Origin: Gnetum montanum
Lineage: Eukaryota > Plantae > Gnetophyta
Reading direction: 5' to 3'
Length of the DNA stretch: 64,000 bases
Assembly: GCA_015680685.1 (NCBI GenBank)
Contig: MNCI01001860.1
Coordinates: 154,472-218,471 of the forward strand
Positions within the stretch are counted from its first letter, which is position 1. Each line of letters begins with the position of its first letter. Below are positions 1-64,000 of the stretch, piece after piece. Both the position numbers and the translations under genes were made by a program. The notes beneath the pieces are model-generated. The model had not been told where the DNA came from and did no database searches. It saw only the letters and a program-made list of their open reading frames with translations.

Positions 1-2838
1 AAAAAGGTAGAACAAGAAATTGAAAAATGAAAAACTGTAAAACAAAAAGTTGTAAAATTAAAGAAACTGAAAAATATTTATTAATCCTATTTTTTATTAA
101 AATGGGGGTTATCCCCCATAATTAAACGGTTGAGGATGACAAGGATTAACAAATGAAAGATGAGGGTCCTTTCATGTTGGAAGTATTGAAACTTGGCCAT
201 ACTTACCCCATCAGGGTTCACACACTTGATTATAGTAAGCATAGTGGGGCAACTTATGAGATGTGGTTCCCGAATAATCAGTTGACCCACTATGATAATT
301 GAGACAATAAGATGTTATGCAAAGATTGAGACGTTGCCTTCCATGAATGTGTTCATTGGGCCGTATGGTTGTTGGAGTGTTAATTGGTGGCTCTGATGTA
401 GTGACATGAGGCATTGGGTTCAAAGATAAGGGTGCACCACAGTCTTGGACTTGTGCTAAGTTGGAGAATGCACTAGCCTTGGAATTGTGTTGTCCCTTCC
501 TACGGTCATGTTTAAAGAAGGGAAGCTTTTGATGTTGAGGAGGTCTCTCACTGTTGTTGGCAATAGTAGCATAAGCAGCGTTCACGGGTTGTTGTTGTGG
601 TGCAGACACTTCAGGAATAGTTGGTGGCGATGTAGAAGGAGGGAAAGGATGAGAATGTTAAAATTTAGGAGAAGTGTAAGATAGACAAGGTGGTGGTTGT
701 GTTGAGGACATGGGCTGATAGTATTAAGGAGAATAATAATGCGGTGAGATAGAGTATGTTGACCCAATTGGGGGAACAGGATGTTGAACTAGATAAGCAT
801 TTGGATTTAGATGATACGAAGGGTATCTCCAGTTTAGAGATGGCTTCCCCCATGACTGGGTCTATTGCCACTCTGATTAAACATAGTATCTTTGTACGAA
901 CTCTGGGTGTAACATGTTTCCCCAATGCTCATATAGATGTAACAGGATTGGGCATTGACCCTTGGGATGATCATACAGGAAAATGTTGCATTCATATGTA
1001 TGATTGGCCATTGAGCTCTTATTTTCTTCATCCCTTCTTTCCAATTGTCTAATGATATTTTGTCCTACTTCCTGGGTTGTCAAAACTCTATCTCCAATAA
1101 TATCAATATATTCTTCACACTTTTTTTACGTCCATTCCAACATCTTATTAAGCTTTGCCTCAACTTCCTCTAATGATTGTTGTACCAGCAAAGATGGTTC
1201 TTTCCCCTTGTGATAGGTTGATTTCTCCTTTTTATGATCATGGACCTTTGTTAAGTTGAGATTTTGGGCCCGTTGATGTTTTTCAACACTCTCCCATCTA
1301 GCCATTTCTCCTTCCTCTTTTCCTACTCACTTAATAAGCTCTTGGACTTGATGGGTTCATAGTTCGTATAGTTGACCTTAGGCATACATTCCTAGGGTCT
1401 CTCTTGTTTCATCACAAAGCCGATCAATGATATGGTACATTAGCCTTTCCTCAGAGAACTTATGGCCTGGATAGTTGTTTAAAAGTGCATAATATCTTTC
1501 TATGGCCATATCCAAGGGTTCATGGTGTGCTTGTTTCCACTCTTGGATTTGTTTCCTCAAGGCCAACACTCTTGTGTAGGTTTGATATCTTTTGTTAAAG
1601 AGTTCTACCATTGTTGGCCAACATCGTATTGAATTTGGTTTTAACGATCTATACCATACTTTTGCTTGGCCAANTTATGCTTTTGTGGATTGGGACGATG
1701 TTTCCTTCATTTATATTTATAAAAAACCCCCAGCTTGGATTGCGTACTCCAATCTTCATTGTCATCTAATTCATTGGTTCTCCAATGAATTTCCTCACTA
1801 GGTATGGCATTATCATAGTCTTGTAGAAGAGGCATGGTTGTGCAACTGTGTGTGAATTCGTATGTGAATTTTTGTAATTATTTCTTCTTAAAAGATATAT
1901 CATTAATTCCTATATAGTGACCTTGTATGATATAACTAATCTAGATAACTAGCATTGTTCTCGACAACAGTGCCAATGATGAGTAGAGAGGTACCCCTAC
2001 ACTCAAGCATACAAATACGAGTGTTACATGTGCGATCCAGTCGAACTCTGCAAATGGACTAGTTGTGGCATCTAGACAATTATCCTTAGATTGCAGTTCG
2101 CTATCTTCCCACCTGGACTAGTATTAGCTTTGTCATGTATGGTTTAGTCCAGAGTGAGGTGTATAATGTGTTTCTATGCTAATGCTACTCCTAAAGATAA
2201 TGGAAAGTAATATTGACTAAGCTAAGAGTGAAAGGATGAGAGAGAATCTAGCTAGCCTAAGTGCGATGAGCATCCGTTCCTCGATTATCCGTACACATCT
2301 TGGACTTCATGCACAACTACCGCTGGGATTACCAAGCACAGATCCTACGTACGCTATTGGGTTACCAAGTAGTCACACTTAAATGCTCATAATCAAGTCG
2401 TACTCATTCCGCATTTAACAAGAGTTTAAGGGTGAGAAGATATTAACTAGGAAAGTAGTAAACAACAATTAATTAATTAAACTAAGTGACTGCTGTAATG
2501 ATGAAGTAATCTCGATCTTTATTGCAGGTCATGTGCATGTGCAAGTATGTCACACTTGAATAAGGATGCCATACAATTACAATCACCACACTACGGGCAT
2601 ACATTGGGAAATAGTTCTAACTCTAAGAAGGAAAAAACTGCAAGAGTTTGGGTAAGGAACTAAGAACTAACTCCTAGAACAAGGAAAGCTACCTCTTATT
2701 TATAGAAATTGAGGCATGCCGCAATATCACGTACGCGATATCACGGCTCATGCGATATCGCGGTTGTGTTATCACAGTGATATCACAACTGTGATATCAC
2801 GACAGTGATATCACAACCAACAAATTCATGACTCATCA
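1..2838 (-). mobile_element. 5' part of an Athila-like (Ty3/Gypsy) LTR retrotransposon running off the window start: 5' LTR 1977-2838, PBS, decayed gag
   Basis: LTR bounded by TGATGAG (1977) and CTCATCA (2838). The minus-strand sequence after the LTR reads ttggcactgttgtcgagaac, a decayed tRNA-Asp-type PBS (TGGCGCCGTTGCCGGGGA). The LTR aligns by eye with 11147-11526 and 52216-53089. PPT-like atggggga near 110-121 on the minus strand. Confidence 0.85.
1040..1850 (-). pseudogene. Degenerate retrotransposon gag (Retrotrans_gag-like)
   Basis: ORF 1378-1611 ELFNKRYQTYTRVLALRKQIQEWKQ..EPLDMAIERYYALLNNYPGH resembles the Gypsy capsid region and matches the gag remnants at 36600-37000 and 54300-54700. 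Boundaries approximate. Confidence 0.75.
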
Positions 2839-2843
2839 CATAC

Positions 2844-3964
2844 TAAGAAGATCATGAGATACATCCATTGGAGGGTTGCCTTTTGAAGGTTAATCATCCA
2901 AGATAAAATCTAAGACATCTTGTGCTTCCATACTTATTATTTTCTCTTCCCCTTTACTTCGTTGCTCTTCCTCCATAGCAACCTTAGCTGCTAATTCCTT
3001 CCTTTTCATTGCAACAAAACTAAAGCCAAAAAATAAAATTAGTAAACATTTTTATCAACAAAATATAATAAAAAGATAAATGTTAAAACCAAAAAAACTA
3101 AAATTCAATTAATATATACATACCATCAACAACTTGACTAGCCTTGTTGACCTTGATTGAGAGTTTCTTAGATGCCTGCTAGTTAGGAGTCGTGACATTT
3201 TCTTCAACTCTTGGCCTTTGTATCCTTTCCTTAGCAGTACCATCTACTTCTACACACGACCTTTCTATCCTTTATGCCTCGTCATGCATAGCACAAGGCT
3301 TCATCCCCATGCTATTAGGGTAATAACCACGTAGACCATTAACATTCTTAGTGGTAACGGATAACGATTCATCTGCATGCTTCATGGATGGGTCTTAGAC
3401 CTGCATTAAGTGAGCAATATATTTAGCCCAAGACTTGGGAAGTTGGAAAACATTAGGCTACCCATTTTCCATCTTTCTTGATCATCCAAAACTCCACAAA
3501 CCTTCTGAGATATGTACTAAAAATGAAAAATGCACATGATACATTGAATCAAGTTTGTTTCGGAGTTTTTATATATCACCCCTTAGACCAATAACCAAAA
3601 AAGTGGCCCAATCAAACCTAGTATCATTAGTCAATACCTTTGTCATAGCCCAAGTTTATTAAACATCTATGGTTTTTTTCAGTGATAATAGCATGGAAAA
3701 AACTCTAGAGTGGAATAGAGGATATAACTCATTTGCCTCAATATCACAATTATGAAAGGATAACGTTGCACCAAGAGGTGATTTGAGCCAAGCCTCCATA
3801 TCTTCTCTAAAGCTATGACCTTTCCTTGCTCTAATGGTCATCTTAACACCATGAGTAGGTACATCGAAGAGATTTTTAAACATTTCTTCATTGTTAAACC
3901 CCAAAATTGATTTAGTTTTTAAATAAGTATCCTTGTAAAATTCATGCATTTCAATCAATTTCAT
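2844..3964 (-). pseudogene. Fragment of an Athila-type ORF2 ('env-like'/plant transposon protein), homologous to 55789-58621, with an intron-like segment at ~3010-3123
   Basis: Shares NLF..P..G, E.WL, LYPLF and (F/Y)(D/N)WA.FL motifs with 56000-56450. Minus-strand GTATGT donor at 3123, followed by a T-rich tract with a CTAAT branch-like motif. Confidence 0.6.
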
Positions 3965-4632
3965 TTTGTATTATATATTAATTGTTTGTTTAATGTCTAT
4001 TTTAGTTTATTGTATTGCAAGTTATAGCTAATATAATTGTAGTGTGATTATGGGTAGTTTTTATATTGGTTAGTTTAATTAAGATCATTGGTGTTAATTA
4101 TAGTTGTATGTGAAACTTAGTCTTTTGAGTTTTTACATCCCCATGTGTTGCTTAAATTCATTTTATTACAATAAGGCTAAGATAATGATGGTGATATACT
4201 TTAATATCATTAGTATATACATTTGTCATATTCAATAGATGTATAAAGCCTGGATGAATAATATTTCAATTCTATCGTACTATATGTTAGCATGGTTTCG
4301 CTTACACTCTATACGAAAACACCCTTGCACTCCATCGATTTTGTTAACCTATTGTTTAATTTCTCAAATTCTAAAATATTATTAAGATCATTGTAACTGC
4401 AACATCCGCAACTTCTGGAGGCTGGCCCACGACTCTGTCACGTAAGACTTGGCAGATCTAGCACAAATTTCCCAAGACTATGCAGACAAATCTATGACAC
4501 GTACGCCTTGCCGGCTGCTTTGACGTGGATTCCAATAATACGTTGCACAATCTCAAACAAGTCTTCTCCCACGCACCAGTTTGGAATCACAGTGCACAGC
4601 AGCAATGTCCGCCATGGCCAGAACCACAACGA

Positions 4633-4960
4633 TGACAGTGGACACTGTTGCTGCACAAAAGCTCAACGTTTCCAGCGCTGGCTATTGTGCTTGTAGCGAC
4701 GATAATTTCTTCAACGACGTTCATCAAATCTGTTGAGGCGGAGTAGACGTGCGCCGATTGGCAGCTTTTCACGGCCAACGTGGGGGTATCAACCATGGAA
4801 CTGGTGCTGATGCCAAACGACAAAATCATCATCTTGGACTACACCTACTTGGGCAGCACCTCCAATATCAATCTTGCCAAGGACCGGCCCTGCGTCCAGG
4901 GCGTGGACGCCTTCAATCCCAGCATGTCCATTAAGGAAGACTACTGGGCTCACTCCGCCC
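4633..4960 (+). pseudogene. Glyoxal oxidase / aldehyde oxidase GLOX-like N-terminal fragment
   Basis: Frame reads signal-peptide-like FPALAIVLVATIISSTTFIKSVEA, a stop at 4744 (TAG, probably from CAG), then WQLFTANVGVSTMELVLMPNDKIIILDYTYLGSTSNINL...DYWAHSA. This matches the plant GLOX N-terminus (W.LL..N.GVSAMHM.L..NDKV.IFD.T..G.SN...DC.AHS). Truncated after AHS. Confidence 0.8.
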
Positions 4961-4979
4961 ATCGACATGCCATTCCTGC

Positions 4980-5450
4980 ATGGAACCTGACATTGCCAAG
5001 CTGTCGTACCTCCAGGCGGTGATCAAGAAATTTCTACGTCTGAATATGGCAATCCCGCTTTTAGTACCTCACATGAACCTCAAAAAGGCCAAGCTTGGTG
5101 GCTACGACATCCCTGCAAAGAGCAAGATCCTCATGAATGCCTGGTATTTGGCAAACAATCCTGACTAGAGGAATATGTCTCATGTTTTCAATCCTGATCG
5201 TTTTCTGGCCATGGGAAAAATCGAGGCTAGCGGCAACGATTTCAAGTTCTACCATTTGGTGTGTGCTAGCATAGTTGCCCGGGGATTATTCTGGCTCTGC
5301 CCATTCTATCGCTCGCGACAGGGAAGTTGCTGCAGAAGTTCGATCTACTACCTTTGCCAGGAATGGATAAGGTGGATATCTATGAAAAGGGGAGGCACTT
5401 CTCCATGATTTTGAAAACACGCAAGTGCACCGTTGTTTGTGGATCACCAA
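4980..5450 (+). pseudogene. C4H: Cinnamate 4-hydroxylase (CYP73A) C-terminal fragment
   Basis: [56 protein letters not shown], then F.P.RFL...IEASGNDFK, a frameshifted heme motif PFGV...SCPGIILALPIL, and LLQKFDLLP.PG.DKVD..EKG..FS. These are CYP73A-diagnostic. Stop at 5166; no N-terminal two-thirds. Confidence 0.9.
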
Positions 5451-5673
5451 TATTGATGTCTATTAAAATTAGGATTTGAGGAGGCTGTCGGCAGTGTTGT
5501 TGTTGTGGAGGAGAGTGAGGCGGCGTAACAGATTTTGGGATTGTGTGGTGTAGCAGGGGTCTTTTACTTACAGTGTGGCAACCTTACATGCCATTGTGGC
5601 AAGGTCAAACTTCCAAAGAATCCAAACTCCGAATGGGGCATGCGACATCTCTACCATTATGTGGTTTAACATG

Positions 5674-7550
5674 TAATAAGATTTTCTCCACCACTTCCCA
5701 AGATTTTGTATTAATCAAAAATATCGATACCAACTTAGTACTACCCTGGATTGGCACTTTATCAATCCATTTTTAATTTATTTATTTTTGAAATATTGTG
5801 GGGAATAAATAATACATTTTATTAGGGGGGAAAGCATAGAAAAGATTCTATTGAGAGGATTAAAGAGGAGAAGGAATTGATACCCAATGAATTTCACATC
5901 AAGTTGAGATTAATTGTTTGTGTAATTCATATTGAAGATCTGTTGAGCCTTGTGACAATTCTTGGAGTCCATCGTCTAATGGTCAAAATTTCTCCATTGT
6001 GAAGACAACAAGGTAGAATTGCAATTCAAGCAAAGTCTCCCTTGNGAATGCAACACATGGGTTAGTCATAAATGAGGTGATAATATCTACAACAGAAAGA
6101 AAAATACATTTTAAAGGTATCAAGCACCGAATTTTGCTTGGCTCGTCAATTTGGCACCGTTGTCGGGGAGGTTGACAGAGTCAATCTTTATTAAGAGTTT
6201 TGTATGTTTTAATTTCATTTTATAATTTCATATTACAGTACATTTTATTTTATTTCATTTATTTTATTTTATGTTTCTTTTATTTAAGTAATTTTAGAAA
6301 AGGTTTCTTTTCCTAGTTTTTCTTACATTAAAAAATCCAAAAATAAGGAAAAATCTCAAGAATTAGTTCCTCTTATCATACAACTAGCTGAAATTATTTA
6401 AAAATTTGTAATTAAAGTTACGATAGTAGAAGTTATTAAATCAATTTTCTTAGAAATGGTAGCCCATAAATGTGCCAACGAAGACTTCTCTTGTTAAATG
6501 AAACCAACAAAGTGACCAAGGAAACCAACACAAATTCAACCTTCTAGGAGCACTCTTAGCCTTTATAAACATACAAAAGTCACTCAAAAACAAGGCCATG
6601 AGGAAGCAATACAATCAAGATCTACTTTTTCTTCCCCTTTGACAACACAAAATCCCAAATAAAAAACACAAAATTTTTCCATATCTATTAATCCTCTATT
6701 TGATATTCCAACTACAACCATGAGTTCAACTACCAAGGCAAGGTCTCAAAATCTAAATACTACCCAAATCCTATAGTAATCTGAATAGTAATCTCTATTT
6801 ACACAATGGGATCATCTTCACATCATACACCTTCCTCATTTTCCTTAGGTTCAATTCCTTTCTCCTTTGATAATTTGAGTTTCAATGTTCCAATTGTCCA
6901 ACCTTACCTAGGACAAACCCTTGGGGAGTTATTGAATCAAGGTTGTACAGGCTACAAACAAGGTTTGATCATTTGACACCAATCCTCCTCTATGCACCTT
7001 AAACCTATAAATTAAAACATAAAATTAGTTAAGAAAATAGCCTTAAAATTAAAACAAACATGTGGAGTTAAGACAACGTTTTCCCTTCCAGGATGTAGAC
7101 ATTTCCAAGAGGATTTTGGAATAAAGTAATCAATGTCTAATCCATCATCAAGGTATTGTTTGTATTGTATTGAGAATAGATTGCTCATATTGTATTGCAA
7201 GGTATTGTATTGTATTGTTGAACCCTTGTAGAGAAAGAACTCTCATTGTGCTCTAATTCTATCTAAGTTTTGCGATCATTGAACATATACTTAAGGATGT
7301 AATTAGAAGACCTTGCCAAGTATTCGTGATCACAGCTACAATATCCATGACCAAGTATGATCCCATTATCACACTAAAATGTTGTAGTACATATATCAAG
7401 AACTCTTTGGTACCAAGTCTAAACCATGCATGGGTGTGCTCATTAATGGTTACATCAAACATTAAAATGTTCTGGGAAGCCATTTCAGTAAAGTACAAAA
7501 TGCCTGCCATTTCCACAACAACCAAAATTGGTTTTAGTAGAACCTTGCAC
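5674..7550 (+). mobile_element. Gypsy LTR (5674-6148) with tRNA-Asp-type PBS and decayed internal region
   Basis: LTR ends CTCGTCA (6148) followed by ttggcaccgttgtcgggga (6151-6169). Its start taataag (5674) is the deamination product expected from TGACGAG. The 3' extent is uncertain. Confidence 0.6.
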
Positions 7551-8694
7551 ACAACAAAAATATGTAATTGTTAAAACATAAAACCTTTAACAAATAAAAA
7601 TAAATAAAATCAATTAAAATAGCCTCAAGAGTGGTAGTGTTGACATAGAAACACAAAACAAAAAAAATAGTCAAGCATATCAACACAATTACAATTGCAA
7701 TTCAAATCAAAATTAGGCCTTCGCACAAATATTTGACATGACAAAAAATCAAATTTGATATTTAAATAATGCTTGACATAGAAATAATTCAATTTGTCAT
7801 CTTTTCAACTAATTGACACAAAACTAAGATAGTTAATACCTTGAAAAATCAAGTTTGACATTTTGTCAAATACTTGACATGCAATGCATTTCTACAAATA
7901 GCTGACATAAGATCAAGTTTTTACAAAAATAGGTGGCCAAGATTGATAGCGCAAGAGCTTGATGGGTAGAAAATTTCCAAAAACAATGGTCAAAGAGCTC
8001 ATACAGTGTCATACTCTAAAGATATGGGATCAATGAAGAAACATAAGATTTTGTGACTCTAAAAGCCTATACGCTACCATTCTTTCCAATAAGAAAAACT
8101 TCAAAGTACCCTATACAATATACAATATTCCATCAGTCTAGGGAGGGTCATACCCTACTCTTGCAGAGTCTAAGCATTCACACACTGATAACAAGAGTAG
8201 AAAAAAATTCAAAATATTCAATCAAAGCCCTAAGCACTCAAATGCTATAATAATTTATCATTAAACATTTGAAGCTCTACATTCCAAGCAAAAATGTGAT
8301 CAACATAGGTCCTAGTTCTAGAAAAAAATATTAAAAAGTTATTTTGAAGTATAAATGAAATGAACATTACTAGAACAACCCAGGATTTACCCAAATGTTG
8401 ACATACAAATTCAATGAACTTTCATTAAAAAAAACCTTAATTAACTAGAATTTGAGCATGGAAAAACTATAAGTGTAGTAATTTAATTTAGAAAAATGAA
8501 AAACATTGTCTTAAATATGAAAAGAAAAACCCAAAACCCTACTAGTATAGGGAAAATTTTACAAGAAAACCTTAGTTTTTTTTTATCAGAAAACCTTAAT
8601 TTAACACAAATTGACTAGAAAAAAACCTGGGAAAAAATCCATTTTTTTAAAAAATCATTTTAGGCCATAGATACAATGAACATAATCATTTTGC

Positions 8695-10332
8695 TCTGAG
8701 ATTGACATCTAAGATCTCATATGCTACGAAAACTAGTTTAAAAAGTTATCATATGGATTCCATAGCTCCCTACCCAAGGTGCCAAGAGTAAAAATCATCG
8801 TAGTAGCATGATTATATTTGGTACGATGCTCAATTCTTCCAAGTCACCAAGTTACTAAAATGTTGCTAACCCATCATCATTAATCATAGTAGAGTAATTG
8901 GTAGACTATGGTTCATTGTATCTATGCCACAAATAATTAATGAGAAAAAACCATACTTTGTAGTTAACTAACCTTGGAAAAAAGAAAAAAATTATAAAAA
9001 AAATACAAGCATGGCCTTGAACTTTTCTACATTGCATTTACCTTTCCCAAAGGTCAATAAAATTGATCATATGTGACCAAACCCCACCAACATTATTAAT
9101 TGTGCATAGAAAAAATGATAAATGACAAAACACAGCCAAAGTAAGCCACAATGCTACATACTAGGCTAAGAAAAATCTAAATCTATACCATAAAAAATAT
9201 AAAAAATCCAATTTCACCCCTAATATGGTCACAAAGTCCTACACAATTAATCTATGTAGTTAAAATTCAAAATCCTATCATACATAGGCCAAAAAAATCA
9301 AGAACATTGTGTAGAAAACAAAAGAAAATGTAGAGAAAACTAGTACTTGGAAGTCACTAACAAAGATCCTTCTCCTATAGATTGGTTAGAAAGCCTTGAT
9401 ACAATCCTTATAGCCTCCTCTACCTCTTCTAGTCCTAGATTTCAACTTGCTGATCCATTCCTTTTCTTCATAGTCACCAAATCTCATAAGTTCTACCTTT
9501 GAATACTACAAGGCGAAGCCTAAATTTCCTAGGTTTGTTCTAATATGCTAAGAATAGGAGGTGGTAAATTCCAAATTAGCTTACATACACTATGCAAATG
9601 GAGTTTATGATTCCAAGTTTAGCTCTCACACATTGTACTAGTGAAATCAAAAATGAAATTAGGTTCATAATCTAAGGCTTGGTGCTAAAATCTTCTTTTC
9701 AGCTTATATACATTGAGCATAAATGCCTAAACAAGCTAAGGACTACCTCAAACACATTGGGGATGAGAAATATAAAATGAAATTAGATCCATATGCTAGC
9801 TTTTGGTGAAAGATTTGATTTTTCTAGTCCACATGCTATCAATATGGTCAAATTTTGGTAATAGGTCAGCCCAACATACCATAAGCAAAAATACCTAAGG
9901 TTCCACATGTTGGGCTAATGAAATTAACTATGAAATTGAGATCATATGCTAACTTATCTTATAAAATTAATTTTTATCATCCCACACACTACCCATCCAG
10001 CTCCTACAAACTACCTAATGGGCTCCATAAAGCCTAGAAAAAATCACTAAGGATTTCACATGTTGTGGGTGTGAAATTGACTAGGAAATTAACCTCATAT
10101 GTTGCATTTTGGTCTGAGATTAACATCTAAGATCTCATACACTATGAAAACTAGTTTAAAAAGTTATCATATGCATTCCATAGCTCCCTACCCAAGGTGC
10201 CAAGAGTAAAAAACAATACAGTAGCATGATTATATTTGGTACGATGCTCAATTCTTCAAAGTCACCAAGTTACTAAAATGTTGCTAACCCATCCTCATTA
10301 ATCATAGTAGAGTAATTGGTAAACTATGGTTC
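8695..10332 (+). repeat. Dispersed direct duplication of ~220 bp (8695-8914 and 10113-10332)
   Basis: Near-identical copies: tctgagatt..catctaagatctcata...ccctacccaaggtgccaagagtaaaaa...gtagagtaattggta.actatggttc. Confidence 0.9.
9640..10150. repeat. Degenerate tandem repeat, ~130-150 bp period, about 4 units
   Basis: Recurring tgaaatt..(a/c)t..gaaatt.gatc.atatg(c/t)t motif near 9642, 9778, 9919 and 10072. Confidence 0.5.
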
Positions 10333-12123
10333 TTGATGATCACTATCCATCAACATCATCTGTTCCTAAATTCTAGAGTTTGATCTATCTATTGAAGATT
10401 CAAAGTAAGCAAAATATGCACTAGACAATGGAATCTTATGTGTTATTGATGGAAACATCTTCTTCAAATTAGGTTCATCTACCAGGGATTCTTTTACACA
10501 TTCATGTTTCAAGAATTGATAAACAGTACTTCCAACTTTTGCATTGAAGTTCCCACAAAGAATAAATGGAACTAGACTTAGGAATAACTTATTCTTCAAA
10601 CATTCTTCTATTTTTTTAATTAAGTATGCTTCTTAACATAGTCTAACATCTGAACATGTTTATTTGACAATTAAATGTGTGTTAACTATGCATACAAACC
10701 TTTCTACTAAATGGATTTTTAGAATCAATGCCAAATATATGTGATTTTTCCAAAATGTTGACTGTTCCTTTTTTTCCATTATTTGAATTTTTGTAATTTC
10801 AAAAATCATATTTTCTAAACTTCATTCAAATATTTGTACCAATTTAAAATTGATTTCTTTATAAAGAATCATGCACCCATCCATGTTGTGGTTTCTACAA
10901 TAGGCTAATCTATATGGCTCAAAGGAAGAACTTCCATAAGAATCTTTTTACTTGTAAATACCTCTGTATCCCATCTTTTCCAAGTTTGGTTGGAATTGGT
11001 ATAGAAACTCCCATGGCAAGACTTCTTGTAGGCACAAGACATTAGCATCTATATCTTCTAACTCTATTAAGATGTGTGGATATCGATATTCATGCCAATC
11101 CAAGGCCCATGATGAACATAGTAGATGTTGTTTCTTACTCACTAGGTGATGAGATGCGGTTCGCACAGGCCGTGATATCGCGTACGCAATATCGCATCCT
11201 TCCCTACGATATCGCGTACGCGATATCGTAGTCCACCGCCATGTCTATAAATAAGAGGCGGCTCTCTCTTGTTTGGGATCCTAGTTTTAGAGTAGCGAAG
11301 CTCTGGCAGTTTGATCCCTCCAGAGTTAGAATTTTTCCCGTGTCTACCCGCAGTGTGGTGAATGTAATTATACGGTGTCTTTATTCGAGTGTGTCGTACT
11401 TGGACACGCACATGACCGGCAATAAAGATCGATATTACTTCATCATTGTAGCATTCACTTAGTTTATTTTATTGTTATTTATTTAATGTTATTCATTGCT
11501 TTCATAGCGCGGTGTGAGTACGACTTNNNNNNNNNNNNNNNNNNNNNNNNNNNNNNNNNNNNNNNNNNNNNNNNNNNNNNNNNNNNNNNNNNNNNNNNNN
11601 NNNNNNNNNNNNNNNNNNNNNNNNNNNNNNNNNNNNNNNNNNNNNNNNNNNNNNNNNNNNNNNNNNNNNNNNNNNNNNNNNNNNNNNNNNNNNNNNNNNN
11701 NNNNNNNNNNNNNNNNNNNNNNNNNNNNNNNNNNNNNNNNNNNNNNNNNNNNNNNNNNNNNNNNNNNNNNNNNNNNNNNNNNNNNNNNNNNNNNNNNNNN
11801 NNNNNNNNNNNNNNNNNNNNNNNNNNNNNNNNNNNNNNNNNNNNNNNNNNNNNNNNNNNNNNNNNNNNNNNNNNNNNNNNNNNNNNNNNNNNNNNNNNNN
11901 NNNNNNNNNNNNNNNNNNNNNNNNNNNNNNNNNNNNNNNNNNNNNNNNNNNNNNNNNNNNNNNNNNNNNNNNNNNNNNNNNNNNNNNNNNNNNNNCTCAT
12001 CACTAGGGATCTTGCAAGCACATTGTATGTTGCAACTTTCATTCTCATTCTTGGATTCTCTTTTGAATCATTTCTCTTCATGAGTATCATGCACCTTGTC
12101 AAAATGATATTTGGAGTCTCCAT
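10300..12123 (-). pseudogene. Intronless CCR4/Angel/nocturnin-family (EEP) nuclease pseudogene interrupted by a solo LTR
   Basis: Removing 11147-12002 plus one TSD joins MKVATYNVLARSLV to SKKQHLLCSSWALDWHEYRYPHILIELEDIDANVLCLQEV in frame. Further motifs: GYRGIYK, DGCMILYK, VCIVNTHL, DVRLC, PFILCGNFN, LSSAY, EP*FTNYS. Several stops and a frameshift; the final DYI/PSDH motifs were not found. Confidence 0.85.
11147..12002 (+). mobile_element. Young solo LTR of the Athila-like family (spans an N gap)
   Basis: TGATGAG...CTCATCA termini with a perfect 5-bp TSD CTAGG (11142-11146 and 12003-12007). The 856-bp span matches the 862-876-bp sister LTRs. CpGs are intact. The gap could hide a longer element. 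Confidence 0.85.
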
Positions 12124-13309
12124 GTTGTTTTGTCATGTTTTTGCAAGATGAATTGATATACATATTTTTGATTGTTGAAGACCATTTTGTTTCATCAACT
12201 AATTCTCAACTAATATAACAACTAATTCATCAACTAATAATCAACTGATACTAATACATCAATTGATTCTCTAACTAATTTTGGTATTATTTAGCTATAT
12301 TATCTAAGTTTAGTAATATTTAGCTACGTTATCTAATTTTAGTAATGTATAGTTACATTACCTTATTTTTAGTAATATTTAACTATATTATCTAATTCTT
12401 AATGGCCTTTCTACCCCCCTTAAGAACATTGACTACGACAGTGTAACTAATGACATGCCATAGTGATCTTAAGGTGCCAACATGGTTAAATTCATTAAGC
12501 AAAATTTATCATATCAATGAATTATGAGATACCTAGATGATAAATATAACCTCACCATTAACTTAATAACAATGAAAAATGTTAGAAATGACTATTCATA
12601 TGTTGAAAATGAACATCGTATGCTCGAGTTTTGTGAAAATTAAACTTTTGAGGATCTCGAGGCACTATATAGGGCAAGGAGTAAAAACTAATTTTTGGGG
12701 TTTCCTAGGATGGATCTAACTTCACCATTATGTTCAAAAGGTTGAATTCTATAGGAAATACTCTTCATTTGATGAAAAGGCTTTTGAAATCAAAAGTTAT
12801 GACTTTTGGAGTCTAAGACCTTTGGCACAAAAAATGAGACTTCCTGAGAGGTCACCCATCCTAGTTTTACTCTAGATTGAGTATACTTAATTACAAATTT
12901 TTTATTATTATGGTTACCACGACACAAAATTCAAATTTAAAAATTATTTTCATGCCTTTCTAATTTAAATTAATGGTTTGATGATGGAAATTTTAATTTT
13001 TCCATCACTTGATGGACAATTCAAAATTTTTTGTCAAATGATGAAGAATTTCTTCTTTTTTATGAATAGTAGCAATGACATGCTAGTGCATTAGCGGTGG
13101 CCTAGGTGGCTACTGGGTGGCATCGATAGCCAGGATGGGTGCATCTAAAGGTAACACTAGTGTAACATTTTTGACCATGGGTGTGGTAGTATGGCATTTT
13201 TTTTGGCTTGTGCATGACATTCAATTTTTTGCCACAACCTATGGAAGGGGATGAAAGAGATACATAGCATAGCCTACGTAGGGTTGGTGTGGCTTGCACG
13301 AGCTGGCTC

Positions 13310-14050
13310 AACCCTTACAAGGTCCTACGTGACCCTCTCAGGGCCTACATAGCCCTCTTTTAGGGCATTTGCAACCCCTTTTTAGGGCTCACATGGCCTT
13401 CCTCAGGGCTTGTGCAGCCATCCCCAAGGCTCGCATGACCCTCCCTAAGGCTTGCACAACCCTCCTCACAACCTACATGGCCCTAAACAACACCAATGTG
13501 GCCCATCAACAAGGCCTATGTTGGCAACGAGGGTTTTTCTAGCATTGGAGGGGAAGGACATGATTAATGGTAGGGGAGATAATGATTAGTGGTAGGGGAG
13601 GTAGTGATCAGTGGCATGGAAGGCAATGATCCATGAGATGAGAAGTAATGATTCACAATGTTGTTGATGTCTAATGGCATTGTAGAAAGTGGACACTAGA
13701 GGACACAACATGTTGCAGAGTCGCATGGCAATGAACTGAACAACAATTGTAGGCAGAGTTAGGAGGTTATAATGCATGGTGTGGTTGGGCAATGGACTAG
13801 AGTGTGGAGGGTAGCTGGAAGCAACATGATGTAGTACATGTGGTTGCCCTTGTTTGCTTGTCCTTGGGGCAAGCCCTTGGCTAGCCCTTGTTAGGGCCTA
13901 CATGGCCCTTCTAAGGTTAGCATAGCCTGCATGGCCTATGTGGCTCTTGCTGGACCTACATGTCCCTTGCAAGGCTAGCATAGCCTGCACGGCCTACACT
14001 ACTCCTGTTGGGCCTGCGTGGCCCTTGTAGGGCAATGCAGCCTACAAAAT
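13310..14050. repeat. GC-richer minisatellites: ~21-bp units at 13310-13490 and ~59-bp units at 13890-14045
   Basis: Repeated agggcctacatggccct-type units, consistent with a decayed gggcccgcgcggccc core. Confidence 0.65.
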
Positions 14051-14062
14051 TATTTTTTATTA

Positions 14063-14086
14063 ATATATATATATATATATATATAT
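14063..14086. repeat. (AT)n microsatellite
   Basis: About 12 AT units. Confidence 0.9.
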
Positions 14087-15599
14087 TAAAGTGGGGGGTT
14101 GGGGTTTTAACCCACAACCTCTCACTTTAAAAGTTGATTTAAAAAAAAACTTATTATTATTATTTTAATCCATCTTGCCTTGGCGGTTGATGTGATGGTT
14201 TGGTTGATGATAGGGCAAAGGTTCTGCATTGGTAAATGGCAATTATGAGTTAATTATTGATACTAAAATTTTGACATTTTTTGTTTAAATAATAAATTAA
14301 TATCATTTTAATGCATGTTTAATGAGAAATTTTAAACATCAATATCACTTAGACCATAAGTCCAATTGAGATGAAATTTGTACCATTGGAATTATCTCAA
14401 TGAGTACTATACATTATATATAATCTTAGGATTTAAAAATGAATTCAAGTTTTTAAGAATTGAAAGGACCAAACTAGCCTATTTTGTTGAACTAACATTT
14501 TTAGGCTGACATATGGTACCTTGAAATCTTCTAGATTACTTGGATAGTGAGTTTCAACAAAAGAAGATCAATTTAAGTCATGGTTACTAACTTTTTGGAA
14601 AGAAATTTAATAATGGCCCTAATCAATTAATACTTATAGTATTAGGATGGGTAAGAGTTACATGGACTATTGTATCATTGTCTTACCAGCATCTCTTAAA
14701 ATTGATGAATCTTAATGAGGTGTGATCAAATATCACAAACATATGGTGCATTTGGTGATGATTAATGGCTTTCCCTATGTTGTGGCTTCAAGGTTCATCA
14801 TCAAGTTGATGTTGTAGTTAGCCCATGGTTCTGAATGTTCCTTGGTCATGGTTTTCTTTGATACTAATTGTGACATCCCATCCCTAGATGTCATGGCAAA
14901 CATCAAATATATGATGTATTAGACATTATGTGTATGAAGAAAATATACCAAATGTGAAATATATGTGATATTTGATATTATATATAAAAAAATAATAGGG
15001 AAAATGTAGAAAGAGAAAGAACACAATTCTTTATTGATATGGAATAGTGTATCTAAACTATGCTCTAAGAGTGTTTCTTGGGATTTTCTTCCTTTGCCAT
15101 CTATTCATTAGATGCAATCTAGCACTACCACCATGGTTAGGCCTATAACTTGACTAGAAGGAATGGTCAGTCCACTTCCTGTCCCACTTCACTTGGCTCT
15201 TGTGAATTTCCGTACCAACTCCACCACTCCATGCTAGCATGACCTCTAACCCTGAGTATAGATGCCTTAGGTCAAACCCACAAAGGTTATCTTAAGAGAC
15301 ATATCTATTATTACAACATGTCCTTTCAAGCCTTAATCATAATTTCCCTTTTGGGTCTTGTTAAGATAACAATAACACTTATTATGAAGAGACACCATCT
15401 TCAACATCATTTGGGAATGAGGACATGACACTTATCCTACCCTATTCTACATTAATTTGCCTTGCATTAACCTTATCTTCCTTTATTTTTCTTTATTATC
15501 GTATTATTTTATATTATTTTTATTTGTGTTTAATAGAAATATCATGTAGGTGCCACTTAATGTATTCTTGTTAATATGCAAGATCAAGCCATGGAGATG

Positions 15600-18500
15600 T
15601 GAACATGATTCAACTTTCCCTTGAGCTTGAATGGACCATATGATGATGTCAAATGACCCATTGATTTTTATTGCCTAGATCTTGAGCCACGGAGCCTATT
15701 TGACTGCATAACCTTAATAGAGAAGTCCTTGAAATGGCCCGATTACATACTTAAAGCCATTGACTTGGAGGTTAGAGACATTATAGAGGATTCTCTAGTT
15801 AAAGTTCCTATTACAACCCACAATGGTGAGGAGAAAACATGGAAACTAAGTTCTTCACTCAAACCCCAACTAGTCCAAGACATCACCAAGGCTCTCCAAG
15901 ATAACATTAAGGCTTTTTATGATCTTATTAATACATGTCAAGAATTGAAACACCATTAGTTCAACATAACATCATACTTGACCTTAGCATTAACCATCAA
16001 AAAATAGGTCACAAGATTAGACCAAATTTGACCCTAGTAATTCAAGATGACATTAAGAAGCTTTACTAAGAAGGTTTCATTTAAGTTTTTGATTATGCTA
16101 ATTAAGTATCCAACATAGTGGTAGTCCCTAAGAAGAATGGAAGCATTCATATTTTTATCAATTTACATAACCTCAATAAGGAAATCATCAAGGATCACTT
16201 TTCTTTACCTAGTATTGATCAACTTATCGATACTACAATTGGTCATGCCTTCTTATCCTTTATGGATGGGTTTTTAGAATACAATAAAGTTAGGATTAGT
16301 CTAGAGCATTAGTTTTATACAACCTTCATGTTCCCTTGGGAAATCTTTTATTACACAATGATGCTAGTTGGTATAAAGAATGTGGATGTGATGTATCGAT
16401 GAATCATGACCTACATATTTAGTGATTACATGCTAGGTTTACTCAATGACTATGTTGAAAATATAGCCATGAAGTCCAAGATGGATAGTAACCATGCACA
16501 TGGCTTAAACTTGGTGCTTCAACATTGTCTCAAATATGAACTTCAAATCAAAGCTAAGAAGTATGTCTTTGATATTAAAAATGAAAAGATTCTTGGTTTC
16601 ATAGTCTTCGAGATAGGGACACATGTCAACTATGATAAGGTTAAGGCCATTAGGAATTTTTCAACACCTAGCAACCTCAAGAAACTACATGGTTTATAAG
16701 GTAGATTGCAATTTATTCATAGGTTCATATCAAGGCTTATAGACAAGCTACAATCCATGCAAAAATTACTTAAGCAAGGAGTTTACTATGAGTGGATAAA
16801 TGAGCACAAAATAGCCTTTAAAATTATTAAGCAAGAGTTATCCTAATTTCCAATCATGTATCTTCCTCTAAAAGATAAACAATTCTACATCTACCTTGCA
16901 ACCTCTAATACATCCATAGCCTCTTTACTCTATTAGAAATAAGAGGATAGAGTAGAGATACCAATATACTACTTGATACATGTCTTAGTAGCATATGAGA
17001 CCCAATACATTAAACTTGAAAAGCATTGTCTAGCCTTGGTCTTCTCTTTGAAGAAATGGAAATACTAGCTCTTTAGGAGTTAGGTCAGCATCATATGTAG
17101 GGACAATGTACTAAGAGCCACCATGATCAACATTTATGGGAGTATTTGAATAGCCCAATGGAAATCCATAATAGTTGAATTTAACATACACTATGTTTCC
17201 TAAGCCTTAATGAAGGGTCAAGCCATAATCATGCAGTTAACTACTTTCCTATTACAAGACAATGTAGCCATAGACCTTGAATTTCTTGATGAATATGTTA
17301 ACATTATAAACAATCTACCCAAAGGTTATGAGGACATCATGAACTTTGATAGATCTTCAATTACACATGGAGCTAGTGTTGTTATCATCATAATGATTTC
17401 CTCTAGTGAAATCCAATCTTACTCTTATCATTTCTAGTTTTCATGTACCAACAACGTGGTAGAGTATGAAGGGTGAATTAGAGAAGTGATGATAGATTGT
17501 AACCATGGATTCACATGTTTTATGATAAAGGTGATTCATAATTAGTGGTCAATCAAGTAACTAAAGTCTATACTTGCAAAGCTAAACATTTAAAGTCTTA
17601 CTGTGACTTAGCCAAAACCTTGATTTCTCAATTTATAGACATTAATACTTAACATATTTCTAGAGTTAAAAACACTTTAGTTGATGCCATTTCCACGTTA
17701 GCCTTAAGTTTGACACCTAATGTGTTTATCAATTTGCCCTTTATGACAAAAAATTGTGCTCTTCCCATCCCATAGAACACTGAAAGAAATTTCATAGCAA
17801 CCATAGATAATAATCATTAATAAGAATGGTATTATAACATCAAGTTTTACCTCACACATGGTCAACCTCCACAAAAATTAAATGATTCTTAAAAGGATGT
17901 CATACATAAATGATCAAATATTATGTCATTGTAGTGGATAACACATTATTTTGAAGGTCCTATAATGGTGTATTGTTAGTATGCTTGAGTAAAGAAGAAG
18001 CTCATACAATCCTAGAACAAGTACTTGGTGGCATATGTGGAGGAAATATAGGACCTAGATCCATGGATACTAAGATTAGATACCTAGGATACTATTGGGC
18101 ATAAATGAAAAGACTACCTACAAAAGATAGAAACTTAGGATACTTGTCAGTTGTACAACAACCTAATACACATGCCACTCATTAAGTTACATACTACTCA
18201 GATTACATAGCCATTCCAATGATGGAGAATTGATGTAATTGGACCAATAGCACCTGCATCTTCTGCAAGATATAACTTCATCATCATTTCAACTAAGTAT
18301 TGCACAAAGTTGGTTGAAGTGATTCCTTTGAGAAAAAAAAATCATAACAAGTGTGTAAATTCATCCTAGATAACATAATATCTCATTTTGATCTATTTCT
18401 AACAATTTTCATAGATAATAGACCATAGTTTAGTAGTCAAGAAATGTAAACCTTTTGTCAATGATTAAACATTAAGCATTTCTTTTCATGATGCTATTAT

Positions 18501-19065
18501 CCACAAGCCATTAGTCAAGTTGAAGCCAGTAATAAGGTCATCATTAATCTCCTAAATGAAATGCTAAGAAATGGAAAATGTAGATAGCATGAACAACTCT
18601 TGTATGCACTTTGGGCCTATAGGAAAATATTTCAAATTGCAATCAATGCCACATCATATAGCTTAGTTGATAGATCTAAAGCTATTTTACCTTTTGAATT
18701 ACAAGTTTGAACCTTGAGGGTAGCTTTTTTTTACTACAATAATAATGAGAAAAACAATAAGCTACATACCATTGATCTCGATTTGGTGAAAGAGCAAAAA
18801 ATACAAATGGTTTCCAAAAATGAATGATATCAAGAGAAGTAGAAATAGAATTACCATCACAATCCAAATAGGCAAAAATTCAAGGAAGAAGGCCTTATTC
18901 TTAAGGTTGTCTATGAACATGTAGAAAAATTCTCAGCTAACTAGAAAGGATCTTTCTTGGTCATGAAAACCTATGGTAATAGAGCATTCAAGCTAAAAAA
19001 ACATAAATGAGTATGAATTCACCAATCCGGTCAACCATTCCTATCTCAAACCCTATTATATCTAA
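15600..19065 (+). mobile_element. Degenerate Ty3/Gypsy Tat/Ogre-type pol: RT - RNase H - archaeal-type RNase H - integrase
   Basis: RT: VVVPKKNGSI.IFIN..NLNK...KDHFSLPSIDQLID...GH..LSFMDGF..YN and DYVEN (YVDD). RH: EKHCLALVF. Tether: KGQA. aRH: MNFDRSS..GA.V.II..., CTNNVVEYE. INT: IDVIGPIAPAS, VEASNK, LWAYR. End: PVN.SYLKPYY*. Many stops; LTRs not identified. Confidence 0.9.
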
Positions 19066-22000
19066 TGTTGACCTATTTTCTTGTAGCCTTTGTTTGCATT
19101 TATTGATATGTTTAGACAAATGATTGACATTGATAATTCTAGTAGTCTATAACAAGCAAGCATACATGACCTCCTATCTCTTTGGCATCTCTAAATACTA
19201 AAAAATTTATGTGGATCTACAAAGCAAGATACAAAGTTCTCATGTTCTACCAATTATATCTCATGATGGCCCATATTTGCCTATTATCTCATGCAACTTC
19301 ATGTAATCTCTTGTAATCACATGTATTCTTTGACTAGTTTTCTTGTTCTCTTGGAGTTGTGTTTGTAGGATGAGCCTAGAGTCATTACACATGAGATTTG
19401 ACTAGCTTGTTCGACTTTGCCAATATTGTTAGCCTCATATCATTTCTGTTATCCCTTCTAAGCCATAGCCCTATTACCAAATTTAAGCTCTCTTTACCTT
19501 GCTGACAATGAAAACCTATGTTTAACATTCATGCATCATGGCCATGTGACAATCTCTACATGCTAAATCATCAATTTCATTGAAACTATAGACCCTTCAT
19601 TTAGCAAGAAAACAAAAAATTTGGCCTTGGCAACAAAACCCAATGAAGGTTTCACTTTCAAAAAAAATGAAGAAAATACCAAGAAATCCAAGAGGCAAAC
19701 ATAACCTAAACTTAAGTAAACAATTGGCTCTATAGAAAAAAAAGGAAAAGAGCCAAGTGGTCAAAGAAGCCCAAAAAAAAAGTGCTGGTTCCTCTAGACA
19801 TCATCAATGTAACCAATAGTTTACACATGAAGCATGAATGCATCATTGCCAGTGTACATGTCACTATGCCACAACCATGATGTCAACACATTTGGAATTC
19901 TTCATTAGTCCATTTGAAAATTCTTGAAATAACCAATGTAGCCATTATCTCATCCCAAATTATTGTAATTCCATGTCAACCTTACTTCATCATCATGACC
20001 ACTTCTTGGCATGATTCAACAATTACAAAACTGAGTGTGGATAAGGAAGCATTAGTGATGAATTCGTGGTTGTGTTTTGCATTTTTTGTTGATACCTTTT
20101 GGATCAATCCTTAAAACATCAATAAAGAGGAGCCAATGAAACACCTCAAGGAAAATTTATATCACAAATAAAAAAGCCTAGTAACCAAGTTTTTGCCATC
20201 TACTTTGATCAGATTCAAGAGCAAACACAAATGCCTCAATTTCCCTTCAGAAATGTTACCTTATGACCTTGTTTTAGCAAAATTCTAGACCATTTTTAAC
20301 ATGAAAAATGAAATTCATGGTTCACATTGTCAAACAAGTTATGAATATCATGATGCTAGTGTATTTGAGCTCAAAAGTCAAAAACGTTTCCAAGTATGGC
20401 ATAAAAAGTCAAAAATGTTGATGGTAAATACACTGCAGTTTTAGATTAGGAAAATCACCAGAAACATTGTGTAACTATCCAAGACATATGAAAAAACATA
20501 ACTAATGCAAGAATAGAAAATCATAGGGGTATTTAAGTCAAATTCAACACCATTTTTAGGATCTTTGGGGGATGCATAGAGATGATCTTTTCAATACACA
20601 GGGGAGATTATTTTAGCACAAAAGAGAGACCTATTTTAGTAACTTAGTAGAGAGATTATTGTAGATTTTATAGCCTTTTGTAGCCTTTCCTAATATTAAT
20701 CACTGAGAGTAACGAGAACCTATCATAGCATTTATTTTGGAAGCAAATCGATTGAGATAGGTAAGTGTAGATTTAGTTGAAAAACACATCCTACCTTCCT
20801 ACACCAAATCTTAAACAATAGTTCATAGAGATATTTGAATATTCTATATTCTTAGGCTATTAAAGCCCTGATATATACTCTCTAAATATTTGTTTCATTA
20901 TAATTATTACAGAAATTTGAAATAAAGTTTATAGTTTCATTTTGGTCGTATCATTTCCCTCACTCTCTCCATTCTTGGTTCAGCATTAAAGCTCGTCTTT
21001 ACATGATTTTACTCATTTTCATTTATCCCACCTAGTAACAAACTTTTCAAGTCCTTAGGTGATTGATTAGACTACCTAAGATTTTGTAGATCCTTTAGAG
21101 GCCCATGGATTCTAGGATTAACATAATTTCATACAAATTATTTTAATTTTTTAGCATTGATTTTTTCCATCATTACAGTGATGTAGTGAGGTAGGTGATG
21201 ATCATGCCAAGATTAGGATAGGTAATGTTTACACTAGCATTAGTGTGCTTAGATATGCTATTGGTGATGTTAGTACTAAAACTAATATAATAGATTATAG
21301 ATTATGCTAAGATGACCATCAAGCATGCAAGTGATGTAGGTGATCTGGATGATGGCTCTTGGGCTCTCTCAAAATTTAGAAAATATTCTAGAATCTTGAA
21401 AAAATAACCTTGAATTGATCTTGGAACTAATTTGTATAGGTCTAGGATTATCCAAAATTCACTAGAACTAGAACTAGTAACTTAATGTTTATTTTTGGAA
21501 ATTCAAGATAGCGTGTATGCTGTAAGTGATACAAGTGATGCTAGATGACATTGACACTAGTGTCAGAAATATTTCACCTATCACTCTATACTTTAATTTT
21601 TCATTTTGAGGCTTCAAGAAAACTTTTTGATTCCTAAACTAATGTTGATCATTACCAAGATGATGTTGGATAAACACTATAGATTATATAAAGCTGAAAG
21701 CATCATACAAAGTTGAATTTTGATGAGATTATGTGTAAGTGATGTTGTAGATGAAGTAGACATTGACATTAGTATTACCTAAGAATCATGAAGGAAAAAC
21801 ATGTTGATCCAAGACTTTTGAAGCTTTTGAAACTACTAAAATAAATGTCCATTATCTTGGAGGTGATGTACACTAGGTGCCATGGGTTACTAGACAATTG
21901 AGAGTGTTAAAATTATGGTCAAGAGACATGTTTCTTGATGCTAAATATGGTGATGATATCAATGTTACCTAGGTGATTTGACAATGTCAAACATGCACTT

Positions 22001-23186
22001 ACATTGGTTGTTGAAGTATTAAGATAGTGGATACAACATCTTTTGTAAACTAAGCCAATGTGCTCTTTCCATACATGAGGAATATACTATTTGTCATATT
22101 TCTCATCTCTTTACTAATATAGTATGCTAAATTTTGTAGGGAATAATAAAATCCTACAAAGATTTTCAATTTAGACCTTATTACAGCATCCTCTATCATG
22201 GATGTCATGTTTCCTTGCTATTAATATATTAAGTCTTGCTTGCAAATAGAGTTATCTTTTTTCTTCCATGTCTCATCTTTCCATGGGTTTATAAAATAAT
22301 CTAAAGAAGTTGATAGATATCATTGATATGCATAACTTTGGCACTTAACCTAATTTTATTTCAATTGGCTACAAATACTTCTTTATCACATTTTCCATCT
22401 CCATGTTTGGCCTTGTGGTGGTGATGATTTACACTTGAGATAATAACTCATTCACTATGGTGGATCACAAGGTATTAATCATGCCTAATTTAGAAAGAAT
22501 ATTTCTCAAAGAAAAGTCCACCAACATTGAGGTTGTAAAGGGATTCTTTAGTGATTATCCTTGGTCATCAATCTAATAGGGTAGCTATTATCATGATGAC
22601 AGGTAATAGCTTTGGAAGACTTTGGGACATGCCATCTATGAATTCATGCTCTGCCAATGCATAGATTAGCTCAGTAAGGGATAAATTTGCATTTTGTGGA
22701 ATCTCTATGATGACCTAGTCCTAAACCTAATCCTTTTCTTCCATGATGTCATCAACTATGTAATTCAAACATGTTTGTATATATAACTTATATTTAATTA
22801 TGAGGGCTTTGTGAAGGTCTTAACCCAAGATCAAGACATATTAGATGATGCACTACAAATGAGGGTTTCTTCAATAATAGCTTCATCAAACATTGCAACA
22901 GAAAGATCATAAGTGCTTGTATTTATGAATAGACTTTCAATAATACTTCAAACATCATGACTATTCTTTAGTTAACATTTGAGATGTTTTACAATCCTCC
23001 ATTTCCAAACTTGTTATTCGATACTTATTTATTGTATACAAAATCAAAACATATATAGTTAAGAAAATATCTATATTCAAGCATGAGGGCCTCATGGAGG
23101 CCCTAGCTTGGGAATAGTTCTTAATTGCTTACTCCTACATGATCAATCAACCAATTGGAGGATACTGCACAAATCCAAGTTACTAA

Positions 23187-23530
23187 TGATGAGTGGCAAC
23201 TATTTCTTATGTCCAACCATACAAATCACAAGTGTGTACATGCAATCCAGTTGAATTCAATGGAACTTTAACTAAGAGTATCCTAGATAATTAAGCATGA
23301 TATTTTTAGTCATTATCTTCCTAATCATCACTTATGCTAGCTTAGTGTGTATGCTTAAGTGAGATTGAGACATAAAATATGTTGTTATTTTTTTGTTTTT
23401 TTCAAAGTTCATTATGAAAATTGCGGGGTTACTAAGACTAGAATGACTAACATGAAAAACATGAGTATCTTCAAAAATCCATCAATGATGAATCTTCATG
23501 TTGTCAGTAGTAGTAGTAGTTTTTTCAACC
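23187..23530 (-). mobile_element. Partial LTR of the Athila-like family
   Basis: tgatgagtgg...caaccatacaaatcacaagtgtgta.atgcaatc.agttgaattc closely matches 37852-38060. Confidence 0.75.
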
Positions 23531-24255
23531 TTAGTTGTTATGTTTCCACTTATCTATTTTTGTAGAACTTTTAAACAGAAAATTGATATATGTCCTCATT
23601 AATCCATGGATTTCTTAGTAGTGAACCTATGATGTTTGAGCTTTAACTCTTGTATCTATTATTTGTCCTTTGGCATGTCCTCTTCTATCCTCCCCTTTTC
23701 GTCCTTTCCTTATATTGCATAAGACCTTCAATCTTATACGTTTATTTTGGCATCATCTACTATCACCAAAGGATCAACATTAGTTTTGGTAATTTTTCCT
23801 TAATGATTAATCCTTTATGGATCCTTGGCTAGCTTAAAATTCAATAAAATATTAGCATTTAGGCTCAAGGTGATTAAAAAATAACATTTTATAAGCCTCT
23901 TAGGCAATTAAAATCATTAAGTTGTTTGATAATTTTTAAATATTTTTACTATTAGTTATCATAATATTTGAAAATGGGATGGAAAAATTTCAAAAATCAC
24001 ATCCTTAGTCCCCTCGAAAAATGAGCTCAACTTCGAAAGTTCACAAGTTTTCAAACTAAAATCAAAGATCTAGTTCACAAGATATTGCAAATGCACCAAA
24101 ATATTAAAATTCATGAGGTTTTAAAATGGCCAAAAAATATTGAATTTGGATAATAGTTCAATATAAAAATATTAAAAATTAATTGAAATTGATGAGAAGT
24201 AGCCTCAAAATCATGTATAAATTTATAGAAGTTTTTCATAATATCCTTAAAGATG

Positions 24256-25288
24256 TGAGGTTTTGATTCAGAGCCATAATCAACAATAAATATGCAAGTG
24301 GATCATTCCTAAAGTAGGCTTATAACATAATATCCTTGCATAACCACTTCTATAGATGTCCATGGAAACCTTAGAATTTAAGTGTGGACCTTGTATTTGT
24401 TTTAAACAACAAACAACTACCTTAGTTGGGAGCCTACTGTATACTATACAAAACCATTAGGCACTTAATTGCATGTAGCAATGTTGTGAATAATCGGATG
24501 AAAAGGTATTGCAGAGATTGCGATGTGAGGTACCTTACCATGTCTACAATAGATTCTTGGGTTAATTGTGGTTAAAATGGCCATCATACCTATCTATCCA
24601 AGTTTTAGATCAAGTCCATATCTTTTCCATTGACATCGCATTGTATCATCCCGAGCTTACCAAAATAGGACCATCATAACCATATTAAAACATCACTACT
24701 TAATAAAAGAAAATAAGGAAGCAGTTTTGATTAATTAATTACTTAAACATTAAATTTTTAAGGAAACTTGACCATTGGTTAGAAGGGTATATTTAGGCAT
24801 GGCTAACATGTTTTTCTAGCCCCATAGCTAATGCTAATCCCACCAAATGAGTACCTTCAAACATTCATAACATATCTTTTCAATCACATAATGAGACTAG
24901 TTTAAGAGATTTTTGATATTCCTAGAAGTAGCCTACCTTTAGGCATGGATAACATGTCTTTCCACTGACATGATAAGGAAACACTTATTTGAGAACATGA
25001 TTCCATCAAAATTAAAATAAGAGTAAGGATATAAAAAAATGGAGTAGTAAGACCTATAGAGAAAGTGCAAAGAATTAGCTAGTCTTCTTGATGCCACTCC
25101 CTTTTTCATTTCCCCTTGATCCTTCTCCTTTTCTTCAAGGCACAATGATCATGAGTTAATTTTAGTTTAATGTGAGAATAACCATATTTATTTCATGATA
25201 AATACCTCTTATTTATAGAATATGAAGGGATAGATGATGTGGTCTCACTTCATTACATAATTATTTCCCTAATCTTCTTGATAGCACA
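24256..25288 (-). mobile_element. ~1 kb LTR-like insertion
   Basis: Absent from the paralogous copy at 61860-61870. Contains the LTR-type TATA context cctcttatttatag (25205-25218). Termini and TSD unclear. Confidence 0.5.
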
Positions 25289-26627
25289 CGATAAAAACCT
25301 AATACACTATATTGATTTCTACATCATGAATGGAAATATTATTGAAAAAAAGATAGTAAATATCCACAAAAACATAAAGCAAATGAATATAGAAAATATA
25401 AAGTTATAAAGAAAAGAAATATAATAAGAAATGAAAACATAATAAGAATTAGAAAATTTTGAAGAAATAAAAACACGCTAAAATAGAAAAATGGTAAAAA
25501 ATTTTAAAATAAAAAGTGAAAATACACTTATTAGTTTTTGATTCAAGATGAGACACTAATGTGGAGCCTACCTTAATAGACCTCAAAGGAACCCATTCCA
25601 CAATCTTCTTAAGAAATTTTAGCTTAGAAAATAAGAACAAGATAATGAATTATAGAAAAATTTCCCTTTTATAAGAAAACTCTCAAATGTAAAGAAATAC
25701 ATCAAAGATGAGAAGCCAAGCTTAACCCACACGTCTCCCAAGGATCTTAGAGGTCACATGTGTTCTCTCTCAGTCTTCAAGTGCTCTTCCTTGCTTCTCA
25801 CTTAAATTCTTCTTGCACTAGATCTCTTCTTACATAAGATCACAAAAGACTAGGCTTCTCTCTTATACTAGTCTTCTCCTTGAGAGTAACCTACTTCCTC
25901 TGATTAGCTTGATTATCCTTAGGCCTTTTATGCCTTTTTATAGTTTCTTGGTATAACCTTTCATCTTTTCTTCAATTTACTATTTAATTTGATGTCCATT
26001 AAGATCTATATGAGATGTATTGAAAAAATAAGAGACATCTTTTTTGAGTGTAGAGATGTTAGAGAAGATGCCTTGAAATTGGGAGAGACATCTTGGAGAA
26101 GGCATCTTGAAGGAGATGTCTTACCTACTAGAGAGATGTCTTGCATGTTGGGGAGACATATCTCATACCAAGGCCAAAAATAAAGATGTTTTTTTTAAGG
26201 TTTGGAACTCCAAATAGAACCCCATAGATATTGAAACCCCCTAAACTCATCAAAATAAGCCAAAAACACCCCTAAACATGCCAAAACACCTTGGAATACT
26301 AATCAAAAGGTCAACATAAGAAGACACACATAAACAGGACATACCCACACATATTCAAGATACATTGAGGATTACACAAGGGTTGGGTGATGTCTTTATT
26401 ATCTCTTCCACCCTTAAAAATGTCATGCTTAATGACCTTTCACAAGCTAAACGACACAATGCCCCCATGACTCAAGGCCATCACACTTAGCATAATAATT
26501 AAAACTTAATGCATCAAAAGCAACATAAGAATGAATATCATTTGAGGTTTAGTTTTTAGCTACTCATGTTCATGAAGGTTTATCTTCATGCTCCACCATT
26601 CTTTAATAAGGTTTATCCTCATGAAGG

Positions 26628-29600
26628 TTTAAAACTTTGTAACATAAAAGTACACATACAAATTTAACATGGTTCCCCAACTTGGGTAGCCTACACTTGA
26701 AGGGTATATCACTAGCACATCTTCAAACTTTGTTGCTCTCAAAATGTGGTTGAAGGGTCCACACCCTATACAATCTTCAAGCCCCACTCCAAAGTGTTGT
26801 GTCACAACACCAGTCACTCAACTCTGTAAGGTCATGTTAAGCTTAGAATGTGATTTCTAGGCTTCCATAATCTTTATAGACTTGAACTTTGCTCTGAAGT
26901 GTTCTACCACAACACCAAAAACTCAATCCCATAGGATCTCGACAAGTTCAAGAAAGATTCCTTTCCACATCAACCCCAAAGGGTGATAAGAGAACAACAA
27001 TTACAAGGGATGAATGCAACTTAGTTTGCTAATCCTTATACTTTGAGGTACAACACACTTTACAATGAACAAATGATAATATAATAAAGAGAAACATAGA
27101 TTAAATGATAAACAAATGATTTGACAATGATTATACACAAGCTTGCACATTTTCCAATGCATATGATGTCTTCTTATTGCTACCATGTTTCTAAATCCAT
27201 CTTGGAACTCATGCAATGGCTAGGCAATAGTCACTAATGACCATGTAAGACATCTTCCTCATGCCTAATATGTCTTTCTGAATTTTCTTTTTATTCTATA
27301 AAGACATCTTTGTTTGGAAAAGACATCTCTTTGAAATCTCCATTTTGGAAGACATCATGTCTAGAGAAAGATGTCTTTCTAAACTTGGCCTATATTATAT
27401 GAAGACGTATTTGCCTAATTGAAGATGTCTTTATTTGGGAAAAGATATCTACTATTTCTTGAATATTTTTTTGCTTGTGTTTATTCCAATTCTACCAAGA
27501 TGTCTGCTATTTCCCAAAGATGTCTTTCTTCAACTTTCTTTGTCCTTTGAATTCATTGTTCCTTGTCCACAACTTTGATCTTCCTCATGCTTTAATAATG
27601 ATAAATTTTCTTGTATAGTATTTGATCCTTGTCCATGTTCTTTGGAATTATTTCATTTTTGTTTGAGACCTTGTGGATGACCTTTTCCTCTAATTTCTAG
27701 ACCAGTTCATTTCCTATCATTTACATAGGCTTTAACTCATCTTGGTTTCACATGTACGATGTCCTATAAACACAATAACCACACAATCATGCAAACAAAT
27801 TTTAACTCCATTTTACTTAATGTTTTTACACATCAAAATGTCCATAATATCCCCTTTTTTGGTGATGTTCAAAACTTAAGAAAATGGGTTAGTGATCATA
27901 CAAATAAAATCATACTACTCTCTCACTTTTTGAATAGTAGCAAAAAAGATAAAGGAAACAAACTTGGTTCTAAAGAGATATAATAAAGGAACAATAGATA
28001 ACAAAACATTATCCCAAAAATATATAGTGAAGTAAGAAAATTAATTTAAGTAGTGCACATTTTCCAATAGTAAGTTCCATGAAGAGGTGCCCTTAATTTG
28101 TCAAGAACTAATCCAAGCATTCCAAGTGATATTCAAAATTAAGGCATGAAGTGAAGTATAGGCATTGAAGATCAAGTAACTTATCTTTAAATTAATAAGT
28201 CATTAGTAGTTTGCATTGCATGGTTCTTTCATTTTCTAATATTTTCCATCCTTTTAAAACATTTGCAAAAGATCAAGGTAGTATAGAAATACTAATTAAA
28301 ACCAACCATGTAATATTCTTAATTCTTCATCTCTAGGAAAACTATTCAATAGATGATTCAATCAAAACTACAGATACTTTGCCAAAAAATGATCATGGTC
28401 TTTCTCATAAACTCAACTATTTATTTTACAAGATATAAGTACTTATCACTTTAGCTTATGATTGAATATCGAATATTTAGGCTAAAGATACATTAATATT
28501 TGCTCTTATCAATTAAAAAATAAAGGAACTACACATAAGCTTGATGCTAAAGACCAAAGGTAGGTGAAATAAGAAGTCTATCTAAGTGCCTCATTAAGAA
28601 TTGTATCTCTTAAGCAAAAATTTCTAGCTTTTACAAAAGGATAGGGAACTAACACAACGAAGCATTGATAGGTATTTGTATAAAGTCATACAACAAACAA
28701 AACACAACCATTTTTCAAACACAACTCACATACCTTATTTTTATCAAAGGATATTAGGAACACAAATTCAAGACACAATCATCCACTTAAAAAATACCTC
28801 TTGAAGACCTTTTCTTATTCATTTTGGAATATCTTGCTATTTTAGTATTTCTTTGCTCAACTCTCCAAAGACTCCCCCTACATTGGTGTCCTCCAAGATG
28901 ACAATGGATAATGAGGAGTAGGCTTCCCCTACACATGTGCAACTTTTCTTAGGCCTTTAAGATCAACTTGTAAATCATCAAAGTATTGCAACTATAATTC
29001 ACTATTAAGATCCAATGTGGAGACTAATGTTCTCAAATCACAATATTTCAGGGATCTATCTTATCTCATAAATAGAAAAAGTATTCCAAAGGACATGAGC
29101 TTAAGATTAGATCATCACAAGAAATTCAAATTAAGTAAGATTGAATGGAAAATAAGAAATCATTACAATTGCTACACTATAAATCTTCGCAAAACCAACT
29201 ATATCAATATCATGAAAGAATGTAAAAGATGCTCTAGATAGTTATTCCACCATTTTTTTGATCTAGACAACACACAAATAATTTTGAACTTCTCAAATGC
29301 TATTTTTATTAACTAGAAAGAAAATAGATGGAAAGATTACCTTGACTTACCTTGCTTACTCGGAAGAGGAGATGATTAATAGAGTTTGAGATGAGGTCCC
29401 CTATCATGAAGTACCTCCTTGTCCTTTGATTTTCTTTCATTAGATCATATATGTGATGGTTCTATTTGGTCATGATCTTTATGATAGAACCTCTAATCAC
29501 TTATTGCATCATTTTCAATTCTCCACCTCTCTTTATTCTTGCTTATTGGTACCTACACAATTTCCTTACCAAAGCCTTTTTGACAAGACCAAGAATTAAT

Positions 29601-32341
29601 CTTATTTTGATCATCATGAGTATAATTAAGAGCTTGCTTACAACCATAATTTTTACACAAAAATAAAGTATTATCCTCATGATCAAATCAAACCTTACTA
29701 TGCTTGAACTTAAACTTGAATCTTCATGTGTTACTTCTTCTAAATTCTTTGGTTGATTTTCAGGAGTCTCCTCTTCTTGAAGCTTGTTGCAATCCTTATT
29801 AAAAGAGGTTAGAAGTTGAATCTCAGATTTTATGCATAAGATCTCTTCTTTCATTTCAACATGACTAGATCTAACTTAAAAAGTACTAATTTATTTTCCT
29901 TCCTAATCAAATGATGTAAAAGAAAATTTTCTTCTATAAATTCACTATACCTCTTCTCACACTTACCATCTTGTTCAGCCATATGTGAGGAATTTTCATT
30001 GATAAGCACCATGCATATGAGATGTGAATATTTGGAAAAATTGCATGCTTCTTCTTCACTTTTCTCACCATTATCCCAAATTATATAAAATTTATTCTTT
30101 ATTGGTTTCTCATCATTGGATCTATTCTTTGATTATACCTTGCTATCACTTTAATCGCTAGGACATTTGAAGGCCATATTGCCTCTTCCTCCATGAACCC
30201 AACATTGTATAGAAGAGAAATATAAGTTAGAAGAATTTTTACCTATATATCTACCTCTAAAAAGCTTGGGTCTTTGTTGAGATGCTTTCTTATTTCTTCT
30301 TGTAAGCAAACATTGTAGTTTTTTTGAGAGAAGGGTAATCTCATCTTTGCTACCCTCATCATGTTCATTTGACTCCTTCTCCTTAGAGGTAGTCTTTAGA
30401 GCAATAGGTCTTTCTTGGATTGATCCTTTTCTTATGAGATTTATTTCATAAGCAATGAGAGTGCTTTGAAGCTCTTCAAATTTCAATGTTGAGAAATTTT
30501 TGATTTCCTCCATAGTGGTGACCTTTGCTCTAAACTCCAATTGTAGAGTTATGATCATTTTGATGATGACATCACTTTCAGGCATATCCTTTCCTATCTC
30601 TCTAATACCTATAACAAGATCATTATCTCTAGATATATAATGCTTTAATTTCTCATCTTCTCTCATTTTTAGTTTATTATACTCACTTTGTAAAACTAAT
30701 AATTTCAATTGCTTAACAATATATGTTCCCTCATAAGTATCTTCTAAAGTTTGCCAAATTTCGTTGGCTGTTTTACATCTTGGTACTCTATTAAATTCAA
30801 ATTTATTCAATGCATAATATAAAAGATTTTTTACTTTTGAATCAAACATAAACTTATCCTTTTCCTTTTGTGTCCATTTGTTGCAAGGATTGATGATGTT
30901 GATGGAGCTATCAATAGGTGAAGCATAGCCTTCAAGGATTGACTCCTACACTTCAAGCTCCATGGATTCAAAGAACCCTTGCATTCTTACTTTCCAATAG
31001 GAAAATTTAAATCCAACAAACATGGGTGACTTTGTGTAAGATGTCCCCTCCATTGTTCACTCTTGAAGTTGATGATGATAGAGAAGAGTACTAGGCTCCA
31101 ATACCACTTGTGGATCAGAGGGGTGTGGTGAATAAGTTCCCCAAATTAAAACTTTGTAATACAAAAACACACACATGAATTTAATATGATTCCCCAACTT
31201 GGGTAGTCCACACTTAGAGGGTAGATTGCTAGCACATCTTTGAACTTTGTTGCTCTGAAAATGTGGTTGAAGGATCCACATCCTATATAGTCTTCAAGCC
31301 CTACTCTAGAGTACTGTGTCACAATACTAGCCACTTAATCCCACAAGGTTCCATTAGGCTTGGAATGTGGTTTCTAGGCTTCCACAACCTTTACAAGCTG
31401 AGCTTTGCTCTAGAGTATTGTACAACAGCACCAATAACTCAATCCTGCAAGAACTTGACAAGCTTAAGCAAAATGACTGCCCACAAGAAGAACATGACAA
31501 CAAGAGAATAACAATTACAAGGGATGAATGCAACTTAGTTTACTAATCCTTTTACTTTGAGGTAAAAAAAACTTTACAATTAATAAATGATAATCCAATG
31601 AAGAGCAACTAAGATTACAATGATAAATAAATGATTTGACAATGATTTTACACAAGCTTGCACATTTCCCAATGCATATGATATCTTCTTATAGCTACCA
31701 TGTCTCTAAATCCATCTTTGAACTTGTGCAATGGCTAGGCAATGGTCACTAACAGTCATAGAAGACATTTTCTTCATTCTTAAGACATCTTTCTAAATTT
31801 GACTTCTATTCTAGAAAGCCATCTTTGTTTGGGAAAGACATCTCTTTGAAATCTCCATTCTGGAATATGTCTTTGTTTGAAGAAAGAAATCATTCTAAAA
31901 CTAGCCTATATTTTGTGAAGATACCTTTGCCTAATGGAAAATGTCTGCTATTTCTTGAAGATGTCGTTGCCTGTGTTCACTCTAATTTTGCCAAGACATC
32001 TGGTGTTTTCCAAAAATTTCTTTCTTTAAATTTCTTTGTCCTTTGAATTCATCATTCCTTGTCCAAACATTTGATCTTATACATGCTTTAATAATGAAAA
32101 ATTTTCTTGTGCAATATTTGTTCCTTGTCCACATTCTTTGAAATTCTTGCATGTTTGTTTGAGACCTTGTGAATGACCTTTTCCTTTGAGCTCTAGACCA
32201 GTTCATTTCTTGTCATTTACTTAGGCTTTAGCTCATCTTGGTTTCCTATGTACATTGCCTTGTAAATAGAATAAACACACAATCATGAAAACAACCTTGA
32301 CTCCATTTTACTTAACATGTTGACACACCAAAAGGTCCACA
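26628..32341 (-). mobile_element. Nested Ty1/Copia Sirevirus-like element, gag only; 5' LTR 31109-32341, 3' LTR ~26628-27846 (outer end eroded)
   Basis: ~1.2-kb direct repeats with TGTGGA..TCCACA termini. PBS ggctccaatacca (tRNA-iMet) at 31094-31106. PPT reads catcaccaaaaaaggggatat on the minus strand (Sirevirus AGGGGGAGATT type), with a second agggggag at ~28872-28879. Confidence 0.85.
30151..31053 (-). pseudogene. Copia/SIRE gag
   Basis: MEGTSYTKSPMF.G..FSYWKVRM..F..S....V*ESILEGY..., then KNLLYYALNK.EFNRV..CKTANEIWQTLEDTYEGT..VKQ.KL..L..EY..LKM..DE, LIAYE, and a decayed zinc knuckle C...GGRG.MAFKC. One in-frame stop. Confidence 0.9.
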
Positions 32342-35300
32342 TAAGCATCTCCATAGAATGCTTCCTTAACCAAAGATCCTTTCTTTCCTTCCTTTTTCTC
32401 TTCTTCACCTTCTTACTCTTAGTGTTTGGAAGGCTATCAGTTAGCTTCCTTTCATCATTAGAACCTCAGCAACTTAGATTGCCTTCATGCTTCTCATCCA
32501 TTTTATAGCTAAGACAATCAAATTCATCACTATCAATGTTCTCACCAACATCAATAATGATCTTCTCACAATGACTATGCCAATAGCCATCATTCTCAAA
32601 ATTAGTCTTTTTCTCACTAACAATGGCATTAAAAGTCATAACATGACTCTCATTCTCATCACAATCATCAAAATCATCATGATGCTCATCAATACCTTGA
32701 ACAAATCACTACCAAGCGAAAGTGAAATAGTAGCATCCATCACACTAGCTTCAACATGAGAGACATTACTACTATCAACAAGGTAAATCTTAAACTTACT
32801 TAACTCTTCATGGCTTCTTCCATCCATATTTTATTCAACTTGATCTTTAATATGTGGCAATCTAGCCTCATTAAAGCTTGAAGGTTCAAGATTTCAAATA
32901 GGAGTTCCCAATTTCAATGTCTTCTCCTCTTCAAAGAAATCATCAACAAGATATTCATTCCATTCTTGAGGTACCGAATCAAAAGGTAAACTCTCCTCCA
33001 TGGTTTTAGTATCAAATTCATCACAAACATCATCAAATAAATCATTATTCCACATATCTTAGCTAGAAGACTCATTCCTCTCCCATGATATAACCTCAAC
33101 TTGGCTTAGAATCTCCTATTTCTTGCCACAAGGTATAGAGAAATTGTAAAAATAATTAGCATCATAACTTCTAGTGTTACTTTTGATCTTTATGAAGAAA
33201 TTCCTTGATCTTCTCTAGTCCTTTATCTTTGATATTTCGCCTTCCATGACTTATGAGGTAGGAACTCTCCTTGATCAAGATTATACACCATCTTGGACTT
33301 TGAAGATCTCTTGGTTCCCTCTCTTGAAATCTTTTATGTAGTGAGCACTCCTTTGCTTAATAAGAGATACCTGAGAACTTCTCATTGATATTTACTTCAC
33401 TAGACATTTCATCTTCTTTCTTTTCTTGATAGCTAGAAGATATTCTCTTGATTCTCCTAAAAATATTTCTTAAGTTAGTCTTGAATTTCTCCATATCTCT
33501 TCTTCTTAAAGTTTTTGCAAAATCTTGGTGCTTGTGGACCTTTACTTTGGGAAAAAGATCTTACATTTCAGTCATAAAAACCTTAAGGCAATCCATGAAT
33601 TCTAAAGCTCTTGTTCAAGCTCTATATTATTAATCTTCTTAAGATCCATACCTTTCATAGGTTTAAAGGTAAAACTTAAAGAAACAAGAATGATATCCAA
33701 AATAAAATGCAAAAATATCCACATTAATGTTTCTTTCATTGAAACAAAACAACAAGCTTCAATATAAAAGTATAAATTTCAATCAATTCACTTCAAACCC
33801 TAGCCTTTCAAATAAATTTGTGCTCAAAAATTATAAAAGAAAATTGCCCTTAAAAGATCCAAGTACTCTTTACCAATCTTAGGTTCTCCAAATTCTAACT
33901 AGCTGTAAAGCTTCAAAAGTCTTCAAAATTTCTTCAAAATCTTGATGAAGATCAACAATTCAATTGTCTCCAAAACAAGTGTGGAAACCTCTAAACTAAG
34001 TGTCATAATACCAATATAATGTGGATCCTACCTCAACAAACACTGAAAGGATCTATTCCATAATCTTCATTAGTAATTTCAACATAGGAAACAAGAACAA
34101 GGTATTGAATTGGAGAAAAAAATCTCCTTTTTCAAAGAAAACTCTCAAATGTAGAGAAATACATCAAATATGAGGTGTTAGGCTTAACTCACATCTCTTC
34201 CAAGGATCTTAGAGGTCACACATGTCTCTTCCCAATCCTAAAGTGCTCTCGCTTTCCTCTTACTCAAACTCTTCTATACAAGCTCTGAAATTTCTCTTGC
34301 ACAAACTCTCTTCTTGCATAAGATCACAAATGACTAGCCTTCTCCTTAAGACTAGCCTACTTCCTCTAATTATCTTGATTAGCCTTAGGCCTTTGGTGTC
34401 TTTTTATAGCTTCTTGGTGTGACCTTTCATCTCCCTTCTAATTTACCATTTAATTTAATGTCCATTAAAATTTGTATGAGACATCTTAGAAAAATAGGAG
34501 ACATCTTTCCTGAGTGCAAAAATGTCAGAGGAGATGCCTTGAAATTTGAGGAGACATCTTGGAGAAGATGTCTTGCTTGCTAGAGAGACATCTTGCATGC
34601 TTAAGAGACATCTCTCTTGCTAGGGCCAAAAATAAATATGATTGTTTTAAGGTCTAGAACCTCTTGATGTCTCTAAATAGGTTATGATAGATCCTTGAAC
34701 CCCCTAAACTCATCAAAATGAGATCAAAACTCCCTAAACATGCCAAAACACCCTAGAATCCTCATCACAAGGTCAACACAAGAAGACACACATAAATAGA
34801 AAACACACACATATCCAAGATACATTGAGGGTTATACAAGGGTTGGGTGATATTCTCATCAGGCACCTCCCTCATGACTAAACTTATGGGTGTGCATTTA
34901 GAAGATGTACTTTAAATGTCCTTGGTTATACACCATAAGTTTCTTTTTTATCATCTTTAATGATTTATGTTTGTGCTTATTAGCATATTTAACATTGATG
35001 ATAATCAAGTTTTGGTCATTTGGAGATATATATTCAACTAGAATAGAAGATATTTATATTTAAGAAGGTCTAGATATGTTTTATTATGCTCTATTTTAGT
35101 TTTTAGATCTCTTTGTTTATCACTTTCTTCTAATGTATGGTTAGGGTGTAAGATGTTCTTTTGTAAGTTTTTAGTTTTGTTCATTTTCTTAAGACAAGAG
35201 CTAATAAGTGGTTGGGATATTTTAATGCATCTTTTGGATAGGGTGTTATTCTTATTTTCTAGCCACTAGATGTCTTTTGGTTTAGTGGCTATTGTATAGA

Positions 35301-35399
35301 CATGGTTTTGCATACATACTTATTCTTTAAGTTTTTTGTGGGCTAGTATAGGTATCATGTTAATACTTTAAAATTTCAACCCACAACTACATCCTTTGT

Positions 35400-38300
35400 C
35401 ATTATAAGTAATGCATGAAATTTCTTGTCTCTCCACCATGTCATGTTCAAGTTTGATGTTTTATTTTGGAGTGGTAATGACTATTGGCTTTTGCATGGGA
35501 TTAGGAGGCATTATTTTTGTAAGGAAGGGGGTTGCACCATATTGTTATTGTTTTGGTTCTAATGAGCTAGGAGGCCTAATACATGCAGGAACTATTCTAA
35601 AGAAAAGATGTTTTTAAGGCTTGTACTCGATGTCACTGGTACTATTTTCATTTTGCATGTTCATAGCACAAGTGGCATTCTTCTATTAAGTTTATGGTGC
35701 TAGTTATTCTTGCATTGTTAATGATGACATATGTTGAAGGAGAGTATGAGAGTATTAAGGATATGATAGATGATAAGAGACATGGAACAATGATTCCAAA
35801 TAAGATATTGTGGGTTGATGTTATACAGAAGGGTATTGGTAGTGAAGTTGAGGCATGGATAGTAGAATCATTAGAAGAAATATGTTGTTGCATATAGTAT
35901 CCATAAGGTTTTGAGTAGTAATAAAGATATTGCTAATTTGATGATGGAATCCCCAATTATTATTGGTTTTGCTATTGTTATTGATAGTAGTCTTGAGGTT
36001 GAGTAGGAGCCCTTCTTGGATAGTATTATTAGTTATAAAATTTTCTATGATTACTTGGTAGATAAGGCAATCTCCTATGCATTTTATTTTCCACAAACTT
36101 GGAATTTAAAGAAAAAGTTCTAGACTCCTGTAGATGTAACATAATTGGGTAATAGCCCTTTTGATGTTCATATTCACAAATGGTACGTCCATCATCCTCC
36201 TCTATGCCTGAGTCTACAACCTCTTGCATTATTGCATGTTTCCCATTTTGTGATAAGTGTTCCTACTTATTTTGTTATTCTTCCTCTTCTTGTCTTGGTT
36301 TATTGATTCTACTTGCTTTACCTTCTCCTCTATGATTTTCAAGTTGGTTGTAACTTTTTTATCCATTAATTCCTACATCTTATCTACCCTTACTACAATC
36401 TCAATGATGAAATTTTGTATTAGCAAGGTTTTATGTGAAATCATCTCATTAAGATCTACCTCTTCTCCCTAATCACAAATATGAACCTTATTTTTATGAA
36501 GGGTTGGATCTCGGTTATATACCTCTATGTTCTTCTTTATGTACAACTCTTCATCTTCTTTTACTACTTATTTAATTAGCCTTTGTATCTAATGGAATCT
36601 CAACTCTGATAATCTTTCTTAGGCATAGATCCCAAGGGTCTCTTTTGTGTTGTTACGAAGCCCATCTATGATGTGACGAAGGTACTTAGTTTGAGAAAAT
36701 CCATGACCTAGGCATCTATGCAGTATAGAATAATATTTTTCCAAGGCTATATCAATGGATTCATGGCTCTCTTTCTTCTACCTTTGAAATTGTTTTCTTA
36801 AATCAAACACTCTTGAATAGGTTTGATATTTCTCATTGAAGAGCTCAAGCATTATGAACCATCAATGAATTGAATCTAGTTCTAATGATCTATACCAACT
36901 GTTATCTTCTTCTATTAGTATCTTGGGAAAGAACTTAAGCTTTTACCACTTACTTTCACTATTTTTCAAGGCACAAGGATCATGGAAGACTTGTAAATTA
37001 TGTTATGTATCAGAATTGTAGTCTTCCTCAATTTTAGAAATGTTATTAATATTAAGCCATTTGATAAGAATTTTCCTTTGATGTGTGTGGGGTATTCTAA
37101 CTGCCTTCCTGATATGTATCATGTTACTAGTAGCCAACAAGGGTTCATAATCATTAGACATGTTATGATCATAATCTCTATTTCTATTTATCTGATTGTA
37201 ATGGTTTCATCTCTACTTCATTTGGTACCTTGTATCTTGTCTTTGATTTCTATTTCTATTTTTTTAATTGTGATGATTTCATCTATGCTCTATTTGGTAC
37301 CTTGTATCTTGTCTTTGATCTCTGTTTCTATCTTCATCTTAATCCCTTAGTAAAGCTCTATTTCCATAACAATGTTCATCTTTATCAAAACTAGACAATG
37401 AAGAAGAATAGGAAGATGATGAACTAGGAGAAGCACCATGGCTCCCATATTTCCCCCTTTGGTCCTTTAGTTCATCTCTTCTAGGGTACTAGAGGTTTTA
37501 GGCATTGATATCCTCCTTGTCCTAAGACTTGTTCCATCCCCTCTAAGATTGTCTATGATAGTTGAACATACTCTTTGAATACAATAAGGGTTAGCATGAG
37601 CATATGAGACCCCTTCTTGCAATAGTTTACTCCAACTTTATTCAATATAGATGCTATCATTACTTCTACTAGTGTTCTCATAGTATAATGGACTATTAAT
37701 GCAATGTGAAGAAGACATGTTTTTAGTTAATAATGTATGTGGCTTAAAATATCAATTTTTTCTAAAAGATAAATTGTTAGTGTTTTTACAATGATTCATT
37801 CATGATATAACTAATCTAAATCACTAGCACCATCCCTGGTAATAGTGTCAATGATGTGCAATGAGTGTTTCCTATTCCCAACCATACAAATCACAAGTGT
37901 GTATCTGCAATCTAGTTGAATTCTGTAGAACTTTAACTAATAGTATCTTAGATAATTAAGTGTGATGTTGTTGGTCATTGTCTTTCCAATCATCACTTGT
38001 GCTAGCTTGATGGGCATGTTTAAGTAATATTGAGGCATAAAATATTTGTATTTTTGTTATTTTTATCATTAAAATATTAAAACAATAAAGTGATTAAAGA
38101 ATTAATTTCTAACTACAGAATTAAGAGTAATCTAAGCTATCCTAAGCATAGAGCATCTATTTCCACTTTCTCTACCCATCCTGAATCTACATTAATGTTG
38201 TTGGTTTACCAAATGTCTACTATTGGGCATACCAAGTATCCATTGCTGGGATCACCAAACATTAATATATTATGCCTAAAGTAGTTGTACTCATACTATT

Positions 38301-38767
38301 ATAAAATAAAATATTAAATTGCTAAGTGTTGGAAAGTAAAGTGCATTTAAGAGTAAAATGCTAAAAATAAACTAAGTGCTAGTTTGAGTGTTGCATTGGA
38401 AGGAATTAATATTAATTTTATTATTGTCATGCAGAATTGTCTAGGTACATCATGCACTTAAATAAAACTTCATACAATCAACTCAATCCAGGATGTGGCA
38501 CTCAAAGGGAAATTTGGCTAAGTTTTATGAAAGAAAAGTATAAGAGTCTCACTACTAGAATGACCAAAGGTACCATAAACATGATAGATGACTCATATTT
38601 ATAGGCATTTACTATAATTGTGATATTGTATTTGTAACACAACATCCCAACCTACGATATAGTATGCGATGTAGCAGCTATCATAGATGCAATATCTTAG
38701 ACAATTAGTAGAATTGACATGATTGATCAATTAACTATCCCTACAGTGATGCTTATCTAAGGTATTA
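35400..38767 (-). mobile_element. Truncated Athila-like element: 5' LTR ~37852-38767, PBS, R/D/H-rich region and gag
   Basis: Decayed PBS next to tgatg at 37852. Internal sequence is colinear with 53100-55500 (e.g. ICEYEHQKGYYPIMLHLQES vs CKVCQYEHPKGCCPIMTHFQES). ~60-bp tandem repeats at 37170-37335. Confidence 0.8.
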
Positions 38768-40317
38768 TAGCTCTCTCTGATCCTTTAATACCTACTAGTC
38801 ACCCAAACATATTGACATCATTACAAGCTTCACTTTTCGATACTATCAACTAGGCATGTTCTTATGTTTTGAACCCTTCTTATATTACCATAGGTATGGA
38901 AACCTAAAACCTATGTCCTTGTGGGTTGCCAATATTTTAAAGCCATAATTTTTTAACTAGAGTGTGGCTTTGGAGCACAACAAGAGCACCCCCAACATTT
39001 GGTCACGATTGTCATAATGCTAACTCACATGCACTATTTGTGATGGCTAGTTGCCATCTCTTTGTGATTTTCTTTGTTTGCTAATTTTGTTTTGGTTGTC
39101 ATCAGAACAACTATAGTTTTTATTGGCCTTAAAATTTCTAAGCCTTGTGACTTTCCTTCTACTTTATGTGCTAAAGGACATACACAACCAATACAAAATT
39201 TTAGAACTTTTATATAACTTAGTAGTAATGATTGGAATCAAACAGATAACTTAGAGTTCCATACCAAAAGTATTACCACCAAGGTAGTAACACCTCATCT
39301 AGTTGATGCTCTATAAAAATAAAAATAAAAATAATATTAATTTTTTATTTTGTATGTCTTGAATATGAAAATCCCAAAGATAATGTTTAATAATTAACAC
39401 CAAAATATTGCTTTCAATGTTTTGGTGTTCCTTAACTCCTTTCGATGGAACTCGTAATATCGATTTGGCCTCCTTGTGTACCATCCGGTCCCCAAACACA
39501 TTTAGTCCTAAAGTCATTTAGCGAAGAACTCATCATATTGAATATATAAAAATATAAGCTTTGAAGTCTGAACCAGCTTTGTAGCCACTAGTGTTTAGAT
39601 GTTATTCCTGAAAAGCCACTTTATCATCTTAAAAGTAGCGAACGAAGGGTTTCTACGTCAGGCAACCATGCCTATCGTTAACAATTAAATTCCTTGGTTT
39701 TCTGATGGAATGAAGTTTATCAGAGTTAGATTTTGTAAATTCCATGTTTACACGTCCTGAATGAAGTTTATTTGAAAGGCAACTGTAGCCTATGCTGGCT
39801 GAGAAGAGAAGCAGCAGCAGGAAAATGCATTCAGATTATCATCAGAACCTTAATGCTCGTTCCGTTAAGCAGTTTTGGAGTGGGCAGGTTAGAATTCGAA
39901 TCCATATTTTTTGACGTGAGAAATTAAAACCTTGAACAAATGGAAGAGTGTGATGGCTGAGTGAAAGCATAACCTTTTTGAGTACGTAATCCGACTTAAG
40001 CAATAACGACCTCAAAAAAATGCAGCCAATCGAAGAAAATACCGGTAATGTGATGTGCATGATACCGCTTACGGAGGTTAACCTCAATAACTAGAACCGG
40101 TAAGCCTTTTAACTTATTCCGTAGTACGGATGATGGAAAGATTCATTTTTATTTTATGTCTTTTACGGCTGAATTCGAGTTCTTACCCTTGTATCAAACA
40201 TCTACACCAGTCGTTAAAAGTATCAACTAGTTCTCTGAGTTTAAAATTTGCAGACGTGTCGTTTTAAACGCGGTGGAATGTTCAGCTCTTAAATCCGGAA
40301 AAGCTAATCACGATATA

Positions 40318-40531
40318 ACTAATGGTTTTTCAAAAAAAAAAAAAAGTGCAAATTGTTGGTAGAGCGTGGGAGAGGTACAGATTTTCGTAAATTCCATGTC
40401 ATTGCCTGTGAATGCTGGAACTAAATGGTTTTTGAAAAAAAAAAACTAAGTGAATTTTTGGTAGAGCACTAGATTATCATGGGAGAGGTACAGATTTTCA
40501 TAAATTCCATGTCATTGTGTGTGAATGCTGG
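40318..40531 (+). repeat. Tandem duplication of ~100-110 bp
   Basis: aatggttttt.aaaaaaaa...ggtagagc...tgggagaggtacagattttc.taaattccatgtcattg..tgtgaatgctgg occurs twice. Confidence 0.85.
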
Positions 40532-41457
40532 TGTAGGAACACCTCTTCCGATTCTCCTGTGCTTGTTCTATAAGTTGTTTTTGCAGGTTTTTACACTTGG
40601 AGAAGACCTAGAAGGTCATGTCCCATTTGTGTGTTGATTTTTATCATGAAGATTTTTGAATATTTTAGCATGTTTGGAAGTGTTTTTGGCTTATTTTGAT
40701 GAGTTTAAGAGGTTTTAGAGTCTATGGGAAGTTGGGCACTTATTGGGTGGCATCTAAAGGCTTCCGGCATCAAAACAAATATTTTTATTTTTTGCACCTT
40801 TAGGATAGATGTCTCCCTCCCTAAAAAAAAAGACGCCTTTCCTCAATTGAAGATGTTTCCGGTGCATAGAAGACATCAACCAAAAGTAGTAGATATTTGT
40901 CTGAAAGTAGGGCTTTCACAAAAGACGTCTCCCTGAAGTGTAGACGTCTTTAGTCCATAGAAGACGTCTACCAAAAACAATAAACATCTCTCCCAAGAGT
41001 AGGGCCTTTAGGGAAGATGTCTATATGAAACAAGAGGCATCTACGTCAGCAAAAAAGAAAAGCTTTGATGAAGCATATCAGTTAGAAAATATTCAAAAGA
41101 CTATAGCTCCATGTGGGAAACATCTAGGGAGGCAAATAGAAAGCTTCCTAGGGTTTTGGATCTTTATAATTATGTATGCCTTCATCCATAAGGAGGAGAG
41201 TTTTGTATGCAAGGAGAACCGGGCAAGAAAGATTGGGTGAGAACATTAGGTGAGTCCAATAGGTGATTGCAGCTCCAAGATCAACTTGTGGTGTGTTGAT
41301 CTATGTGTTCTATTTACTTATATCTCATTTGTGTTCTATTTACTTATATCTCATTTGTGGGTTGAGATCTCAGTTCGGGGTTGTGGGAGAGATTTCTATT
41401 GCTTTTGTCTTTCATTGAGAACAACCATGGTGTATTTGTAGAGCCTCATGCTCTACA
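40532..41457 (+). mobile_element. LTR related to the 25557/34017 LTRs, in opposite orientation
   Basis: TGTAG...CTACA termini. 40660-40730 is the reverse complement of 26221-26290. Contains an AGACGTCT palindrome array and is followed by a PBS-like tgg; no TSD seen. Confidence 0.75.
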
Positions 41458-41635
41458 ATATGGTTTGACTGTGATAGGTTTTTGGATGTTTGTGGGTTGT
41501 GTAAACCATATTGTAATATTTGAAAAAGTTAATTGAAGATAGCTAATTTTCATAATGTTTTCTAACAAATAATTTTGTCTTTTCATAATATTTGAATTGA
41601 AGGTGATTTAATTGTGAAGTGAACCTGGTTCAATT

Positions 41636-42970
41636 GCTAAACATGATTCAAGTTCTCACCTTTTCGCTAAACATGATTCAAGTTCTCACCTTTTCTCTCC
41701 TGCTGATTATGAAGTTTTCCTAATTCCATGCCTGCTCTTTGTTTTTCCCGCTGCACCATAATTGTATCTTGAATGGGGCCTTTTACCAACGCAGATCGGA
41801 AATGAACAAACGAACAAATTAAGACGGCGTAAATGAATTCCACCGTTATGATGTTTATCATGATCGGAAATGAACAAACGAACAAATTAAGACGGCGTAA
41901 ATGAATTCCACCGTTATGATGTTTATCATGAAAAATACCATGAAGTTGCCATGAAGTCAATCATACCGCGTTCGCTACAGCATGTTCGACTGCCCAAGTC
42001 AATGATGCCGCGGAACATACGTTCACGCAATTTCTATGAAATTCCATCCACCTTCGAGACCCAGACCCCGTCAGGCCGTCACCATGTTGTCAACTTGCCG
42101 CCTATGTTGGGAAATATAATCATAATAAATCGATAAGTTGGTACGAATTGTATTTAGACGTTTGAAAAATTAAACCTAAAATCACTGATTTCTTTCTAAA
42201 AATGAAGTTTATTATAAAAGTGGGGCAAACTCGAATAAAATTTAATCTCGTCCCTGATGGTTGAACCGGTATCACTGAATTAAAAAACTATAGTTGCAAG
42301 GGTGCCTATTTTCGGCAGACTTGGATAAAAGAATTCTCCCGAAGTTTTCGTTAATCCGCGTTTCTTTGTTTCTGCCATTTTGCGCATGCTCGTATCTTAG
42401 TTTGGAAACCGTGTGCTACTGAACGTCTTTGTTAAGTTAAGATGACCACAAACGTCAAGACTCGACAACCTTACCTTTTGTCGCCTTATACTTTCTGGTA
42501 GAAATGTGCTACCAAGAAGGCTCCATGAACGTGCAGAAGTTGCCTGATTCCGAGAAAATTCCGCGGTAGGGACGCACCACTTGCTGAAAGCTCTGTTGAC
42601 AGAACCGCACCACTTGTTGAAAGCTCTGTTGACAGATTCGTATCTTCTTGTGGACAAGTTTCTCACCACGCGATATCCCTGTGTTAGATTAGAAATACTC
42701 AAACCCCTAAGCTTCAATCCACATTACAATTTTATTCCATGAATGGTCAAAATACTCAAACGCCGAAGCTTCAATCCACATCGTAATTTTAGCACATGAA
42801 TGATCAATGGCCATTAGAAGTTGAGTTTGACCGAGCCTCATTCAGACTGGAAAGTGGTTTCGTTGGCAGTTGGCACCCAAGCCGGCATTCCGCATATAAG
42901 TCGATCGATGCATATATTCCAGTATTACAGGAGAGCAGAAAGCTTGTGTCTCAGCAGCACGAGGCACAAC
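41636..42970 (+). promoter_or_regulatory. CpG-retaining upstream region of the HIPP gene with short tandem duplications and W-boxes
   Basis: Duplications of 30, 68, 33 and ~57 bp. W-box cores at 41955, 41997, 42745 (reverse) and 42827. TATA-like catataag at ~42893. Confidence 0.55.
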
Positions 42971-43480
42971 ATGAAGGTAAGGAGCTCACAGGGCTCCGCC
43001 TGGCCTTGCTTTGTGTCGTTTAAAAGATGATAACAATTTATTGTAGCATTTCTTGCTTGAAACTGGATTTTCCTGGATAACATCTCACTTACTTTTGTTT
43101 TTTGTTCTGGGTGGGTGCAGAAAGTTGTTGTCAAAGTGCCTCCTGTTGAGAATCCCAAAAAGAGGCAAAAGGCGTTCGCAAGTGTTGCTGGAATGGAAGG
43201 TGTGGTGCAGGTCTCTGTGAATAACAAAGATGGTATGATTACGGTTGTAGGGCAGACAGATCCCGTTGCCATTACACGCAGACTCAAAAAATTGGGTTTC
43301 GCTGATCTCATCAGCGTTGGCCCTGTTGGCCCTGCAAAAGATGTGGAGAAGCCTACCCGTAACCCTACAGTTACTCCTGTGCTTGCACATGAACCTCACA
43401 TAATTTACTGTCCTTGGCCTGCAGAGTACCGGTGCTACGATGAACAGTACGGTCCCATTTCGGCTTGCACCATTATGTGA
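42971..43480 (+). CDS. HIPP: Heavy-metal-associated isoprenylated plant protein (HIPP39-like), 121 aa; exons 42971-42976 and 43121-43480
   Basis: ATGAAG|GTAAGG donor and a pyrimidine tract ending TGCAG at 43120 give MKKVVVKV...RQKAFASVAGMEGVVQVSVNNKDGMITVVGQTDPVAITRRLKK..ADLISVGP (HMA fold). A Pro/Tyr-rich tail ends in CaaX CTIM*. No lesions. Confidence 0.93.
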
Positions 43481-45659
43481 ATCAGATGTCTGTTCTGTTC
43501 TTGAATTAGAGGTCTTGCTTTACGTACTTTACTCTTCTTTCTATTATACTTCGTCAGATTCTGGTTACATGGAGTAGCAGGTGCTGCATTTTCTGAATGA
43601 GGCTTAGATATTAACGTTTTAATAATGATATGTTAGTTTACTGGTAAGGGTCTTGGCATAATAACTTCAAGTAACAGGTTAGATTCTATTGAATAGCATT
43701 GAATTAATTTAAAGGTAATGTGTTTCTAATAATAAATATATCATAAAGAAGATATAGCAATTCAAGCGAAAAATAACCTGTCATGATTGTAATAACATTA
43801 ACTTTTTTTAAAGTATACACTGCTAGAAAGAAAATATAACATTGTAAAATCTTTATTTTATTTGCTCTATCTCAATTAAAAAGGATGTCCACAAAACATT
43901 ACATTTACAATCACAATGTTGATGATTATTCTTGTTTATAAGTGGCTTCTACAAATCTATGTTTCATAAAATTTAGAATCTTAGATACATGAAATTTTGA
44001 GATTAAATTGAAACTTTATTATATTCAAAAACCTGTAGGATCTATATTAGACAGATTACATTTTCATGAAAAATAAAGATAGACTCTATAAATTGACTAA
44101 GCGGGCAGAAAAAACAAAGCATATTATTTTTTTGCTATAACATTATACTTGATTATGAAAGTAACCTTGAATCTATAAAGCACAACTTTATGGGATGAAA
44201 TTAGATTTACCTGGTGCAAAAATTAGTAAATGAATGTCTAATGCTAAGAGAGCAGAAAGATCAAAGTTGTATGCAAAATGTTGACACTTTGAGATAGACC
44301 AAACATCGTTCATGTCCAGGTCCCTTGGAGACTTAATAAATACTTCAGGCTTTAGCTTTCAGCTGGGGCAGGTTTGCTTGTGGAATGAGCTTTTCCAAGA
44401 GGGAACCCAATGTACCTTTAAATATGAGAGGTAGCCATGTTCAAACCTCTATTTAAAGCACAGGCAAACTACATTTGATATGCGACATTACGAACCCAAC
44501 TTGACTCATAGGGTTAGAAATTTACGTTAAGACAACCTCACAGCCGATGTTCAGTCTGTCATACCAACTCAGCTCAGGTTGGTGTAAATTCTAATTTCGC
44601 GGCTCACCATTAAACTGACTTGTGGACTTGGGAACACAAATCCAAGTAATATTCGAAGAATAAAAATATAAGCAAACTGCAGGAGCCCTAGAGCCTTAGA
44701 TAAAGCCATCAAAATTTCACAGCAGTCGTATGCTTTGTGCGCTGCAGGTCAAATGGCAACAACGAAAGCAGAATGGTATGGACCCTTTAGGCACGAAAAA
44801 GTATGTNAAATTCAAACTTAAATTTGAGCAGTAAGTGAGAAATTTAATCATGAAAATTAAAATTTCAGCCATTAACAATTCCCGACCCTCAGACACCAAG
44901 AGTATGGGTAAAGATAGAAATTAAAATTTGGGCGGTTAAAAATTTCAAAGCCTCAAACACCAACAGGGTGTGTGGTTGCACAAAATGAAAAATTCAATTT
45001 TTATCTTGGGCTGCAAAACCGTTTCACTGGGTTATATATAAATATAGAGAATTTTCTAAGTTTTCATTTTCTTTGAAGCCTAACTGCTGGTAACAAGTTT
45101 TGATGAAAACCAAATCACTCATCTATCCTCTCTTCCTCTCTTACTTTTCCATTTCCTTTGCACTCTCTCTTTATCTAATTTGTTCTTTGAATGCTTTTTT
45201 ATTTTAATTTATTTTAATCTTATTCAATATATAAAACTTCTTTATGATTTTATGATCTAATATTATTTTCCTAGAGGAAGCCATGGTTTATTGGGTGTTA
45301 ATTTTATTGCAAATAGAATGGAACCTTAAAGCATAGAAAAGGCAACCTCAAACTTTTCAAAACCAAAGTCAAGAATTATTTTGGTTACTTTTCCTGCCCA
45401 AAATTTCCTAAAATGATTTTGCTAAAATTTAAGTATGAAATTTGATTGTAATGAAATGCAAATTTTGTTTGTGATGAAATGCAAGATAGTGTGGTCATCA
45501 TCACCACTCTCCTACCACACACAGATTAGCCTCTTGGCCAAAACTAGAATATATGTTACCTTATATTTATGTTTTCAAAGACACTCTCATATGTAATTTA
45601 TGAAATACAACATGATATAATAATGAGATTTTGAATGAACCATAATGAATAAGAGATAG

Positions 45660-46790
45660 GAAACTACAAGTGAAATTGAAATTTTATTAAATATGTGGGC
45701 CATCTAGATATGTTAGAGAGTAGAAGTAAACATGCTATGAATTTTTAAAATATCATGAAGAATATTACCAAGTGTGCTTGATAACATTTGGAAGAAATGA
45801 ACCAAATTTGCAATTGTAATGTATCATTCTTTTTAATGTACTCAAATAGAGGACATTGTAGGCAAATGTGAGATTCATATTCAATGCTATTTATATTATA
45901 CTATCATCATATGAGCTCTTCAATTGGATACATTGATATACTTTATTTATGTAACAAGCATTATTATGGGTAGAATCTATGCATCAAATGAATTCGATTC
46001 TTGGAAGCAAGGAATCAAGGATTTGTGATTCTAAATGTATTTAGGTACATGGGTATATGAAAAAGTTGGGGATATTTTCATAGTTAGGGACATTAATTAA
46101 AATATACTAAAATATATAAACTATATTTTCCTTTAATTCTTTTGCATTTTAGATTTATTAAAAATTATCTTAAATTTAATTTAAATTAAAAATCTCTATA
46201 AAGAATCTAATGTACTTTTGTCCATGCTCTTGCTTCAAGTACACTTCCTATGCACAAATCTGCTGAGATTAGCAAATCCCCAACGTATAGGGTAGAATTA
46301 AGTAGATAGCTAGTTATAGTAAATCATGTTCATCCTTAAATCCTTCTTAAAATTTAAAGGATTGGCAATGCTAATATAAAGATATTAAGAGAAAGAAAGA
46401 AGTTTGAGTATAAAGAAAAATAAATATCCAAATCCCATGGAAAGAAATTTTAGTTGAAGTTTATATTTAACTATGCTTTACCTACTACTTGTTTCAAAAT
46501 AGATAATCAATTATGAAACTAAAATTGAAATTTTATTACATTTGTAGACTCTCTAGATCTATTGGATAGAAAATATACATGCTATGAGTTTTGAAAATAT
46601 CATTAAGAAAATTATCAAGGCTTCTCAGTAACATTTTGAATAAATCAACCAAATTTGTAGTTGTAATATTGGCAACATTTTGAACAAATCAACCAAATTT
46701 GCAATTGTAATAACTCATATTTGTTTGATGTACCTAAATATAGGACATTGTAAGAAAATGTTATATTCATTTTCAATGTTATTGGCTCTT
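45660..46790 (+). repeat. Diverged ~230-bp dispersed duplication (45660-45890 and 46515-46785; third fragment ~47295)
   Basis: aaattgaaattttatta...catgctatga.ttt..aaatatcat...aaccaaatttgcaattgtaat...ggacattgta shared. Confidence 0.7.
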
Positions 46791-48439
46791 AAATGGTTTA
46801 GATATATGCAAAGAAGAATAGATAATAAGTCTATAAAAAAAGTTGTTACTAGTACTAGGAAACCATCAAAAAGAAGGTCAAAAATACATAGGATAAAACA
46901 ATTGAAGACAATCTAAAGAAATTGCAAATAAACAAATATATAGCTCTTTATAGAGGTGAATGGTAAAAAGAACTCATGTAGCTAACCCCATTTTATTGGT
47001 ACAAGGATAGGATGAGTATGATAATAATGATGTTGATAATGATGATATCATCAAAAGAAATGAACAATGTATTATCATTGTTATGAAACTTTTCCATTCT
47101 ATCATCACTATGAAACAAAGTTTGATAAAAAATTTCAATATCTTTGAGATAAAAACAATAGTTTGGTCTTCTCTTTCTTTTAATTGAAGGATGAAAACAA
47201 TTAAGATCTTTCTTTATCACTTGTAATAAACTAGTTTATCTTTGTCTAATAAATTCCGTCTTCTTAGTTTGAATCAAATATTTATGAAATTGAACTTGAA
47301 ATTGAAAAATTTATCACATTTGTAGACTAAAAGTAATTTTTACATGAGTTGATAGTTTATAGTGACTTTTAGGGTTTAATAAAATTCAAGTTATCTTACA
47401 TTCTTCATGAAACCATTATTGATTGTTTGTATTTTAGCTTTTGGAAATTATATTATTTACTATTTAGCATAAAATTATAATTGTAGCATTATATGTAGAC
47501 ATAACTTTAATAAATAAAATATGATGTAATTATTTATTAATATTACAAGTGAAGAGAGAAAACATAAATTATTGATATCATTTCAAAGGATTACCAACAT
47601 GAAAGCTAGTTTGACTTGTTATGATATTGAATAGAGTTAAAATTATGTAAGTTAGTCCTCCAATAGACCATTAGAAGAGGACATAATAAAACCATTTTAT
47701 TATATATATATAATACATTATAATTAATCATTTAAAAATTATATATATTTTTTCCATAACACACTTGGAGCATGTAGCTTATAGTTATGTAAGTCATAGG
47801 TTCAACCCCAATGTTTCTTGTAGTATAGTATTGCTCAAGTCTTGCAACTTATAAGGTAAATTTATATTTTCAATTATAATAAATTTATAAGTTAGCTTAG
47901 TGGAAAGAGCCATGTTTATTGGATAGATCCATGGGGATTTCATTGTAGATAAAGTAAAAATTACTAGTGCGTAACGTTGAGCTATAAAGTTTAAATTGGA
48001 CTATATATCTTGGGATGTACCTATATTATAATTATTTCAAGGTTCCAATGGTTCCAAACCCCACAACACCATCACCTTCGCCACCCCACCCTTGATAAAG
48101 TAAAAAATTAGTTTCAATTTATATTTAGAAATATAAAAAGCACTTAAAAAATCTTTATCCTTTGATAAAGTAATCATTTAAAATTTAAATAATATCAAAT
48201 TTTACACTTTTTAGAAAATATCTCACTAGCAATAAAATTGCATGGAGTGATTTCAACTCCAAATAGCAATAATAGTCCAAAATATATATCTATATTTTGG
48301 CCAAGAAAAATTTTTTCTTTTAAAATAAATTAAATCTTACTATCAAATCTTCCCTAGACATAGAAAAGTATGGTAGATAGTGAACATAATTTAAGTGGGA
48401 TGCTAGAGTTTTCCCAAATGGAAAACCCATGAATTACCA

Positions 48440-50574
48440 TGATGAGACAACTTGTTTCGTCTTATTTTTTGTGTTGGTCGAAAGGCCTATGATAAATCAT
48501 GGTATATAAAATAACTATGATATCGTAACTATAATATCATAGCTCTATTTACAATGTCATAGATAAGATATAGTGGGCCATGATCATGCCTATAAATACA
48601 ATCTCACTGTCATGTCAAATTTATCTTTGGTTAATCTTATAGCATAACTCTTTGAATTTCATTTTACGAATTTAGAGTTAGTTGTAAGTACCTGCACTAT
48701 AGTGATAAACAATTGTACAACATCTTTATTCAAGTGGAATGTACCTGAACACACTTCATGTATAGAAATAATGATCAAGATTGTTCTTTGTCACTACAAC
48801 ATTTCACTTAGACTATATTTACTTACTATTGAATTTACTTTTCATTTTCACTTTACATTTCTAGAATCTATTAGTTATTTGGTAAAAAGTATGATCGATT
48901 TCAAGCATGCAAATATAATCGTCTAGTAACCCAAATAGTAACTTAGCTTGTGTTTCTCAATTGTATGTAACTTGGTAATCCCAAGAATGGTTTTATAAGC
49001 CTAAAGCATGTATAGTAAATTAGGAATACTTGCTTATTGTTAGTCTAGATAGTATTTGATTTCCATTATCCTTTAGTCACTAGAATTCACACTCTAGTAA
49101 TACTTTAGCTCATTAACATAAATTAATCATATGCCTTACTAAGAGCTAAATCATACATCATGATTTCTACTAACTTTGGTGAGAAAAAAAATGATTAAGA
49201 ACTTACTATTAATATACTAGTATATAATATTGCCCCATACAAAGATTATGATTTGGTCACATTTGTACACTTATGACTTATATGATTAGGTGTTGGAAAC
49301 TCTCGCTATTCATCATTAGTGTTGTTGTTGGGAATGGTATCAATATATAGTAATTAGTTGATTTTATTAGATTTCGCTATGTTGTCATCTTACAATTTAT
49401 CTTTTAGACATATAATAATTCCTAAGCACACATTTAAATACTAATCGATCAAACATGACTTTGACAAACAAAGTAAATTTCCCACCTTATAAAAATATTA
49501 ATAAAAGCAAAGATAAAATTTATGCTAAATAAAATTATAATGGACCAATGCAAACAAGAATTCATATGCTCACATCAATCTATATTATCCTAACTTGACT
49601 TTTATCTTTCACCAAGATGAGTAATTCAAATGGAGAGACTTACAAGGTAAGATTGTACTACCATCAAATTGTTCAAATCCATCTATGCTCTAAGTATCTC
49701 TACTTAGATATAGTCTTGGCCACATACATGGAGGTTACTAGGTTACTAAGAATATGACTAGACCTTATTAGCCAACTGAAGCCCAAGCTAGAAGAGATGT
49801 TGTTATGAAAGCAAGGTAATAATAAGAGAAATGAAAACATGCACCTCAAGTGATCTTACTCTTGAAAAAGGAACATATGGAATATCAAGCTATAAATTGT
49901 CATCATAACTGATGCGATTCTTACCCATATGTTCTATACATTAAAGATCCCATGCAACAAAATCTTTATTTAGCCTTAGCAAAAATACTATTAAGAAATG
50001 AGATAAGCCCCAAAATAAAGAATCATCCAAGGACTACAGACTCTGGTATATCTAAAAGAGAAGACTCAAGGGGCCATAGAAGAAATGCAAGCTAACATCA
50101 CTCTCTAAGCCTTTCATCCTCTTCATCACCTTCATTAATAGATTATAATAAGGATGAATTGAGACATGAAAGCAAGACTCAATGAAGGGATCAAGATTAT
50201 ATGCTTGATAGGGAAAGAAGCCAAGATCATTATAAATAGCCAAAAAGAGAAAGAAATCATGATGAAGATGAAGAAAAAGAAAGAGGGAAAAGGAATAGGA
50301 TAAGAAATGAAGTAGAGCATCAAAAGGATCATGATCACTATAATAGAGATGATGAACCCTTATTAACCACAAGAAGCATGATCAATATTAGTGAGATCAT
50401 TTACATTCTAACTAGGTATCAAAGGGACAATCCCATTAAGTGATTAAGTATAAACAACATTCTTAAATTTAGAGGATATAATGCTAATCCATAACACCAC
50501 CTTCAAGCTTTTAATGATGTCTTTGTACTTTCAAATATTGAAAATAAGTGGCAAAAACTCAAGCTATTTCCAAG
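48440..50574 (+). mobile_element. Truncated Athila-like element: 5' LTR 48440-49315, PBS, start of gag region
   Basis: TGATGAG...TTCATCA LTR and a decayed PBS ttagtgttgttgttgggaat. Internal sequence colinear with 53100-54350. Confidence 0.8.
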
Positions 50575-51900
50575 TCATGAGTAATATGTTTCCCCTATAC
50601 TGAATCATACAAATCACATGTGTGTATGCATGATCTAGTAGAATTTCATGGATAGAACTAGTGTGGTGTTTAGATTGTTAAGCATTGATTGCAAGTTGTT
50701 GTTTGCTCACTTGGAGTAGCGGTAGCTCTATCACATATGGTTTAGTCCAAAATGAGGCATATGATTATGATGTTATGTAGGCCTTAAAATAACTAAATAA
50801 TAATATGAAAATTAATTATGTAATCTACTTAACAATAAAAATTGATCCTAAAATATTTCAAGGGCAATGAGTGTTCATTCCTAGCTTGTTGTACAAGTCC
50901 TAAACTCAGGTACCCACTGCTTGGATTACCAAGTGTTATGCTACTAGGCAAATCAAGCAATAACACTATCAAGATTACCAAGAGAATATATGTTTATGCT
51001 CAAAACTAGTTGCGCTCATTCTGTCGATTGATTAATATGCATGGAAATGTAAATATTAACTAAGTACATAGAAAATAAATTACATTGAAAGTAAATCTAT
51101 TCTAAGTTAAAGTACTTCAATGAATAAGAATCAATCTTGATCTCATGGTCATTCATGAAATGTGTTTAGGTACAATGCCACTTGAATAAAATGATGTACA
51201 ACTAACTCAAATCCATACTGCGGGCACTCACAAACTATTTTCTAAGATTACAAAATAAAATTGCAATATTTTAGATACACTATTGATCAAATGGTGCTAA
51301 ATACGTGATTGGTGCTTACATATTTATAGGAAAATATAAGCATTACTTTGATAAGGATATGTTAATGCATTTAGTTGCATTGATGGGGATGTGTCGATGC
51401 ATCCTCGTTGATAAGGATGCATCAATGTAGCTAAGTTATAGAAAATGTGATATTGCATCTATAATATACCGAATGTGATATAGCATCTATAATGTAGTAG
51501 CCAATTGAGACACATTGATAGGGATGCTACAACACAAATGTGACATAGCATCTATGATATAGCATTAATGATATAGGCTCTACGATATCTCAGCCAATTA
51601 ATATACTTGATAAATTGATGCTTCATGATGTCTCTATGACTCAACTACTTGACATATCAAGTCTCATCATACCCCCACTACTGACTAAAAATGAATCCTC
51701 AAGTCATATATAAATGGATGAAGTTTCATGACAAAAATTATGGGGTGACCAAGAGTAGATTGGTTGCCATTACTAAATTGAAGTGATGCATTACAAAATT
51801 TTATTTGAGTGGATGTATTACAAAATGAAAAAAAGACTAGATAGATATTAGAGTTTACAAAATTGTAGAGGTCTTCAAAAATTCACTAAAGATGAATCTT
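50575..51900 (-). mobile_element. 3' LTR (50575-51669) plus PPT of another Athila-like copy
   Basis: LTR ends ctcatca (51669), followed by tacccccactactgactaaaaatgaatcctcaag, the reverse complement of the PPT context at 60525-60558. Expanded palindrome array. Confidence 0.8.
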
Positions 51901-53319
51901 CTTATTATTGCTAGTGGTGGCAGACTTCCCAACCATGACTATTATGTTGGTGCTTTTCTTTTGTGCAAAACATTCTTGAAGGATGGAGTAAAACTACTTC
52001 TCATTAACATTTCTAGTAAGTGAACATGCAATGTTTGATTTTTAATTCTTGTATGTGCTACTATTTGTACATAGGAATATCCTCCTCTACCCTTTTCTTG
52101 GCCTCTTTTCCTTACCTTGTAAAAGACCTTCAACCTTAGGTACTTTGTTTAGCATCATCTAACATCACCAAAGAATCAACATTAGTTTTGATAAATTTTC
52201 CTTGGTTATTAACCTTGATAAAATAATTTTTTGTTGTAATGCGATATAATATCCCTGATATCATAACTACGATGTTGTAGCCCATCCTATATCATTGTTG
52301 ATGTGATGTCTTAGGATCTATGTAGCCCTATAAAGAATAGCACTTGGGCACACAAACATGAAATTTCCATTTCAACACTTAGCCAAACTCTTGCAATTTT
52401 TTTTTTGTAGTTTAGTAATAGAGTGAATGCTCATAGTGTGGTGTTGAGCAATTGTACGGTATCTTTATTCGAGTGAATTGTACTTGGACATAGTTCATGA
52501 TCGACAATAAAGATTGAGATTGTTTTTCATCATTGTAGCATCCATTTAGTTTTCTATTTTTTAATTAGAATAATTTTCTTATTTTTCAAGTTAATCATTT
52601 ACAATTCAAGCACTTTATTTTACATGTTATTAGTAAGAGGTATGGATACAACTAGTTTCAAGTGCTAAGTGTAGTTATCTAGTGACCCAGTGGTGGCATT
52701 ACTTGATTCAATTAGTAGTAATACCACTTGGTAATTCCAATGATAACTATATGAGTTCAAGGCATGTATGGTAGGCTAGGACCATATATCCATTACACTA
52801 GGCTAAGTTAGATTTATGTTTTCCTAGTTTACTAGACTTAGAGTTTTATCTTCAACCATGTTTACCATTAGGAGCATTAAGAGCCTTACAACATCAACTA
52901 ATCATATGCCTCACTAAGAGTTAAATCATATGTACAAACATCACTAACTCGAAGTGGAAAGACAATAGTCTGAAACTTAACATCAATTACTAGCATAATT
53001 ATATTTTCCATTCCTAGATTATGATTTGTTCATGTATAAAGACTCAGGACTTGTATGAAAGAGTGTCGGGATACCTCCACCACTCATCATTGGCATTGTT
53101 GCCAAGGATGTGTCAATGTATGCTAAGTAATTGATCTTATAAAGTTCATTGTATCAAGAACCACAAAGTCTATCCTTATAACTTTAATTAATCTTAATAA
53201 CACACATATAACTAAGCATCAAATTACAAGATGGCTCCAACACTTAAAGAAACATTATCACCTACTTGAATATCCACAAAGAATAAATGAAAAAACACAT
53301 GATGATGATGACTAGAGTG

Positions 53320-55500
53320 CACCAATGCAAACATGAATCTCATATCCTCACACCAATTATTATTACCTTGATTTTACATTCATCTTTCATCAAGATGAGA
53401 AAATGAGATGGAGAGACTTGTAGGACAACATTGTTTTACCTCCAAAGCATTCAACACGAGCCATGGTTCAAGCAACCTTAAGGGAGATGAATCTAAGCCA
53501 TGCATAAGAGGGATATCATGTGACCAAACACATGACTAGATCATATCAACCCATAAAGGCACAAGTACGAAGAGATGTTGCTATGGAGATAAAGCATGAA
53601 AATAACAAGGGAAAGAAAGTCAATCCTAATGTTGTCCTAGAAGAACTTGATGGCAATGCATTCTTAGTAGGAAAACTCTACCATAATCATGGAGTTGATT
53701 CACAAACACCTATTATACATTTGGAAGAACTTGTCAAAGTACAATTGCATTTGGCCCTTGTAGATACACCAAGAAGAGAGGCAGATGACTCTAAACATAG
53801 ACAGAACTCAAGGCCTAGAGCTTTTGTAGGATCACAAAGAGATGAATTTTAGAGTCAAAAAAGGAGAACTAGTTGGCATCATTTCCAAACTACTTCATCT
53901 TCCATCTTACGATCATCAATGGACTCTAATAGAAGGGAATGGAGGTGCAAAGATCATGATAGGGAGAGACATTAGGCTCATGATAGGCATGAGTATCATC
54001 AAAGGTATCTTGATGAAGAAGATGATGAGTATCAACTATGAAGAGATAAGAATACATGAGAAGAAAGAGAGCAATATGAGTACCAAAGGAGACATCACTA
54101 CAATAGAGCCTAAAAATCCAATGATCATGAAGAGCCCCTATTGACCACTTGTAGCATGATCAACATTAGGGAAGTAGTATATATTCCAACTAGGCATGTG
54201 AGGAATAATCACATCAAGAAACTTGATATGAATAATATTTTGAAATTTTAAGGTGGTTACAATGCATATCTACAACATTACCTTCAATAATTTCATGATG
54301 TCTATGCCCTTCAGAACATAAAAAGTGACTAGCAAAAGCTCAAGTTGTTTCCCAGAATACTTATCAAAAAGGTAAAGAGCTGGTATAGATCATTGGAACT
54401 AGAATCAATCAGAAGATGAAGTACCATGCTCAAACTCTTCAATGATAAATATCAAACCTATTCAAGGGTTTCCAATGCCAAAAAGAAAATCCAAGGATGA
54501 AGGAAAGGGGCACACAAATCCCTTGATGTGGAAATGGATAGATACTACTCTCTTCTACATAGATGCCTAGGCCATGGATTCTTGCAAATGGAATAGCTTA
54601 GGCATATTATTAATGGGTTAAGAACTAAAACTAGAGAAACCCTTGGGGTTTACACCTAATGAAGACTATTAGAAATGACCACCCATAAAATTTAAAGGCT
54701 AGTAGACTAGGTGGTGAAGGAGGAAGGTGAGTTGAAAAAGAGAGAATTACCAAAGGAATATAATTGAGATCCATCAATCAAAAAATGATATGTATGAATA
54801 TGTGACAAGAAAGGGGAAGAAACCTTAGAGGATGTGATCCAAAAGAAAGCTCTACGAATTTAAAAATTTGTCAATGATATAGCAACTAAGGTACAAGAGA
54901 TATGGGACTTAGTGGATGAAAAGTTCATTACAACTTTGAACATTGTAGAAGAAAGAACTAAAAAGTTCTTTAATAAGGGTAAGGATATGGAAAAAGAAAG
55001 ATACTATGGACATGAAAACTATAAGTAGAAAGGCAAAGTTACTTTAGTGGAAGAATGTAATAACTCAAGCTCACAAGATGAGGAAGGATGCAAAGTGTGC
55101 CAATATGAACATCCCAAGGGATGTTGCCCTATCATGACACATTTTCAAGAATCTGGGGCATATTCACTTAACCCAAGATTCATCAAAAAGCAATGCCAAG
55201 ATAGTTACCTTACCCTCAAGGTAACTTTAAATAGTCATTCCAAGTAGCTTACTACCCAAGTGGAGCTTATCCTCAACCATAGGAGTAGTACTAGCAGTAG
55301 TGGCAACAACCATAAGCATGGGAAATACCACTGCCAAGGCAATAGTATCCATTTAGGTAACCAAACCCTTATGGAGACTATGTGTAGTGTCCAATATCTC
55401 TAGGGAATGTGTTAGTTCATACTTCTCAACATTATCCACTTGAATATTATAAAACTACCACTTCTAGTATGGATTGCAATCCATATGTACATCAACCAAC
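53320..55500 (+). pseudogene. Decayed gag with R/D/H-rich N-terminal extension and a Cx2Cx3Hx4C knuckle
   Basis: KLKLFPRILI.KVKSWYRSLELESI..., LFNDKYQTYSRV, CKVCQYEHPKGCCP. Many stops; boundaries approximate. Confidence 0.7.
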
Positions 55501-55788
55501 AACAGGTACAGTAAGTCAATCTATATATACATGCCAAGAGTTAGAAAATTTTTCATTCTTCCATTTTACAAGAAGAGAAGTTTTTGTTGTTTTTTTGAGC
55601 TTTAGCAACCAAACTTCATGAAGCTATAACTTTCTTACTATAGCTCCAATTTTTGTAATTCTTGAACCCTGTTGATTATAGATTACTCAACTTAGTCATG
55701 GGGGAGGGGTCTCAAACTTCATGAAGCTATAACTTTCTCACCGTGTACTATATTTTTTAACTTTTTGCTCTATGTTTTCCTACAACAG

Positions 55789-58621
55789 TCATCCCTTCTG
55801 ATGAAGTTACCATTGTATCAGGGCATACTGAGGCCACCCTATTTATGAAATATGCAGAGGTAGAGTGGTCACAAAAATGGTTGCAGATGAAAGCTCCTGA
55901 GTTGATCATCAGCCACCTTACCCAAGCAGGTTTGATGGACATGTTCACTGCTTTGACTTCCAATGTTCTGGCGATTGAGATGATCACCATTGTTGATTCT
56001 TTCAGTGATGATGCTTCCCATTCTTTCAATGTTTGAGGAGTCAAGGTATCTTTCCACCTGACCACTAAGTTCCTTTCCAATCTTTTTGGCAGGCCAATGG
56101 ATGGTGCTAGGGTGGCCATAGATAAAACAACTAAAGAAGGCCAGGTTCTAAAAGAGCTTGAAGAGTGGTTAGGCATGTCTCAAGGTCCTAAAGGTTTTGC
56201 TATGCAAGATGATACCGAATCAATGGAGATGAACTTCTTGTATCCTCTCTTCTAGGCACGGGCATTCCTTAAATCTCTCTCTTAAGGAAGGAACCTTGGG
56301 ATCGAGTTTGCACATGTTGTACATGCAGTCTTAGAGTTAGGCATGCATTACAACTAGGCATAGTTTCTTAGATCTAGCTTTCATGAAGAGATTATCAGAT
56401 TACGGTCAAACATCCATGTCAAATCCCACTTCACATTTGCTTTCTTCGTGGGGTACCTACATAGGTTTTCTGAGTTCTTAGTAGTTTATGTTGATAACCG
56501 TTATATATTGAGGGATCGTTCACAGTTGTCCCACCCCTGGATTCATCATTTTTTAGCACCATTAGATCTCAGGACCCACCCAAAGGCATCAATGAATCAG
56601 TGTCTGTCACTACTGGGGGTGCAGCTTGTCATTCCCATCATTCCCATGATAGCTTGGGATTGGAACTTCCTATACTACACACGTCTGTTAAAAGGGCTGA
56701 ATGTCTGATTTGTGAGATCGTTGGGAGGTTAAAGGAGAAGGTGAAGAGGAATGAACACCCAAAGGAGCCTACTCCAGAGGTGAGACCACCAAGAGAGAAG
56801 AAGATCCACTTTGTACTACTAGTGGAGGCTAAGTATTTTATTTTATTGTTACATATTTACTTTTTTATTGTTTTTTGGATTATATGTTATTAAATGTACA
56901 TATATGCTATGTCATACTAATTCTAGGATTTTGGTATTATTTAGAGGAAAGTCCTGAGAGGGAGAGAGGTCATGGCCTCGATGGTTAAAGCAGAAGCGGT
57001 CATCACAGGGCCAAAGGAAGAAGGAAAAGAAGGGGAAGAAGCAATGGAGGAACCTCCTACTCCTCAAGAGGAAGATGTGACAAGCATCGTGGGGACAAAG
57101 CTTGCGGAGGCTTTGGATGCACTTAGGCATTCAAGTGATGAAAGAGGTGTCTTTGATGGTTTCTTCTAGGGATCTTTGCAACTTGGTTATCCACCCAAGC
57201 TAACCAACAAAGGGCTTTTTGGTATGTTCCTTTTAGCTCAATCCATATTTTGGTACCCTTTTTACTTTTATGTGTTATTTTTCTATTATCTTGATTTTTT
57301 CTAGCATCAGAGGTAGATGTTGAGATTTCTAAGGCACATACATCCTAGGCAATGGTGTTAGGATCATAGGTTCTGATTGAGGTGACCTCCCCTACTTGTC
57401 CCACATCAACTGACCAACTAAGGCCATGGCCTAAGATGCCTAGTAAAATGGACTTTGTCACAGGCATCGTTAATGATGTGGTCACTCCCCTACAATAGGC
57501 TCATCCAGATCTAAGTATATGTCTATTACGTATTTGTGCTAAGTGTCTGGGTTTATTGTGTTTCTTTGCTTTCATTGCTGATTATAGCTGATTCATATGT
57601 GGGATACTTACACCTACAAGCACCAAGCTCCAATGGGATCCTTCTGAGGCAACTCATATTGATGCCCTCTCTAAAATGTCAAGGAATATTGAGTAAGTCC
57701 CTAGAAAGGTTTACGATGCAGTTTTTGGTTGTGTCGTACAAAACACTAAGTCACTTTGGACTTGTAGGCATTCAGTTGAATATCTATGGGACAAGGTACA
57801 CTGATTGAAGGAAGCACTAACAAAGAAGAGAGAGGAGAAGAGGGATCTCCAATCCTATTATGATTTTGCTGTTGCATAGAAGTCTAGTCATAGCATCTGG
57901 TGCACATCTGAAATCACCTATGCACGTTACTGGATGATTTTAAATAGCAAAGTGTAGGTGACACAGGATTTAGCATAACAAAGGGCACAAATGGATTTTC
58001 TGAATAGGAAATGTCACGATTGGAAATCCTTTGTTGCTAAGGTACATAAGTGGGGTCAAGACCAAAAGGACCACACGCATCAGTACAAGAAATAGTTAAA
58101 GGAGGAGTCAGTTGAACATCGTCAGATGGAGATGTTCATTGATGGGCTTGGCTTGCGTCCTCCTTACGATAGGTTTTCTGAGTGCATCGAGGTGGAGGGA
58201 TCTCCTGAGAGAACCATTACTATCACCTCCGGGGAGGCTTCGATAGGCATGTTCTCTCTTGAGCGCCCTACCTGGACTTCGGTGGACAAGGTTAAAACCT
58301 TGGCTGGTATTGATCTTGGCTTAGAGGAGGATTGGATAAATGTGCCTGAGGAAGAGATTCTACGGCATTTGGAGGCCATCCTAAGGCCTTCCTTACTTGT
58401 GAGTGTTTTATTATGGCACTTATTTTTATATGGTTTTATTGTTTTCATTGTTAATGTTACTGTTTTTTTTTAGTTTTGCATTCATGATTTGCTTTATTAC
58501 TCTTACCTCTTTTTTTGTCTTTTTCTTGGCTCTGTTATAGGGACATGTTAATGATGGAGTTGGCCCCAATAGAGCGAGAGTAGATGATGAAGAAGATCTT
58601 GGGGACCTGCACCCTTCATGA
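55789..58621 (+). pseudogene. Spliced ORF2 (Athila env-like/plant transposon protein domain plus charged region); predicted introns 56833-56946, 57222-57304, 57515-57587, 58399-58540
   Basis: Acceptor (pyrimidine tract + CAG) at 55788. Domain GLMDMF...V*GVKVSF....LSNLFGRP. Four T-rich GT-AG segments whose removal joins the flanking reading frames; residual stops are mostly TAG/TGA from CAG/CGA. Confidence 0.65.
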
Positions 58622-59013
58622 GCTTACTATTAATCAAGCTTTAGCTATTAAATGTTTTGGATTTTTGGATGTTTAATGGAAATGTATGATGGACAAATGT
58701 AATAATATGGATCTAATCATGGCATAATGTGTTGGAATTTTATTACCATATTCATGTATCATTTTTTATTTTATATGTTTTTTTTTGTTTTCTCAAGTAT
58801 TATCGTGAACATATGCATCTAGCTAAATGTAAAATGAGGGAACAAAAAGTAAATCCAATATTTGTAAAAGAGGAAAGTAATGAGAAGGCATGAATTGAAA
58901 TTATAACTTGTAACTTGTATGTAGCTAGCTAGAGGAAGTTCTTGTATGTAGCTAGCTAAAGGAATGTTCTTGTTATGCCACCAACTAATATTTTTGGAAC
59001 AAGAGATGCTCAA

Positions 59014-60350
59014 ATGCTCACTAGTACCTCAATGAATCTTACCAAGCATGAAGATGTTCTAGATAGATTACTGCAGATGGTTTAGTTCATGAAGAATCTT
59101 TTCAATATCCCTAGTGATATCACTGTAGTGCAATATAATTTTCTTACCACTAAAGGAAATTTGATCATGGCCAAACAAAGGCAGAACATGAAAAAAATAA
59201 GGTGTAGAGGCTATAAGAAGAAGTAGAAATCGTGAGAGTCGAAAGTAGAGACCCTACATAATTTGTGATCCTAAACCAACTTAACCAATTTAGAATAGAT
59301 TAGGTGAGGTAGCTCATTGTCTGCAACATCAAGGTGGAGATGGAAAGAGAGAAGGCTATGTAAAATGCCTCATTGGCAGAAGGCTAGATATATGCATATG
59401 CCAAAGCTCTCACAACTTTAGAGGAGGAGAATAAAAAGCTCACTGCTGATAACACAATGTTGATAGATGTAGAGAAAAAAAAGAATTTTCTTGAGGAAAG
59501 TATTCATTAATTGTGAGAAACATTAATCAAAGTAAACCATGATATTAGTAGATTAGCCTAAGAAAATAGGATTATATTAGTGGAAGATGTCTATGCAATT
59601 AGATAGAAATCAACCATTGGGATAATCATGTGATAAGATGAGGCCAAGAGGCATGAAAAGCTCAAAGAGCATTTTAGGGATCAAATGGACATGTACAATT
59701 AGATAAATGAGAAAGAAATTGAGATGACAAAAGCTAATATCAATTCCATCATAGCCTAGACTTCAGATTGGTAGCCCATCCTAGATAGTTTAGCCCATGT
59801 CCACCAAGTAAAGATAAAGAAGTAAAGACCTACATATAGAATATCTTATAGAATACACTGGGTTAGCAATTCTCGGATATGCTAACTTGGCCATGTTAAC
59901 AACAAGACAACCTTGGAATTAGCTAGAGTAGTAGGTAACAACTGTGTATGTGATGTATTAGAAAGATTTTGTTGACAAAAAAGACACATTTTGGAAACTA
60001 CATGTGGCAAACTCTGAGCTCAAAATAGTAAAGGCTAGCTACTAAGGCAAAAATGATGTAGCAAAAAACCTAGCATGCCAAATGTTAAACTACCAAGAAT
60101 TGAGAAAGGTGTCCAAGGCTTTTGAGAAAGAAAGATAGCAGGTTTTGGTGTGGTACCTAAAAGTAAACATTCCTGTAGTTTCCATGCCCATGGGATATAC
60201 TGACTCTTTCAAACATCAACCAATTAGCATAGATAGTACATGATCATAGAATAGAGGAAGAAAAGCTTCAATTACTCATGAACTATTACAAATTCCAAAA
60301 GCCTAATGATAAAGGGAAGAAGCTAATGGAAGAGCCTCCACTACCCTAAA
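59014..60350 (+). pseudogene. Decayed ORF3, coiled-coil-like
   Basis: Purine-rich frame such as MEREKAM..ASLAEG.IYAYAKALTTLEEENKKLTADNTMLIDVEKK...EAKRHEKLKEHFRDQMDMY, with stops at Gln-derived codons. Confidence 0.5.
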
Positions 60351-62779
60351 CATAAGGCTACATCGAGCTACTTCAAGTTTTGTTTTGTTTTGTTTTTTCA
60401 TGTTTACTGTGTCATTTTGTAAACATACCAATGTGTTATTGATAGAGTCATGTAAATATTTAGTTGTGTCAAATTAAGTCTACCTCCTTATTTTTTGAGG
60501 GACTCTATCCTCATTTTGTTTTAGCTTGAGGATGAGTTTCTAGTTAGTCATGGGGGTATAATAAAATCATTTTTTATTGTAATGCAATATCGTATCTATG
60601 ATATCATAGCTATGATGTCATAGCCCATCCTACATCATCATTGACGCAATGTCTTTGGATTTATGTAGCCCTATAAATACTAGCACTTGGATGAAAAAAC
60701 GTGAACTTTTCATTCCAACAATTAGCTGTAACAATTTTATTTTGTAGTCCAGTAATGGAGTGAATGCATGCATTGTGGTATTGAGTAGTTGTACGGTGTC
60801 TTTATTTGAGTGAATTATACTTGGATACAATTTATGATCGACAATAAAGATCGAGATTGCTTTTCATCATTGCAACATCCACTTAGTTTTCTATTTTTCA
60901 CTTAGAATAATTTTCTTGTTTTGATAGTTAATAATTTACAATTAAAGCACTTTATTTTACATATTATTAGTAAGAGGTATGGATATGACTAGATTTGAGT
61001 GCTAAGTATAGTTATCTAGTAACCCAGTAGTGGCATTGCTTAATTCACTTAGTAGTAATATCACTTGGAAATTCTTGTATCAACTACATGAGTTCAAGGT
61101 GTGTATGGTAGGTTAAGATTGGATATTTATCATACTAGGGTAAGTTAGATTTATGTTTTCTTAGTTTACTAGACTTAGAGTTTATCTTCAACTATGTTTA
61201 CCATTAGGAGCATTAAGAGCCTTGAAACATCAACTAATCATATGCCTCACTAATAGTCAAAACATACACTCAAACTTCACTAACTTGAAGTGGGAAGATA
61301 GTGATCTTGAACTTAACATCAAATTAGCAGCATAATTACATTATCCATGCATGAATTACAATTTAGTCACATGCAAACACTCATGACATGTATGGTAGAG
61401 TGCTGGGATACCTCTATCGCTCATCAAACCCTTTCTAAATTCTTAGTTAGCTTAAAATAAAACAACTTTAGCATGTAAGCTTAAGATAACTTAATAATAA
61501 TGTTGTCCAAGACTCTAAGATAACTAAAATCATCAAGTTGTTAAGTTATTTTAATTATTTTTACTATTAGTCACCATAATTTTCAAAAATAGGGTGTTAG
61601 AAAATTTTTAAAAAACACATCCTTAACCTCCCTACCCTCCCTCCCCCCTTCCCCCACCCAAAAATAAATAAGCTTAACTCTAAAAATGCACAAGTTTTTC
61701 AATAATTTAAAACAAAGGTCTAGTTCATAATATGGCTAATAAATGTTGAATTTAGAGGAAATTTCAATAGAAAAGCATTAAAGATAATTCAAAATTGATG
61801 AGAAGTAGTTCCAAACTTATGCATAATGTTTGAGAAGTTTTCCATGATGCCCTGAAAGATGTGAAACAAAGACCCAACACATGATGTTAATGTTTGCATC
61901 TTGATTGGCAATATTATTAACAAAAACATAGTAAACATCCATAAAAAATAAAGAAAATGACTCAAGTAAAGGGAAAATTATAATGAAAATAAAAAATACA
62001 AGAAATGAAAAACATATTAAGAATCAGAAAATTTTGAAGAAATAGAAAAATGGTAAACAATTGTAAAACAAAAAGTAAAAAATGTACTGATTAGTTCTTA
62101 ATTCAAGATGAGGCATCTCTTCGATGACTAAAATTATGGGCAAGCATTCAAAAAATGGACCACACATTTACTTGGTTATATACCATAAGTTTTCCATTTA
62201 TCATCTTTAGTAATTTAAGTTTTCTCTTGTTAGCATATTTGACATTGATGATAATTAGGTTTTGATCATTTAGAGACATATATTTAGATAGAATTGAATG
62301 TATTTCCTTTTTATAGGGTCTAGATATGTTTTCCTTTTGATTTTCTATTTTAATTCTTGAGTCTCCTTGTTTAACATCTTCTTTTATTGTATAGTCAAAG
62401 TGTAAGATCTCGTTCTGTAAGTTCTCTATTTGGTTCATTTTCTTACTAGGTTGAATGTTTCCATGCATCTTTTGAATGGTTTGGCATTCTCATTTGTGAG
62501 CCACTAAATGTATATTGGTTTAGTGGATATTGTATAAACTTAGTTTTCCACACACACTTGTGAAACACCGTGAAAATTTCGAGGCCTTGACAGTTCGGCA
62601 AAAAAGCTGGTGACTCAGACAAAGGGCTGCAACAAGGCACGGCACAGCAATTTCCTTTTCAACTGAAGGTCTGTCTCACCACACTACATGGCACAACACA
62701 AGCAAATTCCAGAAGAAGGAGCAAAGTGATGGGTACACGATGGCAAAACTTCCAACCTTGCGTGTTATCTATTCCGCAA

Positions 62780-63270
62780 AGCCTTAACTTTTGGAAAATT
62801 ATGCTGTATTACGCTACATAGCATAACATCTCATTATGTAGCATAATATCAAAGATAGTCCACCATAGTATCAAGGATAGCCAACATGCAAGACTTCAAC
62901 AACCCAGTAAAAATCTCAAGGCCTAAGCAATGATTTGCAGCATGATGCGTGTTTCAGCGAGTTTTCTTTCCTAGTTAAGGGGCCCATTACACTGCTTTAC
63001 GTAGTGTAGCATAGTAAGGTAGAAATAGAGAAAGCGCGGCAACAACACTTTAACTTTTGCTGTTTTGTTATTTTATGCTGAATTACGCTACGATGTGTAA
63101 TTCAATGTAATGTAGCGTAATTCAAGTGACGGCAAACACAATTTAGATATCAGTAGTTCATACGCCACAATACGCTCTCTAGCGTATTACGGTGTAATCA
63201 AAGGACAATTTGTTGTCAAAGCCCACATGAGGGTAGTTTACGACATGTTACGCAGCATAGCTTCATAAGC
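62780..63270. repeat. Cluster of TTACGCTAC / GTAGCGTAA direct and inverted motifs
   Basis: Perfect 12-bp inverted repeat GAATTACGCTAC...GTAGCGTAATTC (63080-63123), with variants at ~62808-62848, ~62987-63016, ~63171-63190 and ~63248-63260. Confidence 0.6.
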
Positions 63271-63354
63271 TTCAACGTCAACACATTAAGTTAATAGCAC
63301 TTTACGAGTTTAGGACACCCGTCACTTAAACCGTGTTTTTCTCCTGATCTTAAC

Positions 63355-64000
63355 CTTATAAATGCTCTAGTTGACAAAGATCAAAGGGCTGGCAAAATTT
63401 TTCTCTTTGGAGATTGGAAAGAGAGCAAAAGGAAAGAGAGGATCAATGATTGTGAGAACATCGGAGGTGATTGATGAGAGCTCTGGATCATAAACAATCG
63501 GCTATCTGATATTCTCCCCGGGGTCCAACTTCCTTGCACCCAGATTGGCTAGAACAAGGTAGATTGACCCCTCATTTGTTTCATCTTTAGATAAATTTCT
63601 TGCTGCTGGCATGTGCTTTGTCCAAACCAAAGCTCGTCTGTAATCATTGCATCAAACACATTATTTTCATAAATCCCAGATCTTGTAATCATATTCTCTA
63701 CACATTTGATTTCTTGCATCCTATTTACATAGAGCTGGTAATCACGTCTAAATTGTTTACATCGTTTTTCAATTATTTCCAAAATCATCAACATTGCATT
63801 TCCATTTTGCCACCAAATTATTACAAAAGAAAAATTTTTACTGGTTAAGTAAGTCCCTGTCTGATCGACAAGACCGTTCAGGGCACCTCGGATTCGTTTT
63901 TCTCTAGCAGGGCTCTCACATGGATCTGGGGTTAAAACTGTGTACACTGACGTTTTTCGTCATTATAGTTTTCTAGCGCTAGAAGGAGGGCCTTCATATC
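63355..64000 (+). other. Possible 5' end of a host gene (TATA, first exon, intron ~63559-63910) continuing beyond the window
   Basis: ttataaat at ~63356, CpG-retaining sequence, AAG|GTAGAT donor and ttttctctagcag acceptor. One frame is open to the window end; no recognisable domain. Confidence 0.3.

What the first reader, a model, noticed from the sequence alone, without database searches (positions are those of the whole stretch)
55740..58621. Multi-intron gene carried in sense orientation inside an LTR retrotransposon
Seen: within the TSD-bounded element 52216-61426 there is a splice-acceptor-like tract ending CAG at 55788. Four T-rich segments follow with canonical borders: 56833-56946 (GTATTT..CTAAT..AG, phase 2), 57222-57304 (GTATGT..CTAG, phase 1), 57515-57587 (GTATAT..ATAG, phase 1) and 58399-58540 (GTGAGT..ATAG, phase 0). 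Removing each joins the flanking frames, ending ...RPSLL|GHVNDGVGP...DLHPS*. Known: Athila ORF2 is predicted to be expressed from a spliced subgenomic RNA and Ogre elements have one intron, but sense introns are normally purged by retrotransposition. Inference: this family keeps a fully unspliced genomic RNA while making a multiply spliced accessory mRNA, like a complex retrovirus. The protein could act in RNA export/splicing control or anti-silencing.
Basis: partly seen in the sequence, partly recalled or inferred. Interest (0 to 1): 0.8.

Follow-up and report, generated by a model that had tools for sequence, protein, structure and literature searches.

The report
Four-intron gene inside plant retrotransposon
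An old, broken plant jumping gene of the kind that copies itself through RNA carries a forward-facing extra gene with four introns that are cut out in RNA from related copies, which would mean the family keeps its full-length RNA unspliced while making a separately spliced message, an arrangement described for a worm retrotransposon and for complex retroviruses but not found in our searches of the plant literature.

Summary
Real, with corrections. The 9.2-kb element (LTRs 83% alike, 5-bp target duplication with one mismatch, tRNA-Asp-like primer site, gag, no pol) holds a sense-strand five-exon gene of about 790 codons. RNA of the same species, from related copies (mostly under 90% alike), skips intron 4 exactly (51 reads in four runs, plus a contig), supports intron 2's donor, and moves two borders: intron 3 ends at 57619, not 57587, and intron 1 is likely 56829-56944. 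A distant second copy in the window (29% protein identity) has a T-rich intron at the matching place and phase. The gene follows an exact second copy of the polypurine tract and an acceptor, the slot of the Athila extra ORF. The protein has no detectable relative and no membrane segment; this copy is dead. Not shown: that the spliced RNA comes from LTR-bounded copies, the 5' leader, and the function. Best reading: family-borne accessory gene, spliced mRNA separate from an unspliced genomic RNA.

The parts
52211..52215 (+). left target-site duplication (AACCT)
   Evidence: 4 of 5 letters match the right copy
52216..53089 (+). 5' LTR (TG...CA)
   Evidence: 83% alike to the 3' LTR, 104 of 147 mismatches are transitions
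53091..53109 (+). primer binding site, tRNA-Asp-like (Athila type), decayed
   Evidence: 14 of 19 letters match the FIDEL PBS printed in PMC2844528, all 5 differences are transitions
53292..55500 (+). gag pseudogene; no protease, RT or integrase found after it
   Evidence: PF03732 E 6.6e-4, 20.3 bits, under the 24.1 cut-off; two relatives in the window pass it; 24 stops in 636 codons; motif scan of six frames found no pol here
55692..55704 (+). internal second polypurine-tract motif, identical over 13 letters to the one before the 3' LTR
   Evidence: 4 matches in the window at up to 1 mismatch, 0.05 expected
55740..55788 (+). pyrimidine tract and CAG, predicted splice acceptor in front of the gene
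   Evidence: sequence; same module after the internal tract in a gag relative; not tested by reads
55789..56828 (+). exon 1: predicted globular N-terminal domain (about 258 codons), frame shift near 56560, then linker
   Evidence: 29% identity to a second copy at 3874-3459 and 32% over 60 residues for the part after the shift; RNA depth
   Evidence: one X7 contig nets 116 removed letters; phase and place match the second copy
56945..57221 (+). exon 2, acidic linker
   Evidence: RNA depth
57222..57304 (+). intron 2 (GT..AG, phase 1)
   Evidence: in frame; loose ends in X4, X5, X6, X7 run to the donor and go on with non-intron letters, an X8 contig ends at 57221, depth 0.5 against 13-22 beside it; acceptor not pinned by a joint
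57305..57514 (+). exon 3
57515..57619 (+). intron 3, corrected (105 nt, phase 1); acceptor decayed in this copy
   Evidence: joints 57513>57620 (X6, 2 reads), 57513>57625 (X7 contig), 57513>57634 (X4, 3 reads) with 1, 6 and 14 letters between; in frame
57620..58398 (+). exon 4: charged, predicted coiled-coil region and acidic tail
   Evidence: 6 stops in 259 codons against 12 and 25 in the other frames; heptad score; highest RNA depth
58399..58540 (+). intron 4 (GT..AG, phase 0)
   Evidence: exact joint 58398>58541: X4 13 reads, X5 8, X6 5; same joint with 21 diverged letters in X1 (25 reads) and an X7 contig
58541..58621 (+). exon 5 with the stop codon
58622..58835 (+). T-rich stretch, likely 3' UTR with an internal poly(A) site
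   Evidence: depth falls to zero past 58748 in X4 and X6; one-strand pile in X1 at 58071-58688; inferred
58902..60350 (+). second decayed ORF, predicted long coiled coil, little RNA
   Evidence: depth mostly under 2, at most about 5
60544..60556 (+). 3' polypurine tract motif
60559..61426 (+). 3' LTR
61427..61431 (+). right target-site duplication (AACCC)
2840..3970 (-). distant, truncated second copy of the gene (exon 1, intron at 3123-3020, start of exon 2)

Best explanation
An old, pol-less, Athila-like LTR retrotransposon carries a sense-strand five-exon accessory gene whose four introns are spliced in RNA from related copies, and the family likely keeps the introns because it copies itself from an unspliced full-length RNA while making the protein from a separate spliced mRNA that likely ends before the 3' polypurine tract and LTR and so would not be reverse-transcribed. 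Shown: the element, the five exons, splicing on the sense strand in relatives, the internal polypurine tract with an acceptor-like tract in front of the gene, the death of this copy. Inferred: that the gene travels with the LTR family (about 0.75); that the spliced mRNA is a separate, internally ended and therefore non-replicating RNA (about 0.55); that the full-length RNA escapes splicing often enough to be the template. For the protein (soluble, predicted globular N-domain, acidic linker, coiled coil) I commit to a nuclear, self-assembling chromatin factor that protects the family from silencing, in the manner of VANC (about 0.35), probably captured long ago as DNA with its introns; an RNA-export role is the main rival.
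For: Exact GT..AG joint of intron 4 in three runs and the same joint in two more; joints for introns 3 and 1; donor of intron 2. Reads come from several subfamilies: 973 of 1122 laid reads of X4 are under 90% alike and different loose ends stand at the same places. Four of this copy's in-frame stops are read otherwise among the 40 difference rows shown of 806. A 29%-identical second copy has a T-rich GT..AG segment 30.3 codons after the aligned block against 26.3 here, both phase 1, so intron 1 is old. The gene sits behind an exact second copy of the polypurine-tract motif, a feature reported for Athila4 and Calypso together with a predicted acceptor (PMC2829016, passages). No inverted or direct repeat longer than 10 letters links the two flanks of the gene. 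RNA depth stops shortly after the stop codon and is low over the next ORF; run X1 piles on one strand at 58071-58688 (34 against 1.4). No membrane segment. Athila-domain and VANC proteins are modelled as coiled-coil pentamers (PMC13547354, passage); VANC genes bear introns (PMC5735166, passages).
Against: No read or contig was seen to link the spliced gene to an LTR or gag (lists are cut). Only one LTR-bounded copy was available; the second copy is cut at both ends. A gag relative in the window (56% identical over the core) has the internal tract and acceptor-like module but no trace of the gene. Low depth in introns and past the stop may reflect faster divergence under the 80% threshold, not splicing or an RNA end. 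The library type of X1 is not on record; reading it as 3'-tagged is my inference, and relatives may have the LTR right after the gene. No sequence or structure search gave the protein a family, so the likeness to PF20167/PF03078/VANC rests on a recalled pattern only.
Confidence: 0.58

Rival explanations
1. The gene belongs to a family that spreads as DNA (cargo of a Mutator, CACTA or Helitron element, or a host gene family) and landed in this one LTR element or a small branch; the spliced reads come from those DNA-borne copies, so no intron ever had to survive reverse transcription.
For: No read links the exons to an LTR. The second copy shows no LTR context of its own. A gag relative lacks the gene. 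Intron-bearing accessory genes are normal in VANDAL DNA transposons (PMC5735166, passages). Helitron insertions leave no target duplication (recalled).
Against: The gene starts 85 letters after an exact second polypurine tract, in the sense and slot of the Athila extra ORF. No terminal repeats or duplication around it. No transposase was found in the element. Decay is of the same order as in gag (15 stops in 790 codons against 24 in 636).
Confidence: 0.2
2. Same anatomy, but the protein is a Rev/CERV-like factor: made from the spliced mRNA, it binds the unspliced genomic RNA and brings it out of the nucleus, which is itself what preserves the introns. This rivals the function, not the structure.
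For: The only multi-exon precedent found in an LTR element, CERV of C. elegans Cer1, is a five-exon product needed for export of unspliced RNA (PMC10309623, passages). An element with four efficient introns needs some way past nuclear retention (inference); export of plant LTR RNA has not been studied directly (PMC12786077, passages).
Against: No basic cluster or NLS-like run was found in the exons and the protein is net acidic (simple pattern on a decayed copy). CERV shares exons with gag and has no relatives outside nematodes; here the coding exons lie wholly after gag. A gag-only relative seems to have spread without the gene (it could borrow it in trans).
Confidence: 0.2
3. The gene is family-borne, but nothing special protects the introns: splicing of the full-length RNA is simply incomplete, as for the single Ogre intron, and intron-less copies arise and sit in the genome beside intron-bearing ones.
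For: Some reads lie inside intron 4 (depth 2.6 in X4, 1.4 in X6). [quoted passage not shown] RNA contigs without introns could in part come from intron-less copies.
Against: This copy keeps all four introns and a very distant relative keeps intron 1; repeated passage through partly spliced RNA should strip short introns one by one (inference). Spliced forms outnumber intron reads about tenfold at intron 4 (with the divergence caveat).
Confidence: 0.15

Closest known systems
Athila / Calypso / Bagy-2 extra ORF (ORF2, 'env-like'; Ty3/gypsy, Athila clade)
   Same: Sense ORF in the 3' half, tRNA-Asp-type primer site, an extra polypurine tract and an acceptor in front of it, expression from a spliced subgenomic RNA (PMC7197481, PMC2829016, PMC2844528, passages; PMC7264820, first third).
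   Different: There one splice brings a single-exon ORF to the leader; here four short introns split the coding sequence. No membrane segment, no Pfam hit to PF03078 or PF20167, short LTRs (0.87 kb), no pol.
CERV of Cer1 (C. elegans Ty3/gypsy)
   Same: Five-exon mRNA from an LTR element whose genomic RNA stays unspliced (PMC10309623, passages).
   Different: CERV exons overlap gag and the polyprotein frame, so its 'introns' are coding sequence of the genome; here the introns are host-like, T-rich, non-coding and lie in a separate gene after gag. No homology expected or tested.
Ogre and EVADE/BARE1 introns
   Same: Sense-strand spliceosomal introns kept in plant LTR elements (PMC12786077, passages, names these as the notable exceptions).
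   Different: One intron each, tied to Gag versus Pol output; not inside an accessory gene.
Antisense accessory genes (Grande gene23, RIRE2, Retand TRP28, Boty)
   Same: Family-borne extra genes between the coding region and the 3' LTR (PMC7264820; PMC11963269, passages).
   Different: Antisense, so any introns are invisible to splicing of the genomic RNA; here the GT..AG joints are on the sense strand.
VANC anti-silencing proteins of VANDAL (Mutator-like) transposons
   Same: Fast-evolving, intron-bearing accessory gene; conserved domain plus variable region; coiled-coil assembly modelled (PMC5735166, PMC13547354, passages and section 10).
   Different: DNA transposon host; no sequence or fold match was obtained here; DNA binding untested.

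Membership tests
LTR retrotransposon (non-autonomous) | paired TG..CA LTRs, 4-6 bp target duplication, primer site, polypurine tract | tested here: met
   duplication 4 of 5; the 3' LTR start has decayed from TG
Athila clade (Ty3/gypsy) | RT/RH/INT phylogeny places it in Athila | not testable with these tools
   the element has no pol; best database match of the gag profile is 24% identical, E 6.9e-5
Athila clade (Ty3/gypsy) | primer site complementary to tRNA-Asp | tested here: met
   14 of 19 letters match the FIDEL site, differences all transitions
Athila clade (Ty3/gypsy) | extra polypurine tract ahead of the additional ORF | tested here: met
   feature from PMC2829016 passage
Athila clade (Ty3/gypsy) | Retrotrans_gag (PF03732) gag | tested here: inconclusive
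   E 6.6e-4, below the curated cut-off; relatives in the window pass
Athila clade (Ty3/gypsy) | LTRs over 1.2 kb and length over 11 kb (as listed in PMC2844528) | tested here: not met
   0.87 kb and 9.2 kb; a pol-less derivative would be shorter
env-like ORF | transmembrane segment | tested here: not met
   highest 19-residue hydropathy 1.38 in any exon
PF03078 / PF20167 / PF10536 accessory domains | profile match | tested here: inconclusive
   no Pfam family at E up to 1 or 10 for any exon or for the second copy; sequences are decayed and models were unusable
CERV / Rev-like export factor | product of a multiply spliced mRNA of the element | tested here: met
   four introns spliced in relatives; link of those RNAs to an LTR not shown
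CERV / Rev-like export factor | needed for export of unspliced genomic RNA | not testable with these tools
   needs experiment
VANC | encoded by a Mutator-like element with its transposase | tested here: not met
   LTR context, no transposase, no terminal repeats
VANC | sequence-specific DNA binding and demethylation | not testable with these tools
   needs experiment

The most novel reading that the evidence does not exclude
A plant LTR lineage has evolved complex-retrovirus-style gene control: a fully spliced five-exon mRNA makes an element-encoded factor that shields or exports the unspliced genomic RNA, so that four host-like introns have survived reverse transcription since before its members diverged to under 30% protein identity. 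It would be the first plant counterpart of Rev/CERV and a handle on how plant retroelement RNA leaves the nucleus unspliced.
Probability: 0.18. Interest if true: 0.88.

Novelty: new variant of a known kind. Interest (0 to 1): 0.66.

Why it matters
Passage through RNA removes sense introns, and a 2025 review says plant LTR elements generally lack introns apart from Ogre and EVADE, and that their nuclear export has not been studied directly (PMC12786077, passages). A family that holds four short sense introns in an accessory gene, still spliced in today's RNA, makes that open question testable: compare spliced and packaged RNA of one family. It also suggests that surveys which call extra ORFs only as uninterrupted frames of 250 codons or more (PMC6317226, methods passage) can miss a class of spliced accessory genes.

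Tried and rejected
No genome was held, so copy number, LTR linkage and intron-less copies could not be counted. No RNA holder was listed by the word index; runs came by species label; 6 of the 8 listed runs were laid (X2 and X3 were not). Protein searches without result: Pfam, 5.8-billion word search with exon 4, near and longer lengths, phmmer of exon 1 over 1.84 billion representatives, PDB sequences, Atlas by features for two short open frames (hits under 0.9 to an unrelated methyltransferase piece, set aside; none). AlphaFold models had mean pLDDT 35 and 33 and the fold search gave nothing; no fold is claimed. Metagenome scans found no copy; the viral-contig scan with the gag alignment did not run. 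Rfam none; no tRNA. A translated-DNA match between intron 2 and the second copy's intron (E 0.007) was set aside as T-rich noise. Wright and Voytas 2002 was not held.

Full report
The element. Positions 52216-61426 are one insertion. The LTRs (52216-53089, 60559-61426) agree in 720 of 867 aligned letters, with 104 of 147 mismatches transitions, and are flanked by AACCT and AACCC. A paralogue of the target sequence is contiguous across the insertion point. The primer site matches the tRNA-Asp site printed for the Athila-like FIDEL element at 14 of 19 letters, all differences transitions. A gag pseudogene follows (PF03732, E 6.6e-4, under the cut-off; two relatives in the window pass). No pol was found. 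The host is a plant by inference from these features; the lineage was not determined, and the gag profile found one database protein only, 24% identical.

The gene in DNA. Four T-rich segments lie inside 55789-58621; 500 shuffles gave a mean of 0.29 such segments and never 4. Each stretch between them has one frame with far fewer stops. The copy is dead: 15 in-frame stops in about 790 codons and a frame shift near 56560.

The gene in RNA. Eight runs of the same species label were listed, none shown by the index to hold the stretch; six were laid at 80% likeness (X5 and X6 are one sample; about 26% of X4-X6 and 2% of X1 were read). The reads are from relatives: in X4, 973 of 1122 laid reads are under 90% alike and none reaches 99%. 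Intron 4: the exact joint 58398>58541 (GT..AG) stands in 13 reads of X4 (11 starts), 8 of X5 and 5 of X6; X1 (25 reads) and an X7 contig show 58377>58541 with 21 other letters, the length of the missing exon end. Intron 2: loose ends behind 57202 (X4 20 reads, X5 17, X6 13, one X7 contig) resemble the last 19 exon letters and go on with letters that are not the intron; an X8 contig ends at 57221; depth in 57240-57355 is about 0.5 against 13-22 on either side. Its acceptor is not pinned. All joints read GT..AG on the + strand, the gag strand. Against over-reading: introns diverge faster, so low intron depth alone proves little; some reads do lie in intron 4 (depth 2.6 and 1.4). Among the 40 difference rows shown of 806, 19 are third, 14 first and 7 second codon positions, a weak trend, and 4 fall on stops of this copy.

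An old intron. A second, truncated copy lies on the minus strand at 3970-2840 (29% identity, E 4e-9; 32% over 60 residues for the later part). It has a 104-base, 59% T segment with GTATGT and TTTAG ends, 30.3 codons after the aligned block against 26.3 here, both phase 1. Its next exon needs a further one-base shift, so this copy is decayed too, and it is cut by other sequence on both sides.

Does the gene travel with the element? For: an identical 13-letter polypurine motif stands at 55692, 85 letters before the acceptor-like CAG, and at 60544 before the 3' LTR; an extra tract and a predicted acceptor are reported for Athila4 and Calypso (PMC2829016, passages); no repeat over 10 letters links the gene's flanks; decay is of the same order as in gag. 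Against: no listed read or contig joins the exons to an LTR or gag, the 5' leader is unseen (an X7 contig has about 370 letters upstream of the acceptor position that were not placed), and a gag relative on the minus strand (37245-35845) has the same tract-plus-acceptor module but no gene after it. No genome was held. I put family carriage at about 0.75.

How it likely works. If the gene is family-borne, the template for reverse transcription must keep all four introns. Depth ends soon after the stop codon (zero past 58748 in X4 and X6) and is low over the next ORF, and X1 piles on one strand over the last exons (34 against 1.4). Read as a 3'-tag library, which is my inference, this points to a poly(A) site near 58700, ahead of the 3' tract and LTR. 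A spliced mRNA ending there could not be copied, so splicing would not erode the family, provided the read-through RNA from the 5' LTR escapes splicing. How it escapes is not shown. The protein is soluble (highest hydropathy 1.38), net acidic, with heptad-rich stretches in exon 4. Nothing matched it and the models were unusable. The helix, hairpin, helix pattern of the N-domain recalls PF20167/PF03078/plant mobile domains from memory only. Since Athila-domain and VANC proteins are modelled as coiled-coil pentamers and VANC descends from a chromatin factor (PMC13547354, passages and sections 6 and 10), I favour an anti-silencing role (0.35) over a Rev/CERV-like one (0.2).

Comparison with print. 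Seen as passages: PMC7197481 (Athila ORF2 from a spliced subgenomic RNA), PMC12786077 (plant LTR elements generally lack introns, save Ogre and EVADE), PMC10309623 (CERV, five exons, needed for export), PMC6317226, PMC11728184, PMC11963269, PMC1142308, PMC2633040, PMC2829016, PMC2844528, PMC5735166, 10.1101/2020.02.20.956714; PMC7264820 first third. Ten searches listed no plant LTR element with a sense, multi-intron accessory gene; most hits were seen only as listings. The library lacks most subscription papers (Wright and Voytas 2002 not held; Steinbauerova 2011 not seen), and I read no supplements; the transcript models in the supplement of PMC13547354 and of the bioRxiv preprint could hold multi-exon gypsy accessory genes. 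The scan's own notes held nothing on this family and several antisense intron-bearing genes in other genomes.

Verdict. It works like an Athila extra ORF taken much further, toward CERV; membership in Athila cannot be fixed without pol. New variant of a known kind, interest 0.66; the deciding test is a genome-wide count of LTR linkage and intron loss.

Noticed in passing
window 2840-3970 (-): Distant truncated copy of the same gene with an intron at the matching place; an LTR (about 2838-1975) with a tRNA-Asp-like primer site and gag (1668-889) sits in its second exon.
   Followed up: yes
window 38700-23200 (-): Gag-only relative with the same internal polypurine-tract and acceptor-like module but no accessory gene; split by nested insertions at 25557-34851 (own LTR pair) and 24258-25293. 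A second copy of its 3' part is the target into which the studied element inserted.
   Followed up: partly
window 58902-60350 (+): A second decayed ORF with a long predicted coiled coil between the spliced gene and the 3' tract; little RNA laid on it; how it would be expressed is unclear.
   Followed up: partly
window 55610-55635 and 55713-55738: A 26-base direct repeat brackets the internal polypurine tract.
   Followed up: no
window 60525-60559: Many RNA reads match only the 35 bases around the 3' polypurine tract and go on into other LTR starts, so the motif is shared by several transcribed families.
   Followed up: no
window 26629-32339: LTR pair (80% alike) around a 264-residue minus-strand ORF at 30151-30945 that looks like a copia-type gag (recalled, not tested), nested inside the other elements.
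   Followed up: no
window 48500-50572 (+): Third gag relative with LTR and primer site, cut off inside gag by a fragment of another LTR.
   Followed up: partly
window 43061-43480 (+): Open 139-residue frame in a CpG-richer island that looks like a heavy-metal-associated-domain host gene (recalled, not tested).
   Followed up: no
window about 11520-11990: Assembly gap (run of N) right after an LTR fragment related to the one at 2471-2742.
   Followed up: no
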